In this document: positions 1 to 64,000 of the stretch, piece after piece
How positions within the stretch are numbered: the first letter of the stretch is position 1
How the letters are laid out: each line of letters opens with the position of its first letter
NCBI GenBank assembly: GCA_040285825.1
Contig: JAUPSS010000010.1
Coordinates: forward strand, 1,300,881-1,364,880
Direction: 5' to 3'
DNA: 64,000 nucleotides
From: Eukaryota sp. TZLM1-RC
Taxonomy: Eukaryota > Protista > Metamonada: BaSk clade
Position numbers and translations under genes: made by a program
The notes under the pieces: model-generated
Database searches by the model: none
Seen by the model: the letters and a program-made list of their open reading frames with translations, nothing else
What the model was told of the DNA's origin: nothing

Positions 1-65
1 GCAAAGGTTCTAAAAAAGATAAAATCTCAGTGAATCTCAGAGAATCTGCTGCAATATTGGATTTT

Positions 66-694
66 TTTTTAAAAACTGGAATATTTATTGAGATAAAAAT
101 AACCATCTAGAATTCAATATCCTCCAAACAAGCGTCACTATTACTGAACCTACTCACAGCATTACGTTCATATTCTACACCGATAGCTAAAAGTGCCTTT
201 GAAATCATTGTAGGAATAGACTTGAAAATGCAAAAAACAATTCTATTTAACCAGAAAGTGGAGTTCATTGTTTTACCAGACCTATTCAGTAACACTTTTT
301 TAAAATTTTCCAAAAAGTGCAACCCTGAAGGTCCAATATTGCCAAAAAGAGAAATTGCAAACGGCACAAACTGATATTTCACATGTTCCACTCTACCTAA
401 CTGTGCCAAAGGTTCTTCATATTTTTTTATCTTCTTTTTTTCGGCGTTAGATAACGGCGAATCAGCGGAATACACTAAACGAGCAGCAGAATTTTTGCAA
501 ACATCAACTGAGACAACATCTACAACATTGAGAACACCATCGATCCCTGGAGCTACTAAATCTGCCCTTCTTTTACCAAAGGAATCATCAGTTTGATCTG
601 AAGACAGCTTACGTACTAGTGGCTCAATAAATGCCTCTATATTGAAACTTTTGCACATGGCATATAATTGATCACAAACTGAGTCATGAACAAT
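66..694 (-). mobile_element. 5'-truncated CRE-like (RLE) non-LTR retrotransposon, family 1
   Basis: ORF 107-658 has RLE motifs (RADLV..VDV..EKKKIKKY..FVPFAISLFG). AATAAA and a poly(A) tail on the minus strand. 12-bp TSD ATATTGGATTTT at 54-65 and 695-706. Confidence 0.85.
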
Positions 695-740
695 ATATTG
701 GATTTTACAACAAAATTCCCTTTTTCAAACAACAGTCAGA

Positions 741-1628
741 ATGGAGGGCCTCTCGCCTTTCCAGGGTGGTGCTTGTGGCCACAACACATCTCTTGGATGT
801 GATCCACTCAATGCTTGTTTTAATCGGTTCCAAAATGTCATACCTTCAGATTCTCATCTTGTTCACCTCAAGAATCCACCTCAATATATCAATGCTTCTT
901 ATGTTCATCATTGTTCATTTATTGCTACACAAGCTCCATTACCACACACAATCTCTCACTTTTGGCAAATGATTTTTGAAACTAATGCAACTGCAATTCT
1001 TTCCCTCACGCCCCTTTTAGATCAGTACTGGCCTTCTACCATTGGTTCAAACATAACATATTCGTTCTTCAATGTTTTATTGGAATCAGAAGAAATGATT
1101 CAATCTAATTCTATAATTGTCCGCACTTTTATTTTATCTATTTCAAATGAATCAACCACCTCCTTCAACCCTGGTAGTCCATGTACTCCAGGCCCCTCTA
1201 CTGTTTGTGCAAGTGATTCACTCCCATTCAAAAGAATCACACATATCCATTACCTTGGATGGCCAGATGGTCTTGCTCCTCGGTGCATCAATGAATGGAA
1301 TACTGTGCTTGATCTGGTTCTTTCACTGGGCTCGCCTCTTGCCCCCCTGAAGCCTCCCCTTATTGTACACTGTCTGGCTGGGGTGGGGAGGACAGCATGT
1401 GCCATTGCTACTTTGGTTATGCTCGACTGTGCTCGTAAAGGCTCTTTGGCTATGTTTAACTTGGATGAATTCATTGTAGATCTCAGGCGTTGTAGGTGTC
1501 CTTTAATGGTTGAGAATGAAGATCAGTATTCTTTTTTGGTTAATTTCAAAAATTGCCTGTCTTGCAATGATGTAAATGACAATTTTATTACTGATAGTTA
1601 TGAATATCTTTCTTGTAGATTTGATTAG
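741..1628 (+). CDS. Classical protein tyrosine phosphatase
   Basis: NRF, YINAS, IATQAPL, FWQM, WPD loop, HCLAGVGRT P-loop and Q-loop (MVENEDQY); intronless. Confidence 0.93.
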   Translation: MEGLSPFQGGACGHNTSLGCDPLNACFNRFQNVIPSDSHLVHLKNPPQYINASYVHHCSFIATQAPLPHTISHFWQMIFETNATAILSLTPLLDQYWPSTIGSNITYSFFNVLLESEEMIQSNSIIVRTFILSISNESTTSFNPGSPCTPGPSTVCASDSLPFKRITHIHYLGWPDGLAPRCINEWNTVLDLVLSLGSPLAPLKPPLIVHCLAGVGRTACAIATLVMLDCARKGSLAMFNLDEFIVDLRRCRCPLMVENEDQYSFLVNFKNCLSCNDVNDNFITDSYEYLSCRFD

Positions 1629-2506
1629 AGTTTCTCCATGGTGTTTTGTCCGTTTGTTGGGATTTTTAGAATGTCATTTGTTGCATGTTTCTAATACTTT
1701 GAATATCTTGAATCAATCATTAAATTTATTGGTTTCTAGATAAATTAATTGTATAACTCAGATTTTCCTCATTAGTGTTTTTTCTGGAACAGCAGATTTT
1801 CCCAAGATAAGAGACCTCAATCTTCACCACACATCTTTAATGCAACTGTCCATTGCATTTAACTGAGTGATATTAGCAGAATATATTGCACAATTCCACA
1901 TCTGCTGCTGTCTCCCTTGTTAGTATGCTGAATCATTGTTTGTTGTGTCTTTCACCAGTAAACATCTTCAGCATTCATTCCACAGGTCGGCTCTGGTGTG
2001 AGAACAAAAACTGAGAAAGTCATACTCGTATTTTTCCAATCCATAGCAGAAATCGTGTCCTGCTACATAGTTTTCTAGGTTATGGAAAGCACAAGACAAG
2101 AGCGATGAGTACAATGGATCTGATTCATATTGGTTAGAAACTCCCAAAAAATTCTAGTTCTCAAGCAAGGTTGATAAATACAGTTTTTTGTAATGTTAGA
2201 TTTCTATAAACGAGACATGGCATGTTTGCATAATACTCCGTTTTGTATTGGACAATGAAACATGTGCTCAAAAGAACATTCGCAAATACTTGTGCTTCAG
2301 AGTTTCTGTCAATGTAATTGTTAAGTTGTCACACTGTTTTATACTAAATACTGTGTGCTTGGCAGTATTGGCTATCGATCAACTTGTAGCATTTGAGGGA
2401 AAATTTGTGTATGATATTGTCAATAAATGAATGATCGTTTAGCAACAAAAAATTATTATTGAAGCCTATCTCAGTTGACTGACATAAAATTGAGTTCTAT
2501 TGGGTT

Positions 2507-2833
2507 CTATTGGGGGTTTTCGTCAGGCTGGGTCATAGTGTGACGACTCTTTCTTTCGGGAGGACTCATTTGAGTTGTATGGGCAACAATTTCCTCAGTT
2601 CTTTCTACTACTGTTTCCGATGGAACAGGTTGTTCAGTACTGGACGGCCTTGATCCTAGTGGAGATTGAGACCAAGTACGCTTTATTTCCTCTCCAATCT
2701 TCTTAAATTTATCTTGCATTCGTTCCCAACCTTCACTCATGTCCTGTCGAACGTCTTCAATGTTCTTAGCAAGACGTTCTTGTGAAGATCTCCAACTACC
2801 TTTGAGTCCTTGATCACGCTCCTGTTCAGACAT
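2507..2833 (-). CDS. Hypothetical hydrophilic protein (108 aa)
   Basis: ATG-started ORF with coding-like composition; amphipathic helical N-half and S/P/T-rich tail. Confidence 0.6.
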   Translation of the reverse strand: MSEQERDQGLKGSWRSSQERLAKNIEDVRQDMSEGWERMQDKFKKIGEEIKRTWSQSPLGSRPSSTEQPVPSETVVERTEEIVAHTTQMSPPERKSRHTMTQPDENPQ

Positions 2834-2954
2834 AGGTAATTAAAAGTGAGTGTTGATACAACTTTATTCTAAATCACAACAGATCTGGCAGATTTCAAAC
2901 TTAGTAGATATATCACCCATAACTATCAAACCATTTTCTGTTCATTTTGTTACA

Positions 2955-3131
2955 ATGTCAGAGAAGTTCCAATCTCCTAGCGTTTCCGAGCACCTGTCTA
3001 AAGAACAAAAGCAGCAGAGAGCCAACATGGATACTGTAAAAGGACCTCATCTTATGGCCAAGCTAAGAGAGGAGGAACAAAAGAAGCAGGGGATTCAACC
3101 AAAAGACGAAGAGTTTTTTGATGAGTATTAG
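2955..3131 (+). CDS. Small hypothetical charged protein (58 aa; MSEKFQ...EFFDEY)
   Basis: First ATG at 2955; AATAAA about 15 nt after the stop; divergent from 2507-2833. Confidence 0.55.
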   Translation: MSEKFQSPSVSEHLSKEQKQQRANMDTVKGPHLMAKLREEEQKKQGIQPKDEEFFDEY

Positions 3132-3279
3132 TTGTTTCGGGTTTGCAATAAAGATATAGTAGTATCAAACCAACTTTAAAAGGTAGCAACTATAAGAATA
3201 ATAGAGATGTCATGATCAGCTGCCTTGTAGTTCTCAAATTTTATGAAAAGATGAACTGAAAGTTTTTTTAGTTCAAGTT

Positions 3280-3908
3280 TTTTATTTTTATATCTTATGA
3301 GGAATGAAAAAAATCATCAAATACACAACTAAAGCTCCACATTCTCACAGTATTCCTCCCCTATATCAAAACAATTAATTACTAAAGATTCAGAAAATTT
3401 CACACAAGATGAGAGTGAATCAGAATCTAATTTCACCATTCCCTTAAAAATAGAAAAAGCAATCCTGTTTTACCAGTATATACGATTAAAAATTCTTCCA
3501 GTTCTTTGTTTTACAACTACATCAAAATCCTCGAGGAAAGCCATAGCAGCCTTACCTAAAGATCCCAGCAAGGAAAAAACAAAGGGACATGAATTATATT
3601 GGGCATGAAAATTTTCATTTACAGAGGACACGGGTTTCACGTATTTAGTAATTTTGGATTTTTCGCCAGCAAGAAGAGGATTATTTACATTTGAGTTAAT
3701 GAAATGTTCGTTAGAAGAATTACAACGGTCTATGGACATGGTATCCAAAATAGTAAACTACCATTAAAGCCGGGAACAGCCAACTCGCCTCTTGTCAGAC
3801 CCATAGAAGCTCTATTGCAGCACGTACTATCAATATTGGGGTCATCAAGAATGAATTTTGATAGCAAAGGCTCTAAAAAGGAATCTACTCGATATGATTT
3901 ACACATTA
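3280..3908 (-). mobile_element. CRE-like non-LTR element family 2, 3' part (split by LTR element A)
   Basis: Degenerate RLE coding (NPLLAGEK..KY..PFVFSLLGSLG). Sequence continues seamlessly at 17885. Confidence 0.8.
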
Positions 3909-4056
3909 TGTTAGTCTTGAATAGTATTTATAGTTTATTTGTATAGTTTATTAGCATTCCGCCTATTAGTTTAAGAAGAGAGAATGCAATTCCTCTTTGT
4001 AATAAATTTCATTACTTTTCTACTGTATGTCTAACATTAACGAGCAAAGACCATCA
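3909..4056 (+). repeat. 5' LTR of element A
   Basis: Direct repeat of 17737-17884; TG..CA ends; AATAAA. Confidence 0.95.
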
Positions 4057-7000
4057 ATACGTATTGGGTCGTCCCCGGCTCAACGCAGGATCTTTGAGGA
4101 ACAGACTGGTCCCTCTTCCTCATCACTAACCACAGACCCAGCTTCCGTGCCCCCTTCTTCGGTAGAAGCTTCTGCGCTTCCTGAAGCAACTCTTTCTGAG
4201 GGTTCTACCCCAAGGGAAGACAGTTCCCTTCCTGAGGATTCCGTTCCAATGGAAAGAAGCTCCCCTCCTCGGGATTCCGTTCCTGTGGAAGGAGACAACC
4301 CCCCTAAGGATTCTATTCCTTCGGAAGGAAGAAGCCCTTCATTAGTCTCCTACGACGACGAAGAAGTTGAGGATTCCGTTGCTCCTCTCCCTCCTTCGCA
4401 ATTGAGGGCATCTGAAGTCCCACCTTCCCCTTCTACTCAAAACAGAGAGACTGTTCAACCTTCTCTCGCGACAAAGGAAGGATTGGAAGATCAACCCTCT
4501 TCCTCCCCTACAAAGGCCATTGAAGTACCATCTTCATCCCTTCCATCCAGTTCTGAGGTTCCACCCTCTCACTCTCAACAGCTTCTCCCTCCAGTTCCAA
4601 CTGTTAGGAGGAATATTCAAAATCCTGCTGTTCCAACTTCAGGATATCCTAACTTCAACAGTAAGTGGAGTTAATAATCTGTCTGTTTCCCCTTTCCAGG
4701 CTAGTGATTCCATTCCTAGCACTTCGAACCTTCCTTCGTATCTTTCTGAAGAACAAAGGAAAAGGTACGAACAAATCTTTTCAGATTTGGTAGAGTACGA
4801 AGAACCTCCCAAGGAATTCTCCCCTTTACCTCAACAGCAGGTCCCTCCTACGGCACCTCCATCTGAAATTGACAGAATTTCTGGTGAGGTCTCTAATAAA
4901 TATTTAGAGCTTTTCCTTCAAGAAAAACGAAACTGGGAACACAGAAAAAGACTGGATAGAGAGATTGAAGCTAGAAGAGGAACATCCTCTACACCTGCTC
5001 AACCTACCCCTTCTCAAGCTAGCTCCTACGCTAGCTCAAGTGTTCATCGTGGTGCTTCCCATCAGCACAATCTCTATGCCTGTTATAGGGATCCGCAAAT
5101 AATTCCAGACCCCGAAGCCATCCCTCCCACGGAGATGAGCAACGGGCGTCCTCCTTTCTTCGGCCCTAGAGTCGAAAATGACCTAGGATTATGGATCACT
5201 CCAAGGATTGGTCCATATCTCTCCGACGAAAGAATTACTCCGGAAAACACGAGACACGACCCTGAACCGACTCACGACCCAAGACCCGGAGTTAGGTTCA
5301 TGAGAACTACTCGAGAAGGAGTATTCAGACGCTTCGCTGGAGATGAAGAAACCTCTTCATAAATGCCTACAACCCTTGCCCCTACCCTAGGTTCAGCCCT
5401 GGGTACAACGCATCTCTCGATATCCTTATTGACAGAGATTATAGAACAGGGTGGTGGTTTACCGAAACCACATATGGTGAAAGACTCATCCTTTACGACA
5501 GACGTCCTGACCATATAGCTTCATATTGTGGTCCTGACCACAGAAGATCAGGCAATCTTCAAAGAGCTCTCCAGCTCGTCACGGTTTTCCCTGGATGCAT
5601 AGAATCCAGGATGTTAAAATGGGTCATGGTAGAAGGTCGCATTGAAAAGACACGCTTGGTTCAACCAGCGATCTCTTCATATCAGGTCCCAGCCCAGATT
5701 GAAGAGACAGAACCTTCTCCTGAACCTCAACCTCAACAGAGTGAAGCTCCATTTTCCTCCGCTCAACCTCCCGAATCATCACAACCTCCTGATCATCACA
5801 AACTGATTCACTTTCTACCACGGAAACCCCTAATCCCAACCAATCTGCTATGGAACAAGCCGACGACGACGTCATCACTGTGAGCAGTGAATCACCCACC
5901 CCCATCACATCTTCTGATGCAATACCTGCTCCCATCACTCCCGTTAGTCGAGCTCCTCAACCCCAACCTACACCTTCCATGACAGGTTCAACAACCTCCA
6001 TTTCCTCACATCAATCACCCTTCTCGGGCACATACGAAAGTAGCCTTCTTCTTTCTTCAATGATTGGATCAAGAGATCGAGATGACAGACGTAGGGATCG
6101 TCCTAAACGTCCATATCTTGAAGCTTCCGATTTGAGAGACGCTGATAAACTTCTAAAGTTTGTCAACAAATTCATTCTCTGGAGTCGTACCGACCGAGTC
6201 CTAAGAGAAACGAGAGGTAACGTTGAGGATCCAGCCCAGATAGCTCTAGCCAACGAAGTTGCCAGACTACGTGAAGAATTAGAACTAGCTAGAGAAGGTT
6301 CCCAACCATCGATCGATGAGTATTTTGGTGACATCACTGGAGAACCAGTTCACGAATGGGACTTGTTCCGTCAAGCCATGAGGATCAACCCCCGAGGCCT
6401 CGCTGAATGTGTCACCCCTGAGGTGCTACATGCGTTAAGATATCAAGGTGCTCACCTAGCTATTTCTTCTCCCACGGTCCCTACCCCAAGAGACGAACGC
6501 ATAATTTGGGCTCAAATTCTGAGAAGAACCCAATTCAGCAGACTGCATGAGGCTAATCGAGCTCTCCTCGCAACTAACATGGACTGGTCGGAAAGAGATT
6601 ATGGCAATAGATGGATTGACTTCATGGTCAACATCGGCAGAGTTCTGACTCGCTCCACTGCCATCCAAGAGTTTAGGGGCATCTCCCAACAATTGAGAAC
6701 ATTCTCCATAAGCTCCACTCCTCCAGCTGACAGACTTTCAGACTGGGTAGTTGCTACTCATGTCCTAGAAAGCATAGGAATTATCCCTATCAGAGACAGA
6801 CTCCTCAGGATCTGGTCCTCTCCTTCTCACTACTCATCTGATGGCCACACCCTTGGCGAATTCTTTAGTGTTCTCCAAATTGAATACGAGAATTTCTGTA
6901 ACGCCAGATCGTTCATGGAACAACTAAACCATGTCGATTTCACCTATCAGAACCAATTAAGTCACCAGCAGGCCTCTCACCGACCTCCCACGGTCGTTCC

Positions 7001-7439
7001 CTCCCCACGACCACGAGGTTCCTGTCCAGGTAAACGCCCCAAACAAAGTAAGAGAGGAGGAAGCCTACCACAATCGTCTTCCCAGGCCGCTGACGTCCAA
7101 TGCAACTTCTGTAAGCAAAAGGGCCATCCAACCGAAAGGTGTCCCAGTGAAGACTGCCAAAGGAGCAAGAAATGGAGAGAGCAACAAGCTCAACAGCAAG
7201 CTCGAGGTAGAAGTTCTAGAGGTTCTGGTTTCCGTAGTCGAAGAGGCACTCGCGGCAGAGGCAGAGGCTCTTCTTACAATAAACGTTCCCGTCACTATTT
7301 ATGTACTTTAGAAACCATACCCCCTACAACAACAACACAATCACACACAGAAAGTTCAGCATGGAAAGATTCTCTAATCAATCCACTTGCCAACTTGGAA
7401 CCTACCAAGATACCCAACAGCCAGGCTAACTTCTTCTAA
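4027..7439 (+). pseudogene. gag: Extended gag of element A (frameshifted N-terminal part; 5850-7439 open)
   Basis: P/S-rich ORF pieces, then a capsid-like region, the CNFCKQKGHPTERC knuckle and an RG-rich tail. Confidence 0.8.
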
Positions 7440-7481
7440 GAACAAGCCGACTTAAATGGACATGATTCTGATACAATTTTT

Positions 7482-9140
7482 ATGGTACAATCCATGCATC
7501 ACAATTGCCTACAATTAAACTTCTTGATCAACAATGTCGAAGTTAAAGGCATAATTGACTCTGGTGCAACATGCTCAGTAGTCACGGAAGACGTCATCAG
7601 TAATTGTAACATGGCACGTTCCAACGAAACCATATCATACAATATTGCTGTTGGAACTACCTCACAGTCCCTTGGTACTGCTTCTGGAACCCTTAGCATT
7701 AGACTAAAAAGTGTTACCCAGATTGTACACGTGAAACACAAGTTCAGCATCGTTCCTGGACATGAGACCATTCTCATTGGTGCTGACTTGTTGAGTCACC
7801 TTGGGCTGATGAACAACAAGGGCATTTATATTAGAATGGACGACGCCTGTCGTACATTACTATTACCTGAAGCCGAATTCGACCATCGAATATCGCAAGC
7901 TTCAGAAGTCGTCAACGTTTCCACACGTTGGTTGGAACACATCAACTCATCTGGTTGTACCATCGACCTCGTCAACGACCTTTTCAAGAAGTCCCTACTT
8001 CAAACTTTGAAAGAGTTCGAAGACGTATTTACCCTCAAGCCTCATGCTGAAGGTATTGATTGCCCTCCCATGGAAATCAACTTCTACAATGAAGACGTCA
8101 GAGTTAGAAGACCCCCCAGGACCCTGAATCCAGCCAGGCTAGAGGTCGCTAACCAAATTTTCGACGAATTCGTAGACTCAGGATTTGCTGTCCCATCGAA
8201 CCATGAGTTCAGCTCCCCTGTCTGTCTAGTGGTCTACCCAGATAACCGTAAGCCCCGCCTTACCGGTGATTATAGTGGCAAGGACGGAGTCAACGCCAAC
8301 ACCATTGCTGTTGAGCCCAACCTTCCAAGGATCTCCGACGTGCTGGTATTTCTCTCCCAAGCGAACTACATAGGCACCCTTGACCTCCTCAAAGCCTTTT
8401 GGCAACTCAAGATTGCTGAAAAGGATTGGCAGAAAACAGCCCTGAGCATTCCTGGCAAAATTATCATGTTCAAACGTGCAGCTTTTGGCCTCAAGAATGT
8501 CCCAGCCGTTTTCCAAAACGTCATGGCTGACATCTTCTTTAGAGACGGTGTCTTCATTTACATAGATGACATCATAATCATAGGTTCAACCTTTGACGAA
8601 TTCATTGAACGCCTCCGTCGCGTCCTTGATCAAGCCAGATGCAAAAGAGTTTCCTTGGGACTTCCAAAGTGCCATTTCGTGTCTTCCAGACACCCAATCA
8701 AGATACTGGGCAGTGTTTTCCAAAACAAACAACGGACTATCGATCCCACTCGCGTTGAATCTTTGTTGAATCTACCTAGACCAAAGACAATCAAAGACGT
8801 CCGCAGCCTCGTAGGATCAGTCAACTTTATTAGAAAATGGTTTCCTCAGGTATCTGAGCTCATCGCTCCTATGATCAGATTGACTAAGAAGGATGGAAAC
8901 AACTCCAACGTTAAACCCAGACCCCGCACGCAACGCCTTCAATGGACCGACATGCACGACGGACTCCTTCAAAAGATCAAACAACTGATAGCGAAGCACA
9001 TGCCGCTCAGCTTACCACCTCTGGAAAACCAAATTTTAATTAGTTGCGATGTATCCGACATAGCTGTAGGCGGCGTCATATGGGAACAATTAGAACAAAT
9101 CGACGACCCCGGTACCCCCCCTGATCAACAGGAAATCTAG
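7482..9140 (+). pseudogene. pol: pol of element A: aspartic protease, RT and start of RNase H
   Basis: IDSGA, LIGAD, LDLLKAFWQ, FGLKN, YIDD. Same frame as gag across a single TAA; frameshift at about 9120. Confidence 0.9.
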
Positions 9141-12100
9141 GCCTATCAGCTTCTTCAGCCGGTTGTTGACCAACTCGCAAAAGAACTGGCGAACAAACCA
9201 AAAGGAACTCTATGCCATCCTGCTCATGTTAACTCAAAGTGGTTTTGAAAACTACTTGAAAGGAAGGAAACTGGTCATATTCACAGACCATCAAAATCTT
9301 ACCTACATGTTCACAGCTCCTGAGAAGAACAGAATTGTAACTAGATGGTTACCCATATTCTCTGAATTCTGCTTCGATTTGGTACATACCGAAGGGGAAG
9401 ATAACTTCTGGGCTGATATGTTGTCTCGAATAGTTCCGCCTATAGACCATCAAGAGATCAATCATTTGTCCCATCAAATGTCTCCAAATTTTCATCCATT
9501 ATTTTACATCGATAAAATTGATGGAACAGAAGATGAAAGATACTACATCGAAGACTTAAACAACTTCGAACGTATCATGGTCATCAGAGAACGATGTTCC
9601 AACGACCTGCCTATTTTCGAGCCATGGCTCTGTAGGATTTGGTCCGAACAGAAGCTTGCCATAACTTCCAAAGACCCCTCTTTCAACAACTGTGTTCATA
9701 ACAATCATCTTGATTTATATATGACTCACAACAACAAGATAGTGATTCCCAGATCACTCATTAAGGACACCCTTAACTTGTTGCATGGACTTCTGCAAGG
9801 AGGCCTGAACAAAGCCTGAACAAGCTCAGGAACAGCGATTATTGGTGGCCAAACATGCTCACCGACATGAATAAGCACGTCCAAGAATGCCCCTCCTGTC
9901 AGAAAACTAAGCCAGTTCCCAAACTGCACGTTCCCCCAACCGGTTCATTGTGGGCTGACAGACCTTTTGCTCGCGTCAACGCCGACGTTATTGGTCCTCA
10001 CCCAGAAGATCAAGAAGGCTACAAATACATCCTCGAATTTATTGACAGCTTCTCTAGGTTCACGATCATCGTGCCTTTAAACGAGATAAATGCTAATCTT
10101 ACTGCAGATGCATTAATTCGGAAAGTCTGTGCCATCTTTGGTATTCCATTTCAAATCCACAGCGATAATGGACCCGAATTTTCCAAGGCTGTTTTTGACG
10201 AACTAAGCAAATTTTTAGGCATAGAGGTGTCAAAGTCAATTCCCAGGTTTTCTCAGTCCAACGGCTTGGTAGAGCGCCGACACAGAGACATCCTGCAAAA
10301 CCTGAGGAAATTGCTCGTAGACTTCAACGCCTACGATGTGTGGTCTGAATATTTGCCTTATGTGCAATTATTGATCAACTCCTCAAAGAGCTCAATAACC
10401 AACCACACTCCATACCAAGTGATCTTTGGCTCAGATGTGTCTCCCAGATCAGACCCTGGCAAAATTCTTGAAATCATTGAAAGCTCGACGTCTGAGTCAT
10501 CTTTTATTCAAGAAATTCAATCTAAATTTCGAAGGTTGAAAGAGAAACAGGAAAAGGCAGCACACCATGAAGCTTCCAAAGCTTCCAAGCTAACTAGATC
10601 GACAACTCCAAACCCTTTTGAAGTTGGTCAATTGATATTGAGAGCATCTGGGGGATTGGCAGAAAACAGCCCTGAGCATTCCTGTCAAAATTATCATGTT
10701 CAAACGTGCAGCTTTTGGCCTCAAGAATGTCCTTTGCCGTTTTCCAAAACGTCATGGCTGACATCTTCTTTAGAGACGGTGTCTTCATTTACATAGATGA
10801 CATCATAATCATAGGTTCAACCTTTGACGAATTCATTGAACGCCTCCGTCGCGTCCTTGATCAAGCCAGATGCAAAAGAGTTTCCTTGGGACTTCCAAAG
10901 TGCCATTTCGTGTCTTCCAGACACCCAATCAAGATACTGGGCAGTGTTTTCCAAAACAAACAACGGACTATCGATCCCACTCGCGTTGAATCTTTGTTGA
11001 ATCTACCTAGACCAAAGACAATCAAAGACGTCCGCAGCCTCGTAGGATCAGTCAACTTTATTAGAAAATGGTTTCCTCAGGTATCTGAGCTCATCGCTCC
11101 TATGATCAGATTGACTAAGAAGGATGGAAACAACTCCAACGTTAAACCCAGACCCCGCACGCAACGCCTTCAATGGACCAACATGCACGACGGACTCCTT
11201 CAAAAGATCAAACAACTGATAGCGAAGCACATGCCGCTCAGCTTACCACCTCTGGAAAACCAAATTTTAATTAGTTGCGATGTATCCGACATAGCTGTAG
11301 GCGGCGTCATATGGGAACAATTAGAACAAGTCGACGACCCCGGTACCCCCCCTGATCAACAGGAAATCTAGGCCTATCAGCTGCTTCAGCCGGTTGTTAA
11401 CCAACTCGCAAAAGAACTGGCCGACAAACCAAAAGGAACTCTATGCCATCCTGCTCATGCTAACTCAAAGTGGTTTTGAAAACTACTTGAAAGGAAGGAA
11501 ACTGGTTATATTCACAGACCATCAAAACCTTACCTACATGTTCACAGCTCCTGAGAAGAACAGAATTGTAACTAGATGGTTACCCATATTCTCTGAATTC
11601 TGCTTCGATTTGGTACATACCGAAGGGGAAGATAACTTCTGGGCTGATATGTTGTCTCGAATAGTTCCGCCTATAGACCATCAAGAGATCAATCATTTGT
11701 CCCATCAAATGTCACCAAATTTTCATCCAATATTTTACATCGATAAAATTGATGGAACAGAAGATGAAAGATACTATATCGAAGACTTAAACAACTTCGA
11801 ACGTATCATGGTCATCAGAGAACGATGTTCCAACGACCTGCCTATTTTCGAGCCATGGCTCTGTAGGATTTGGTCCGAACAGAAGCTTGCCATAACTTCC
11901 AAAGACCCCTCTTTCAACAACTGTGTTCATAACAATCATCTTGATTTATATATGACTCACGACAACAAGATAGTGATTCCCAGATCACTCATTAAGGACA
12001 CCCTTAACTTGTTGCATGGACTTCTGCAAGGAGGCCTGAACAAAGCCTGAACAAGCTCAGGAACAGCGATTATTGGTGGCCAAACATGCTCACCGACATG

Positions 12101-15100
12101 AATAAGCACGTCCAAGAATGCCCCTCCTGTCAGAAAACTAAGCCAGTTCCCAAACTGCACGTTCCCCCAACCGGTTCATTGTGGGCTGACAGACCTTTTG
12201 CTCGCGTCAACGCCGACGTTATTGGTCCTCTCCCAGAAGATCAAGAAGGCTACAAATACATCCTCGTATTTATTGACAGCTTCTCTAGGTTCACGATCAT
12301 CGTGCCTTTAAACGAGATAAATGCTAATCTTACTGCAGATGCATTAATTCGGAAAGTCTGTGCCATCTTTGGTATTCCATTTCAAATCCACAGCGATAAT
12401 GGACCCGAATTTTCCAAGGCTGTTTTTGACGAACTAAGCAAATTTTTAGGCATAGAGGTGTCAAAGTCAATTCCCAGGTTTTCTTAGTCCAACGGCTTGG
12501 TAGAGCGCCGACACAGAGACATCCTGCAAAACCTGAGGAAATTGCTCGTAGACTTCAACGCCTACGATGTGTGGTCTGAATATTTGCCTTATGTGCAATT
12601 ATTGATCAACTCCTCAAAGAGCTCAATAACCAACTACACTCCATACCAAGTGATCTTTGGCTCAGATGTGTCTCCCAGATCAGACCCTGGCAAAATTCTT
12701 GAAATCATTGAAAGCTCGACGTCTGAGTCATCTTTTATTCAAGAAATTCAATCTAAATTTCGAAGGTTGAAAGAGAAACAGGAAAAGGAAGCACACCATG
12801 AAGCTTCCAAAGCTTCCAAGCTAACTAGATCGACAACTCCAAACCCTTTTGAAGTTGGTCAATTGATATTGAGAGCATCTGGGGGATTGGCAGAAAACAG
12901 CCCTGAGCATTCCTGGCAAAATTATCATGTTCAAACGTGCAGCTTTTGGCCTCAAGAATGTCCCCGCCGTTTTCCAAAACGTCATGGCTGACATCTTCTT
13001 TGGAGACGGTGTCTTCATTTACATAGATGACATCATAATCATAAATTCAACCTTTGACGAATTCATTGAACGCCTCCGTCGCGTCGTTGATCAAGCCAGA
13101 TGCAAAAGAGTTTCCTTGAAACTTCCAAAGTGCCATTTCGTGTCTTCCAGACACCCAATCAAGATACTGGGCAGTGTTTTCCAAAACAAACAACGGACTA
13201 TCGATCCCACTCGCGTTGAATCTGTGTTGAATCTACCTAGACCAAAGACAATCAAAGACGTCCGCAGCCTCGTAGGATCAGTCAACTTTATTAGAAAATG
13301 GCTTCCTCAGGTATCTGAGCTCATCGCTCCTATCATCAGATGGAAACAACTCCAACGTTAAACCCAAACCCCGCGCGCAACGCCTTCAATGGACCGACAT
13401 GCACGACGGACTCCTTCAAAAGATCAAACAACTGATAGCGAAGCACATGCCGCTCAGCTTACCTCCTTTGGAAAACCAAATTTATAATTAGTTGCGATGC
13501 ATCCGACATAGCTGTAGGCGGCGTAATATGGGAACAAATCGAACAAGTCGCCGACCCCGGTACCCCCTTGATCAACAGGAAATGTAGGCCTATCAGCTGC
13601 TTCAGCCGGTTGTTAACCAACTCGCAAAAGAACTAACCGACAAACCAAAAGGAACTCTATGCCATCCTGCTCATGCTAACTCAAAGTGGTTTTGAAAACT
13701 ACTTGAAAGGAAGGAAACTGGTTATATTCACAGACCATCAAAACCTTACCTACATGTTCACGGCTCCTAAGAAGAACAGAATTGTAACAAGATGGTTACC
13801 CATATTCTCTGAATTCTTCTTTGATTTGGTACACACCAAAGGGGAAGATAACTTCTGGGCTGATATGTTGTCTCGAATAGGTTCCGCCTATAGACCATCA
13901 AGAGATCAATCATTTGTCCCATCAAATGTCTCCAAATTTTCATCCAATATTTTACATCCATAAAATTGATGGAACAGAAAATGAAAGATACTACATCGAA
14001 GACTTAAACAACTTCGAACGTATCATGGTCACCAGAGAACGATGTTCCAACGACCTGCCTATTTTCGAGCCATGGCTCTGTAGGATTAGGTCCGAACAGA
14101 AGCTTGCCATAGCTTCCAAAGACCCCTCTTTCAACAACTGTGTTCATAACAATAACCTTGATTTATATATGACGCACGACAACAAGATAGTGATTCCCAA
14201 ATGACTCATTAAGGACACCCTTAACTTGTTGCATGGACTTCTGCAAGGAGGCCTGAACAAAGCCTGAACAAGCTCAGGAACAGCGATTATTGGTGGCCAA
14301 ACATGCTCACCGACATGAATAAGCACGTCCAAGAATGCCCCTCCTGTCAGAAAACTAAGCCAGTTCCCAAACTGCACGTTCCCCAACCGGTTCATTGTGG
14401 GCTGACAGACCTTTTTGCTCGCGTCAACGCCGACGTTATTGGTCCTCTCCCAGAAGATCAAGAAGGCTACAAATACATCCTCGTATTTATTGACAGCTTC
14501 TCTAGGTTCACGATCATCGTGCCTTTAAACGAGATAAATGCTAATCTTACTGCAGATGCATTAATTCGGAAAGTCTGTGCCATCTTTGGTATTCCATCTC
14601 AAATCCACAGCGATAATGGACCCGAATTTTCCAAGGCTGTTTTTGACGAACTAAGCAAATTTTTAGGCATAGAGGTGTCAAAGTCAATTCCCAGGTTTTC
14701 TCAGTCCAACGGCTTGGTAGAGCGCCGACACAGAGACATCCTGCAAAACCTGAGGAAATTGCTCGTAGACTTCAACGCCTACGATGTGTGGTCTGAATAT
14801 TTGCCTTATGTGCAATTATTGATCAACTCCTCAAAGAGCTCAATAACCAACCACACTCCATACCAAGTGATCTTTGGCTCAGATGTGTCTCCCAGATCAG
14901 ACCCTGGCAAAATTCTTGAAATCATTGAAAGCTCGACGTCTGAGTCATCTTTTATTCAAGAAATTCAATCTAAATTTCGAAGGTTGAAAGAGAAACAGGA
15001 AAAGGCAGCACACCATGAAGCTTCCAAAGCTTCCAAGCTAACTAGATCGACAACTCCAAACCCTTTTGAAGTTGGTCAATTGATATTGAGAGCATCTGGG

Positions 15101-17328
15101 GGATTGGCAGAAAACAGCCCTGAGCATTCCTGGCAAAATTATCATGTTCAAACGTGCAGCTTTTGGCCTCAAGAATGTCCTTTGCCGTTTTCCAAAACGT
15201 CATGGCTGACATCTTCTTTGGAGACGGTGTCTTCATTTACATAGATGACATCATAATCATAGGTTCAACCTTTGACGAATTCATTGAACGCCTCCGTCGC
15301 GTCCTTGATCAAGCCAGATGCAAAAGAGTTTCCTTGAAACTTCCAAAGTGCCATTTCGTGTCTTCCAGACACCCAATCAAGATACTGGGCAGTGTTTTCC
15401 AAAACAAACAACGGACTATCGATCCCACTCGCGTTGAATCTGTGTTGAATCTACCTAGACCAAAGACAATCAAAGACGTCCGCAGCCTCGTAGGATCAGT
15501 CAACTTTATTAGAAAATGGCTTCCTCAGGTATCTGAGCTCATCGCTCCTATCATCAGATGGAAACAACTCCAACGTTAAACCCAAACCCCGCGCGCAACG
15601 CCTTCAATGGACCGACATGCACGACGGACCCCTTCAAAAGATCAAACAACTGATAGCGAAGCACATGCCGCTCAGCTTACCTCCTTTGGAAAACCAAATT
15701 ATAATTAGTTGCGATGCATCCGACATAGCTGTAGGCGGCGTAATATGGGAACAAATCGAACAAGTCGCCGACCCCGGTACCCCCTTGATCAACAGGAAAT
15801 GTAGGCCTATCAGCTGCTTCAGCCGGTTGTTAACCAACTCGCAAAAGAACTGGCCGACAAACCAAAAGGAACTCTATGCCATCCTGCTCATGCTAACTCA
15901 AAGTGGTTTTGAAAACTACTTGAAAGGAAGGAAACTGGTTATATTCACAGACCATCAAAACCTTACCTACATGTTCACGGCTCCTAAGAAGAACAGAATT
16001 GTAACAAGATGGTTACCCATATTCTCTGAATTCTTCTTTGATTTGGTACACACCAAAGGGGAAGATAACTTCTGGGCTGATATGTTGTCTCGAATAGGTT
16101 CCGCCTATAGACCATCAAGAGATCAATCATTTGTCCCATCAAATGTCTCCAAATTTTCATCCAATATTTTACATCCATAAAATTGATGGAACAGAAAATG
16201 AAAGATACTACATCGAAGACTTAAACAACTTCGAACGTATCATGGTCATCAGAGAACGATGTTCCAACGACCTGCCTATTTTCGAGCCATGGCTCTGTAG
16301 GATTAGGTCCGAACAGAAGCTTGCCATAGCTTCCAAAGACCCCTCTTTCAACAACTGTGTTCATAACAATAACCTTGATTTATATATGACGCACGACAAC
16401 AAGGTAGTGATTCCCAAATGACTCATTAAGGACGCCCTTAACTTGTTGCATGGACTTCTGCAAGGAGGCCTGAACAAAGCCTGAACAAAGCCTGAACAAG
16501 CTCAGGAACAGTGATTATTGGTGGCCAAACATGCTCACCGACATGAATAAGCACGTCCAAGAATGCCCCTCCTGTCAGAAAACTAAGCCAGTTCCAAAAC
16601 TGCACGTTCCCCCAACCGGTTCATTGTGGGCTGACAGACCTTTTGCTCGCGTCAACGCCGACGTTATTGGTCCTCTCCCAGAAGATCAAGAAGGCTACAA
16701 ATACATCCTCGTATTTATTGACAGCTTCTCTAGGTTCACGATCATCGTGCCTTTAAACGAGATAAATGCTAATCTTACTGCAGATGCATTAATTCGGAAA
16801 GTCTGTGCCATCTTTGGTATTCCATTTCAAATCCACAGCGATAATGGACCCGAATTTTCCAAGGCTGTCTTTGACGAACTAAGCAAATTTTTAGGCATAG
16901 AGGTGTCAAAGTCAATTCCCAGGTTTTCTCAGTCCAACGGCTTGGTAGAGCGCCGACACAGAGACATCCTGCAAAACCTGAGGAAATTGCTCGTAGATTT
17001 CAACGCCTACGATGTGTGGTCTGAATATTTGCCTTATGTGCAATTATTGATCAACTCCTCAAAGAGCTCAATAACCAACCACACTCCATACCAAGTGATC
17101 TTTGGCTCAGATGTGTCTCCCAGATCAGACCCTGGCAAAATTCTTGAAATCATTGAAAGCTCGACGTCTGAGTCATCTTTTATTCAAGAAATTCAATCTA
17201 AATTTCGAAGGTTGAAAGAGAAACAGGAAAAGGCAGCACACCATGAAGCTTCCAAAACTTCCAAGCTAACTAGATCGACAACTCCAAACCCTTTTGAAGT
17301 TGGTCAATTGGTATTGAGAGCATCTGGC
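8423..17328 (+). repeat. Four tandem ~2.23-kb copies of RT(C-half)-RNaseH-integrase
   Basis: Periods 2231/2230/2218-2228. Identical junction GAGCATCTGGGGGATTGGCAG at about 10650, 12880 and 15100. Confidence 0.95.
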
Positions 17329-17742
17329 TCTTCCGCTAAGCTTCATGGAGACTATTTAGGACCCTTCCTAATTACTGAAATCGTATCCAATTTGTCTGTG
17401 AATATTAAGAATCTCTGCACCGATACGATTGTCCAAGCTAGCGTCAAACATTTAGCACCCTGGCACTCCAGCTTACCCACCAACGATGAGTTCCACTCCT
17501 GGGTCGCTGCAGGTGATGTCGAAGAACACTTCATTGAAAAAGTGCTCGGTGACTTTTGCCAAGTGCAATGGCCTGGAAAAGAGATCACCACTGAACACGT
17601 GTCTACAGTCCAAAATACTGCCGCGTATAAAGACTTCATCAAGACTTCAAATGCACGTCGCCGTACTAATTCCAACGGTTCACCTCCTGTGACTAGAGCT
17701 TCCAGGGCTCGTCGCTCTAAAGAGAGGAAAAGGCAATGTTAG
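16531..17742 (+). CDS. Integrase core, GPF module and chromodomain-like C-terminus (last copy)
   Basis: CPSC, ADVIG, HSDNG, VERRH, GPF, EKVL..CQVQWPG. The stop codon lies inside the 3' LTR. Confidence 0.85.
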   Translation: MLTDMNKHVQECPSCQKTKPVPKLHVPPTGSLWADRPFARVNADVIGPLPEDQEGYKYILVFIDSFSRFTIIVPLNEINANLTADALIRKVCAIFGIPFQIHSDNGPEFSKAVFDELSKFLGIEVSKSIPRFSQSNGLVERRHRDILQNLRKLLVDFNAYDVWSEYLPYVQLLINSSKSSITNHTPYQVIFGSDVSPRSDPGKILEIIESSTSESSFIQEIQSKFRRLKEKQEKAAHHEASKTSKLTRSTTPNPFEVGQLVLRASGSSAKLHGDYLGPFLITEIVSNLSVNIKNLCTDTIVQASVKHLAPWHSSLPTNDEFHSWVAAGDVEEHFIEKVLGDFCQVQWPGKEITTEHVSTVQNTAAYKDFIKTSNARRRTNSNGSPPVTRASRARRSKERKRQC

Positions 17743-17884
17743 TCTTGAATAGTATTTATAGTTTATTTGTATAGTTTATTAGCATTCCGCCTATTAGTTT
17801 AAGAAGAGAGAATGCAATTCCTCTTTGTAATAAATTTCATTACTTCTCTACTGTATGTCTAACATTAACGAGCAAAGACCATCA
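17737..17884 (+). repeat. 3' LTR of element A
   Basis: Matches 3909-4056; preceded by PPT. Confidence 0.95.
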
Positions 17885-18700
17885 ATTACATAAATTTGGT
17901 CCCTAACATTATTATGTACTTAACTTCTAAATGTAGTAAAATGTTTACAGTTCAAAAAATGAGTGAACAAACGAGATTTACCACGTTTACATGTTAAATG
18001 ATTGGGCAAATTGTTTGGCCATAGAAAACACCGAAAACGCATGTTTAAAAGCCATTCATGGTTTTTTAAAAGAAGTCCATAAACAGAGGGAATTTGAGTA
18101 ACTGATGCAGCAGCAGAACTATTACGAATGTCCTTTAAAATGTTTCCGAAAGCGGGATCTCAGTTTTGGCCAAGCCATGTTTTACTTCATAATCAAAGCT
18201 TTCATATAATTTAACAAATGGTACTGAAGCCTTTTCAGGCAAAAACGTAAATTTGGGAGTGAACCGTTGGGAATTTCTTGAACATTCTGAGGAAAACACT
18301 GAATCCAAATATCACTAGGCAAATTATCTTATTCAACTTGAAGTAGATTAAAGTAGAAATTTGATTCACCATGGATCTGATGAACATAATAAGGGAACCT
18401 TTGGAAAAATTCAAAAACAAAGTTTTTACCACCTCCTAAAAATGCAACTTTACACAAAATCTAAGATTTAGTGAAACCAATTCCACCCAAATCAGTAGAA
18501 CACAATACATGACTTCCAGTGAAAGATTCATTTACTTCTAACAAAGAAAAACATTTGACCCGAAAATTAGTTGAAAGATCTGCAAAAATTGAAAGATGCC
18601 AGGGGGAGCTGGCCTCAAAAAACGAGTGAATATTCTCGAATAACAAATTTTTGAAATAAAAAATTTGATATGTTTTTCAATGTTGCATGCAGCATAAAGA
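17885..18700 (-). mobile_element. CRE-like family 2, upstream part (post-RT region and CCHC), degenerate
   Basis: LGGIGFTKS, IEKHIKF, HFLNCKHF motifs homologous to 25316-26962. Confidence 0.75.
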
Positions 18701-19695
18701 TATTTATTGAACATGCACTTAATTAAATTAATTCATAACTAATGGGACGAATATCATTGAACCAAGATTTCCACTACAAAATCTTGATCTGCTTGCTGTC
18801 TAGCTAAAGCTTCTCTTATTCTATTGAAAAACCGAGGCAATCTATTAATAATGGCAAATTGAATCCGTGAACGCCATAAAAAAATATCAAATCTTTTCAT
18901 TGTTTTTTCTTGAACCATTTTTTGGAAGTCATTCAAAAAAGTTTCTGCTTCTGCTGATAGTCTTCCGTTTATCGAACATGGGAAAGCAATAGAAACTAGT
19001 GGTGTATTTCTACCAGCATTAGCCTCTTCGATATGTTTGTCATATTTTCTATGTTTTTCTTCAGCTTTAAATTCAAGAGCACGTACAGGATTAAGTTTTC
19101 TTCTGTGAACTAAAGTGTCATTTGCAACATCACAGGAGACAAAGTCAACAACAGCTTCAGAGTTATCAATCCAATCACAGTATTCATCACCTCTATCATC
19201 AGAACCAAAATTATTCAATGACATTGTTTCTTTCAGCAGAGGCTCTTTGATACACGAGATTCTTGCAGTTTGTGTTATATGAAAAACAGTGTCTGTAACA
19301 GCATCAAGTAATGAAGAACGATAAGTTATCAATTTCAAACAATTCATAGCATGTCGCAAAGTGAGCTGAGATGAATTCGAACAAATACATTTTTCTTTTG
19401 ATAATAATTGATTCATGGGGATATTCAAATATAATCTCTTTTTTGTTACAAACGCTTCATTAGTAGCACACAGACCAAATCTTCGTGGTATAATGGTTAC
19501 AAACAGTGAGGAATCTGATGACTGGTTTTCACAATCACCCTTTTCCAATAACAATGAGTGAAGATCTTGATTTAAAACAGCCGAGCTGCATTCATTATTA
19601 TAAAGATCATTTTCATACATTCCAGTCAATCGTTTCTGTAATGTTCGAAGAGTGTATTTTAAATTTAAAAGATTCTTTTCTGCAATATTGTCATT

Positions 19696-20520
19696 TTGTT
19701 TTGTTTACTCATCTTTTGAACTGTAAACATTTCATTACGTTTAGAAGCAAAGTGCATAATAACGTCAGGGACCAAATTTATGTAATGTGCAAATCATATC
19801 GAGTAGATTCCTTTTTAGAGCCGTTGTTATCAAAATTAATTCTTGATGATCCCAATCTTGATAGTACGCGTTACAACAGAGCTTCTATGGGTCTGACAAG
19901 AGGTGATCTAGTTGTTCCTGGTTTAAATGGTAGTTTTACTATTTTAGACGCCATGTCTATTGACCCTTGTAATTCCTCTAACGAACATCTCATTAACTCG
20001 GATGTAAATAATCCCCTTCTTGCAGGCGAAAAATATAAAATTGCTAAATATGCGAAACCCATTTCCTCGGTTAATGAAAATTCTCATGCCCAATATAATT
20101 TATGTCCCTTTGTTTTTTCTTTGCTTGGATCTCTAGGTAAGGCTGCTATGGCTTTCCTTGAGGATTTTGTTGTAGTTGTAAAGGAAAGAACTGGAAGAAT
20201 TTTCAATCGTGTTTACTGGCAAAACAGGATTGTATTTTCTATTTTTAAGGGAATGGTAAAACTAATTTCTGATTCACTATCTTCTTTTGGGAAATTTTCT
20301 GAATCTTTAGCAATTAATATCGTATTTATTGAATTTGCACACTTGATTAAATTAAATCATAACTAATGGGACGACTATGATTAAACCAAGATTTCATCTA
20401 CAAAATCTTGATTTGAGCAATTAATTGTTTTGATGTAGGGGAGGCAGGTTTTGAGGATGTGGAGTTTTAATTGTGTATTTCATATTTGTTGTTGAATAAA
20501 AATAAAATATTTTTAAAAAA
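19696..20520 (+). mobile_element. 5'-truncated CRE family 2 copy nested in family 3
   Basis: RLE coding and A-tail at 20515-20520; TSD AATATT(G/C)TCATT at 19684-19695 and 20521-20532. Confidence 0.8.
20319..20415 (-). mobile_element. 97-bp extreme 3' end of CRE family 3 nested in the family 2 copy
   Basis: Homologous to 18700-18790; TSD AGCAATTAAT at 20309-20318 and 20416-20425. Confidence 0.75.
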
Positions 20521-22089
20521 AATATTCTCATTGAATGATTGGTGAAAGCATCGACTCCATTTTTCTACATCAATTTTTGCAATTTTTTCATTTAATGCAA
20601 AAACAGTGGAACTTTGCGTTGTCATTAATAAATCTTCCCAATCTGCAAATCTTTCGGAAAACTCAAATATTGCATTTCTGCATCCACCAATAAAAGCACA
20701 CGAAGTAAGAATAGAAGCCTTCGTCCAGCCTAAACCGTCATAATGTGGACTAAGATAAGCATGGTCTGGAATTTGAAACCTTTTACATCCCAATAATTGT
20801 GACAAAACTTTTGCACGTAACTCATTACACTTCTGAGCCAAGGACCTAGTGATAAGAGGATTTGTAGATCGAAATATATGATTGAAGTTTGAACTAAAAC
20901 ACAGTCTTATAATGGTAAATTTGATGTGTTTTTTATATCTAAATTCATCATTCGGTCAATTTTGTCAGAAATTGAGTTCAACTTTTCAAACAATTTTTTG
21001 GTAATTTCATCATTATTTCCTGAAAGCGAACCCAAAAGACGAATAGCATCAATTGAATATAATTTGCCTTGAATTTCAATACCATCAACTATTGTGGAAA
21101 CTGGAGAATTCGATAACAAAACACATTTAAGTGAATTAAGTCGGAGGCCAATTCTGGTAAATAATTCTTTAAAACATACAGTTGTTTTTTTTACAATATT
21201 TAAATTACCTATAAGAACAACATCATCCATATATGCAATCATTTTCAGGAAAGGAAACATCTCTTGAATTTGTAATAAAATAGGATGAATTGCCAAACAA
21301 AACAAAAGAGGTCCTAACGGATCTCCTTGCTTTACACCACTTGATATAATCAAAATGGAATTACCAAAGTGTAAATTAGAATTTGTGCTACATGTAGATT
21401 GGAAATACGGCATTAATTCCGGCTTATATTGCAACAAAGCACCATGAATACTGCAACGACTGAGTGAATTGAATGCATTACTAAAATTGAATGACATACA
21501 AACATTGGATTCATTTTGGCGAAATAATACATCCGTAGCAAAAATCGCTGAAGAAACTCCATCAGTGGTATTAATTCCATATTGAAAAGGCAATACAATC
21601 GTTTTTGCTTTTTCATTGAACCTGCTTAAGCAACAAGCAGAAAAAATATTATGTATACTGTCAGAGACCGCAATAGGACGAACATTCATTTTTGGATTCT
21701 TGACAAGTGCAGTCAATTGAGAACTCTCAATTCTTCTGGATACTTAAGTTGACCAGTCAATATTCCATTAAAAAATTTGGTTAATAAAACAAGACAATTT
21801 TCTGATGAAATAACTGCGGCTTTTATACGATCAATAGAAATACCAAAAAGTCCGGCAGACTTACCGCGTGGTATCTTTTTATCACCGAAAATACTTCTGA
21901 TGCCATCAATGGATAAGTTTCCCAATAAGTTCCGTAAAAATTTTGATCCATTATTGGGTCTTCCAATGGATGAACTAATTTCAGTGTGTCTATAGTATCT
22001 TGCTTTATTCATTGCATTAAGCAAAAAAACTAAGTCCATGGCCAAATTTTTCCAATAAATTGTTCAACTGGGAATAAATTTCATCCAAA

Positions 22090-22305
22090 TTACCCAGACA
22101 ACATCCAAGAAACTTGAACGCTTGGTGGTCATTATTAATAAAAGGAATCTAAGCACCACCAATCAATAAAAATTGTTTTTTTCTACCAATCGAGAGACAT
22201 TTAGTTGGATTCAAAGCTAATCCAATTTCGTTGTATTTCGCAAAAATGCCTTCAGAAACCCTACAAATGCTTTCAAAAGAAACGATAATAGAAATATCAT
22301 CCATG
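22090..22305 (-). mobile_element. CRE-like RT fragment (downstream of YMDD), split by element B
   Basis: MDDISIIVSFES..IGLALNPTKCL..FKFLGC; continues at 27545. Confidence 0.75.
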
Positions 22306-23533
22306 TGTTGGCGCCCCAAGGCTTATATAATATGATTAGAAAATAGATCAATTTTTCCTCATTGACTTTTCTTTACTACAATAGACTTTAGGCAACAATA
22401 ATTATTGGCCATTTTTAAGCCAAGGTATACCATTAATAATTCTAGCAAACTTCAACACTGAACCAGCAAGATATTTAAAACATGTCAGACATCTCAGAAA
22501 AGGATATCTCTGACATTCAGCCATCTTCATCCCTTCAAATGCAACAGGACCAGGAACAACAAACACAACATACACCTACACAAAATAAAAAGGAAAACGA
22601 GGCAATGGACCCGGCTCCCACGTCCACCTTAACAAAAGAAAATGACGAAGGAGTTGACGAAATCCCTCCTTCCACAAAAGTAGTTTCGGATGAAACTAGA
22701 TGCGGAACTAGATTCCACGTCTCTTTCCAAACCAAAGAACGAGGTCACGAAAACGGACCCGTCTCCCTCTCCCCTCGAGAAAAAGAGATTTGTTGACGGA
22801 AATAACGAGAACGGACCTGGTTCCCTCTCCCTTCCAAAATGTAGAATCTGTCAGTAAGGTAACGGATGAATATCCCACCTTAAACAAGTCGACCCCCTCA
22901 GGAGAGCATGATGAATTTTATGCTCAACTAGATGACAAGGGAAGATGACTCCAGTGATGGATTCTACAAACTCCTAACAAGGCTGCGGAGCCTTTCCTCG
23001 AATCAATGGACTTGTATCCATTCGAGCAGCTCTCTCGTTCACGGAGCCAAACACACAAACAAGTCGACTGCATACGAGGTGAAGAGTAGAGACTCCACCT
23101 CCACTATTATTGTACTACAATGCAAAGATACGGTCCTTGCTCCTCTGATATTTTTAGTCGTAAAACCAGTACTTTAACAACAACAGACGCCGCCTTCAGG
23201 TTTTTGAGGTTTGTTACTTTGCTTACTGTTGTTTTTGATCCAACATAGACCCTGCATGATCTTTAGGAATTCCATTCTTCAATTCCATGATACTTTTACT
23301 AAACAACACTACCACGTTACTCGTTTACGAAAAAGGGAAGAAGCAGAGCGTCTTTATGTAGCGATTAAAACATACACAACAAAGTATTCAAACACACAGA
23401 TCTTGGAACTAGGCCCTTTTCAGTTATTGCTTACTACCTTATACTAACATTATTGTAGGAGAGTCATAGTACATCAATTGTCGATCTTAAAATTGTGAAA
23501 CCAGTGTTTGTGTGAATCTTAATCACTACAAAG

Positions 23534-25225
23534 CATACTTGTGGATCACAACACCTGACCAATTGTGATCACAATCACACAGTGATCACACTGTGAACAC
23601 AATCACTATGTGATCACAAATTGAGTATTTATGAATCTATATGGTAATTTTAAGGATGTAATGAAAACACTATTCATTGAATGACAAACACTGTTCATTA
23701 AATTGAGTCAAAAAAATCTAATCCTATATTCTACTGCCTTTTACTAAAGACCCTGTCAACTTCTTTCGTACTAGACCAATCTAGATCAATTTCTTTTTCC
23801 AGAACATCTTCATCTTCAGCCAATTCATCGAGGTCTAGTACATTAAGTTGATCCTCCAACTCCTCGTCATATATGTCTCGAAGATCAACATCCAAACATT
23901 CGTCTTCCTTATCAACAACATCATCTTCGACTTCGTTGATGATGGCTGCTTTCTCCTCAGCCCATTGAAGTGCCGATGTGTAACAATCAGTGGGATGTTG
24001 TTTCCAAACTTCCTTGATTTGACTGAGATTTATCTTTACAGGTTTCTTCTCCAACAACGGCATGTTGAAGTGAATCAGCATCATATCCTCCAAGTGTTGG
24101 TTTGACATTTTCCACCTTCTTTTTGGTAACTGGTGGTCAAATGAACTCCAGTTTTTTTCGGTCACAGTGGCAACTCCAGTGTGACCTGTGATTCTCTGTG
24201 CAATTTGGCTCAGATGTGGAAAGTTTTGAATTCCTTTGCTGCTCCACCATTCATGAAGACACTCGTGTTCAATGACTTCATTATGAACAAAATCAGTTGT
24301 GAACGACTCCCATTCTTGGAAAAGTTCTTCTCGTATTTCTTCAAATTCTGAGAATAATTCTGCAACCCATGTAGTGTAATCGATCTTGTTGAACAAGTTT
24401 TTAAACAGTTTTGTTCCCTAAGTGCTGGATTGAGAAGTCTTGTGATGATCAGAGATTTGTTTGTTACATAGTTCAGTCTGGACTGAAATTGTTCATCGAA
24501 TTTTTGAGCTCTTTCTTTCAACAAAGAAATTTCATAGTTTAATTCACTACCTTGTTTCATAAAACTATTTTTCATTGAATTTCTCACAATACCAAGGGAA
24601 TAATGAGCAAAGGAAACAAAACCAGCAATGGAAACATCAGAGAGTCTTAACAATGACATAATGTGTGAACATACAGCAACTAGAAGACTGGTCTCATTCC
24701 AAAACGCAAAAGAATCCTGTAGAATAACAGCCTTTGCTTCAGCAGCACTTTCTCTTACACATTGGGGAAGATTTTTTGAGCAACTTGTGTTTCTACGACA
24801 TTTCGTTGCATAGGGAGATGGACCTGAGTTAGTTGATGTCTCGATGGACCAGGATAATTGGATGACATTAGTGGATAATTGCGGACAGCGTTGCCGAAAA
24901 CGTTAAACATTGCTTGAAAGTCTGGTTTATCAACAGTGTTAAAAGATAAACCTAGGGAAATTATTGAAGAAGCTACTTGGCCTTGGACCATTTTCTTCAC
25001 GTCATCAATAGATATTGATTCCAATAATAGAAGCTAGCGTTTGTATTGAGGTGAAATAAAGGCAAATTCTGCTAGTTGAAGTGACTTTTCTATTTTCGAA
25101 GGGGGAGTGGCGTTGTCATTCGTCGCACGTCGCTTGATATTTAGTTTTTTTTATTGAAGCCACAATGTGACGTGATGTGATCACAATCACGTGTGATCAC
25201 ACTGTGAATGTGATCCACAAGTATG
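23534..25225 (-). mobile_element. hAT DNA transposon, internally deleted
   Basis: 17-bp TIRs CATACTTGTGGATCACA; 8-bp TSD CTACAAAG; subterminal TGATCACA repeats; hAT dimerisation motif (WW...FPHLSQIAQR...EKNWS). Confidence 0.92.
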
Positions 25226-25282
25226 CTACAAAGATAATTGTAGACAATAGAAAACAGTAGAATTCAGTGTTTAGTTCTTAGT

Positions 25283-27357
25283 TTTTTTTTACAAAATTTT
25301 AATTTTATTCAAAACCTATAAATCAACATCTAAAAAATCCATCTCTCCCAGAACAAAAACACTAGATGCAACTCTCTCATAGTGAGATCCAAGAGAAAGC
25401 AAAGCATCAGAAACCATCTTCAACATCCCCTTAAAAATAGAAAACACAATTCTATTTTGCCAAAACAATCTGTTGAAATTTCTGCCAGTTCTTCTCTTTA
25501 CAATCATTTCAAAATCATCCAAAAAACGTAAAGCAGTTGGTGCAAGTGAACCAAAAAGGGAAAATACAAATGGATACAAATTGTATTTTGCATGCTGTAG
25601 ACTGGCCAATTTAGACAAAGGTTCATTGTATTTTTTGAATTTAAAATTTTCAGCATTTGAAAGGGGATTATGAATTTCAGAATTAACTAGCCTTTCATTT
25701 GAAGCATTACAAGGATCAACAGACATTACATCCAATAAAATGAAACTTCCATCTAATCCAGGTAATATAACATCACCTCTATTATTCTTATGAAAATCAT
25801 CTTCAGCATCAAACAAATTTGACAACAGAGGTTCCAAGAAGGATTCAATTCTATGAGATTTACACATACAATATAACTGGTCTCTTACAGCATCATGAAC
25901 CTTGCTTCTAAAAGTAATAAAATGTTTACAATTTAACAAATGAGTAGTTGTTATTTCTCGAGAACATTTACATATTAAATTATGAGGTAAATTATCAGGC
26001 CAGATAAAGGAACGAAATCTCATATTCAGAGTCCAAGCAGAATCGGATAAGAGAGTACCATAAACTTGTGGAATTGTTGTTACTAAGGCAGAAGAAGTAC
26101 TGTCACACAAATCTTGTAAAAGATTTGCAAAAGCGGGATTCTTTTTCTTCGCCAAGCCAAGTCTAACATCAAAATCCAAGCTTTCAAAAATCTTTGACAA
26201 TTTTTGTTGAAGCTTTTTACAGCAAAACTGTAAATTAAAAAGAGATCGGTTTGGAATTTCTTGAATTGATTGAGGAAAACATTTGGTCCAAATTTGTGGC
26301 GGCAATTTTTCAAGTTCACAAGATAACTCATACAAATAAGGACTGCAATTGGGAACTAACAGATGAGAATCATCAGGAAATCTACGAGAAAATTCATAAA
26401 TAAAATTTTTGCCACCACCCAAGAATGCTGATTGACACAAAATTGAAGATTTAGTAAATCCAATACCACCCAAATTTGCTGAAGAAAAGAAATGGCTTTT
26501 CAACATTCCTGGATCTACATCCAATAAATCAGCAAAAAATTCTGTTCTCAATGAATTAAATGAACGACAAAAATCTAATGCTATGGAAGGACCACAAGAT
26601 CTCAAAATGTTGGTCATTCTCCCAGTGTAGCAAATTTTAAGCATGAAAAATTTAATATGTTTTTCTATATCTAAAGAATAAATTGAATCAAGTTCAATTT
26701 TCATTTTTTCCAAAATAACTTGTAATTCATTCTGAATTTGAGGCACGTTTCCTAACCAACAACCAAGGAACTTAAAAGCATCACTACTATAATTAGTAAA
26801 AGGGACAATAGAATCGTTTATCACGAGATCTTGAGCAGAAGATCCAATCAGAAGGCATTTGCTGGCATTAAGATGAAGCCCAATATTTTCATATGAATCG
26901 CCAATTTCTTGAGCAACCAATTCCAGTAAATCAAATGAACCAATCAAGGATATATCATCCATATAAGCAACTATTTTTATAGAAGGGTATGTTTGCTTAA
27001 TGATATTTTAAAGTTTTGTGAATAGCTAAACAAAACAATAACGGGCCTAAAGGATCACCTTGCTTCACACCAGAAGATGATTTAAGACCAAATGAATTAA
27101 AAATTAAATCCGATTCTTTCCCATAAAAATGGTAGAAAAAACTCGATAGCTCAAAAAAATCAGATTTAATAACTTCAAAAATTGCTTCTCGCTTTACAGA
27201 ATTAAAGGCATTTTTAAAGTCGAGATTAAAAATAAAATTGTTTTCCTCTGCATTAAAAAAGGTATCAGAGGCAATAGCAGCAACAGAAGCACCATCAATT
27301 GTTTTGATTCCAAATTGATGAGGATTCAAAAATGTAGAAGCTTTGTCTTTGACACGA
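25283..27357 (-). mobile_element. 5'-truncated CRE-like element family 4 (RT-CCHC-RLE)
   Basis: DFKNAFNS, GVKQGDPLGP, YMDD, C-C..H..C, RGD..DV; poly(A); TSD TTAGTTCTTAGT at 25271-25282 and 27358-27369. Confidence 0.92.
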
Positions 27358-27544
27358 TTAGTTCTTAGTAGTTATAGTTATTTAGTTATTTGTTTATAGT
27401 TTTAGTTTCATATTCATACAAGCTGATTTATTTTGAAAAAAGGAAGAAGCAGTGTTGGCGCCCCAAGGCTTACATAATATGATTAGAATATAAATCAATT
27501 TTTCCTAATTGACTTTTCTTTACTACAATAGACTTTAGACAACA

Positions 27545-27870
27545 CATATAAGCAACAATAAACAATTCGGGTTATAACCAGTTGGACACTTTGAAGAAGT
27601 ATTTCTGTAGTCCACTTAACATACTGTGTCAAATATTTCTCTTCCAGCAATTTCTCCAAATGATCGATTCAAAAAATTAATCTCCAAAGTCATGGCCATT
27701 TCAGCGTTATTGAGGAGTGTTTAGTTTGGTAACAAACCAAAACATATTGTGAAGAATTTGCTTACTCAACATAAATGAACTCCATTCAAAGATTATATTC
27801 AAACAGAATGTAGTTTTCTCTGCTAATTTTTCAACAAATACTTGATACAGTTAAACTTGGTATTTTTATT
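27545..27870 (-). mobile_element. CRE-like fragment upstream of YMDD (left half of the target split by B)
   Basis: YNPNCLLLLI/AY context; rejoining the flanks restores ATCATCCATATAAGC (YMDD). Confidence 0.6.
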
Positions 27871-28089
27871 TTTATCAAGTCTGACTTGGCCAGGTTAGTA
27901 CTAAAAAACCCGCTTTCGAAATTTCAAAGACATTCGTAATAGTTCTGCTGCTGCGGTAGTTACTCAAATTTCCCTTCTTTATGGACTTCTTCTGAAAAAC
28001 AACGAGTGGCTTTTGAACATGCGTTTTCGTTGTTTTTTTGTGGTTAAAAAATTTGCCCAATCATTTAATTATTAAATTTGGAAAGTCTC

Positions 28090-28502
28090 CATTGTTTACT
28101 CATCTTTTGAACTGTAAACATTTTATTACATTTGGAAGTAAAGTACACAGTAATGTCAGGGACCAGCTTTGTGTAATGTGCAAATTTGATCGAGTAGATT
28201 CCTTTTTGGAACTATTATTATCAAAGTTCATTCTTGAAAACCCCAACATTGACAGTACTCGTTATAATAGAGCTTCTATGGGACTGTCAGGAAGTGATCT
28301 CTCTGTTCCTGGCTTAAATGGAAGCTTCACCATTTCAGATGCCATGTCTACGGACCCCGTGAATTCTAAACAACATTTTATCAATTTTGTTGTCAATAAT
28401 CTCCTTCTTACATTCCTGATTCAGCATTTTTTTAGTCGTTTTTCAGAATCTTTACTAATTAACTGTTTTGATGTAGAAGAGGCAGGTTTTGAGAAAGATT
28501 AG
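28090..28502 (+). mobile_element. Degenerate CRE family 2 3' fragment
   Basis: FTHLLNCKHF..RDQL..RASMGL, near-copy of 19700-20000. Confidence 0.75.
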
Positions 28503-29359
28503 CTTTAATTGTGTAATTGAAATTTCTATTTCTTCTCGTTGTTTAATATAAATTTAGTATAGTTCTATTGAAATTAGATTAAACTTATCTCTTCAATGCA
28601 GATAAGTTTCAAAAAAATGCCTTGTTTTTTTTGCATTTTACAAGATTTGGATTTATCAAATTATATGTCCATACACTGCTATTTTTTTGCAATCCGATTA
28701 TTGTATTGCTGAACCTGTGTTGGCCCACACTCGTTAGAATCAATAGTTATGGTATTCACAATTATTACCTGTTGTCATGTCAGTGGTGATTTAATTAGTT
28801 TTTTCTAAAATTTTCCTTGATGATTCGACCAACTAATGATAGTTCTTTTCGAATTTGTGTTGTCGTTTGAAAAACATTTCAAATACGTAAAGGCCCAGCA
28901 GATATTGATGGGTTATTTGCAGTCTTTGTTCTTAACAATCCAGAGACATTGTTTTTGGTTATGGGGAAATATTATAAAGCAATTTCACAAAAGGTGCATT
29001 TTAAAATTGAATGTGAAAATATCACTTTTTATTTCCATGTTCAATTTAAGTGTAATTCACAATATCTGAGTATGTATCTCTTGTTCAATTGTGCGCAAGC
29101 TGTTTCAATTGAACTATACTTCATTATCACTCTGAAATATACTGTTAATGTGAAACCTTAATTGATTAATTACAAGTTACTTGAACAAATCAATTCCAAG
29201 TTAATATCATTGATTGAATTGTTCAGTTGAAGATATAGAATATTTATGTAATTGACTTATGATTAAAAGATAAATATATAAAAGTTTTTATCAATTTTAA
29301 CAAAAACAATAAATTTACCATTATGTACAAAAATTGCAAAATACTAAACAGCACAAAAC

Positions 29360-32300
29360 TCACACAGTAAAAGACACTATGATAACTATTGCGGCAAATA
29401 GACAGAGATAGCGGTCAATTTTCTTCAAAAACAAACCCATTACTAAAAATGAAATGACCTTTAATTTCACAAAATAGAAATAAGGAATTAAAATGTCAGT
29501 AAGATATATAGAGACAATAAAAATAAGTCCAACGAAATGAGTGGATTTAAAGCATAATAGCGAAATAAACAAAATGATAGCAATTGATAGACCTAAATAA
29601 ACGAAAAAACTTAGATCAAACTGAGGCAAAAGAGAGAAAAAACTCAAGAAATAAAGCATAAAAGAGTACTCAGCAATTTCAAAACGACAAAGCTTGAGAT
29701 GTTTCCCATATAATATAAACAAAAAAACGTAAAATATTAAGTAAGTTAGCAAGAAAATAATCAAAATACTTGTTGGACATGAAAAACCTGGGAAAATTAA
29801 ACAACAACGGGAAACAATAATAGAAAGTAATCCAGTAAGACCATAATAAGACAGCTCAGCAACCACAAGGAAGACAACAAAAATAGAAAATAATGGTTTT
29901 TTGAGAAATTTATTCAAAACCTTTTGTGGAACATTCCTTTTAAATATAGGAGCAGTTCCTATCATGTCAATATTAAATTTTTTAATCCCCCGATAATAAA
30001 ACTCGGCAAAAATAAAAACAAATGTCAAACTCAAAACAGTTGTAATAGCGATTAAATAATTGGTTGTTGATCGTTCAATACATTCAGTTCCAAAAGCATC
30101 AAATCCTTCCTCACAATCTAAACAATGCTCCCCTTTATGACCTTGAATACAAGTATTATTTCTGCATAAATGGCGGAGAACACATTCAAAGGGTAGAAAC
30201 TCACTTGAAAAAAGAAAACCATCTTGGAAAGAATTGATGTGACCGTATTCGCAAGTAGTTTTGTCAGGACAGCTGACACACTCTCCATCAATTTCCACAA
30301 AATTCCGTTGACAAACACAATCATCAAGACTAGAAGACCCTTCATTAAAAGTGATTCTTCCCAGTGGACATTGCTGGCACTGTTGCTCAGTTCTGGGGTC
30401 TGAAAAAGTGTTTCGTGGACATTTATCACATGATTGAGCGGAATTGAGTGCATACCCAGGAGCACATATACAATCTCCATTATTAAAAACCATTGGAAAA
30501 ACACAGTCAACAGAAGTCAGCTGAATGGAATAACTGAGATCATCTAAAGAGAAAATCAAATCAAAATCAATTAACGGGGGAGTAACAACTTCTAACCCCG
30601 ACTGTGTTTTGAATATTTGGAATTCCTCAAAATTATGACTAGAAGAGCTCACTGACACATCATCCACCATAAATGTGTAGGTATAAAAAGACAAGGACTT
30701 GTACAAAAACATTGTAAATTCCAAGTAAAACTCAGTACATGTGAAAGTACCAAAATGAGCATTATGACAAGGCGAAATTTTCAGCAAATCTACAGTAAAA
30801 AATGTACGAACCTGCTGGTGTAGCTCAAAAAGCCACGAACCAACCTGAGTTGATCCAGAAACAGCATAGTAAACGTCCTGAATTCCCAAAGATTGAAATG
30901 ACTTGATGAAAATTAAACACTGAATAGCTGTACAGTTTTCTACATCAATATCGAGTGAAGAGTGTACGATGGACACGTCAATTCCTTTGCAGGAAGTTAC
31001 AAAACCAAAAACATCTTTACATTCAACATCAACGGTAATGGATTCATTGGTAAATGTTATTTCAAAGGTGAAGAAATCCAATGTTACAGGAGCTTGGACA
31101 TCGTAATTTAAGGTAAGAGATTGTTCAGGAAAGTAACAATCTTCAGCAAACACAAGCGTTTCAAAAGAAACATTACTAATTTCTTCTGATATTCCCAATG
31201 AAACATTTGATAAAAATGAAGAGTAATCTGAGAAGAAGTAGTTATTGTAAACAATAACAGAATTAATATCAACATGATTACCAGTTGAAGTAACACCCAA
31301 TTCTGCATTGTGAGGAACAAGACAAACGTAAGGGTTAAAGCCATTCACTTCAATTTCTAATAGGTAGACATCTTGAGCAGCCAACAATTCCAATGATTCC
31401 ACTACTACCAACTCTGAAAACAAAGTAATACATTGTGAAGCAAACCCAAATCCATTTGGGATCGAATGACAAGACCAATCTGAATATAAATGTAAAATTT
31501 CAAGTGGGGAAGTTGTTCTACTAGCTGAGGTACAGTCAGAATCAACAGTGATTGTAATATATCTAACGTCAAGTTCACCATCAAAATTGATTGATAATGT
31601 AGAATTTGATGGGAAATAGATCGAACAATCATTGAGAGGTCCAGAACAACAGCGAACACCATCAACTATTGCCTTTCCATCACCATAATAGTGAGAAAAA
31701 CCTAAATTTGAAGGTCCAAGCTTAACCAAGGATGGATCATTAGAAACATAACAATCATCACTGAAAACAGGTTCCACATCAACTATTATGGAATCCAAAA
31801 CATTTGAAGAAGAGTCAACGATAGCAAGGTTTGTGGTTGGTTGAATTCTGACAGTTTGAGCATCCTTGCAACAAATTTTGTCATTGTCTACAAACGTCAA
31901 GAAATAAACATCATCAATAATGCACCTTAACCCAAAACCAGAAACATAATAGTCAACATACATGCAAAAATCCACTGAAGAAATAGGCGACAGGGATTCA
32001 CCCATAGATTCTAGTGATAAACGATGTACAGTAAAATTAGACACATTGACTTCATAGTCTACAAATAAAGGGGAATTCCAATAAAGTTCAAAAAGAAAAC
32101 TTCCTGAACTATTGACCCGAGGAAGCTCCAATGAAACAAAAGTTAATGAATCTTGATAAGAGATACTGTGAATAGTGGCAGGGAGGTTTAAACCAACCCA
32201 TTGAAAACTACCTTGAGATATGAAATTTTCAACAGAAACATCAACAGTAACATTTTCATAGTAGAAGAGCTCAAGAGGACTAATGACCTGAAATATAGGC

Positions 32301-35300
32301 TCAGGCAAAACGTAGACCTGAAAATCTGTGGTCATGGTATTATCGCCTTCACTTAGACTTAAGCTTAGTTCAAAGTTCCCAGTAGCAGAAAACTCAACCA
32401 AAACACTCAATTCAGAGTTTAAAATTGAAGTATCTCCCACAATACACAATGGGGAATGGCAATCTAAGTTAAAAACACCACTCAAACCATCAGGAACTGG
32501 AATAGAGGCTATTGATCTCACATTTACAAACAATAGAGTAGGTTGTATCTCAAAAGAGTCAATGCAATCTACCAAAACAAGACGGGAATTAGAACCATCT
32601 CCTACTTGAATAGTGACTGGGCATTCATTAAGTGTTTCAAGGTTGAGAAAGTTGAAGCCAGGGTTAATTAGAAAATTCAATGTAGAAATTTCTATTTGAA
32701 CACTTGATGGAGAGTCAAAGAAAAGATGAGCTCTACTATTGGTGAAGAAAGTGGGCAAATCAAGCGGATCCAAAATTTCAATAGTGATATCTGTTTCAGA
32801 ACTACTTAGGATACTACGAGTTGATAGTTGATATGAACCAATCAAAAGCTCTGTTACACAAGCAGATACAGTAATTGCATCAACTTTACTAGTTGTAATA
32901 GAAAAATCTGAAATGGCAAAAGAGTTGTCGAAATTGAGATAATTATTGAAATTAGTTCCAGTAATTTCAACACAAGTTGTTGTGGTAGGGCCAAAATACA
33001 TTACCCTAGAAGGTGAGATGGAGATAACTTCTGCAATATCAGGAAAGTTTGAAATAGAAAAACAAGAAATAGATACATTTGAACACAATTCCAGATCAGC
33101 TTTTGTGGTAAAAGGAAGAAATATTACTTCAGAATAGTTAGAATGTCCAATATAACTAACAATTCGCATTGAGGAATCTTCCTTAACCTGGGGGTAGAGG
33201 GTCGTAAAGTCTAGTTCCCCTTCAACAGTAGCGAGTAAAACATTGCATTCGGTATCTACAAAGCAAACTCCTTCAATGGGAAAAGCTTCAATATTGGCGA
33301 TCCTAATGGAAAAAGACTCATTAATAGTTGGAATAAAAGAAACTGTACAATCAACAATTTCAGTTAATTCATCTAATTGATAGATACCAATAGAAATACG
33401 GTCAAAATGATCACGACTAGGTTCAAAATACACCAAACCATCACTACAAATGACGTCAGCATGTTGTAAGCACCCACTTTCAAATAATTTACTAAAAGAA
33501 TTTCCTTCTATGGTGATCATACCACCAGAATTTGGCAAGATACTAGGAAACACCTTAAACGAAGGAGCAATCAATTCTACTTCAACAAAGTTACTAAATT
33601 GGTTTCCAATAACTACTGCGATGTTTAACTTTGGGCTAAATGTACAAACAAATATTAACCGTAAAATTGCATAATTATAAGAAACAGTGAAAGGTTCAAA
33701 GTCAAATGAAGTATTCGATATATACAAATCAAAATTGAGTAAATCACCCAAATTAAACCCAGAAACCACAATATCAGATGAAAAGGGAACCAATGGTGGG
33801 GATAGTGAACTAATGACTGGAATTTGATAGCAAAACTCAAACTCGGTATTAGGTCTACTGGTAGGATAAAAAGTCACGTTATGACATCCTGAAAACAAAG
33901 GTACATCGAAAGTTATAGAATAATGGTCAAAATCAACAGAATTCAAAGTAATGTTGAGCAAATCAACAGTAACGTAAATAGGGTGAAGAGAAGAACCAAA
34001 ATTAACACCTGAAAAAATAACGGGGCCACCAATTGTTGGCGGTTTAGAGGATTCCATAATGGTAAAAGGACAAAGACTAACTTGAAAAGAAGTCAATACG
34101 AATTGATTGTTAACAGTAAAATTGAACAAAATTGAGTTAAATTGTTCGTCAACACCCCAAATATTTGAGAGTAAGAGATCAAATTTTTGACCGTCTTTAT
34201 AGAGATCAAAATGTTGAGTGCCAACCACTTCCACATCCAAGTAATCATTAACAGACCAAGCATAATCAAAAGGGATAATTATTCGACAATTCTCAGTTGG
34301 ACAGCAGGAACTACCATAGTTAATATCAACATCAAACACCTGCTCATCTTGAAATATATAAGGATCAGCTCCAGCAAACAAAGAATTTGACTCTGAAACA
34401 TTGGAAATGACACACAATTGACCAGTGTTGAAGTTAAAAGTACTTCCATCTGAAACTAATTCATCAATTAAGAGAAAGGGTTCAAGGTTATGAAAGCTAA
34501 ATTCAGAGTTCAAAGCATGCACTTGAACCATCGATACAATAGCAGGAACATCAGAAACAGTAAACTTTGAATTCTCACAATAGATGTTGTGAATGGAAAA
34601 TAAGGAAGATTTAATTTCAATTAGTAGCGTAGAATTGTACAAATCAACAATTACAAGCTCAGTAATGGCAGAGAAAATATGTACAATGGAGGTGAAAACA
34701 TTGATTGAATCAAAAGTAAATGTTGAAAAAGAGTCGAAAACTAACAAACCATTGTCAAGTGACAACATATTCAAAGGACTTGTCCAAAATCCACTAACGT
34801 AAACCTCTGCGTTTTCCATTAAAATCAATCCCAAATCGGAAGTGAGGTTTGAATTATGAAGAAAATAGGCAATTGAATTGATGAACATGAGGGCATCAGC
34901 TTCGAAAAACACAAATGAATAAATAGTGAGTTCATTGGAAAATAGATTTGAGGAACCCTTGTTCAATGTGAGATCACCTTGCACATCCACAGTCCATTCA
35001 AAAACAGAATTATTACATGAAATAGAATTACGAAATAACAAACTATTGTCACAGGAACCACTACTGAGAAAAGAAGCATTATTTAAATAACATGGCCCAA
35101 AAACTTCAACTGTTGAGCCAAAAGAACCAGAAACTTCAATTTCCATAAAACTGGTATTGTTGTTGAATTCAATTGAGGAAGAATCTAAATAAAAAGAACT
35201 CTGGGAAAAAATGACATCTGGTTTGATTAAAAGTTTGTGTTGATCTCTAATTTGATTGATATAGTTAGTTTCACCATTAATCACATGACAGCTTTCAGTA

Positions 35301-38300
35301 CATTTAGTTTGGGAATTACCAGTAAAAGTTGTACCTGAAAAACTCAACTCTCCGACTATTAAAATTCCATTACCTTTTCGAGTTGATGAGAGGAGATAAA
35401 CATCACTAAAAGTATAAATAGTATCTGAGTTTGTTAAATCCAAGTCTGAACTATCAAGAACAAAATCTGCAGAAATGATGAGATCATCCTCATAATTGAA
35501 TTCAATATTACCATTATTTGAACTGAAACCACTTAAAGAATCTAGCTTAGTATTAAAAAATGAAGCACTAGATGTAGATTCAGAGTTAATAGTAAAACTA
35601 CTTGCCTTTAAATCACCATTATTAAAGGTAACAGATCCTTCTTGGAGTTCAATTGAGTCAATGTCAATACTTTCAAAAGTGTCATCATAGTCAAAAGTAA
35701 CGTGACCAGTTTCTATTTTGAGCAAGTCTAATAATTTAAATTCAGCACCATCAAAACTTAATTCATTGTCAGTTTTAACAATAAAATCACCAGTATCCAC
35801 CTTTGAACCAGAAGTAAACGTCAACTTTCCATGTGAGTGAGTGATGGAACCAATTCCTGTATAAGTACCTTCAATTGATAATTCAATAGGTTCCTGTAAA
35901 GTTAGCGTATTTGGATGAACTTCAAGCTTGGAATTTTCGTTAAATGTATAAGAATCTCCTTTGAAAATAGCTTCACCACCATCTAAAACCTTTAAAGTTC
36001 CACCAATGGTATTATCTACATCTAATTCTAATTTACCAATTACATTAATAGTGCCTTGTAAATCAAATAAATCCTCAATTACCAAAGTACCTTCTTCCTC
36101 TATATTAAGTGTACCCAATATTTGGAAATCTGTTTTGGATGAGGTTGAAACAATAAGTGTAGAATCGAGTTGGAAAACCAAATCTAAAGGTAAAATAAAT
36201 TGTCCATCTAATATTTCCAACTTGGCATTTCCAGAACTAATTTGACCTCCACTATTAAATGTAAGCTTATGAAGGTCACTTATTTTGTTGTTATTAGGGG
36301 AATGATCTAAAATTTGACAATTTTCATTACAAATTGTTTCACCACTTTCAGCAAATTCACTATTGGCAATTGACAAACTCTTAGCTACCAAATTACCAGC
36401 ACCATTTCTAGTAGAATCTATTAATTTTACATCATCACAGTTATAATTAACAGAATTTTTCAAAGTTAGCTCGGAATTTTCCAAGTCAACATCAAAAGCT
36501 ATGTCAAAATCATCATCATATTCCAAAGTTAAATGACCCTTTATGGACGTGAAACCACTTAAAGAATCTAGCTTTGTATTAAAAAATGAAGCACTAGCTG
36601 TAGATTCAGAGTTAATAGTAAAACTACTTGCCTTTAAATCACCATTATTAAAGGTAACAGATCCTTCTTGGAGTTCAATTGAGTCAATGTCAATACTTTC
36701 AAAAGTGTCATCATAGTCAAAAGTAACGTGACCAGTTTCTATTTCTAGCGAGTGTAATGATTTAAATTCAGCACCATCAAAAGTTAATTCATTGTCAGTT
36801 TTAACAATAAAATCACCGGTATCCACCTTTGAACCAGAAGTAAACGTCAACTTTCCATGTGAGTGAGTGATGGAAACAAATCCTTTATAAGTACCTTCAA
36901 TTGATAATTCAATAGGTTCCTGTAAAGTTAGCGTATTTGGATGAACTTCAAGCTTGGAATTTTCGTTAAATGTATAAGAATCTCCTTTCAAAATAGCTTC
37001 ACCACCATCTAAAACCTTTAAAGTTCCACCAATGGTATTATCTACATCTAATTCCAATTTACCATTTACATTGATAGTGCCTTGTAAATCAAATAAATTC
37101 TCAATTACCAAAATACCTTCTTCCTCTATATTAAGTGTACCCAATATTTGGAAATCTGTTTTGGATGAGGTTGAAACAGTAAGTGTAGAATCGAGTTGGA
37201 AAACTAAATCTAAAGGTAAAATAAATTGTCCATCTAATATTTCCAATTTGGCATTTCCAGAACTAATTTGACCTCCACTATTAAATGTAAGCTTATGAAG
37301 GTCACTTATTTTGTTATTATTAAGGGAATGATCTAAAATTTGACAATTTTCATTACAAATTGTTTCACCACTTTCAGCAAATTCACTATTGGCAATTGAC
37401 AAACTCTTAGCTACCAAATTACCAGCACCATTTCTAGTAGAATCTATTAATTTTACATCATCACAGTTATAATTAACAGAATTTTTCAAAGTTAGCTCGG
37501 AATTTTCCAAGTCAACATCAAAAGCTATGTCAAAATCATCATCATATTCCAAAGTTAAATGACCCTTTATGGACGTGAAGCCAGTTAAAGAATCTAGCTT
37601 AGTATTAAAAAATGAAGCACTAGATGTAGATTCAGAGTTAATAGTAAAACTACTTGCCTTTAAATCACCATTATTAAAGGTAACAGATCCTTCTTGGAGT
37701 TCAATTGAGTCAATGTCAATACTTTCAAAAGTGTCATCATAGTCAAAAGTAACGTGACCAGTTTCTATTTTGAGCAAGTCTAATGATTTAAATTCAGCAC
37801 CATCAAAACTTAATTCATTGTCAGTTTTAACAATAAAATCACCAGTATCCACCTTTGAACCAGAAGTAAACGTCAACTTTCCATGTGAGTGAGTGATGGA
37901 ACCAATTCCTGTATAAGTACCTTCAATTGATAATTCAATAGGTTCCTGTAAAGTTAGCGTATTTGGATGAACTTCAAGCTTGGAATTTTCGTTAAATGTA
38001 TAAGAATCTCCTTTCAAAATAGCTTCACCACCATCTGAAACCTTTAAAGTTCCACCAATGGTATTATCTACATCTAATTCCAATTTACCATTTACAATGA
38101 TAGTGCCTTGTAAATCAAATAAATCCTCAATTACCAAAGTACCTTCTTCCTCTATATTAAGTGTACCCAATATTTGGAAATCTGTATCGGATGAGGTTGA
38201 AACAATAAGTGTAGAATCGAGTTGGAAAACCAAATCTAAAGGTAAAATAAATTGTCCATCTAATATTTCCAACTTGGCATTTCCAGAACTAATTTGACCT

Positions 38301-41300
38301 CCACTATTAAATGTAAGCTTATGAGGTTCAGTTAATTTGTTACTATTAGGGGAATGATCTAAAATTTGACAATTTTCATTACAAATTGTTTCACCACTTT
38401 CAGCAAATTCACTATTGGCAATTGACAAACTCTTAGCTACCAAATTACCAGCACCATTTCTAGTAGAATCTATTAATTTTACATCATCACAGTTATAATT
38501 AACAGAATTTTTCAAAGTTAGCTCGGAATTTTCCAAGTCAACATCAAAAGCTATGTCAAAATCATCATCATATTCCAAAGTTAAATGACCCTTTATGGAC
38601 GTGAAACCACTTAAAGAATCTAGCTTTGTATTAAAAAATGAAGCACTAGCTGTAGATTCAGAGTTAATAGTAAAACTACTTGCCTTTAAATCACCATTAT
38701 TAAAGGTAACAGATCCTTCTTGGAGTTCAATTGAGTCAATGTCAATACTTTCAAAAGTGTCATCGTAAACAAAAGTAACGTGGCCAGTTTCTATTTCTAG
38801 CGAGTGTAATGATTTAAATTCAGCACCATCAAAAGTTAATTCATTGTCAGTTTTAACAATAAAATCACCAGTATCCACCTTTGAACCAGAAGTAAACGTC
38901 AACTTTCCATGTGAGTGAGTGATGGAACCAAATCCTTTATAAGTACCTTCAATTGATAATTCAATAGGTTCCTGTAAAGTTAGCGTATTTGGATGAACTT
39001 CAAGCTTGGAATTTTCGTTAAATGTATAAGAATCTCCTTTCAAAATAGCTTCACCACCATCTAAAACCTTTAAAGTTCCACCAATGGTATTATCTACATC
39101 TAATTCCAATTTACCATTTACATTGATAGTGCCTTGTAAATCAAATAAATTCTCAATTACCAAAATACCTTCTTCCTCTATATTAAGTGTACCCAATATT
39201 TGGAAATCTGTTTTGGATGAGGTTGAAACAGTAAGTGTAGAATCGAGTTGGAAAACTAAATCTAAAGGTAAAAATAAATTGTCCATCTAATATTTCCAAT
39301 TTGGCATTTCCAGAACTAATTTGACCTCCACTATTAAATGTAAGCTTATGAAGGTCACTTATTTTGTTATTATTAAGGGAATGATCTAAAATTTGACAAT
39401 TTTCATTACAAATTGTTTCACCACTTTCAGCAAATTCACTATTGGCAATTGACAAACTCTTAGCTACCAAATTACCAGCACCATTTCTAGTAGAATCTAT
39501 TAATTTTTACATCATCACAGTTATAATTAACAGAATTTTTTTCAAAGTTAGCTCGGAATTTTCCAAGTCAACATCAAAAGCTATGTCAAAATCATCATCA
39601 TATTCCAAAGTTAAATGACCCTTTATGGACGTGAAGCCAGTTAAAGAATCTAGCTTTGTATTAAAAAATGAAGCACTAGCTGTAGATTCAGAGTTAATAG
39701 TAAAACTACTTGCCTTTAAATCACCATTATTAAAGGTAACAGATCCTTCTTGGAGTTCAATTGAGTCAATGTCAATACTTTCAAAAGTGTCATCATAGTC
39801 AAAAGTAACGTGACCAGTTTCTATTTCTAGCGAGTCTAATGATTTAAATTCAGCACCATCAAAACTTAATTCATTGTCAGTTTTAACAATAAAATCACCA
39901 GTATCCACCTTTGAACCAGAAGTAAACGTCAACTTTCCATGTGAGTGAGTGATGGAACCAAATCCTTTATAAGTACCTTTAATTGTTAATTCAATAGGTT
40001 CCTGTAAAGTTAGCGTATTTGGATGAACTTCAAGCTTGGAATTTTCGTTAAATGTATAAGAATCTCCTTTGAAAATAGCTTCACCACCATCTAAAACCTT
40101 TAAAGTTCCACCAATGGTATTATCTACATCTAATTCTAATTTACCATTTACATTAATAGTGCCTTGTAAATCAAATAAATCCTCAATTACCAAAATACCT
40201 TCTTCCTCTATATTAAGTGTACCCAATAGTTGGAAATCTGTTTTGGATGAGGTTGAAACAATGACTTTAGAGTTTGCAGAAATCAAATTTCCGTCCTTTA
40301 AAATAAAAGTAGCTGAATTAATTTGGAAGTAGAGAGGAGATTCAGAATCCATATTACCATTACCATCAAAAATTAATTCGTGGGAATCTTTTACATTTAT
40401 AATGTTAGTTTCACCATTGATCACATCGCAGTTTTCAGTACATTTAGTTTGGGAATTACCAGTAAAAGTGGTACCTGAGAAACTCAACTTTCCGACTATT
40501 AGCATTCCATTACCTTTTCGAGTTGATGAGAGGAGATAAACATCACTAAAAGTATAAATAGTATCTGAGTTTGTTAAATCCAAGTCTGAACTATCAAGAT
40601 CAAAATCTGCAGAAATGATGAGATCATCCTCATAATTAAATTCAATATTACCATTATTTGAACTGAAACCACTCAAAGAATCTAGCTTAGTATTAAAAAA
40701 TGAAGCACTAGCTGTAGATTCAGAGTTAATAGTAAAACTACTTGCCTTTAAATCACCATTATTAAAGGTAACAGATCCTTCTTGGAGTTCAATTGAGCCA
40801 ATGTCAATACTTTCAAAAGTGTCATCATAGTCAAAAGTAACGTGACCAGTTTCTATTTTGAGCAAGTCTAATGATTTAAATTCAGCACCATCAAAACTTA
40901 ATTCATTGTCAGTTTTAACAATAAAATCACCAGTATCCACCTTTGAACCAGAAGTAAACGTCAACTTTCCATGTGAGTGAGTGATGGAACCAATTCCTGT
41001 ATAAATACCTTCAATTGATAATTCAATAGGTTCCTGTAAAGTTAGCGTATTTGGATGAACTTCAAGCTTGGAATTTTCGTTAAATGTATAAGAATCTCCT
41101 TTGAAAATAGCTTCACCACCATCTAAAACCTTTAAAGTTCCACCAATGGTATTATCTACATCTAATTCTAATTTACCATTTACATTGATAGTGCCTTGTA
41201 AATCAAATAAATCCTCAATTACCAAAGTACCTTCTTCCTCTATATTAAGTGTACCCAATATTTGGAAATCTGTTTTGGATGAGGTTGAAACAGTAAGTGT

Positions 41301-43895
41301 AGAATCGAGTTGGAAAACCAAATCTAAAGGTAAAATAAATTGTCCATCTAATATTTCCAACTTGGCATTTCCAGAACAAATTTGACCTCCACTATTAAAT
41401 GTAAGCTTATGAGGTTCACTTATTTTGTTGTTATTAGGGGAATGATCTGAAATTTGACAATTTTCATTACAAATTGTTTCACCACTTTCAGCAAATTGAC
41501 TATTGGCAAATGACAAACTCTTAGCTACCAAATTACCAGCACCATTTCTAGTAGAATCTACTAATTTGAGGTCATCAAAGTTATAATTAACAGAATTTTT
41601 CAAAGTTAGCTCGGAATTTTCCAACTCAACATCAAAAGCTATGTCAAAATCATCATCATATTCCAAAGTTAAATGACCCTTTGTTAAGGCCAAAGTAGTG
41701 AAAGAACCTAGCTGCGTATTAGTAAATGAAGCACTAGTGGTAGATTCAGGGTTGAAAGTTAAACTATTTGTCACTAATTCGCCATTGTTAAAGGTAACAG
41801 ATCCTTTTTCGACATGAATGCTCTCAAAGTGTGCAACATCATTGGTCTCGAGTAAAAAGAAAATGTTTCCTGATAAGATACGAAGATTCACAATGTTTAA
41901 AAAGTTGAAATGTTCCAAGTCGTAATGATAATCACCTTCAAAATCCAAACCAAATATAGGAGTGTCTATTCTAGAATCTTCAAGTAAATTAAATCCATCC
42001 CGGTAGATAAGCATCAATTCTCCTTTCCAAAGTCCGTCAAAATTGATCACTGTATTCTCTGTCGTAGTAAAGGACTTGGGGTATTGTTGAAGGATAGAAT
42101 CAGTAGTGAAGGTGTAAATAGCATCCTTAAACGAAACCAGTCCATCTTCTTCAATTATAAGACTGCCATCAATCTGAGAATTTTTGGAGAAAATAACATT
42201 TCCAGTCATGATCGTCATGCTACCTTCAAGTTTTATCTTACAATTTAAAGTAATATCTTCTCCTGAATCAACAACCACATCTCCAGTTATGACAATGGTG
42301 GTTGACCCAGAACACTCAAATTGATCCTTGACAAGAGAAGTTCCTTTATAATACACAAATGCTACCCCGCTTGGTATTGACTTAACAAAACTGTTATCGT
42401 AAAAGAAAAATCTCCCAGGCCCAATGGCACTGGGGCTAACATGTGTTTCCTCTAGGCCTTCAGCACCACTTTGATAGAAGATAGTTTCCCAATCAGATTG
42501 ATAAAGGCCCTTGGTGAACACTTTATAATAACGAAGTCTTCCATTGAATTGATCAAAGATATCATCTTCAGAGTATAACAAACCAAAATCCAAAGGTAAA
42601 GTTCTTTTACAAGAACCAAAAGAAGTTAGTGAATGCGTGTCAATATGTACGCTACCTCCCCATTCACCATACACCCGCACCCTATCATCAACACTGTAAG
42701 CCATTGGTATAAACCTACTGGGAAAATTATTTCCACCAGAAGTACTATCAAAGCAAATCCGAGTATTAGCGTCAACGTTCGAGAGGTCAAATTGATATCT
42801 AGCATAATTATTGAGAAAGCTCCTGAGTCTAGCGAATCCGGTTTTAAAATGACAATCCCCAGATTCAGAGGAGTAAATACCAAAAGCTTCACTACTACCC
42901 CCGGACAATCTATTTGACCTGTAGTTCATGAATATCGAATAAGGACCAGTAGGGGCAGGTCTAAAACTGCTAAGCAAATGGTCGTTGTTACCAGGCATTG
43001 AAACATGATCACTTTCATGCTGAGTATTACCTCTAATTTGAGCAAAGAAATTACCAAAGAAATCACTGAAATAACCATTACTAGGAGGATCTCTAAAGTT
43101 AAAATAAACTAATAAATCATTTTCTACTGCAGAATAATAGGATTTTGACTTAAATTGAACAGTACAACCATCAACATTGAGTTCGGAATTTTCCCCTTTC
43201 AACTCTATTTCATTATTCATTTCCGAGTCTTCATTAAACTCCAAAACTGCACCTTCATTGACCACAACCCTTCCAATCAAATGTGCACTAACTCCTAGTT
43301 TTAGATGGCTATTGCTTTCCAATTCGACTGGAACAAAGAACTCAACACATGGATCTCCACCAGTTTTTGCTATCTCAAAAGCACCTGATGAGGGTGATAT
43401 TAAAACTTTATTTTCTTTATTATAAACATGGCGAACACTTAGTTCAGAGTTCGGAAATAGAGTAAGACTGCAACTATCAAAAACTTGAAAGAAACCAAAT
43501 AAAAGTAAAGTGCCTGAGCGTAGTTCTTTAGAACTCTCTGATTTAAGATGTAAAGTAGAGTGAATGTTGAATAACTGGGTGTCGATCTCGAGACTACCAC
43601 TGTACCAAACAAAGTTTTCAACTGAAAGAGATGCACTGATTTTGAGATGCGGTAAGGAAGAACCTCCACCAAGTCTTATTTCGTGGATGTTGGGAAGTAA
43701 GTCTCCGTATAACGTCACTTGAATATCATGTTGAATAACATAGACTAAACCATAAGTATAAAAGTTGTCACCATCTGAGAAAGACCAATTCTCGACATCA
43801 GAAAAGCTGCCACCATCACCAGAGGTCCAGTGAACTTCAGTGGCCAAGACAGTGAAATAGAAGATGAGAAGAAGAAGGATTGAGTGAGGAAGCAT
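29360..43895 (-). CDS. Giant (~4,800 aa) cell-surface multi-pass membrane protein with tandem beta-rich repeats; three homopolymer frameshifts at 39270-39542
   Basis: Signal peptide MLPHSILLLLIFYFTVLA; LamG/ConA-like segment; 342-aa repeats; IPT/TIG-like motifs (PVISSLSP..VSGFNLG); ephrin-receptor-like Cys repeats (CPRNTFS..CQQCPLG..C); several C-terminal hydrophobic helices. Domain calls are by eye. Confidence 0.82.
35265..41810 (-). repeat. About six near-identical 1026/1032-bp coding tandem repeats
   Basis: Shadow ORFs recur at 37032/38058/39084 (1026-bp period) and 40069/41101 (1032 bp). Confidence 0.93.
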
Positions 43896-45240
43896 CACAT
43901 CAATAATTCTATTTGAGTTACTATTTTGGTAACCTTTCATTTTCAATATTCCACAATCATAATGCTACGACTACCTTTGAACAACAAAAGTTGACCAAAA
44001 CTCTGAGTGATGTAGACCATTTGAGATATAGGCCTGAATTTTTTCCACGATTTCCAACTGATTCGTTCCTAAATATATGGCCCCAGTATTGTTTGCCAAT
44101 TTCGAGAATAAATTGAAAGTAAATAATGAAAAACATGTCAATCGTTTCATTAATGTCTATTTTGACACAGTAGGTGTAAAAAATGTGTTAGCAGGCTGCA
44201 CAAACTGGGTGGGTACATGACGCTGTTGTCCTGCGTAATTTCATTATATAGATATAGACCTCGACAATTAAAAAACGGGTTTTTAGTTGATGATAGGGAT
44301 TACTTGAGTTCTTCATGACTTGCACCTGAAACTATTTCAGACCTTCTTGATGATGAGTTTTCAAATATGTGTCAAGATCATGATATTATTAACAATGATC
44401 TTGAAGATATTTTTTATGGTCTTATAACACCATTTACTTGTCAAATTGAGAATTTTGTCAGTGATAAAAGTCTGGTTGACATAACATTTCCAGTTGATGT
44501 ACACTTTCTTGCATCTGCTGTTGAGAAAGATCCTCAAATGCTCTTAAAACCAACAATTACGATTGCTCAATATATTGCCAGTAGATAGAGGAAACCTTAT
44601 CACGTTACCCTTGTATCAAAAAATGTAGGCCCAGGGTATTTTCCAATTGACACAGGAACACTATAAACAATTTTCAAACAAACATTGATGGATGATTTGC
44701 TGCGTAATCAGAGTTTAAAAATGGTCAATACACAAGCCCAAGTTCATAGATACAAGCCACCTGAGCAATTTGACTTTTCGGTCTAATATTATCGATTTCA
44801 AGCAACAACCAATGTTCAAACAAAAGGTGTACATATTCAAGAACATTATCCACACAGATGGATTTAATATTGCAGTAGAGTTTGTGCGTTGGAATTAACA
44901 AGGTCAGAATTGTAAGTCAGACAACAAGGCCACTCTTTCTGATTTATATATTGATGATGTTGATGTTGATATTTGTCAACATAAACGAATTGTTGTTTGT
45001 GATCCTGGAAAACTTGATTTATTGTATTTTGGGAGTAAAAAACCGATCAAGAATTAGCCGTGTTCTTGAACATAAAACTGAGCAGTAAAGAAGTTGTCGG
45101 GTATTAATTAGGGGACACAGAAACTAACACATGATCTTACAGAATGAAACTGACCAAAGGAGCAAAAATAAAAGTGTAAAAAGAGCGGTAATTCAAACAA
45201 AATGGTGAGCAGAGAACTGTGTTAAAGAAGGGAGCAACAA

Positions 45241-45520
45241 TGTTATCTGAAACGTTTTACTGGAAGAAGGCGGTTAGGATAAAGACAATTATATTTAAAC
45301 CTATATTATATAAAGCTACTCACTGTTGAGACCCCAACATTAACTTTCCCCTTTCTTAATTAATGATAATTATTTAAGATTGTTTTTCCACTCTCTTTGT
45401 GGATAACACTTTTGCTGAGGCACGCGGAGATCCTGAGCGGAGCTACGAAATTTAAGAGAATCAAGTTTTCTTTTATTTGGTTTTTATTATATCGTAGATC
45501 CCCTTCTGAATGTATGCTAT
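45241..45520 (-). mobile_element. Gypsy remnant G: pol end, PPT and probable 3' LTR (starts 45339)
   Basis: Minus strand AAGAAAGGGGAAAG-TTAA-TGTTGG. Its chromodomain-like coding (CTVKWFGG) continues at 46624-46770. The far LTR end is uncertain. Confidence 0.55.
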
Positions 45521-46623
45521 TGATGCCGTTAGGCAGATGAACACACGAAGGAGAGAGAGAAATCTGTTGTTTATTACTAAAACTGATTCATAAATGAGTA
45601 TCACGTCATCAGTCGAAATACAAAGAAACCTACTAATTCAATTTGAGTTCAACAACAACACTACTTTTTCCCACTTTTCTGAGGACAAATACAGTACTGG
45701 CTCAATAGAGGGAAGATATGGGGTTTGTTAAACTCTTTGGTGCATCGTTTGTGTGACACAAATAATTTACCTCATGTTTGATTTTAGATGGACAATCACG
45801 GGAGATGTGTCCAGGCTTGTGGCACTTGAAGCACGATTGATTTTTTAAATCCTGAGAGCGGCAAGAGGACCTCGTTTTAGTGCCAGCCGTACGTTCCACA
45901 TCATTCACTGAGGTTTTGAAACCACGAGTCCATGAAGCAACCCTAGAGCAGTCCAACAGCTCATCAGTAGTGGTTTCGACAAGAGAGTGAAGATCTGGGA
46001 ATACATCATCTCGAATTCTCGCTAGTAGAGAACGTTGAAGACCTACGGGAAGAATTCCTCTGGCAAATCGATTCAGAAAAGCTGTGTCTGGTAACTTCAG
46101 TCCGGAAGCCCTACTCTTTACCTGGAGGAAACGTCGCAGGTAACAGGACATACGTTCTCGGACGTCACCAATACGGACATCAAGCTTCAGTTCTGACATA
46201 GCCAGACTAAAATCTTCGTACGTGGCGAACGATACGACAGATTGAAGATGTCTAAGAAGAACATCGTCACTGGAAGAGACGTCGGATTTCTGGAGAGATA
46301 GGGACTCTAACAGAAAAGAATCGACCAAGAGTCTTGCTGGAACAAGCTCTTTCTTAGAAGTCACAGAAGAATAGATCTTCCACTCTTGTAGGAACAAGAG
46401 AACACTTTCAACTTTCATGGAAGAAAGAGACGGGAGGTTGACAGAAGGAACAGTCATCTGAAATAAGAAGGGCCAATAATTATTGATGCCGTTAGGCAGA
46501 TGAACACACGAAGGAGAGAGAGAAATCTGTTGTTTATTACTAAAACTGATTCATAAATGAGTATCACGTCATCAGTCGAAATACAAAGAAACCTACTAAT
46601 TCAATTTGAGTTCAACAACAACA
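45521..46623 (-). mobile_element. Gag-only mini LTR retrotransposon E1 (1103 bp)
   Basis: Identical 140-bp LTRs at 45521-45660 and 46484-46623; TSD CTAT; PPT AGAAAAGTGGGAAAAAG; single ORF. Confidence 0.95.
45702..46457 (-). CDS. gag: Intact compact Gag (251 aa) with CCHC zinc knuckle
   Basis: Capsid MHR-like segment (ERMSCYLRRF) and CFKCHKPGHISRDC; fills the internal region. Confidence 0.88.
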   Translation of the reverse strand: MTVPSVNLPSLSSMKVESVLLFLQEWKIYSSVTSKKELVPARLLVDSFLLESLSLQKSDVSSSDDVLLRHLQSVVSFATYEDFSLAMSELKLDVRIGDVRERMSCYLRRFLQVKSRASGLKLPDTAFLNRFARGILPVGLQRSLLARIRDDVFPDLHSLVETTTDELLDCSRVASWTRGFKTSVNDVERTAGTKTRSSCRSQDLKNQSCFKCHKPGHISRDCPSKIKHEVNYLCHTNDAPKSLTNPISSLY

Positions 46624-46849
46624 CTATGAAAGAACAGTCATTCAGTATTCGTAGTCTGTCCACCAAACCACTTCACAGTACAGAAGAGTTTTTGAGCTGA
46701 ATTATATTCTTCATGGATTTCTTCGTCAACATGATTATCTGAATCAGTGGCTGCAATGGCCCTGATTATGGAAGTAGTTTTGAATAAAATCAATTAACCA
46801 CCATTTATGCGGAAATGTATGTATAACGATCATAGACATGACAAAAATT

Positions 46850-47348
46850 GTCGCACGGCAATTGCGAAAACAAAGTTGTCAATTTCTCCAATGTTGTCAG
46901 GTAACTTGTCAGTTTAGCATTTCTCTAAGACAATAACAAGAAAGTTTTTTAACATTTGGCAGCTCCTTTGAAAAGATAATGTGTTAAGTCTGATTGTAAA
47001 GAGTTAGAATTGTCGAATGAGTGCAGTTATTGGGTTAGTGTTTGGGAAAGGTGAAAGTATGCATTATGACTGAGAAAACACAATTTAGACTTTCACAATG
47101 TTTTCATTGGGAACACTTCCTTAAAAAAGTATGCTTATATGGATGATGTTGTTCTTACAGGTGACTTAACGATTGTCAAAGAAGCAACTTTATGTTGCTC
47201 AAAAAATTATTCAGTAAAAATTGCCTCCATGGGAAGATTTATTAATGACAACGCAAAAATTTACTATTGATGCACTAAATGAAGAAATTTCAAGAATCGA
47301 TGTAGAAAAATGGAGTCGATGCTTTCTCCAATCATTCAATGGCAATAT
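46850..47348 (+). mobile_element. Degenerate CRE family 3 fragment (target of element D)
   Basis: AYMDDVVL and IDVEKWSRCFLQSFNGNI; continues at 62694. Confidence 0.75.
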
Positions 47349-47541
47349 TGAGGCCTGTGACATAATGGTAACAGCAAAAAGGTAAGATAATTTATTGAAT
47401 TCCACTGGCCCTTATAAAGGCCATCACTAGTGAAGTATCTATGATAATAAATGTACTAGACTAACTGTCCACACTACAACACTACCTTTTCCCTCTCTTA
47501 GATCTCGTACGAGAGCTATCAGAATTAACTGCAGGGGAATT

Positions 47542-47687
47542 TGTTTTACTGTGGACAATTAGTCTAGTACATTTGTTATTATTGTTATTACTTAGACTTC
47601 ACTAGTGATGGCCTTTATAAGGGCCGGTGAATTCAATAAACTAATCCTTACTTTTCTTAACCGTTATCATATATGGATAAGGCATCA
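47542..47687 (+). repeat. Third, inverted LTR (F) related to the D LTRs, followed by leader/gag start
   Basis: TGTTTTACTGTGGAC...GGCATCA; shares CTTCACTAGTGATGGCCTTTATAAGGGCC with the D LTR. Confidence 0.8.
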
Positions 47688-47985
47688 TTAATTATCGGCT
47701 CGACAGGCCACAATGATAACTCACCTTCCTCACCAAGGAAGAGTATTGTCCCTTCTTTGAAGGAGAACAATTCCCCTCCACCAACGAATTAGTCTTAGAT
47801 TTAGAATCGGAATTCATTCTGCGTTTTCTGGTAGTGCGACGACCAAGGGTACGCAAATATGATTGGTATGCCTCAGTGCTTTTGATGTCAGCAACTAGGA
47901 CAAACGATGTCTCGCCGCCATACCAAACTGCGGTGCAATAAGGAATTTTATTATTATTCGAGTCTATAAAGTTGAAATCGACTAT

Positions 47986-49085
47986 TGTTGTTGTTGAACT
48001 CAAATTGAATTAGTAGGTTTCTTTGTATTTCGACTGATGACGTGATACTCATTTATGAATCAGTTTTATTAATAAACTCAGATTTCTCTCTCTCCTTCGT
48101 GTGTTCATCTGCCTAACGGCATCAATAATTATTGGCCCTTCTTATTTCAGATGACTGTTCCTTCTGTCAACCTCCCGTCTCTTTCTTCCATGAAAGTTGA
48201 AAGTGTTCTCTTGTTCCTACAAGAGTGGAAGATCTATTCTTCTGTGACTTCTAAGAAAGAGCTTGTTCCAGCAAGACTCTTGGTCGATTCTTTTCTGTTA
48301 GAGTCCCTATCTCTCCAGAAATCCGACGTCTCTTCCAGTGACGATGTTCTTCTTAGACATCTTCAATCTGTCGTATCGTTCGCCACGTACGAAGATTTTA
48401 GTCTGGCTATGTCAGAACTGAAGCTTGATGTCCGTATTGGTGACGTCCGAGAACGTATGTCCTGTTACCTGCGACGTTTCCTCCAGGTAAAGAGTAGGGC
48501 TTCCGGACTGAAGTTACCAGACACAGCTTTTCTGAATCGATTTGCCAGAGGAATTCTTCCCGTAGGTCTTCAACGTTCTCTACTAGCGAGAATTCGAGAT
48601 GATGTATTCCCAGATCTTCACTCTCTTGTCGAAACCACTACTGATGAGCTGTTGGACTGCTCTAGGGTTGCTTCATGGACTCGTGGTTTCAAAACCTCAG
48701 TGAATGATGTGGAACGTACGGCTGGCACTAAAACGAGGTCCTCTTGGCGCTCTCAGGATTTAAAAATCAATCGTGCTTCAAGTGCCACAAGCCTGGACAC
48801 ATCTCCCGCGATTGTCCATCTAAAATCAAACATGAGGTAAATTATTTGTGTCACACAAACGATGCACCAAAGAGTTTAACAAACCCCATATCTTCCCTCT
48901 ATTGAGCCAGTACTGTATTTGTCCTCAGAAAAGTGGGAAAAAGTAGTGTTGTTGTTGAACTCAAATTGAATTAGTAGGTTTCTTTGTATTTCGACTGATG
49001 ACGTGATACTCATTTATGAATCAGTTTTATTAATAAACTCAGATTTCTCTCTCTCCTTCGTGTGTTCATCTGCCTAACGGCATCA
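47986..49085 (+). mobile_element. Gag-only mini LTR retrotransposon E2 (1100 bp)
   Basis: Identical 139-bp LTRs at 47986-48124 and 48947-49085; TSD CTAT; gag from 48151 with a 1-nt A-run deletion near 48765. Confidence 0.95.
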
Positions 49086-49998
49086 CTATAATCTTAATAA
49101 TTACAGTTTGTTTATCTCCAGCAGCAATGTTCTTGTGCCAATGTATATTTTCCTTGGGGAAGTCAGAGAAATATAATTTACAATGATTAAAACTTGCCGT
49201 GGACATCGAACCAGTGAAAAGATTGTTGAGTATTATACTTTTATTGGATTTCACTTCTTCAATAAAGAAAGGGCCAGCGAAGCAACCATGGAGTTTACCA
49301 TTAGTTTTTTATCGCAAAACTAAGTCGCCTCTATTGAAAGGGTTCCTGTGTTTGTTTACTTCAGGAAGTTGTTGAGCTTGTCTGAACTCTGTCTCTTCTT
49401 TCTTATTTGAAATTCTTTCAAGTTTTGCTTCCAGATCTTTAACAAAAAGTATATCAACATCAGCTGATTTTATTAGTTCAAACATATAACTCGGATCAGC
49501 TCTAGGGCTGTGATCGCTACCAAACATTAAATTGTAAGGCGAATGACCAGTAACTCTACTAACAGTTGAATTAATTTGAAGTTGTACAATTGGAATATAT
49601 TCACTCTAATTGCAATAATCGCCAGAGTCCACCAAAATCTTTCTTAGACTTTGTAAAATGTCTCTGTGTTGTCTTTCTACTAAACCATTGCTTTGTGAAA
49701 AACTAGTTAGTGAACGACTTACTTCAATGTTTAATAAATCGCATAACCCTTTGAGTAATGCATTTGCAAATTCAATACCATTGTCACTATTGTTGCCTAA
49801 AGTCTACTGTAGTAAACAAAAGTCTGATTTATTTTCTATTCATATTATATAAGCCTTAGGGCGCCAACACTGCTTCTTCGCTGTTTCAAAATAAATCAGC
49901 TTATATGAATATGAAATAAAAACTATATACAAATAACGAAATAACTATAATAAATACATATAATCGATATAATATAAATAATCGATATAAACTAAGAA

Positions 49999-52923
49999 TT
50001 AGCTCCTCTTCCTAATTCTATTGCTGCGTCTAGGCTTCTTAGAAGGCGTAGACTCATTGGAGGTACCTTGTCGTCGACTAATGGTACGTTTTCCAATTTT
50101 CTTGTTATCCTTACTAAATAACTTATAAGCTTCTGAGTGTCTAACCGGATGGAGTGGCTCTTCTGTTGTCTCACCGCCAAACCATTGAACAGTACAGAAA
50201 CTACCTGAATCAGAGTGGTATTCTGAGAGGATTTTCTCTATAACGTGTTTTTCGGAATCGCCTGCAGCGACTGCTTTGAGAAGCTCAATGTCCTGTGGAT
50301 TTTCTGCGTTATAGATTTTGCAATCTTTCTTGGCAGCTTTTAATTCGGTGCCAGTAGTAAGATTCTTCAATAATAAAGTGGATTTGGATGGAAGGTCAGT
50401 AACTAAGAATGGTCCATTCCAAGATCCATGCAATTTATTATTTTGCTTGGTTTTACGTAAGACGTAGTCAGCAATATTAAATGCTATAAGACACGAATTA
50501 GTATTATCTACTGCAGACGGAGTATTTAATGTTTGGTGACGCTCTGCTTCTTCCCTTTTTTCTTGTAGACGAGTGTTTTTCATTTTTATGTCATCTAGTA
50601 AAGGGATATTAGTTTCAAATTTGGATAAATTTCCTAATATATTAGCAGGGTCTGTTCTTGGACTAATCGAAGAACCGTACATGAGTTCGTATGGGGTAAA
50701 ACCAGTTTTTCTGCTTTTAGTGGAATTTATTAACAGTTGGGATATAAGTACGTAGGTAGACCAATTTCCGTAATCCTTGAAATCTATTAATAGTTTCCTT
50801 AAGCATTGGAGAACGTCTCTATGTTTACGTTCTACAAGTCCATTACTTTCTGAATAGTGGGGAATTGAGTTACTCGTCTCAATCGCTAATCTGTTACACA
50901 CTATTTTAAAAGTCTCGTTGGCGAACTCAGGTCCATTATCACTATGAATTAACATAGGTATGCCAAAGATAGCGCAAACATTCCAAAATAAGGCATCTGC
51001 GGTTTTTAAGGCATTGAGTTCTTTTAAAGGGACTAAGATTGTATATCCAGTAAAAGAGTCTACAAATACTAAAAGATATTTAATTTCTTCGTTGTCGGAA
51101 TTTAGGGGTCCAATTTTGTCGACGTTTAATCTGGCAAAAGGACGATCTGCCCATAAAGATCCTGTGGAAGGTGTTTTTGATCTTTTAACTGGAGCCGTTT
51201 TTTCACAAGTTGGGCATCTTTTGACATGATTAATAAGGTCCTTTCTCATATTGGGCCAGTAGAAATCGCTTTTGGATAGTTTGTGTAAACTATCGTTTTT
51301 GCTAGGGTGACCAGATTGAACCAAACCATGTATTAATAGAAGTGCCTGTTTTCTGAGGCTCTTTGGAATCAAAATTTTGTTTTTATTATTTTTCCAAATT
51401 TGAGTATTTTCATCTAGAATTGCATTTTCAAATAACGAGTCGTTGTTGTTTTTGGCTATTTGTTGTTCAGATCTTATCTTAGAGAACCAAGAAGAAAAAA
51501 TAGGTAGGTCTTGGTGTCTACTTAGAGATGAGATTGATGGGATGTCTTCAAGATCCGAATCAGAATCATCGTCTAGTGGAGGTATCTCGTAATTTGAAAG
51601 TAAAGTATCTGGTATATTTATGCTACAAATAGAAGGAGTTTCCTCGTTTTGATCCAAATCAATATTCCTCGATAACATATCTGCCCAATGGTTGTCTTCA
51701 CCAGGTTCGTGGACTATGTCAAAGTCGAATTCAGATAGTATCGGCAGCCATCTCTTTACAATTCTATTTTTCTCTGGGGCTGTAGCCAGGAATGCAATGT
51801 TTTTGTGATCGGTGAAAATTGTTAAATGTCCAGTTAACAAGTAGCTTTCTAAACAACTTTCAGTTAAAATCAACAGTATTGCATATAATTCTTTTTGTAG
51901 GGTGGACCATTTTCTTTGTGTTTCTGTAAGTAATCTACTATAGAATGACAAAGGTTTCACTTTCCTTTTATTTAGCGGGGTTCCTGCAGAGGAGTAGGGT
52001 TCAATTTCTTGCCAAATAACACCTCCTACTGCTACATCTGAAGCGTCAGTACTTATCAATACTCGCTTGCCCGAAGCTGGTAATTCAAGGGGCATGTGGT
52101 TTACTATTAAGTCTTTTATTTGTTTTAAGTAATCGTCATGCTTGCTAGTCCATTTAATTATTCTGGGTTTTCCTTTAATTAGCTCGTTAATTGGAGCAAT
52201 TAATTCAGAAATACCTGGAAGCCAATCTCTAATATAATTTATGGATCCTACCAATGAGCGAACTTCTTTCACTGTTTTTGGTCTAGGGATTCTCATCAAG
52301 GCTTCGATTTTTTTCCTACTTATAAATCTAGTTTTATCCTGGAAGGTACTTCCTAAAATGTCGATAGGGTGTTTTGATGTTACGAATTTGCATTTACGTA
52401 AGCCTATATTTACACGTCTATTTCTGGCGCATTGGAGGACTCTTTGTAATCTCTTATAAAATTCTTCGAATGTCGTTCCAACTATTATGATATCGTCAAT
52501 GTATATGAAAACGCCATCTATTTGGAAAATTTCCATCATTACGTTTTGAAAAACTGCTGGGATGTTCTTTAATCCGAAGCAAGCTCTTTTAAACATGATT
52601 GACCTTCCAGGAATTGAGATTGATGTTTTCTCAATATCCTTCTCAGCAACTTTCATCTGCCAGAAAGCTTTTGGTAAATCAAGCGTGGCGATGTAATTTG
52701 CTCTACTCAAAAATTCTAATATATCACTAATCCTAGGTAGATTAGGCTCTACTGAAATCGTATGGGCATTAACTCCATCTTTACCACTAAAGTCTCCAGT
52801 TAACCTGGGTTTCTTGCCGTCAGGATATATAACTAAGACAATAGGAGAGCTGAATTTATAATTAGATTCAACTGCATAGCCCATTTCGATCAGTTCATCA
52901 AATATTTTGTTTGCTATTTCCAT
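49999..52923 (-). CDS. pol: pol of C: RT, RNase H, integrase and chromodomain-like domain
   Basis: LDLPKAFWQ, YIDD, TDASD, KELYAI, TDHKN, ADMLSR, H..GH..CPTC, D-D-E (VDKIG/HSDNG/VERKH), GPF, EKIL..CTVQWFG. Confidence 0.93.
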   Translation of the reverse strand: MEIANKIFDELIEMGYAVESNYKFSSPIVLVIYPDGKKPRLTGDFSGKDGVNAHTISVEPNLPRISDILEFLSRANYIATLDLPKAFWQMKVAEKDIEKTSISIPGRSIMFKRACFGLKNIPAVFQNVMMEIFQIDGVFIYIDDIIIVGTTFEEFYKRLQRVLQCARNRRVNIGLRKCKFVTSKHPIDILGSTFQDKTRFISRKKIEALMRIPRPKTVKEVRSLVGSINYIRDWLPGISELIAPINELIKGKPRIIKWTSKHDDYLKQIKDLIVNHMPLELPASGKRVLISTDASDVAVGGVIWQEIEPYSSAGTPLNKRKVKPLSFYSRLLTETQRKWSTLQKELYAILLILTESCLESYLLTGHLTIFTDHKNIAFLATAPEKNRIVKRWLPILSEFDFDIVHEPGEDNHWADMLSRNIDLDQNEETPSICSINIPDTLLSNYEIPPLDDDSDSDLEDIPSISSLSRHQDLPIFSSWFSKIRSEQQIAKNNNDSLFENAILDENTQIWKNNKNKILIPKSLRKQALLLIHGLVQSGHPSKNDSLHKLSKSDFYWPNMRKDLINHVKRCPTCEKTAPVKRSKTPSTGSLWADRPFARLNVDKIGPLNSDNEEIKYLLVFVDSFTGYTILVPLKELNALKTADALFWNVCAIFGIPMLIHSDNGPEFANETFKIVCNRLAIETSNSIPHYSESNGLVERKHRDVLQCLRKLLIDFKDYGNWSTYVLISQLLINSTKSRKTGFTPYELMYGSSISPRTDPANILGNLSKFETNIPLLDDIKMKNTRLQEKREEAERHQTLNTPSAVDNTNSCLIAFNIADYVLRKTKQNNKLHGSWNGPFLVTDLPSKSTLLLKNLTTGTELKAAKKDCKIYNAENPQDIELLKAVAAGDSEKHVIEKILSEYHSDSGSFCTVQWFGGETTEEPLHPVRHSEAYKLFSKDNKKIGKRTISRRQGTSNESTPSKKPRRSNRIRKRS

Positions 52924-53091
52924 TTTGCTGGGATTTAACCGTCTAGCAGGTTTGTGTACTATAGCATTCTCATCTCTAAAGGGGATTGTTAGAGGATTAC
53001 AATCGATTCCTTTTCTATTAGGAGTTTCACTAAAAACATCCCTGAATAATTTTAGTAGACTCGTTAATTTTAATTTATTATTACTATCATC

Positions 53092-53976
53092 TTAAGTTAT
53101 CTCACATCCAGATCTTGCTAATTGCTCCTCAAAATCAGAAGGACTTGGTGATTGGTTATCTAAGTTTCCAATCGAATGTTGAGCGATCCTAGAGTCGAAT
53201 TCTGATTTTGCATTTAACAAAGTGCGGTGTTCTTTGTCTAATCTAATGAAAAGACCATCATCCGTCTGAAGCCCAAGTGCTTTTAACATGTCTGTCCCTA
53301 TTAATAATTTGTTCGAACCCGGGATTATGGGAAGAGTATGTGTATAATGAACTTGTTGCGCAATGCTTCCTACGTTGAACGACAGAATACCAGTTGCACT
53401 CCCTAGCGATTTTGTGGATACGTTATTAGCTGGTAAGAACTTAATGGTATCCTTGCTATTGATTGACATATGGCATTGTGCAGCTAAATCTGCAGTAATA
53501 ACTGAACAAAACGCAGCCGAATCTATAGTCGCAATCATTTTAATATCATTAAATGATATCTCCAGTCTTGGAAATGGAGAACGCTGGGACCTGATGTGGT
53601 TTTCACTAACCGTAGAATTAATATCAAAAATACTATTGATATCAGAGCTGGTTTGGTGAATTTGTAGAGGAATTAAAAGATTTTGTTGAGCTGTTGGAAA
53701 GTTGTTGACCGGGTTTCCTAAATCGGTTGTTGATTGATTGTGATTGATTGCGTTGATATTTACCCGATTAGGAAAGTTGCCTGTCCTGTTGTTCCGGTTG
53801 CTGTTGTTGATCCGTCTGTGAGGAACCGTACTCGAACGGGTCGGTTTTGGCTCAGTAGGGGATGCGTATGATGATATATCCTCTGTTGTGTTGGTGTTAT
53901 ATATAGGTCTATATTGACCTCTTCCTTTATGTCCTCTAAAACGGCCTCCACGGCCTCTAAATTTAAATCTATGCAC
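53092..53976 (-). pseudogene. Gag tail and protease of C (in frame with pol across one TAA)
   Basis: RGG-rich segment, IDSAA, LLIGTD. Confidence 0.8.
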
Positions 53977-54041
53977 ACGTCTACCACGGCCACCTCGGCC
54001 CCTTTCTACACTGCCTGTACTAGCAGGCGTCTCCTGATCTC

Positions 54042-56794
54042 CTAATCTAAATCTTTCTTGGGAACTCTGCTTCTAGCACAACGAGGGTCTTTGCATTCGA
54101 ATACAGTGTGGCCAACAGGATTGTTACCTTTGACGTTACTGCAGAATGTACAGAATTTTGACCCTTCTCGTTCATGCTTTTCAGGGATGTATTTGTGTTG
54201 AGGGGTTCCTCTTGACTTTCCACCTGATCGTCTTGCTCGTTTTGTTGGAGCCTGGGCTGATGGTGTTACTCCTCTTGAGTAAGTTCTCATTGCCGTGAGT
54301 CCCAAAGGAATATCTTCTTCGTTAGCCCTATTCCTTAGTACATCCATTGTAGGCTTATTTCCTGCTGTGAAACAACAAGCGAGGAAATGTCTTCTCGTTG
54401 TCGATATCAAATCGAGTAGAGTTGTTCTGTTCGGTGAGTCCCACAAGGATTCCCTAGTCCATACTGGGAGGAGTTCGCTTGATATAGCGAAGTTATCCAA
54501 ACCCATAAGGAAGTACTCGGCTATTAGAGCGGGAGATATGGTTATCAGCCCACTGCTTCCTCTAATTAAATCGGGGATGGTTAGGTCGGTCATGTAGGTG
54601 GTCATTCTCAAGACGTCTCCAAAATCTTCTACATAACGACCAGACTCGTTGTCAGCCTCATGCCTATTGTGGATTTTTCTCCGGTTTATTCTAGGCTTCA
54701 TTAGGGCTGTACAAGCCTCATGATATGATGTGAATTGCGTTCTTTTTAACAGAAATACCATGACGTCGGTGTCGGTATAGTCAACACCGAGTAAACCTTG
54801 ACTCTGCCATCTAGATAGAACGCTAGGGTCAATCATGTTGGATATTCCTGTAGGGCAAGTGCTCATCATCATGCTCCTAAATAAATCATAATGGTGGATT
54901 GGGGGTCCGAGCTTATCTGTTATAGCTGGGTCAATCCTTACCAAAGGCTGTGTTGTATCCCTGGTGATCTCGTGGCGTATATGTTTGGGGAGATCTTTAA
55001 TCCTATCTTGGGTTATTTCTGCTTGGCCTTCTCCAAATAGCTGGGTAGCTATCATAAAGGCTCTGGTCCAATCTGATTGACCTGGGGCTTCAAAGCTTCT
55101 ATTAGCTATCTTTCGCCCGTATTTATCCCAAGTTTGATATTTTAAAAGAAAAGCTATGATAGACATATTGTTGATATGGTCGTCAGCGGATAACCGAAAT
55201 CTGTTATAGTCGGTATCCTTAGACCGTGGATCAATCTGTCTATGAAGGCTACTAGCTATGCTCATGTCAATAGCTCTTCTTGAGGATTGTAGGTCCTCAA
55301 TACGCATAGATCTGTCGGAAGAAGAGTTTCTTACTGAGGGTTGAGGAGGAGCCGCTTCTCCAACGACTGGCCCGTTCAACTCTATGTCTTCTCCGATTTC
55401 ACATTCCATAGGTTGGGAGGAAGTTGGTTCTTCCTGAGGAGCAACGTCTTGTCTAGTTACAGGTTCCGGGACGTTCACTGTTGGAACGTGTTCGGGTATG
55501 CTGTCAATAGAGCAGACCTGTATTGGTTGGCTTTTTTCAGAAATTATAGGGGCTGCAACAGGCAGTTTGGGAAGGTGGAGAGATGTGGATGGATCTCCCG
55601 TTACCCATTGTCTAAACTCTCGTTGTTTCGTGAACGAGTTACCATGATGTTGGATGTAGTTGTTAGGACGGCTCCTATACGTGGATACAGCTGATCGTTC
55701 CGTATGAATGTTATTTAAAGCGTCTGCATCGAACCAGGGTGTTACTGGTTCAAGCTTGTCTTGTTCACTACTATCCTCCTTCTCCATAAATTCCCTAAAA
55801 TATGTGGGAGCACCCTCTGTCAGCTCCGTGTAATTATGGCTTACCGTATCAAAGTTAGGATCAAACCAGGCAGGCAATTTGGATTGTAGGATGTCTTCCG
55901 AGTCGGTCCTACTTCTCTGCTCGATGGAGAGAAACCTTATTCTCCTGCCGTGTTGATCTAGGAAGGAGACTTTCCAATCCAATCTGTCTTTGATGGGAAG
56001 GGACATCATTTCGTTGATTCTCTTGTGCATACCCGAGACTCTGCGGCGGCGCTCTGCGTTACGCCCGAATGTCTCTCTACTCAGTTTATCAAGCGCCTTT
56101 ATGAGTTCATTCCTTTCATTGAGGGGAATTTCCAATACCTTTTGGGTATCCCCAATCATTCCGAGGGTCTGGAAACCAACGTTTCTGCCTCTTTTTTGGA
56201 TGTAACTCCATAAAGGAGGAAGCTGCTCGAACAGACAGAAATCTGTTGGTTCGAGGTAAGCCTCCGCATCCTCTCTTAATAACTTGTAGACGTGTATAAC
56301 AAGAGTCGTCTTTCATCCAGTTGAGATTGAATTTCTTCATATTCTCCTAATAGGGAAGACGTGTCTAAGGTGGGATTTCCATCCGTTCTCTTTGAAACAG
56401 GTTCTAGAATTGGGAGGGGAGAGGGAGCCGGGTCCGTTCTCGTTGCCTCCGAGGACAATTCTGTATACTTGAGGAGAGAGGGAGCCGGGTCCGTTCTCGT
56501 TGCCTCTTCCATTGCTTTGAGGGGAGAGGGAGCCGGGTCCGTTCTCGTAACCTCATCTGTTTCTTTTTTTCTGAGGGGAGAGGGAGCCGGGTCCGTTCTC
56601 GTTACCTCTTCCATTGCTGAAGATGGAGGGACCTCGTCCACTCTTTTATCTTCTTCTACTTTTAGGGAGGGGGAGGTGGGATTCGGGTCCGTTGCCTCGT
56701 TACCCTCTATATTATGTATATGTGTCACTGGTACCTGCTGCATGTTGGATGGGGGATTAGGGTCAGAGATATCTTGCTGAAAGATGTCTGACAT
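54042..56794 (-). pseudogene. gag: Extended gag of C (frameshifted)
   Basis: ORFs 56276-56794 and 54042-56159; RTQF..HEA motif shared with A gag; CTFC..GH..C knuckle. Confidence 0.8.
56412..56700 (-). repeat. Coding minisatellite (E-[AV]-TRTDPAPSPL x4-5)
   Basis: GGGGAGAGGGAGCCGGGTCCGTTCTCGT repeated every 54-63 bp. Confidence 0.85.
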
Positions 56795-59700
56795 GCTGTA
56801 AAAGTTTTTGGTTTCTGGGGATGTTCACTAGTAAAGTGCTGAAGTTATGGTATACCTTTTGACTTTAAAATGGCCAATAATTATTGTTGCCTAAAGTCTA
56901 CTGTAGTAAAGAAAAGTCTGATTTATTTTCTATTCATATTATATAAGCCTTAGGGCGCCAACACTATGAATCAACAGTGGGATACCAAAAATTGATACTA
57001 CACTCCATAGGAGGTGATTGGTTGCCTCCAATGCATTCAATTCCTTTGCAGGGCAAATGATCGTATACCTAGTGAACGAATCTACAAAAACCATTAAATA
57101 TTTGAATCCATTATCATTCTGTTGTAATGGTCCAATAGTGTTTGCGTTTAATCGTGCAAAAGGACGATCAGCCCAAAGAGAACCAGATGATTCAATGACT
57201 TTTTTAGGCACATGTGCCGTCTTTCGACATGCTGGGAATCTCTAAATATGATTGATCTTGTCTTTGCGCATGTTTGGCCAAAAATAATCACTATCGAGTA
57301 ATTTCTTTACACTAGTCGTCACACTGGGTTGGCCAACATTTGCATGTCTATGAATGATAGTCAAAATCTGCTTCTTTAAACTGTCTGGGTTAACAATCTT
57401 CCCACGTATGTTGGTATACAATTGTATACAATTGTATACAATTTGTAATCTTTATAATTATCAGTGTTTGAATCAACATCTATAAGTTGTTCTTGCCTAA
57501 TCTTTGAGATCCAAGTATCAAATAAATCAAATTTAGTATCCTCAACTGCTTCTTTTTATGCAGATAAGCTATTGATCATGGGTAGCTCAATTGTGGACTG
57601 TTGAGTCATATTATCTTTTAACAAATTAACCGTAGTCAATAAATTTAAATAGGGCAATTGTTCTTCAACTTTGTGAGGGGCTAAATTTCTCACTTGTTGG
57701 ACTCGAGGGGTTTTGGTTTTGGTATCGACCAATCTAGACAACATGTCTGTTCAATAATTCTCCTCGCCTGCAGTGTGGACTACATCAAAATTGAATTCTG
57801 ACAATATTGGTAGCCACCTCTTCACAATTCTGTTCTTTTCAGGAGCTGATATATGGTATGCTGGGTTTCTGTGATCAGTGAAAATTGTTAATTTCCTCGA
57901 AATTCAATAATTTTCTAAACTACTGTCAGTGAGAATTAGTTAAATTGCATACAACTCTTTCTGAAGATCAGACCAATTTTTTTGTGAAGTTGATAATAAT
58001 CTGCTAAAGAAGGCAATAGGTACAACCTTTCTCTTAGTTAATGGTGTCGTAGGATCTTTAGGTGGGTTAGCTTCTTGCCATATTACTCTACCTACAGCCA
58101 CATCGGACGCGTTAGCACTTATTAAAATTTGCTTATCTTCTGAGGGCAATTCAAGAGGGATATTTGCCTTCATTAGATTTATAATCTTATCAAAAGCCTC
58201 GTCATGATGAGAAGTCCACTTGATCTTTGACGGTTTGTTTCTGGTTAATTTGTTGATTGGTTCTATCAAATCTGACAAATTCGCCAGCCAGTCACGTATA
58301 TAATTGATCGAATTTATAAAACTCCTAACTTCAGGTAATGTCCTAAGTTTGGGTAGATTGATCAGTCCTTCAATCATGGATTCATCAATATAACCGGTTC
58401 TTTTTCAAAAATACTGCCTAGAATTTTTATCTTATCTTTGCAAGTGGTAAAGCTACACTTGGGTTGGCCCACGTTAACTCTAAAACGTTTGGCGAGTTCT
58501 AGGACTGTAACTACTCTTGATAGAAACTCATCCAAGCTACTATTATAATATCATCGATATAAATAACAATACACCTCTGGAATCAAAAATTTCCATGTTT
58601 TGGAAGACCGGAGAAACGTTTTTCAAACCAACACAAGCCCTTTTGAAGCTGACCGACATCCCGGGAATTGATAAGGAAGTTTTATCAATACCCTCTTTTG
58701 TAATTTTGAGCTGCCAAAATGCCTTAGGTAAATCTAGAGTTGCTATATAATTAGCTTCACTTAAAAACTCTAAAATGTCGCTAATCCTGGCCATATTTGC
58801 CTCTACAGGTTTAGTCAAATCATTTACTCCACCTATACCACTCAAATCGCCAGTTAATCGTAGTTTCCTGTGATCAGGGTAAATTAAAAGACAAATAGGA
58901 CTACTCAATTGAGACTTTGCGGGCACAGCAAATCCATTACAAATATATTCGTCAAAAATTTCCTCAGCTACCCGTTGTTTTTCTGGGTTTTATCTTCGAG
59001 GTTTCCTTTTGACGACCTTACTTTTGTCATAAAATGAAATGGTCATCAGCTGACAATCAATTCCATCCACGTGAGGTTGCCCTCTAAATACATCTGTATT
59101 TTTCGAGTAGCACGACTAGGCGTTCCTCATCCCTTATGTCATCCAGGCATATTCTACAGACCAACTCAACTAAATCATGTCTGAATGTGGAATGCCCAAC
59201 ATCATTACCTCAGTCTGATATATTACTCAATTGTTCTATGAATCTAATTGGTTGACAAATTCTATTATCAAACTCATATTCAGCGTTCAAGATGATGCAA
59301 TGTTCGCGATCCAAATCAATAATGAAACCGTACTCCATGCATAGCGCCAAGGTTTGCAATAAGTCTCTTCCGATCAACAGATTGTTGGTACCAGGAATGA
59401 TCTGGAATTCGATTCTTATAAACACTTGATTGGCCAAGCTACTCACATTTTGAGCAAAAACACCTCTTGCACATCCCAGGGTCGTGGAGCGAATACCATT
59501 TACCGATAGGTTTTCGACGGTCACATTGTCATGAACCGTCATATTACATTTAGAGGCTAAATCCATTGGTAATGCTGAAAATGCAGCTCCATTATCAATT
59601 TCGCCCTGTACTTCCGCGTTGTTTATTGAGCAGTTCAACCAAAATTTTTCGTTAGAACTTGTTTGGTCTCATGTCACCCTAGATAGTCTAACACTGTGGA

Positions 59701-59850
59701 TAGAACCCACAGGATTATGCGACTTTCTAAATATTCTTAATGGGTTTAGGTGTCTATAATTCGAATTTATTTTGCTCATTTTATAAATGGTATTGGTTGA
59801 ATTGTGTGTAAGGTTATTAAAAGATGTGTATTCATCTAATTAATTACTAC

Positions 59851-59992
59851 TGATGCCGTTAGGCAGAAATACCAAAGAAGTAAAGAGAGAAAAGAACATT
59901 TATCAATAAAGAAACCCGTTCTTCAACGAGTGCCACGTCATCAAGTGAAATCCTGAGATAACTACTAACCTTATTTATCAGTAACTATAACA
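59851..59992 (-). repeat. Solo LTR related to family E
   Basis: TG..CA ends; TSD CTAC at 59847-59850 and 59993-59996; shares the terminal TGATGCCGTTAGGCAGA and CACGTCATCA with E. Confidence 0.85.
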
Positions 59993-62693
59993 CTACTAGA
60001 CAATTTACGCTTGTCACCACCTTTTCGTTTTTTGTTGCCGGGTCTACCTACTGCGGAAAAGCAATTGTCTTCAGCGTGTCTATTTGTATTACAGATGCCA
60101 CACCATTGCCCAGGAAGAATTTCCTTGGGTTGATGTTTAAGTTTTCCACTACCCTTAGAACGTTTAGGATGTATTCATGAGAAACTTCTTGACTAGTTAG
60201 CTCCTCTGAACGAAGATTTGTTGCCAAATATATTTTCACATTTGATAATTCCAGGTTCTCGAATTCTTTCAATTTTTGCACGAAGGCTTGTCCAAAAGCA
60301 TATATAGCGTCGTCCAATTTGCTAAGGTCACTACTACCTTGAGGGAATTCATCAATTCAATTTCCATAGGTATTTACCAATTGATCGTGAGTTTTCTTGT
60401 TGATTTCCTCTAGGATTCTTTCAGCAGAAAAAACATCAGAAGGCTGATTGTCGGTTCCCGGCATTGTGGTTGACTGTCTTATTATGTCAATGAATTGCTC
60501 TATAAAAGTGTTCCAAATCACTTCGGCAGTTCTTCGACTAATTTCAGAACACCTTGTCGCACTTAAAGCTTGATTCACCTCGGAAATGGTCTTATACTGG
60601 TTGTTTAATAACAAAAAATTTTCAAATCTCGTGGTTGGTTGCGTTTGTCCCTAAAGGCTTTACGCGATCTCATAAACGATTTTGTCATTGTATCGAAACG
60701 GTGGTTTTGATCATCTCGCTAAAACATGATCCTAACGAAATCATATTCATATTTAGGTTGCCCATATTGAGTGAAAGGTTGGAAAAGTCTAATAGGTCCA
60801 TCACAGACTCTTTTAGTCTTTGCCCAATCAGCAAAATTGACTACAAAGTCGGAAAATTTTTTGAAATCGAATCCATCATCCAGTTTCTTTTATTTTTTTT
60901 TCCCAAATTTTTTTGATTAGTTTCTCCTTATTGGTTACAGATCTATATTGAAAGCCTGTAAAAAAACAAGAATATCTTTCGGTGCTATTGAGCTGCCTGT
61001 AGCTACCAATTACAGTTAACGGGATTGGTGTATTTTGCCCATATGACGGAACAGATGACAATCTCCTTCCTGGAAATGACACTACTGACGGAGTTACAAA
61101 CATATTATTCGCTTCCTCTGAAGGTAGCATTTGGCTCAAGTACAGGATATGTTTATATTTTAGTGATTCGTCCTGTTCCGGAAGTTTTTGGGTCTCAGGT
61201 TTAAAATCAGCCGAATCAGGGGCGCTCTTAGACTCTTGAAGAATCCCTTCCACATGATGTTTAAAAGGTAGACATTTACCCTTGATCATCACAGTGTCGA
61301 GAACTCTTTGGTCGGGGTAACTATCTAACCATGCCTTAAGTTCGCAATCCATGCGTCAAGATACACCAATTTAATCTTGTTGGGTCCGACTCGTTGTTCT
61401 TTTAATTCAATGGTTTTGATTCCTTTTTTTACAAAGGTTTCCTTGTGATGAAATTGGATAGTATCGCCTCTATTTGCAACGAATCGACCTCCCAACAGCA
61501 AGAGAACATCAATCATTCTGTTTTTTGGGTGCACATTGTCTACCAGGAAATGCCTTACCGTTCCCCTGAGTAAACGACTTTTGTGATAATGAGGATACAT
61601 TTTGGCAATCCAAAACAACCTGTCATCATACTCATCACTTCCACGGATACAATGTTTCCCCATGGGGAGTCGTTCGTCAGGAATGGCATCCATGTGTCAA
61701 AATGCAGGTATTGGGGTAGTTGCATGTCACTTTGTACGTGGTGCGTCAAAGTAACAATTTTTAGGCTCTTCAGCTACAAAACTAACAGAGCTCTCCGAAC
61801 ATTGATCTTATCGTGCCAAAAGGTCGATTTCTTGATTTTATCGTTGGAGAACCAAGTCGTCCTGCGTATATCCACGTGAGCTGCCAAATAACAAATAACC
61901 ATCGTTTCTTTAGCAACTCATACCTATCCTCTATACAAGAAGAATCCGTTATAAAATTGGATTCATTCTTGATGGCAACCGCAAACTCATCATTGCTTCA
62001 ATCTCTAATGACATCAGGTGGGCTAGCAATGATGGACTGGAAAAAGTCTCTAATTTATGGGCGACTCTCTTCTTCAATTCTTGACGATATCACTTTTGAG
62101 AAGTGCAGTATTCTGTGTCTGTCCATTCAATTTCAGAAGGGTCAGTGGAAGGTTTATCACCATCCCCATTTCCAGTCCCATCGTTTGGGTTAGATGTTCC
62201 CGTCTGAGGGGAGGTAGAATCCAGTAGAAGACAAATTTTTATGAGCTTCTTCGAACGGGGAGGGAGAAGGGTTTGTGTTAGAAGTGTCCTCTCCATTTCC
62301 TTCACTCATTTCAGAAGGAAGCTGTTGGTTTCCCATGCCAAGAAGTAACTTCATCCCATTTGGGAAAATGTTATCTGGGTCATAGGTGTGGTTGCCTATG
62401 TTATTCTCCGTAGGAAGAGCATTCTTTACAAGTGAAGTGCTTCTCTCCTCAGATGGAGGATTACTCTTCCGCGAGGAAGGACTCTCCTTATGTGGAGGAA
62501 TACTCTCCTTAATAGGAGGGATGTTACAGCTAACATCATGGCCGCTTAAGCCATTAGTTAATGATGCCTGTGACATAATGGTAACAGCAAAAAGGTAAGA
62601 TAATCTATTAAATTTACTGACCCTTGCAAAGGCCATCACTGGTGAAGTGTCTATGATAATAAATACACTGGACTAATTGTTTACAGTACAACA

Positions 62694-63320
62694 ATATTCC
62701 CGAAAAGAATCTTTTAAATTTAAAATACACTCTTCAAACATTACAGAAACGATTGACTGGAATGTATGAAGATGATCTTTATAATAATATACGCCGCTCG
62801 GCTGTTTTAAATCAAGATCTTCACTCATTGTTTTTGGAAAAGGGTGTTTGTGAAAATAAGTCATCAGATTCGTCACATTTTGTAACCATTGTACCACGAA
62901 GATTTGGATTGTGTGCCACTAATGAAGCATTTGTAACAAAAATTAGATTCTATTTGAATATTCCCATTAATCAATTATTATTAAAGGAAAAATGTATTTG
63001 TTCGAATTCACCACAGCTCATTCAGCGCCATGCTCTAAATTGTTCAAAATTGATATCTTATCGTTCTTTATCACATGATGCTGTTGGAGACACTGTTTTA
63101 ATATGGCACGAACTGCAAAAATCTTGTGTGTCAAAGAGCCTCTGCTGAAAGAATCACTGTGATTAAATAATTTTAGTTCTGATGACAAAGGTGATATATA
63201 CTGTGATTGGATTGAGAACTCTGGAAAATTGTTGTTGACTTTGTCTCCTGTGTTGTTGCAAATGACTTTTTGGTTTAAAGAAGAAAACTTAATTTTGTAG
63301 ATGCTCTTGAATTTAATTCT
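62694..63320 (+). mobile_element. CRE family 3, 3' part (right flank of D)
   Basis: MTGMYEDDLY..VPRRFGLCATNEAF..CICSN, homologous to 18754-19629. Confidence 0.82.
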
Positions 63321-63392
63321 TTTTTCCTTCCTCTACATAAAACCGTTTAACTGAAAACCTGGCTGAACAGTGACCATTGCTTCTATTCTTTC

Positions 63393-63773
63393 TTGTTGAT
63401 GCCTGAATCAGTTTCTGATTCTAATGGAGTCAAAAGAAAGAACGATAGACAACAAGATGCTCAAGACGTCCTTTCCACCTCTCCTCCTCAACCTCTTCTG
63501 TCTTCATGTTTGGACAAAAAAATTCCTGATCAAGAATTTTTTTTAGAAAATCACGATGAAAACAAAGTTTGTTCAAAAACGAAGCCACGCTCCTACAGAT
63601 GCTCAAAGTGTCGACAACAAGGACATAATGCGCGAACATGCCCCAATGTTGGAAAAAATGATGTGACAAATTCTGAAACAAAATGTAAAAGAAAATATAT
63701 TAGAAGAAAAGAGTCTAAGGTAGAACCAATAAATGATGATCCACAAGTTGTTGCAAAACCAGTTAGCAATTGA
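63393..63773 (+). CDS. Zinc-knuckle protein fragment of uncertain origin
   Basis: CSKCRQQGHNARTC; further CxxC pairs downstream beyond a stop codon. Confidence 0.45.
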   Translation: MLMPESVSDSNGVKRKNDRQQDAQDVLSTSPPQPLLSSCLDKKIPDQEFFLENHDENKVCSKTKPRSYRCSKCRQQGHNARTCPNVGKNDVTNSETKCKRKYIRRKESKVEPINDDPQVVAKPVSN

Positions 63774-64000
63774 TTGAAGCACAAAACTTGCAACAATTGT
63801 GGTATTTCTTTTAGAAAAAATGCAAAAGGAAAAACTTCTGATCGATGCTTGAAATGCCGCATAGTTGATATCTACCATCCTCCCATAAGAATACTTCAAG
63901 AAATTCATCCGTCAAAATGCAATGAATTTGCTTTCGTTTTTCAAAGATTTATGGATCAATTATGTAAAGGAAAGTATGCTATCAATAATCTTTGGGAATT

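Follow-up and report, generated by a model that had tools for sequence, protein, structure and literature searches.

A covarying palindrome in place of a tRNA PBS in Ty3/Gypsy elements of a likely metamonad host

How is minus-strand synthesis started in LTR retrotransposons in which the 5' LTR is followed by a palindrome and not by a tRNA PBS? LTR elements have been described as primed by whole tRNAs, by half tRNAs or by self-primers of the Tf1 type, according to an extract of PMC6317226, and a palindrome in PBS-less elements has been reported once, in fungal Copia elements, without a fitting model (PMC5445492). The question is raised here by seven 5' LTRs in the window, that is, the whole 64,000-nucleotide stretch of DNA that was analysed.

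The elements and the palindrome at the PBS position

The elements, designated A to F, are Ty3/Gypsy LTR retrotransposons, the host being likely a metamonad, a free-living relative of Giardia. The domain order protease, RT, RNase H, integrase in A and C is that of Ty3/Gypsy and not that of the GalEa Copia clade, the best PDB match was the Gag-Pol of Ty3 (E 1e-65), and TG...CA LTRs, TSDs and a purine tract lying upstream of the 3' LTR were all found. The seven sites recorded in an earlier note on this DNA are real, but they cannot be counted as separate families, as they belong to only four LTR families (B/C 95% alike, D/F 78–88%, E1/E2 99%). Pol proteins of the palindrome-bearing families are 48–59% identical. 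The following features were located:

3909..4056, + strand: 5' LTR of A, 148 bp, TG...CA, TSD ATTA, 147/148 identical to the 3' LTR, with an empty site
4049..4052, + strand: 5' arm of the A outer stem, GACC (-8 to -5), followed by the 2-nt bulge
4055..4066, + strand: A palindrome, CA-ATACGTAT-TG, at the PBS position
4067..4070, + strand: 3' arm of the A outer stem, GGTC (+11 to +14)
7440..17742, + strand: A pol region with protease, RT, RNase H and integrase, frameshifted, RT-RNase H-integrase in four tandem copies
17737..17884, + strand: 3' LTR of A, purine tract and CAA just upstream
22306..22397, + strand: 5' LTR of B, 92 bp, family shared with C
22396..22407, + strand: B palindrome, CA-ATAATTAT-TG, outer stem GGC/GCC
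27453..27544, + strand: 3' LTR of B, 87/92 identical
45521..45660, - strand: 3' LTR of E1
46474..46485, - strand: E1 palindrome, CA-ATAATTAT-TG
46484..46623, - strand: 5' LTR of E1, TSD ATAG, LTRs 140/140 identical, element of 1.1 kb without pol
47349..47481, - strand: 3' LTR of D
47542..47687, + strand: F, a D-family LTR with a short leader, truncated and inverted within the 3' region of D, left end uncertain
47686..47697, + strand: degenerate F palindrome; family contigs from public runs carry a perfect CA-TTAATTAA-TG, then GCCT
47986..48124, + strand: 5' LTR of E2, TSD CTAT, LTRs 139/139 identical
48123..48134, + strand: E2 palindrome, CA-ATAATTAT-TG
48947..49085, + strand: 3' LTR of E2
49791..49869, - strand: 3' LTR of C
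50002..53091, - strand: C pol frame, 1030 aa, with RT (YIDD), RNase H, integrase and a degenerate chromodomain-like tail
56875..56886, - strand: C palindrome, CA-ATAATTAT-TG
56885..56963, - strand: 5' LTR of C, 79 bp, TSD ATAG, 78/79 identical to the 3' LTR
59851..59992, - strand: solo LTR G, E-like, TSD GTAG, without a palindrome after it
62552..62563, - strand: D palindrome, CA-TTAACTAA-TG, with a single pair mismatched and GGC/GCT as outer stem
62562..62693, - strand: 5' LTR of D, TSD ATAT; against the 3' LTR, 116 identities, 16 mismatches and 1 gap

The TSDs are 4 bp long and flank the TG...CA LTRs of A, C, D, E1, E2 and the solo LTR G as listed, and those of B (CATG/CATA); those of A and D were confirmed by empty paralogous sites. 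TSDs and empty sites together fix the start of the palindrome as the true LTR-terminal CA, as had been supposed, and hence place it at the PBS position. C is inserted in the integrase of D. AATAAA-like signals lie about 30–60 nt inside the LTR end and may serve in poly(A) addition.

All seven 12-mers were found where they had been reported. From the LTR-terminal CA onward, CA-N8-TG follows 7/7 5' LTRs, forming a perfect palindrome in five (A, B, C, E1 and E2), with one of six pairs mismatched in D and two of six in F; a perfect palindrome was found at none of the seven 3' or solo LTR ends. Counting both strands, perfect CA-N8-TG occurs at 12 of 8,674 CA sites, ten of them at the 5' LTR ends; the two other matches are a single locus (6307-6318), giving a background of about 1 in 4,300 CA sites. 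The bulge separating the palindrome from the outer stem, described before as constant, is so in its length of 2 nt, while its sequence is either AT or AA.

The element sequences alone agree with the absence of a canonical tRNA-end PBS, since TGG stands at +9, farther out than the usual 5 nt or so from the LTR, and conservation stops at about +12. A complement of the Tf1 type is likewise absent from the LTR in 7/7 elements, the longest matches being 4–6 nt with Watson-Crick pairs and 5–8 nt when G-U is admitted. No tRNA gene was found in the 64-kb window.

Matched changes and probable RNA pairing

Covariation was examined in six rows, E1 being excluded as a near-copy of E2. Both sides change in 5/10 pairs and 88% of cells pair; the observed covariation was reached by 1/500 shuffles, and slid controls gave 0–2 pairs. 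One of the five covarying pairs, -8:+14, is unpaired in 4/6 rows, and the matched changes are in two core pairs and two outer pairs. The central pair (+4/+5) also covaries, as a single event that separates A from the rest, in a sample of four LTR families with common ancestry.

The D/F consensus that the earlier note had guessed, CATTAATTAATG, was seen directly in F-family contigs of public runs, followed by GCCT. At 47695-47696 the letters A,T are given by every contig that covers them in the runs X1 and X2, which come from one sample, and in the contigs carrying CATTAATTAATG the outer stem is fully paired. Perfect cores are three in number: ATACGTAT in A, ATAATTAT in B, C and E, and TTAATTAA in the F-family contigs. 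With five of ten pairs changed on both sides and a third perfect variant in run contigs, the covariation is real. Among the variants listed from public runs over C, none falls inside 56875-56886; X4 gave no contigs over the C palindrome and X3 none over the D/F stretch. None of the public runs listed for this sequence was an RNA run. As the palindrome letters change in matched pairs, a duplex of two RNA copies is likely.

Homodimer duplexes of the 24-mers were predicted at -19.6 to -26.5 kcal/mol, against only -3.8 to -5.3 kcal/mol for the hairpins, and the homodimer energies of A, B, C, E1 and E2 stood out from base shuffles (p 0.003–0.017). When 70 nt of context was included, random windows matched the dimer gain in 72/400 cases for A, 22/400 for B, 14/400 for C and 17/400 for E2, and the degenerate D and F were average. 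The lowest-energy dimer of C retains the hairpin and uses another palindrome, and the C 3' LTR taken as control matches the dimer score of C (12/400). The predicted dimer gain is thus modest and not exceptional, and thermodynamics does not separate hairpin from dimer. The covariation of +4/+5 speaks against the hairpin, in which these two bases would be unable to pair with each other. The view that the central pair favours an intermolecular duplex accordingly keeps its covariation, but is weakened by the single event and the modest dimer gain.

The outer stem includes G-U pairs and a one-sided 2-nt bulge, and these point to pairing of RNA rather than to a DNA dyad; the symmetric DNA site or circle-junction mimic that had also been suggested is therefore not favoured.

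Readings of the palindrome

We lean tentatively, with confidence a little below even, to an intermolecular RNA duplex within the packaged dimer as the source of the primer, RNase H nicking it in the manner of Tf1. CA-N8-TG (12 bp) and a 3–4-bp stem past the 2-nt bulge would hold the two packaged genomes together head to head, and the RNase H of RT would nick one strand within the palindrome, comparable to the RNA duplex of Tf1. A constant 3-nt Y-A-R spacer follows the purine tract and suggests an extension of 2–3 nt, which would put the nick after +6 or +5. With the freed 3' end, made up of the U5 end of the nicked strand and the first bases beyond the LTR, as primer, the partner RNA would then be copied into minus-strand strong-stop DNA. 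Plus-strand copying of this primer would stop near the bulge, so that the 3' half would be rewritten as the complement of the 5' half in each cycle; an exact core with a G-U-tolerant outer stem would follow from such rewriting. An RNase H domain is encoded and may perform the primer-making cleavage. Among the variants listed from run contigs, which drop rare forms, there was no fold-back joint (LTR-palindrome-inverted LTR) at either the C or the F palindrome.

Two variants were set aside: priming by the transcript's own 3' end, in view of where the AATAAA-like signals lie and because +4/+5 would be left unexplained, and hepadnavirus-like priming at the bulge, which is protein-primed, because a terminal-protein domain was not found.

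It is rather unlikely that the palindrome is only a dimerisation or packaging site, comparable to PAL1/PAL2 of Ty1 and PAL6 of Ty3, and that some other molecule is the primer. Palindromes drive dimerisation in both Ty1 and Ty3, according to extracts of PMC6844567 and PMC11381356, and a pure dimer duplex would account equally well for all the covariation seen. As with these palindromes and the retroviral DIS, two genomes can be joined through the present one, a self-complementary stretch of RNA close to the 5' end; those, however, adjoin an intact tRNA PBS, whereas here the PBS is replaced, the integrase attachment end is overlapped, and the duplex covers the bases that a primer must bind at the LTR end. 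Nor is there another conserved site within +13 to +25.

It is judged unlikely that the unit works within one molecule as a bulged hairpin (stem of 4 bp, loop of 4 nt, outer stem and perhaps a U5-leader stem) that positions RT or becomes the primer, as in the proposal for the GalEa Conserved Hairpin Site. Monomer folding does predict such a hairpin for A, C, E2 and D, and family-specific distal U5-leader helices were predicted for E2, D and F, leader shuffles being as good in 59, 31 and 18 of 2,000. The hairpin is nevertheless weak, the 80-nt monomer folds are not significant (z +0.85 to -1.67), and a cut in the hairpin loop would give a 3' end without a template; nor would the hairpin account for +4/+5 covariation. 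In A (1168/2,000), B (1574/2,000) and C (389/2,000) the distal helix does not reach significance, and other pairings do better than the cognate U5-leader one in A, B and E2 and equal it in C; suggestive in three of six rows and unspecific, this stem was dropped. CHSeq2, in GalEa the downstream inverse complement of the palindrome CHSeq1, is not conserved either, the best downstream match having one mismatch in B only, two in F, three in C and four to five in E2, D and A.

A half tRNA cut in the anticodon arm, as the half tRNA-Ile of Bianca or the half tRNA-Met of Osser, with the palindrome incidental, is improbable. By a generic test of loop anatomy, +5 to +11 fit an anticodon-loop complement in 6/6 rows, the anticodon being AAU in A, B, C and E2, and half-tRNA-Ile priming is on record for Bianca (extract of PMC6317226). 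Known half-tRNA systems (Bianca, Osser, FunCo1) also share a sequence without initial TGG at the PBS position and a partial anticodon-loop fit. The fit here, however, needs a U33 wobble in every family, conserved pairing does not go past about 9 nt, and sister families would need different anticodons, since D and the D/F-family run contigs have A at +8. Moreover, B, C and E2 disagree over the next 10 nt, where continued pairing to that tRNA would be expected, the tracking of +5 to +8 by +1 to +4 is not accounted for, and plant half-tRNA primers are found only in Copia in the same extract (PMC6317226).

Action of the site as double-stranded DNA, either as a symmetric protein-binding site or as an integrase mimic of the CA-N8-TG LTR-LTR junction, is very unlikely. 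The dyad symmetry is perfect, centre included, and the two inner tetramers resemble the target-site pattern N-T-A-N seen in 4/7 TSDs; past 12 bp, however, one side alone is displaced by 2 nt and G-T is tolerated, the TGTT with which a real LTR end starts is missing from the right arm, and an element would presumably suffer from carrying a cleavable integrase site. Pairing of the CCA at an intact tRNA 3' end with TGG at +9 to +11, leaving an 8-nt cDNA extension, is highly improbable: this TGG occurs in 5/6 distinct rows and in run contigs, but the invariant C-A-W-C-A LTR end, with which it pairs, accounts for it, and even inside the B/C and D/F families the letters that follow are not constant, whereas a PBS copied from a tRNA is renewed in each cycle. 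Chance and common ancestry, by which one ancestral palindrome was kept for unrelated reasons, could draw on the few families and the AT-rich sequence, but are scarcely credible given the background of CA sites, the matched changes in two core and two outer pairs, and a predicted third variant later seen in independent copies.

Known systems, relatives and meaning

In the fungal GalEa Ty1/Copia elements (Donnart et al. 2017) the palindrome CHSeq1 replaces the PBS, its mechanism being given as unknown (PMC5445492); in an extract of that paper it is described as the LTR-final A and the next 9 nt, 10 bp in all. For 5/8 elements the prediction is of a larger hairpin, bulged at the LTR junction, CHSeq2 is absent from some GalEa families too, and DIS and Tf1 are cited only as partial analogies (PMC5445492). 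The two main variants differ G-to-A and C-to-T, the A/T variant occurring in low-GC families (14 families at 20–40% GC against 25 at 35–55%; PMC5445492), a difference that may reflect RIP rather than covariation. Both systems lack a PBS and have a palindrome of the LTR-final A and 9 nt with an identical centre (+4|+5). The present palindrome, in contrast, belongs to Ty3/Gypsy elements, likely of a metamonad, and measures 12 bp with the whole CA, and there are three cores with compensatory changes of transversion type. Since GalEa has its palindrome in the same register, the claim of a new system was an overstatement; what is new is the Gypsy lineage, compensatory changes beyond RIP, the bulged outer stem and the absence of CHSeq2.

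RNA of LTR elements is packaged as a dimer, and the RNase H of Tf1 cuts an RNA duplex to give an 11-nt self-primer (extract of PMC7175516). With Tf1/Tf2, Tf1/sushi and Tcn1 the present elements share Ty3/Gypsy membership, a chromodomain or its putative remnant and the absence of a tRNA PBS; the RNase H nick proposed here would likewise yield a primer of about 10 nt. The Tf1 primer, however, is the first 11 nt of its own transcript, whereas here the sole complement is the palindrome on a second RNA, and the TSD is 4 bp against 5 bp in Tcn1.

No Pfam Chromo match was obtained in the A or C tails; the alignment of the C tail with P0038 extends into the beginning of its chromodomain (E 5e-6). P0038 and P0041, which carry PF00385, branch with the palindrome clade (support 100) in a quick, midpoint-rooted tree of 61 rows built without named Tf1/sushi references, from which rows covering fewer than 370 query residues were dropped and in which skoliomonad-labelled rows were thinned to 16 database proteins plus C; in this tree the palindrome clade is on its own long branch, joined to no named self-priming clade. 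Judged from sequence, the elements would have a chromodomain remnant and chromodomain-bearing kin, as in the self-priming Tf1/sushi and Tcn1 chromoviruses.

Searches of prokaryote genomes found no relatives. Metagenome contigs gave 12 loci, with best segments 19–43% identical, and viral contigs one locus at 25% identity, or none in a second alignment. In these 13 distant loci, a few of which have LTR-like pairs by self-BLAST, no CA-N8-TG was listed at the ends of such pairs, and they are too remote to bear on the palindrome clade. One motif match in a viral contig was rejected as chance, lying in an unrelated phage structural-gene region.

It is possible, though we would not put it at even confidence, that partner-primed initiation arose more than once, in metamonad Gypsy and fungal GalEa Copia elements, and converged on the same register. 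To the fungal case this locus adds natural compensatory variants, central pair included, in another superfamily and another eukaryotic supergroup. If partner priming is true, priming between cross-complementary RNAs is to be expected in trans alone, and the elements would have a tRNA-independent priming route in which dimerisation and initiation are joined in one step. Such a route would avoid tRNA-fragment silencing, and annotators would gain a signature for PBS-less elements.

Ty3/Gypsy elements and their host

The window carries a cluster of Ty3/Gypsy LTR retrotransposons with the domain order PR-RT-RH-IN, and their closest relative with a solved structure is Ty3 Gag-Pol. Two LTRs were found in six elements (A, B, C, D, E1 and E2); the remaining two are a truncated 5' fragment, F, and a solo LTR, G. 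The LTRs form four families, namely A, B/C, E/G and D/F, and the Pol of C is 59% identical to the RT of A and 48% to that of D. A quick tree placed the Pols of this type together with two chromodomain-bearing proteins on a single branch (support 100), far from all other hits; the alignment of the integrase tail of C reaches into the chromodomain of such proteins, with the Pfam match lost. With the RT-RH of C as query, the best 37 of 120 listed relatives were labelled Eukaryota sp. TZLM1-RC, GEM-RC1 or TZLM3-RCL. A genome paper lists 'Skoliomonas sp. GEMRC' with the free-living metamonads (PMC11316075), which makes a skoliomonad-type protist the likely host. The terms 'LTR' and 'retrotranspos' are absent from the main text of that paper.

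690-1628 (+): protein tyrosine phosphatase gene, intronless
8423-17327: four copies of the A RT-RH-IN segment in tandem, each about 2,230 bp long, 96-99% alike
20907-21743 (-): separate RT fragment with a full-length RVT_1 match, apparently LINE-like
23731-24902 (-): hAT transposase fragments within B
29360-43964 (-): two very long reading frames, of 3,308 and 1,485 aa, containing six to seven tandem repeats of 1,026 bp (342 aa) and an Ephrin-receptor-like/TNFR-like cysteine module
45521-46623 (-): E1, 1.1 kb, without pol, with a gag-like frame including a zinc knuckle
47986-49085 (+): E2, 1.1 kb, without pol, 99% identical to E1
47349-62693 (-): nested stack, in which the old element D contains C (in the D integrase), E2, G and an inverted F

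The two long frames probably belong to a single giant gene for a surface protein, interrupted by a frameshift. The LTRs around the array in A differ at 1 base; the array reflects either true amplification within the element or an error of long-read assembly. E1 and E2 have LTRs identical within each element, separate TSDs and a retained palindrome, and are recent non-autonomous insertions. Contigs from public sequencing runs leave the window sequence at 47548, which suggests that F joined the 3' region of D where a few bases match the beginning of the LTR.

The palindrome at the 5' LTR ends

Flanking 4-bp TSDs place the LTR ends at TG...CA, as do empty paralogous sites in the case of A and D. 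The palindrome, a CA-N8-TG 12-mer at the usual PBS position, thus starts with the terminal CA, and its centre falls between +4 and +5 past the LTR. All seven 12-mers lie where the earlier note had placed them. The palindrome is perfect at five of the seven 5' LTRs and at none of the seven 3' or solo LTR ends, and of the 8,674 CA sites present in the window, those at a single locus besides the 5' LTR ends begin a perfect CA-N8-TG. The TSDs of A-G mostly follow N-T-A-N (ATAG twice, CTAT, ATAT and GTAG), with ATTA and CATG/CATA off this pattern. The inner tetramers at both LTR junctions (ATAA/ATAC/TTAA and GTAG/GCAG/GCAA) are similar, and the LTR alignments therefore run 1-3 nt past the true ends.

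Covariation of the palindrome, claimed previously, was upheld over six rows, with two-sided change in 5 of 10 pairs where shuffles gave 1.6 and slid controls 0-2, a count that is not a probability since the rows are related. The weak point had been the D/F variant, which was known as the consensus of two damaged copies; contigs of public runs were compared with 47335-47760. Every covering contig (X1 record 8 and X2 record 9, two runs of one sample) reads A,T at 47695-47696, and X1 record 7 continues with the same letters. The proposed consensus was thus recovered as CA-TTAATTAA-TG, and the GCCT after it pairs completely with AGGC upstream; a D-like contig reads TAATG then GCTT, keeping a G-U pair. 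With this variant settled by the run contigs, there are three perfect cores, distinguished by their outermost (+1/+8) and their central (+4/+5) pairs, the covariation of the central pair being one event only. The palindrome is a real, covarying feature and very probably a pairing element. An X1 contig with its loose end at window position 47369 carries a further LTR family, with a CATCA end and then TTA, the three visible bases of its primer-site region.

Proposed priming between two packaged RNAs

Two genomes are packaged per particle, according to PMC7175516, and these would pair via the 12-bp core together with the short stem outside it, beyond a 2-nt bulge. In the five perfect copies the 24-mer homoduplex is predicted at -19.6 to -26.5 kcal/mol and the hairpin at -3.8 to -5.3. 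If one strand were nicked, its 3' end would lie paired immediately beyond the partner LTR, with U5 ahead as template; a monomer hairpin, once cut, would offer no template. The primer would be copied in plus-strand synthesis, which would renew complementarity as far as the bulge in every cycle. The bases of the bulge belong to the integrase end (CAWCA), and leaving them unmatched may also prevent an internal inverted LTR end.

Such priming by a partner RNA is the most likely of the readings, though put forward tentatively. Against it, the predicted dimer gain in 70-nt context is modest, being equalled by random windows (72 of 400 for A, 22 for B, 14 for C and 17 for E2) and by the C 3' LTR control. 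The single event behind the central-pair covariation counts against it too, a predicted distal U5-leader stem is suggestive only, and no fold-back products were among those listed in the run contigs. B (22422-22429) and C (about 56853-56860) share a second palindrome, GGTATACC, some 25 nt past the LTR, which is the intermolecular helix in the predicted dimer of C.

A half-tRNA primer would suit positions +5 to +11, which fit the anatomy of an anticodon loop, but it would require wobble at U33, two different anticodons and stem pairings that are not the same in B, C and E2, and is disfavoured. So is a site acting as double-stranded DNA, given the one-sided bulge and the tolerated G-T. Tf1-type self-priming was rejected, as it needs about 11 nt of LTR complement (PMC7175516) and the longest here is 4-6 nt, in line with the absence of such a complement recorded in the earlier note; a tRNA-end PBS predicts conservation after TGG, but here conservation ends at about +12 even within families.

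Relation to known systems

In the papers cited here, the nearest counterparts are the fungal GalEa Copia elements. They have no PBS; instead the LTR-final A and the 9 nt after it form a palindrome, whose partner, CHSeq2, lies further downstream, and according to the authors none of the described models fits (PMC5445492). That palindrome is centred at the same position as the one described here; by test, the present one belongs neither to the GalEa site nor to Tf1/sushi priming. Bivalve TRIMs have loosely similar inverted repeats (PMC6934838), SM-Tcn1 is described as having no identifiable primer site (PMC2864245), and novel priming proposed for Cryptococcus Tcn2-5, as cited in PMC7175516, is a possible Gypsy precedent; plant PBS types are catalogued in PMC6317226. 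Ty1 and Ty3 also dimerise by palindromes, but these adjoin an intact PBS (PMC6844567; PMC11381356). A search of full-text literature, with subscription journals mostly outside its scope, returned no paper on a Gypsy element with a palindrome in place of its PBS, and none with a dimer-priming model. The mode of action is most likely closest to Tf1 self-priming, but between two RNAs, and the palindrome is a variant of a known, so far unexplained phenomenon.
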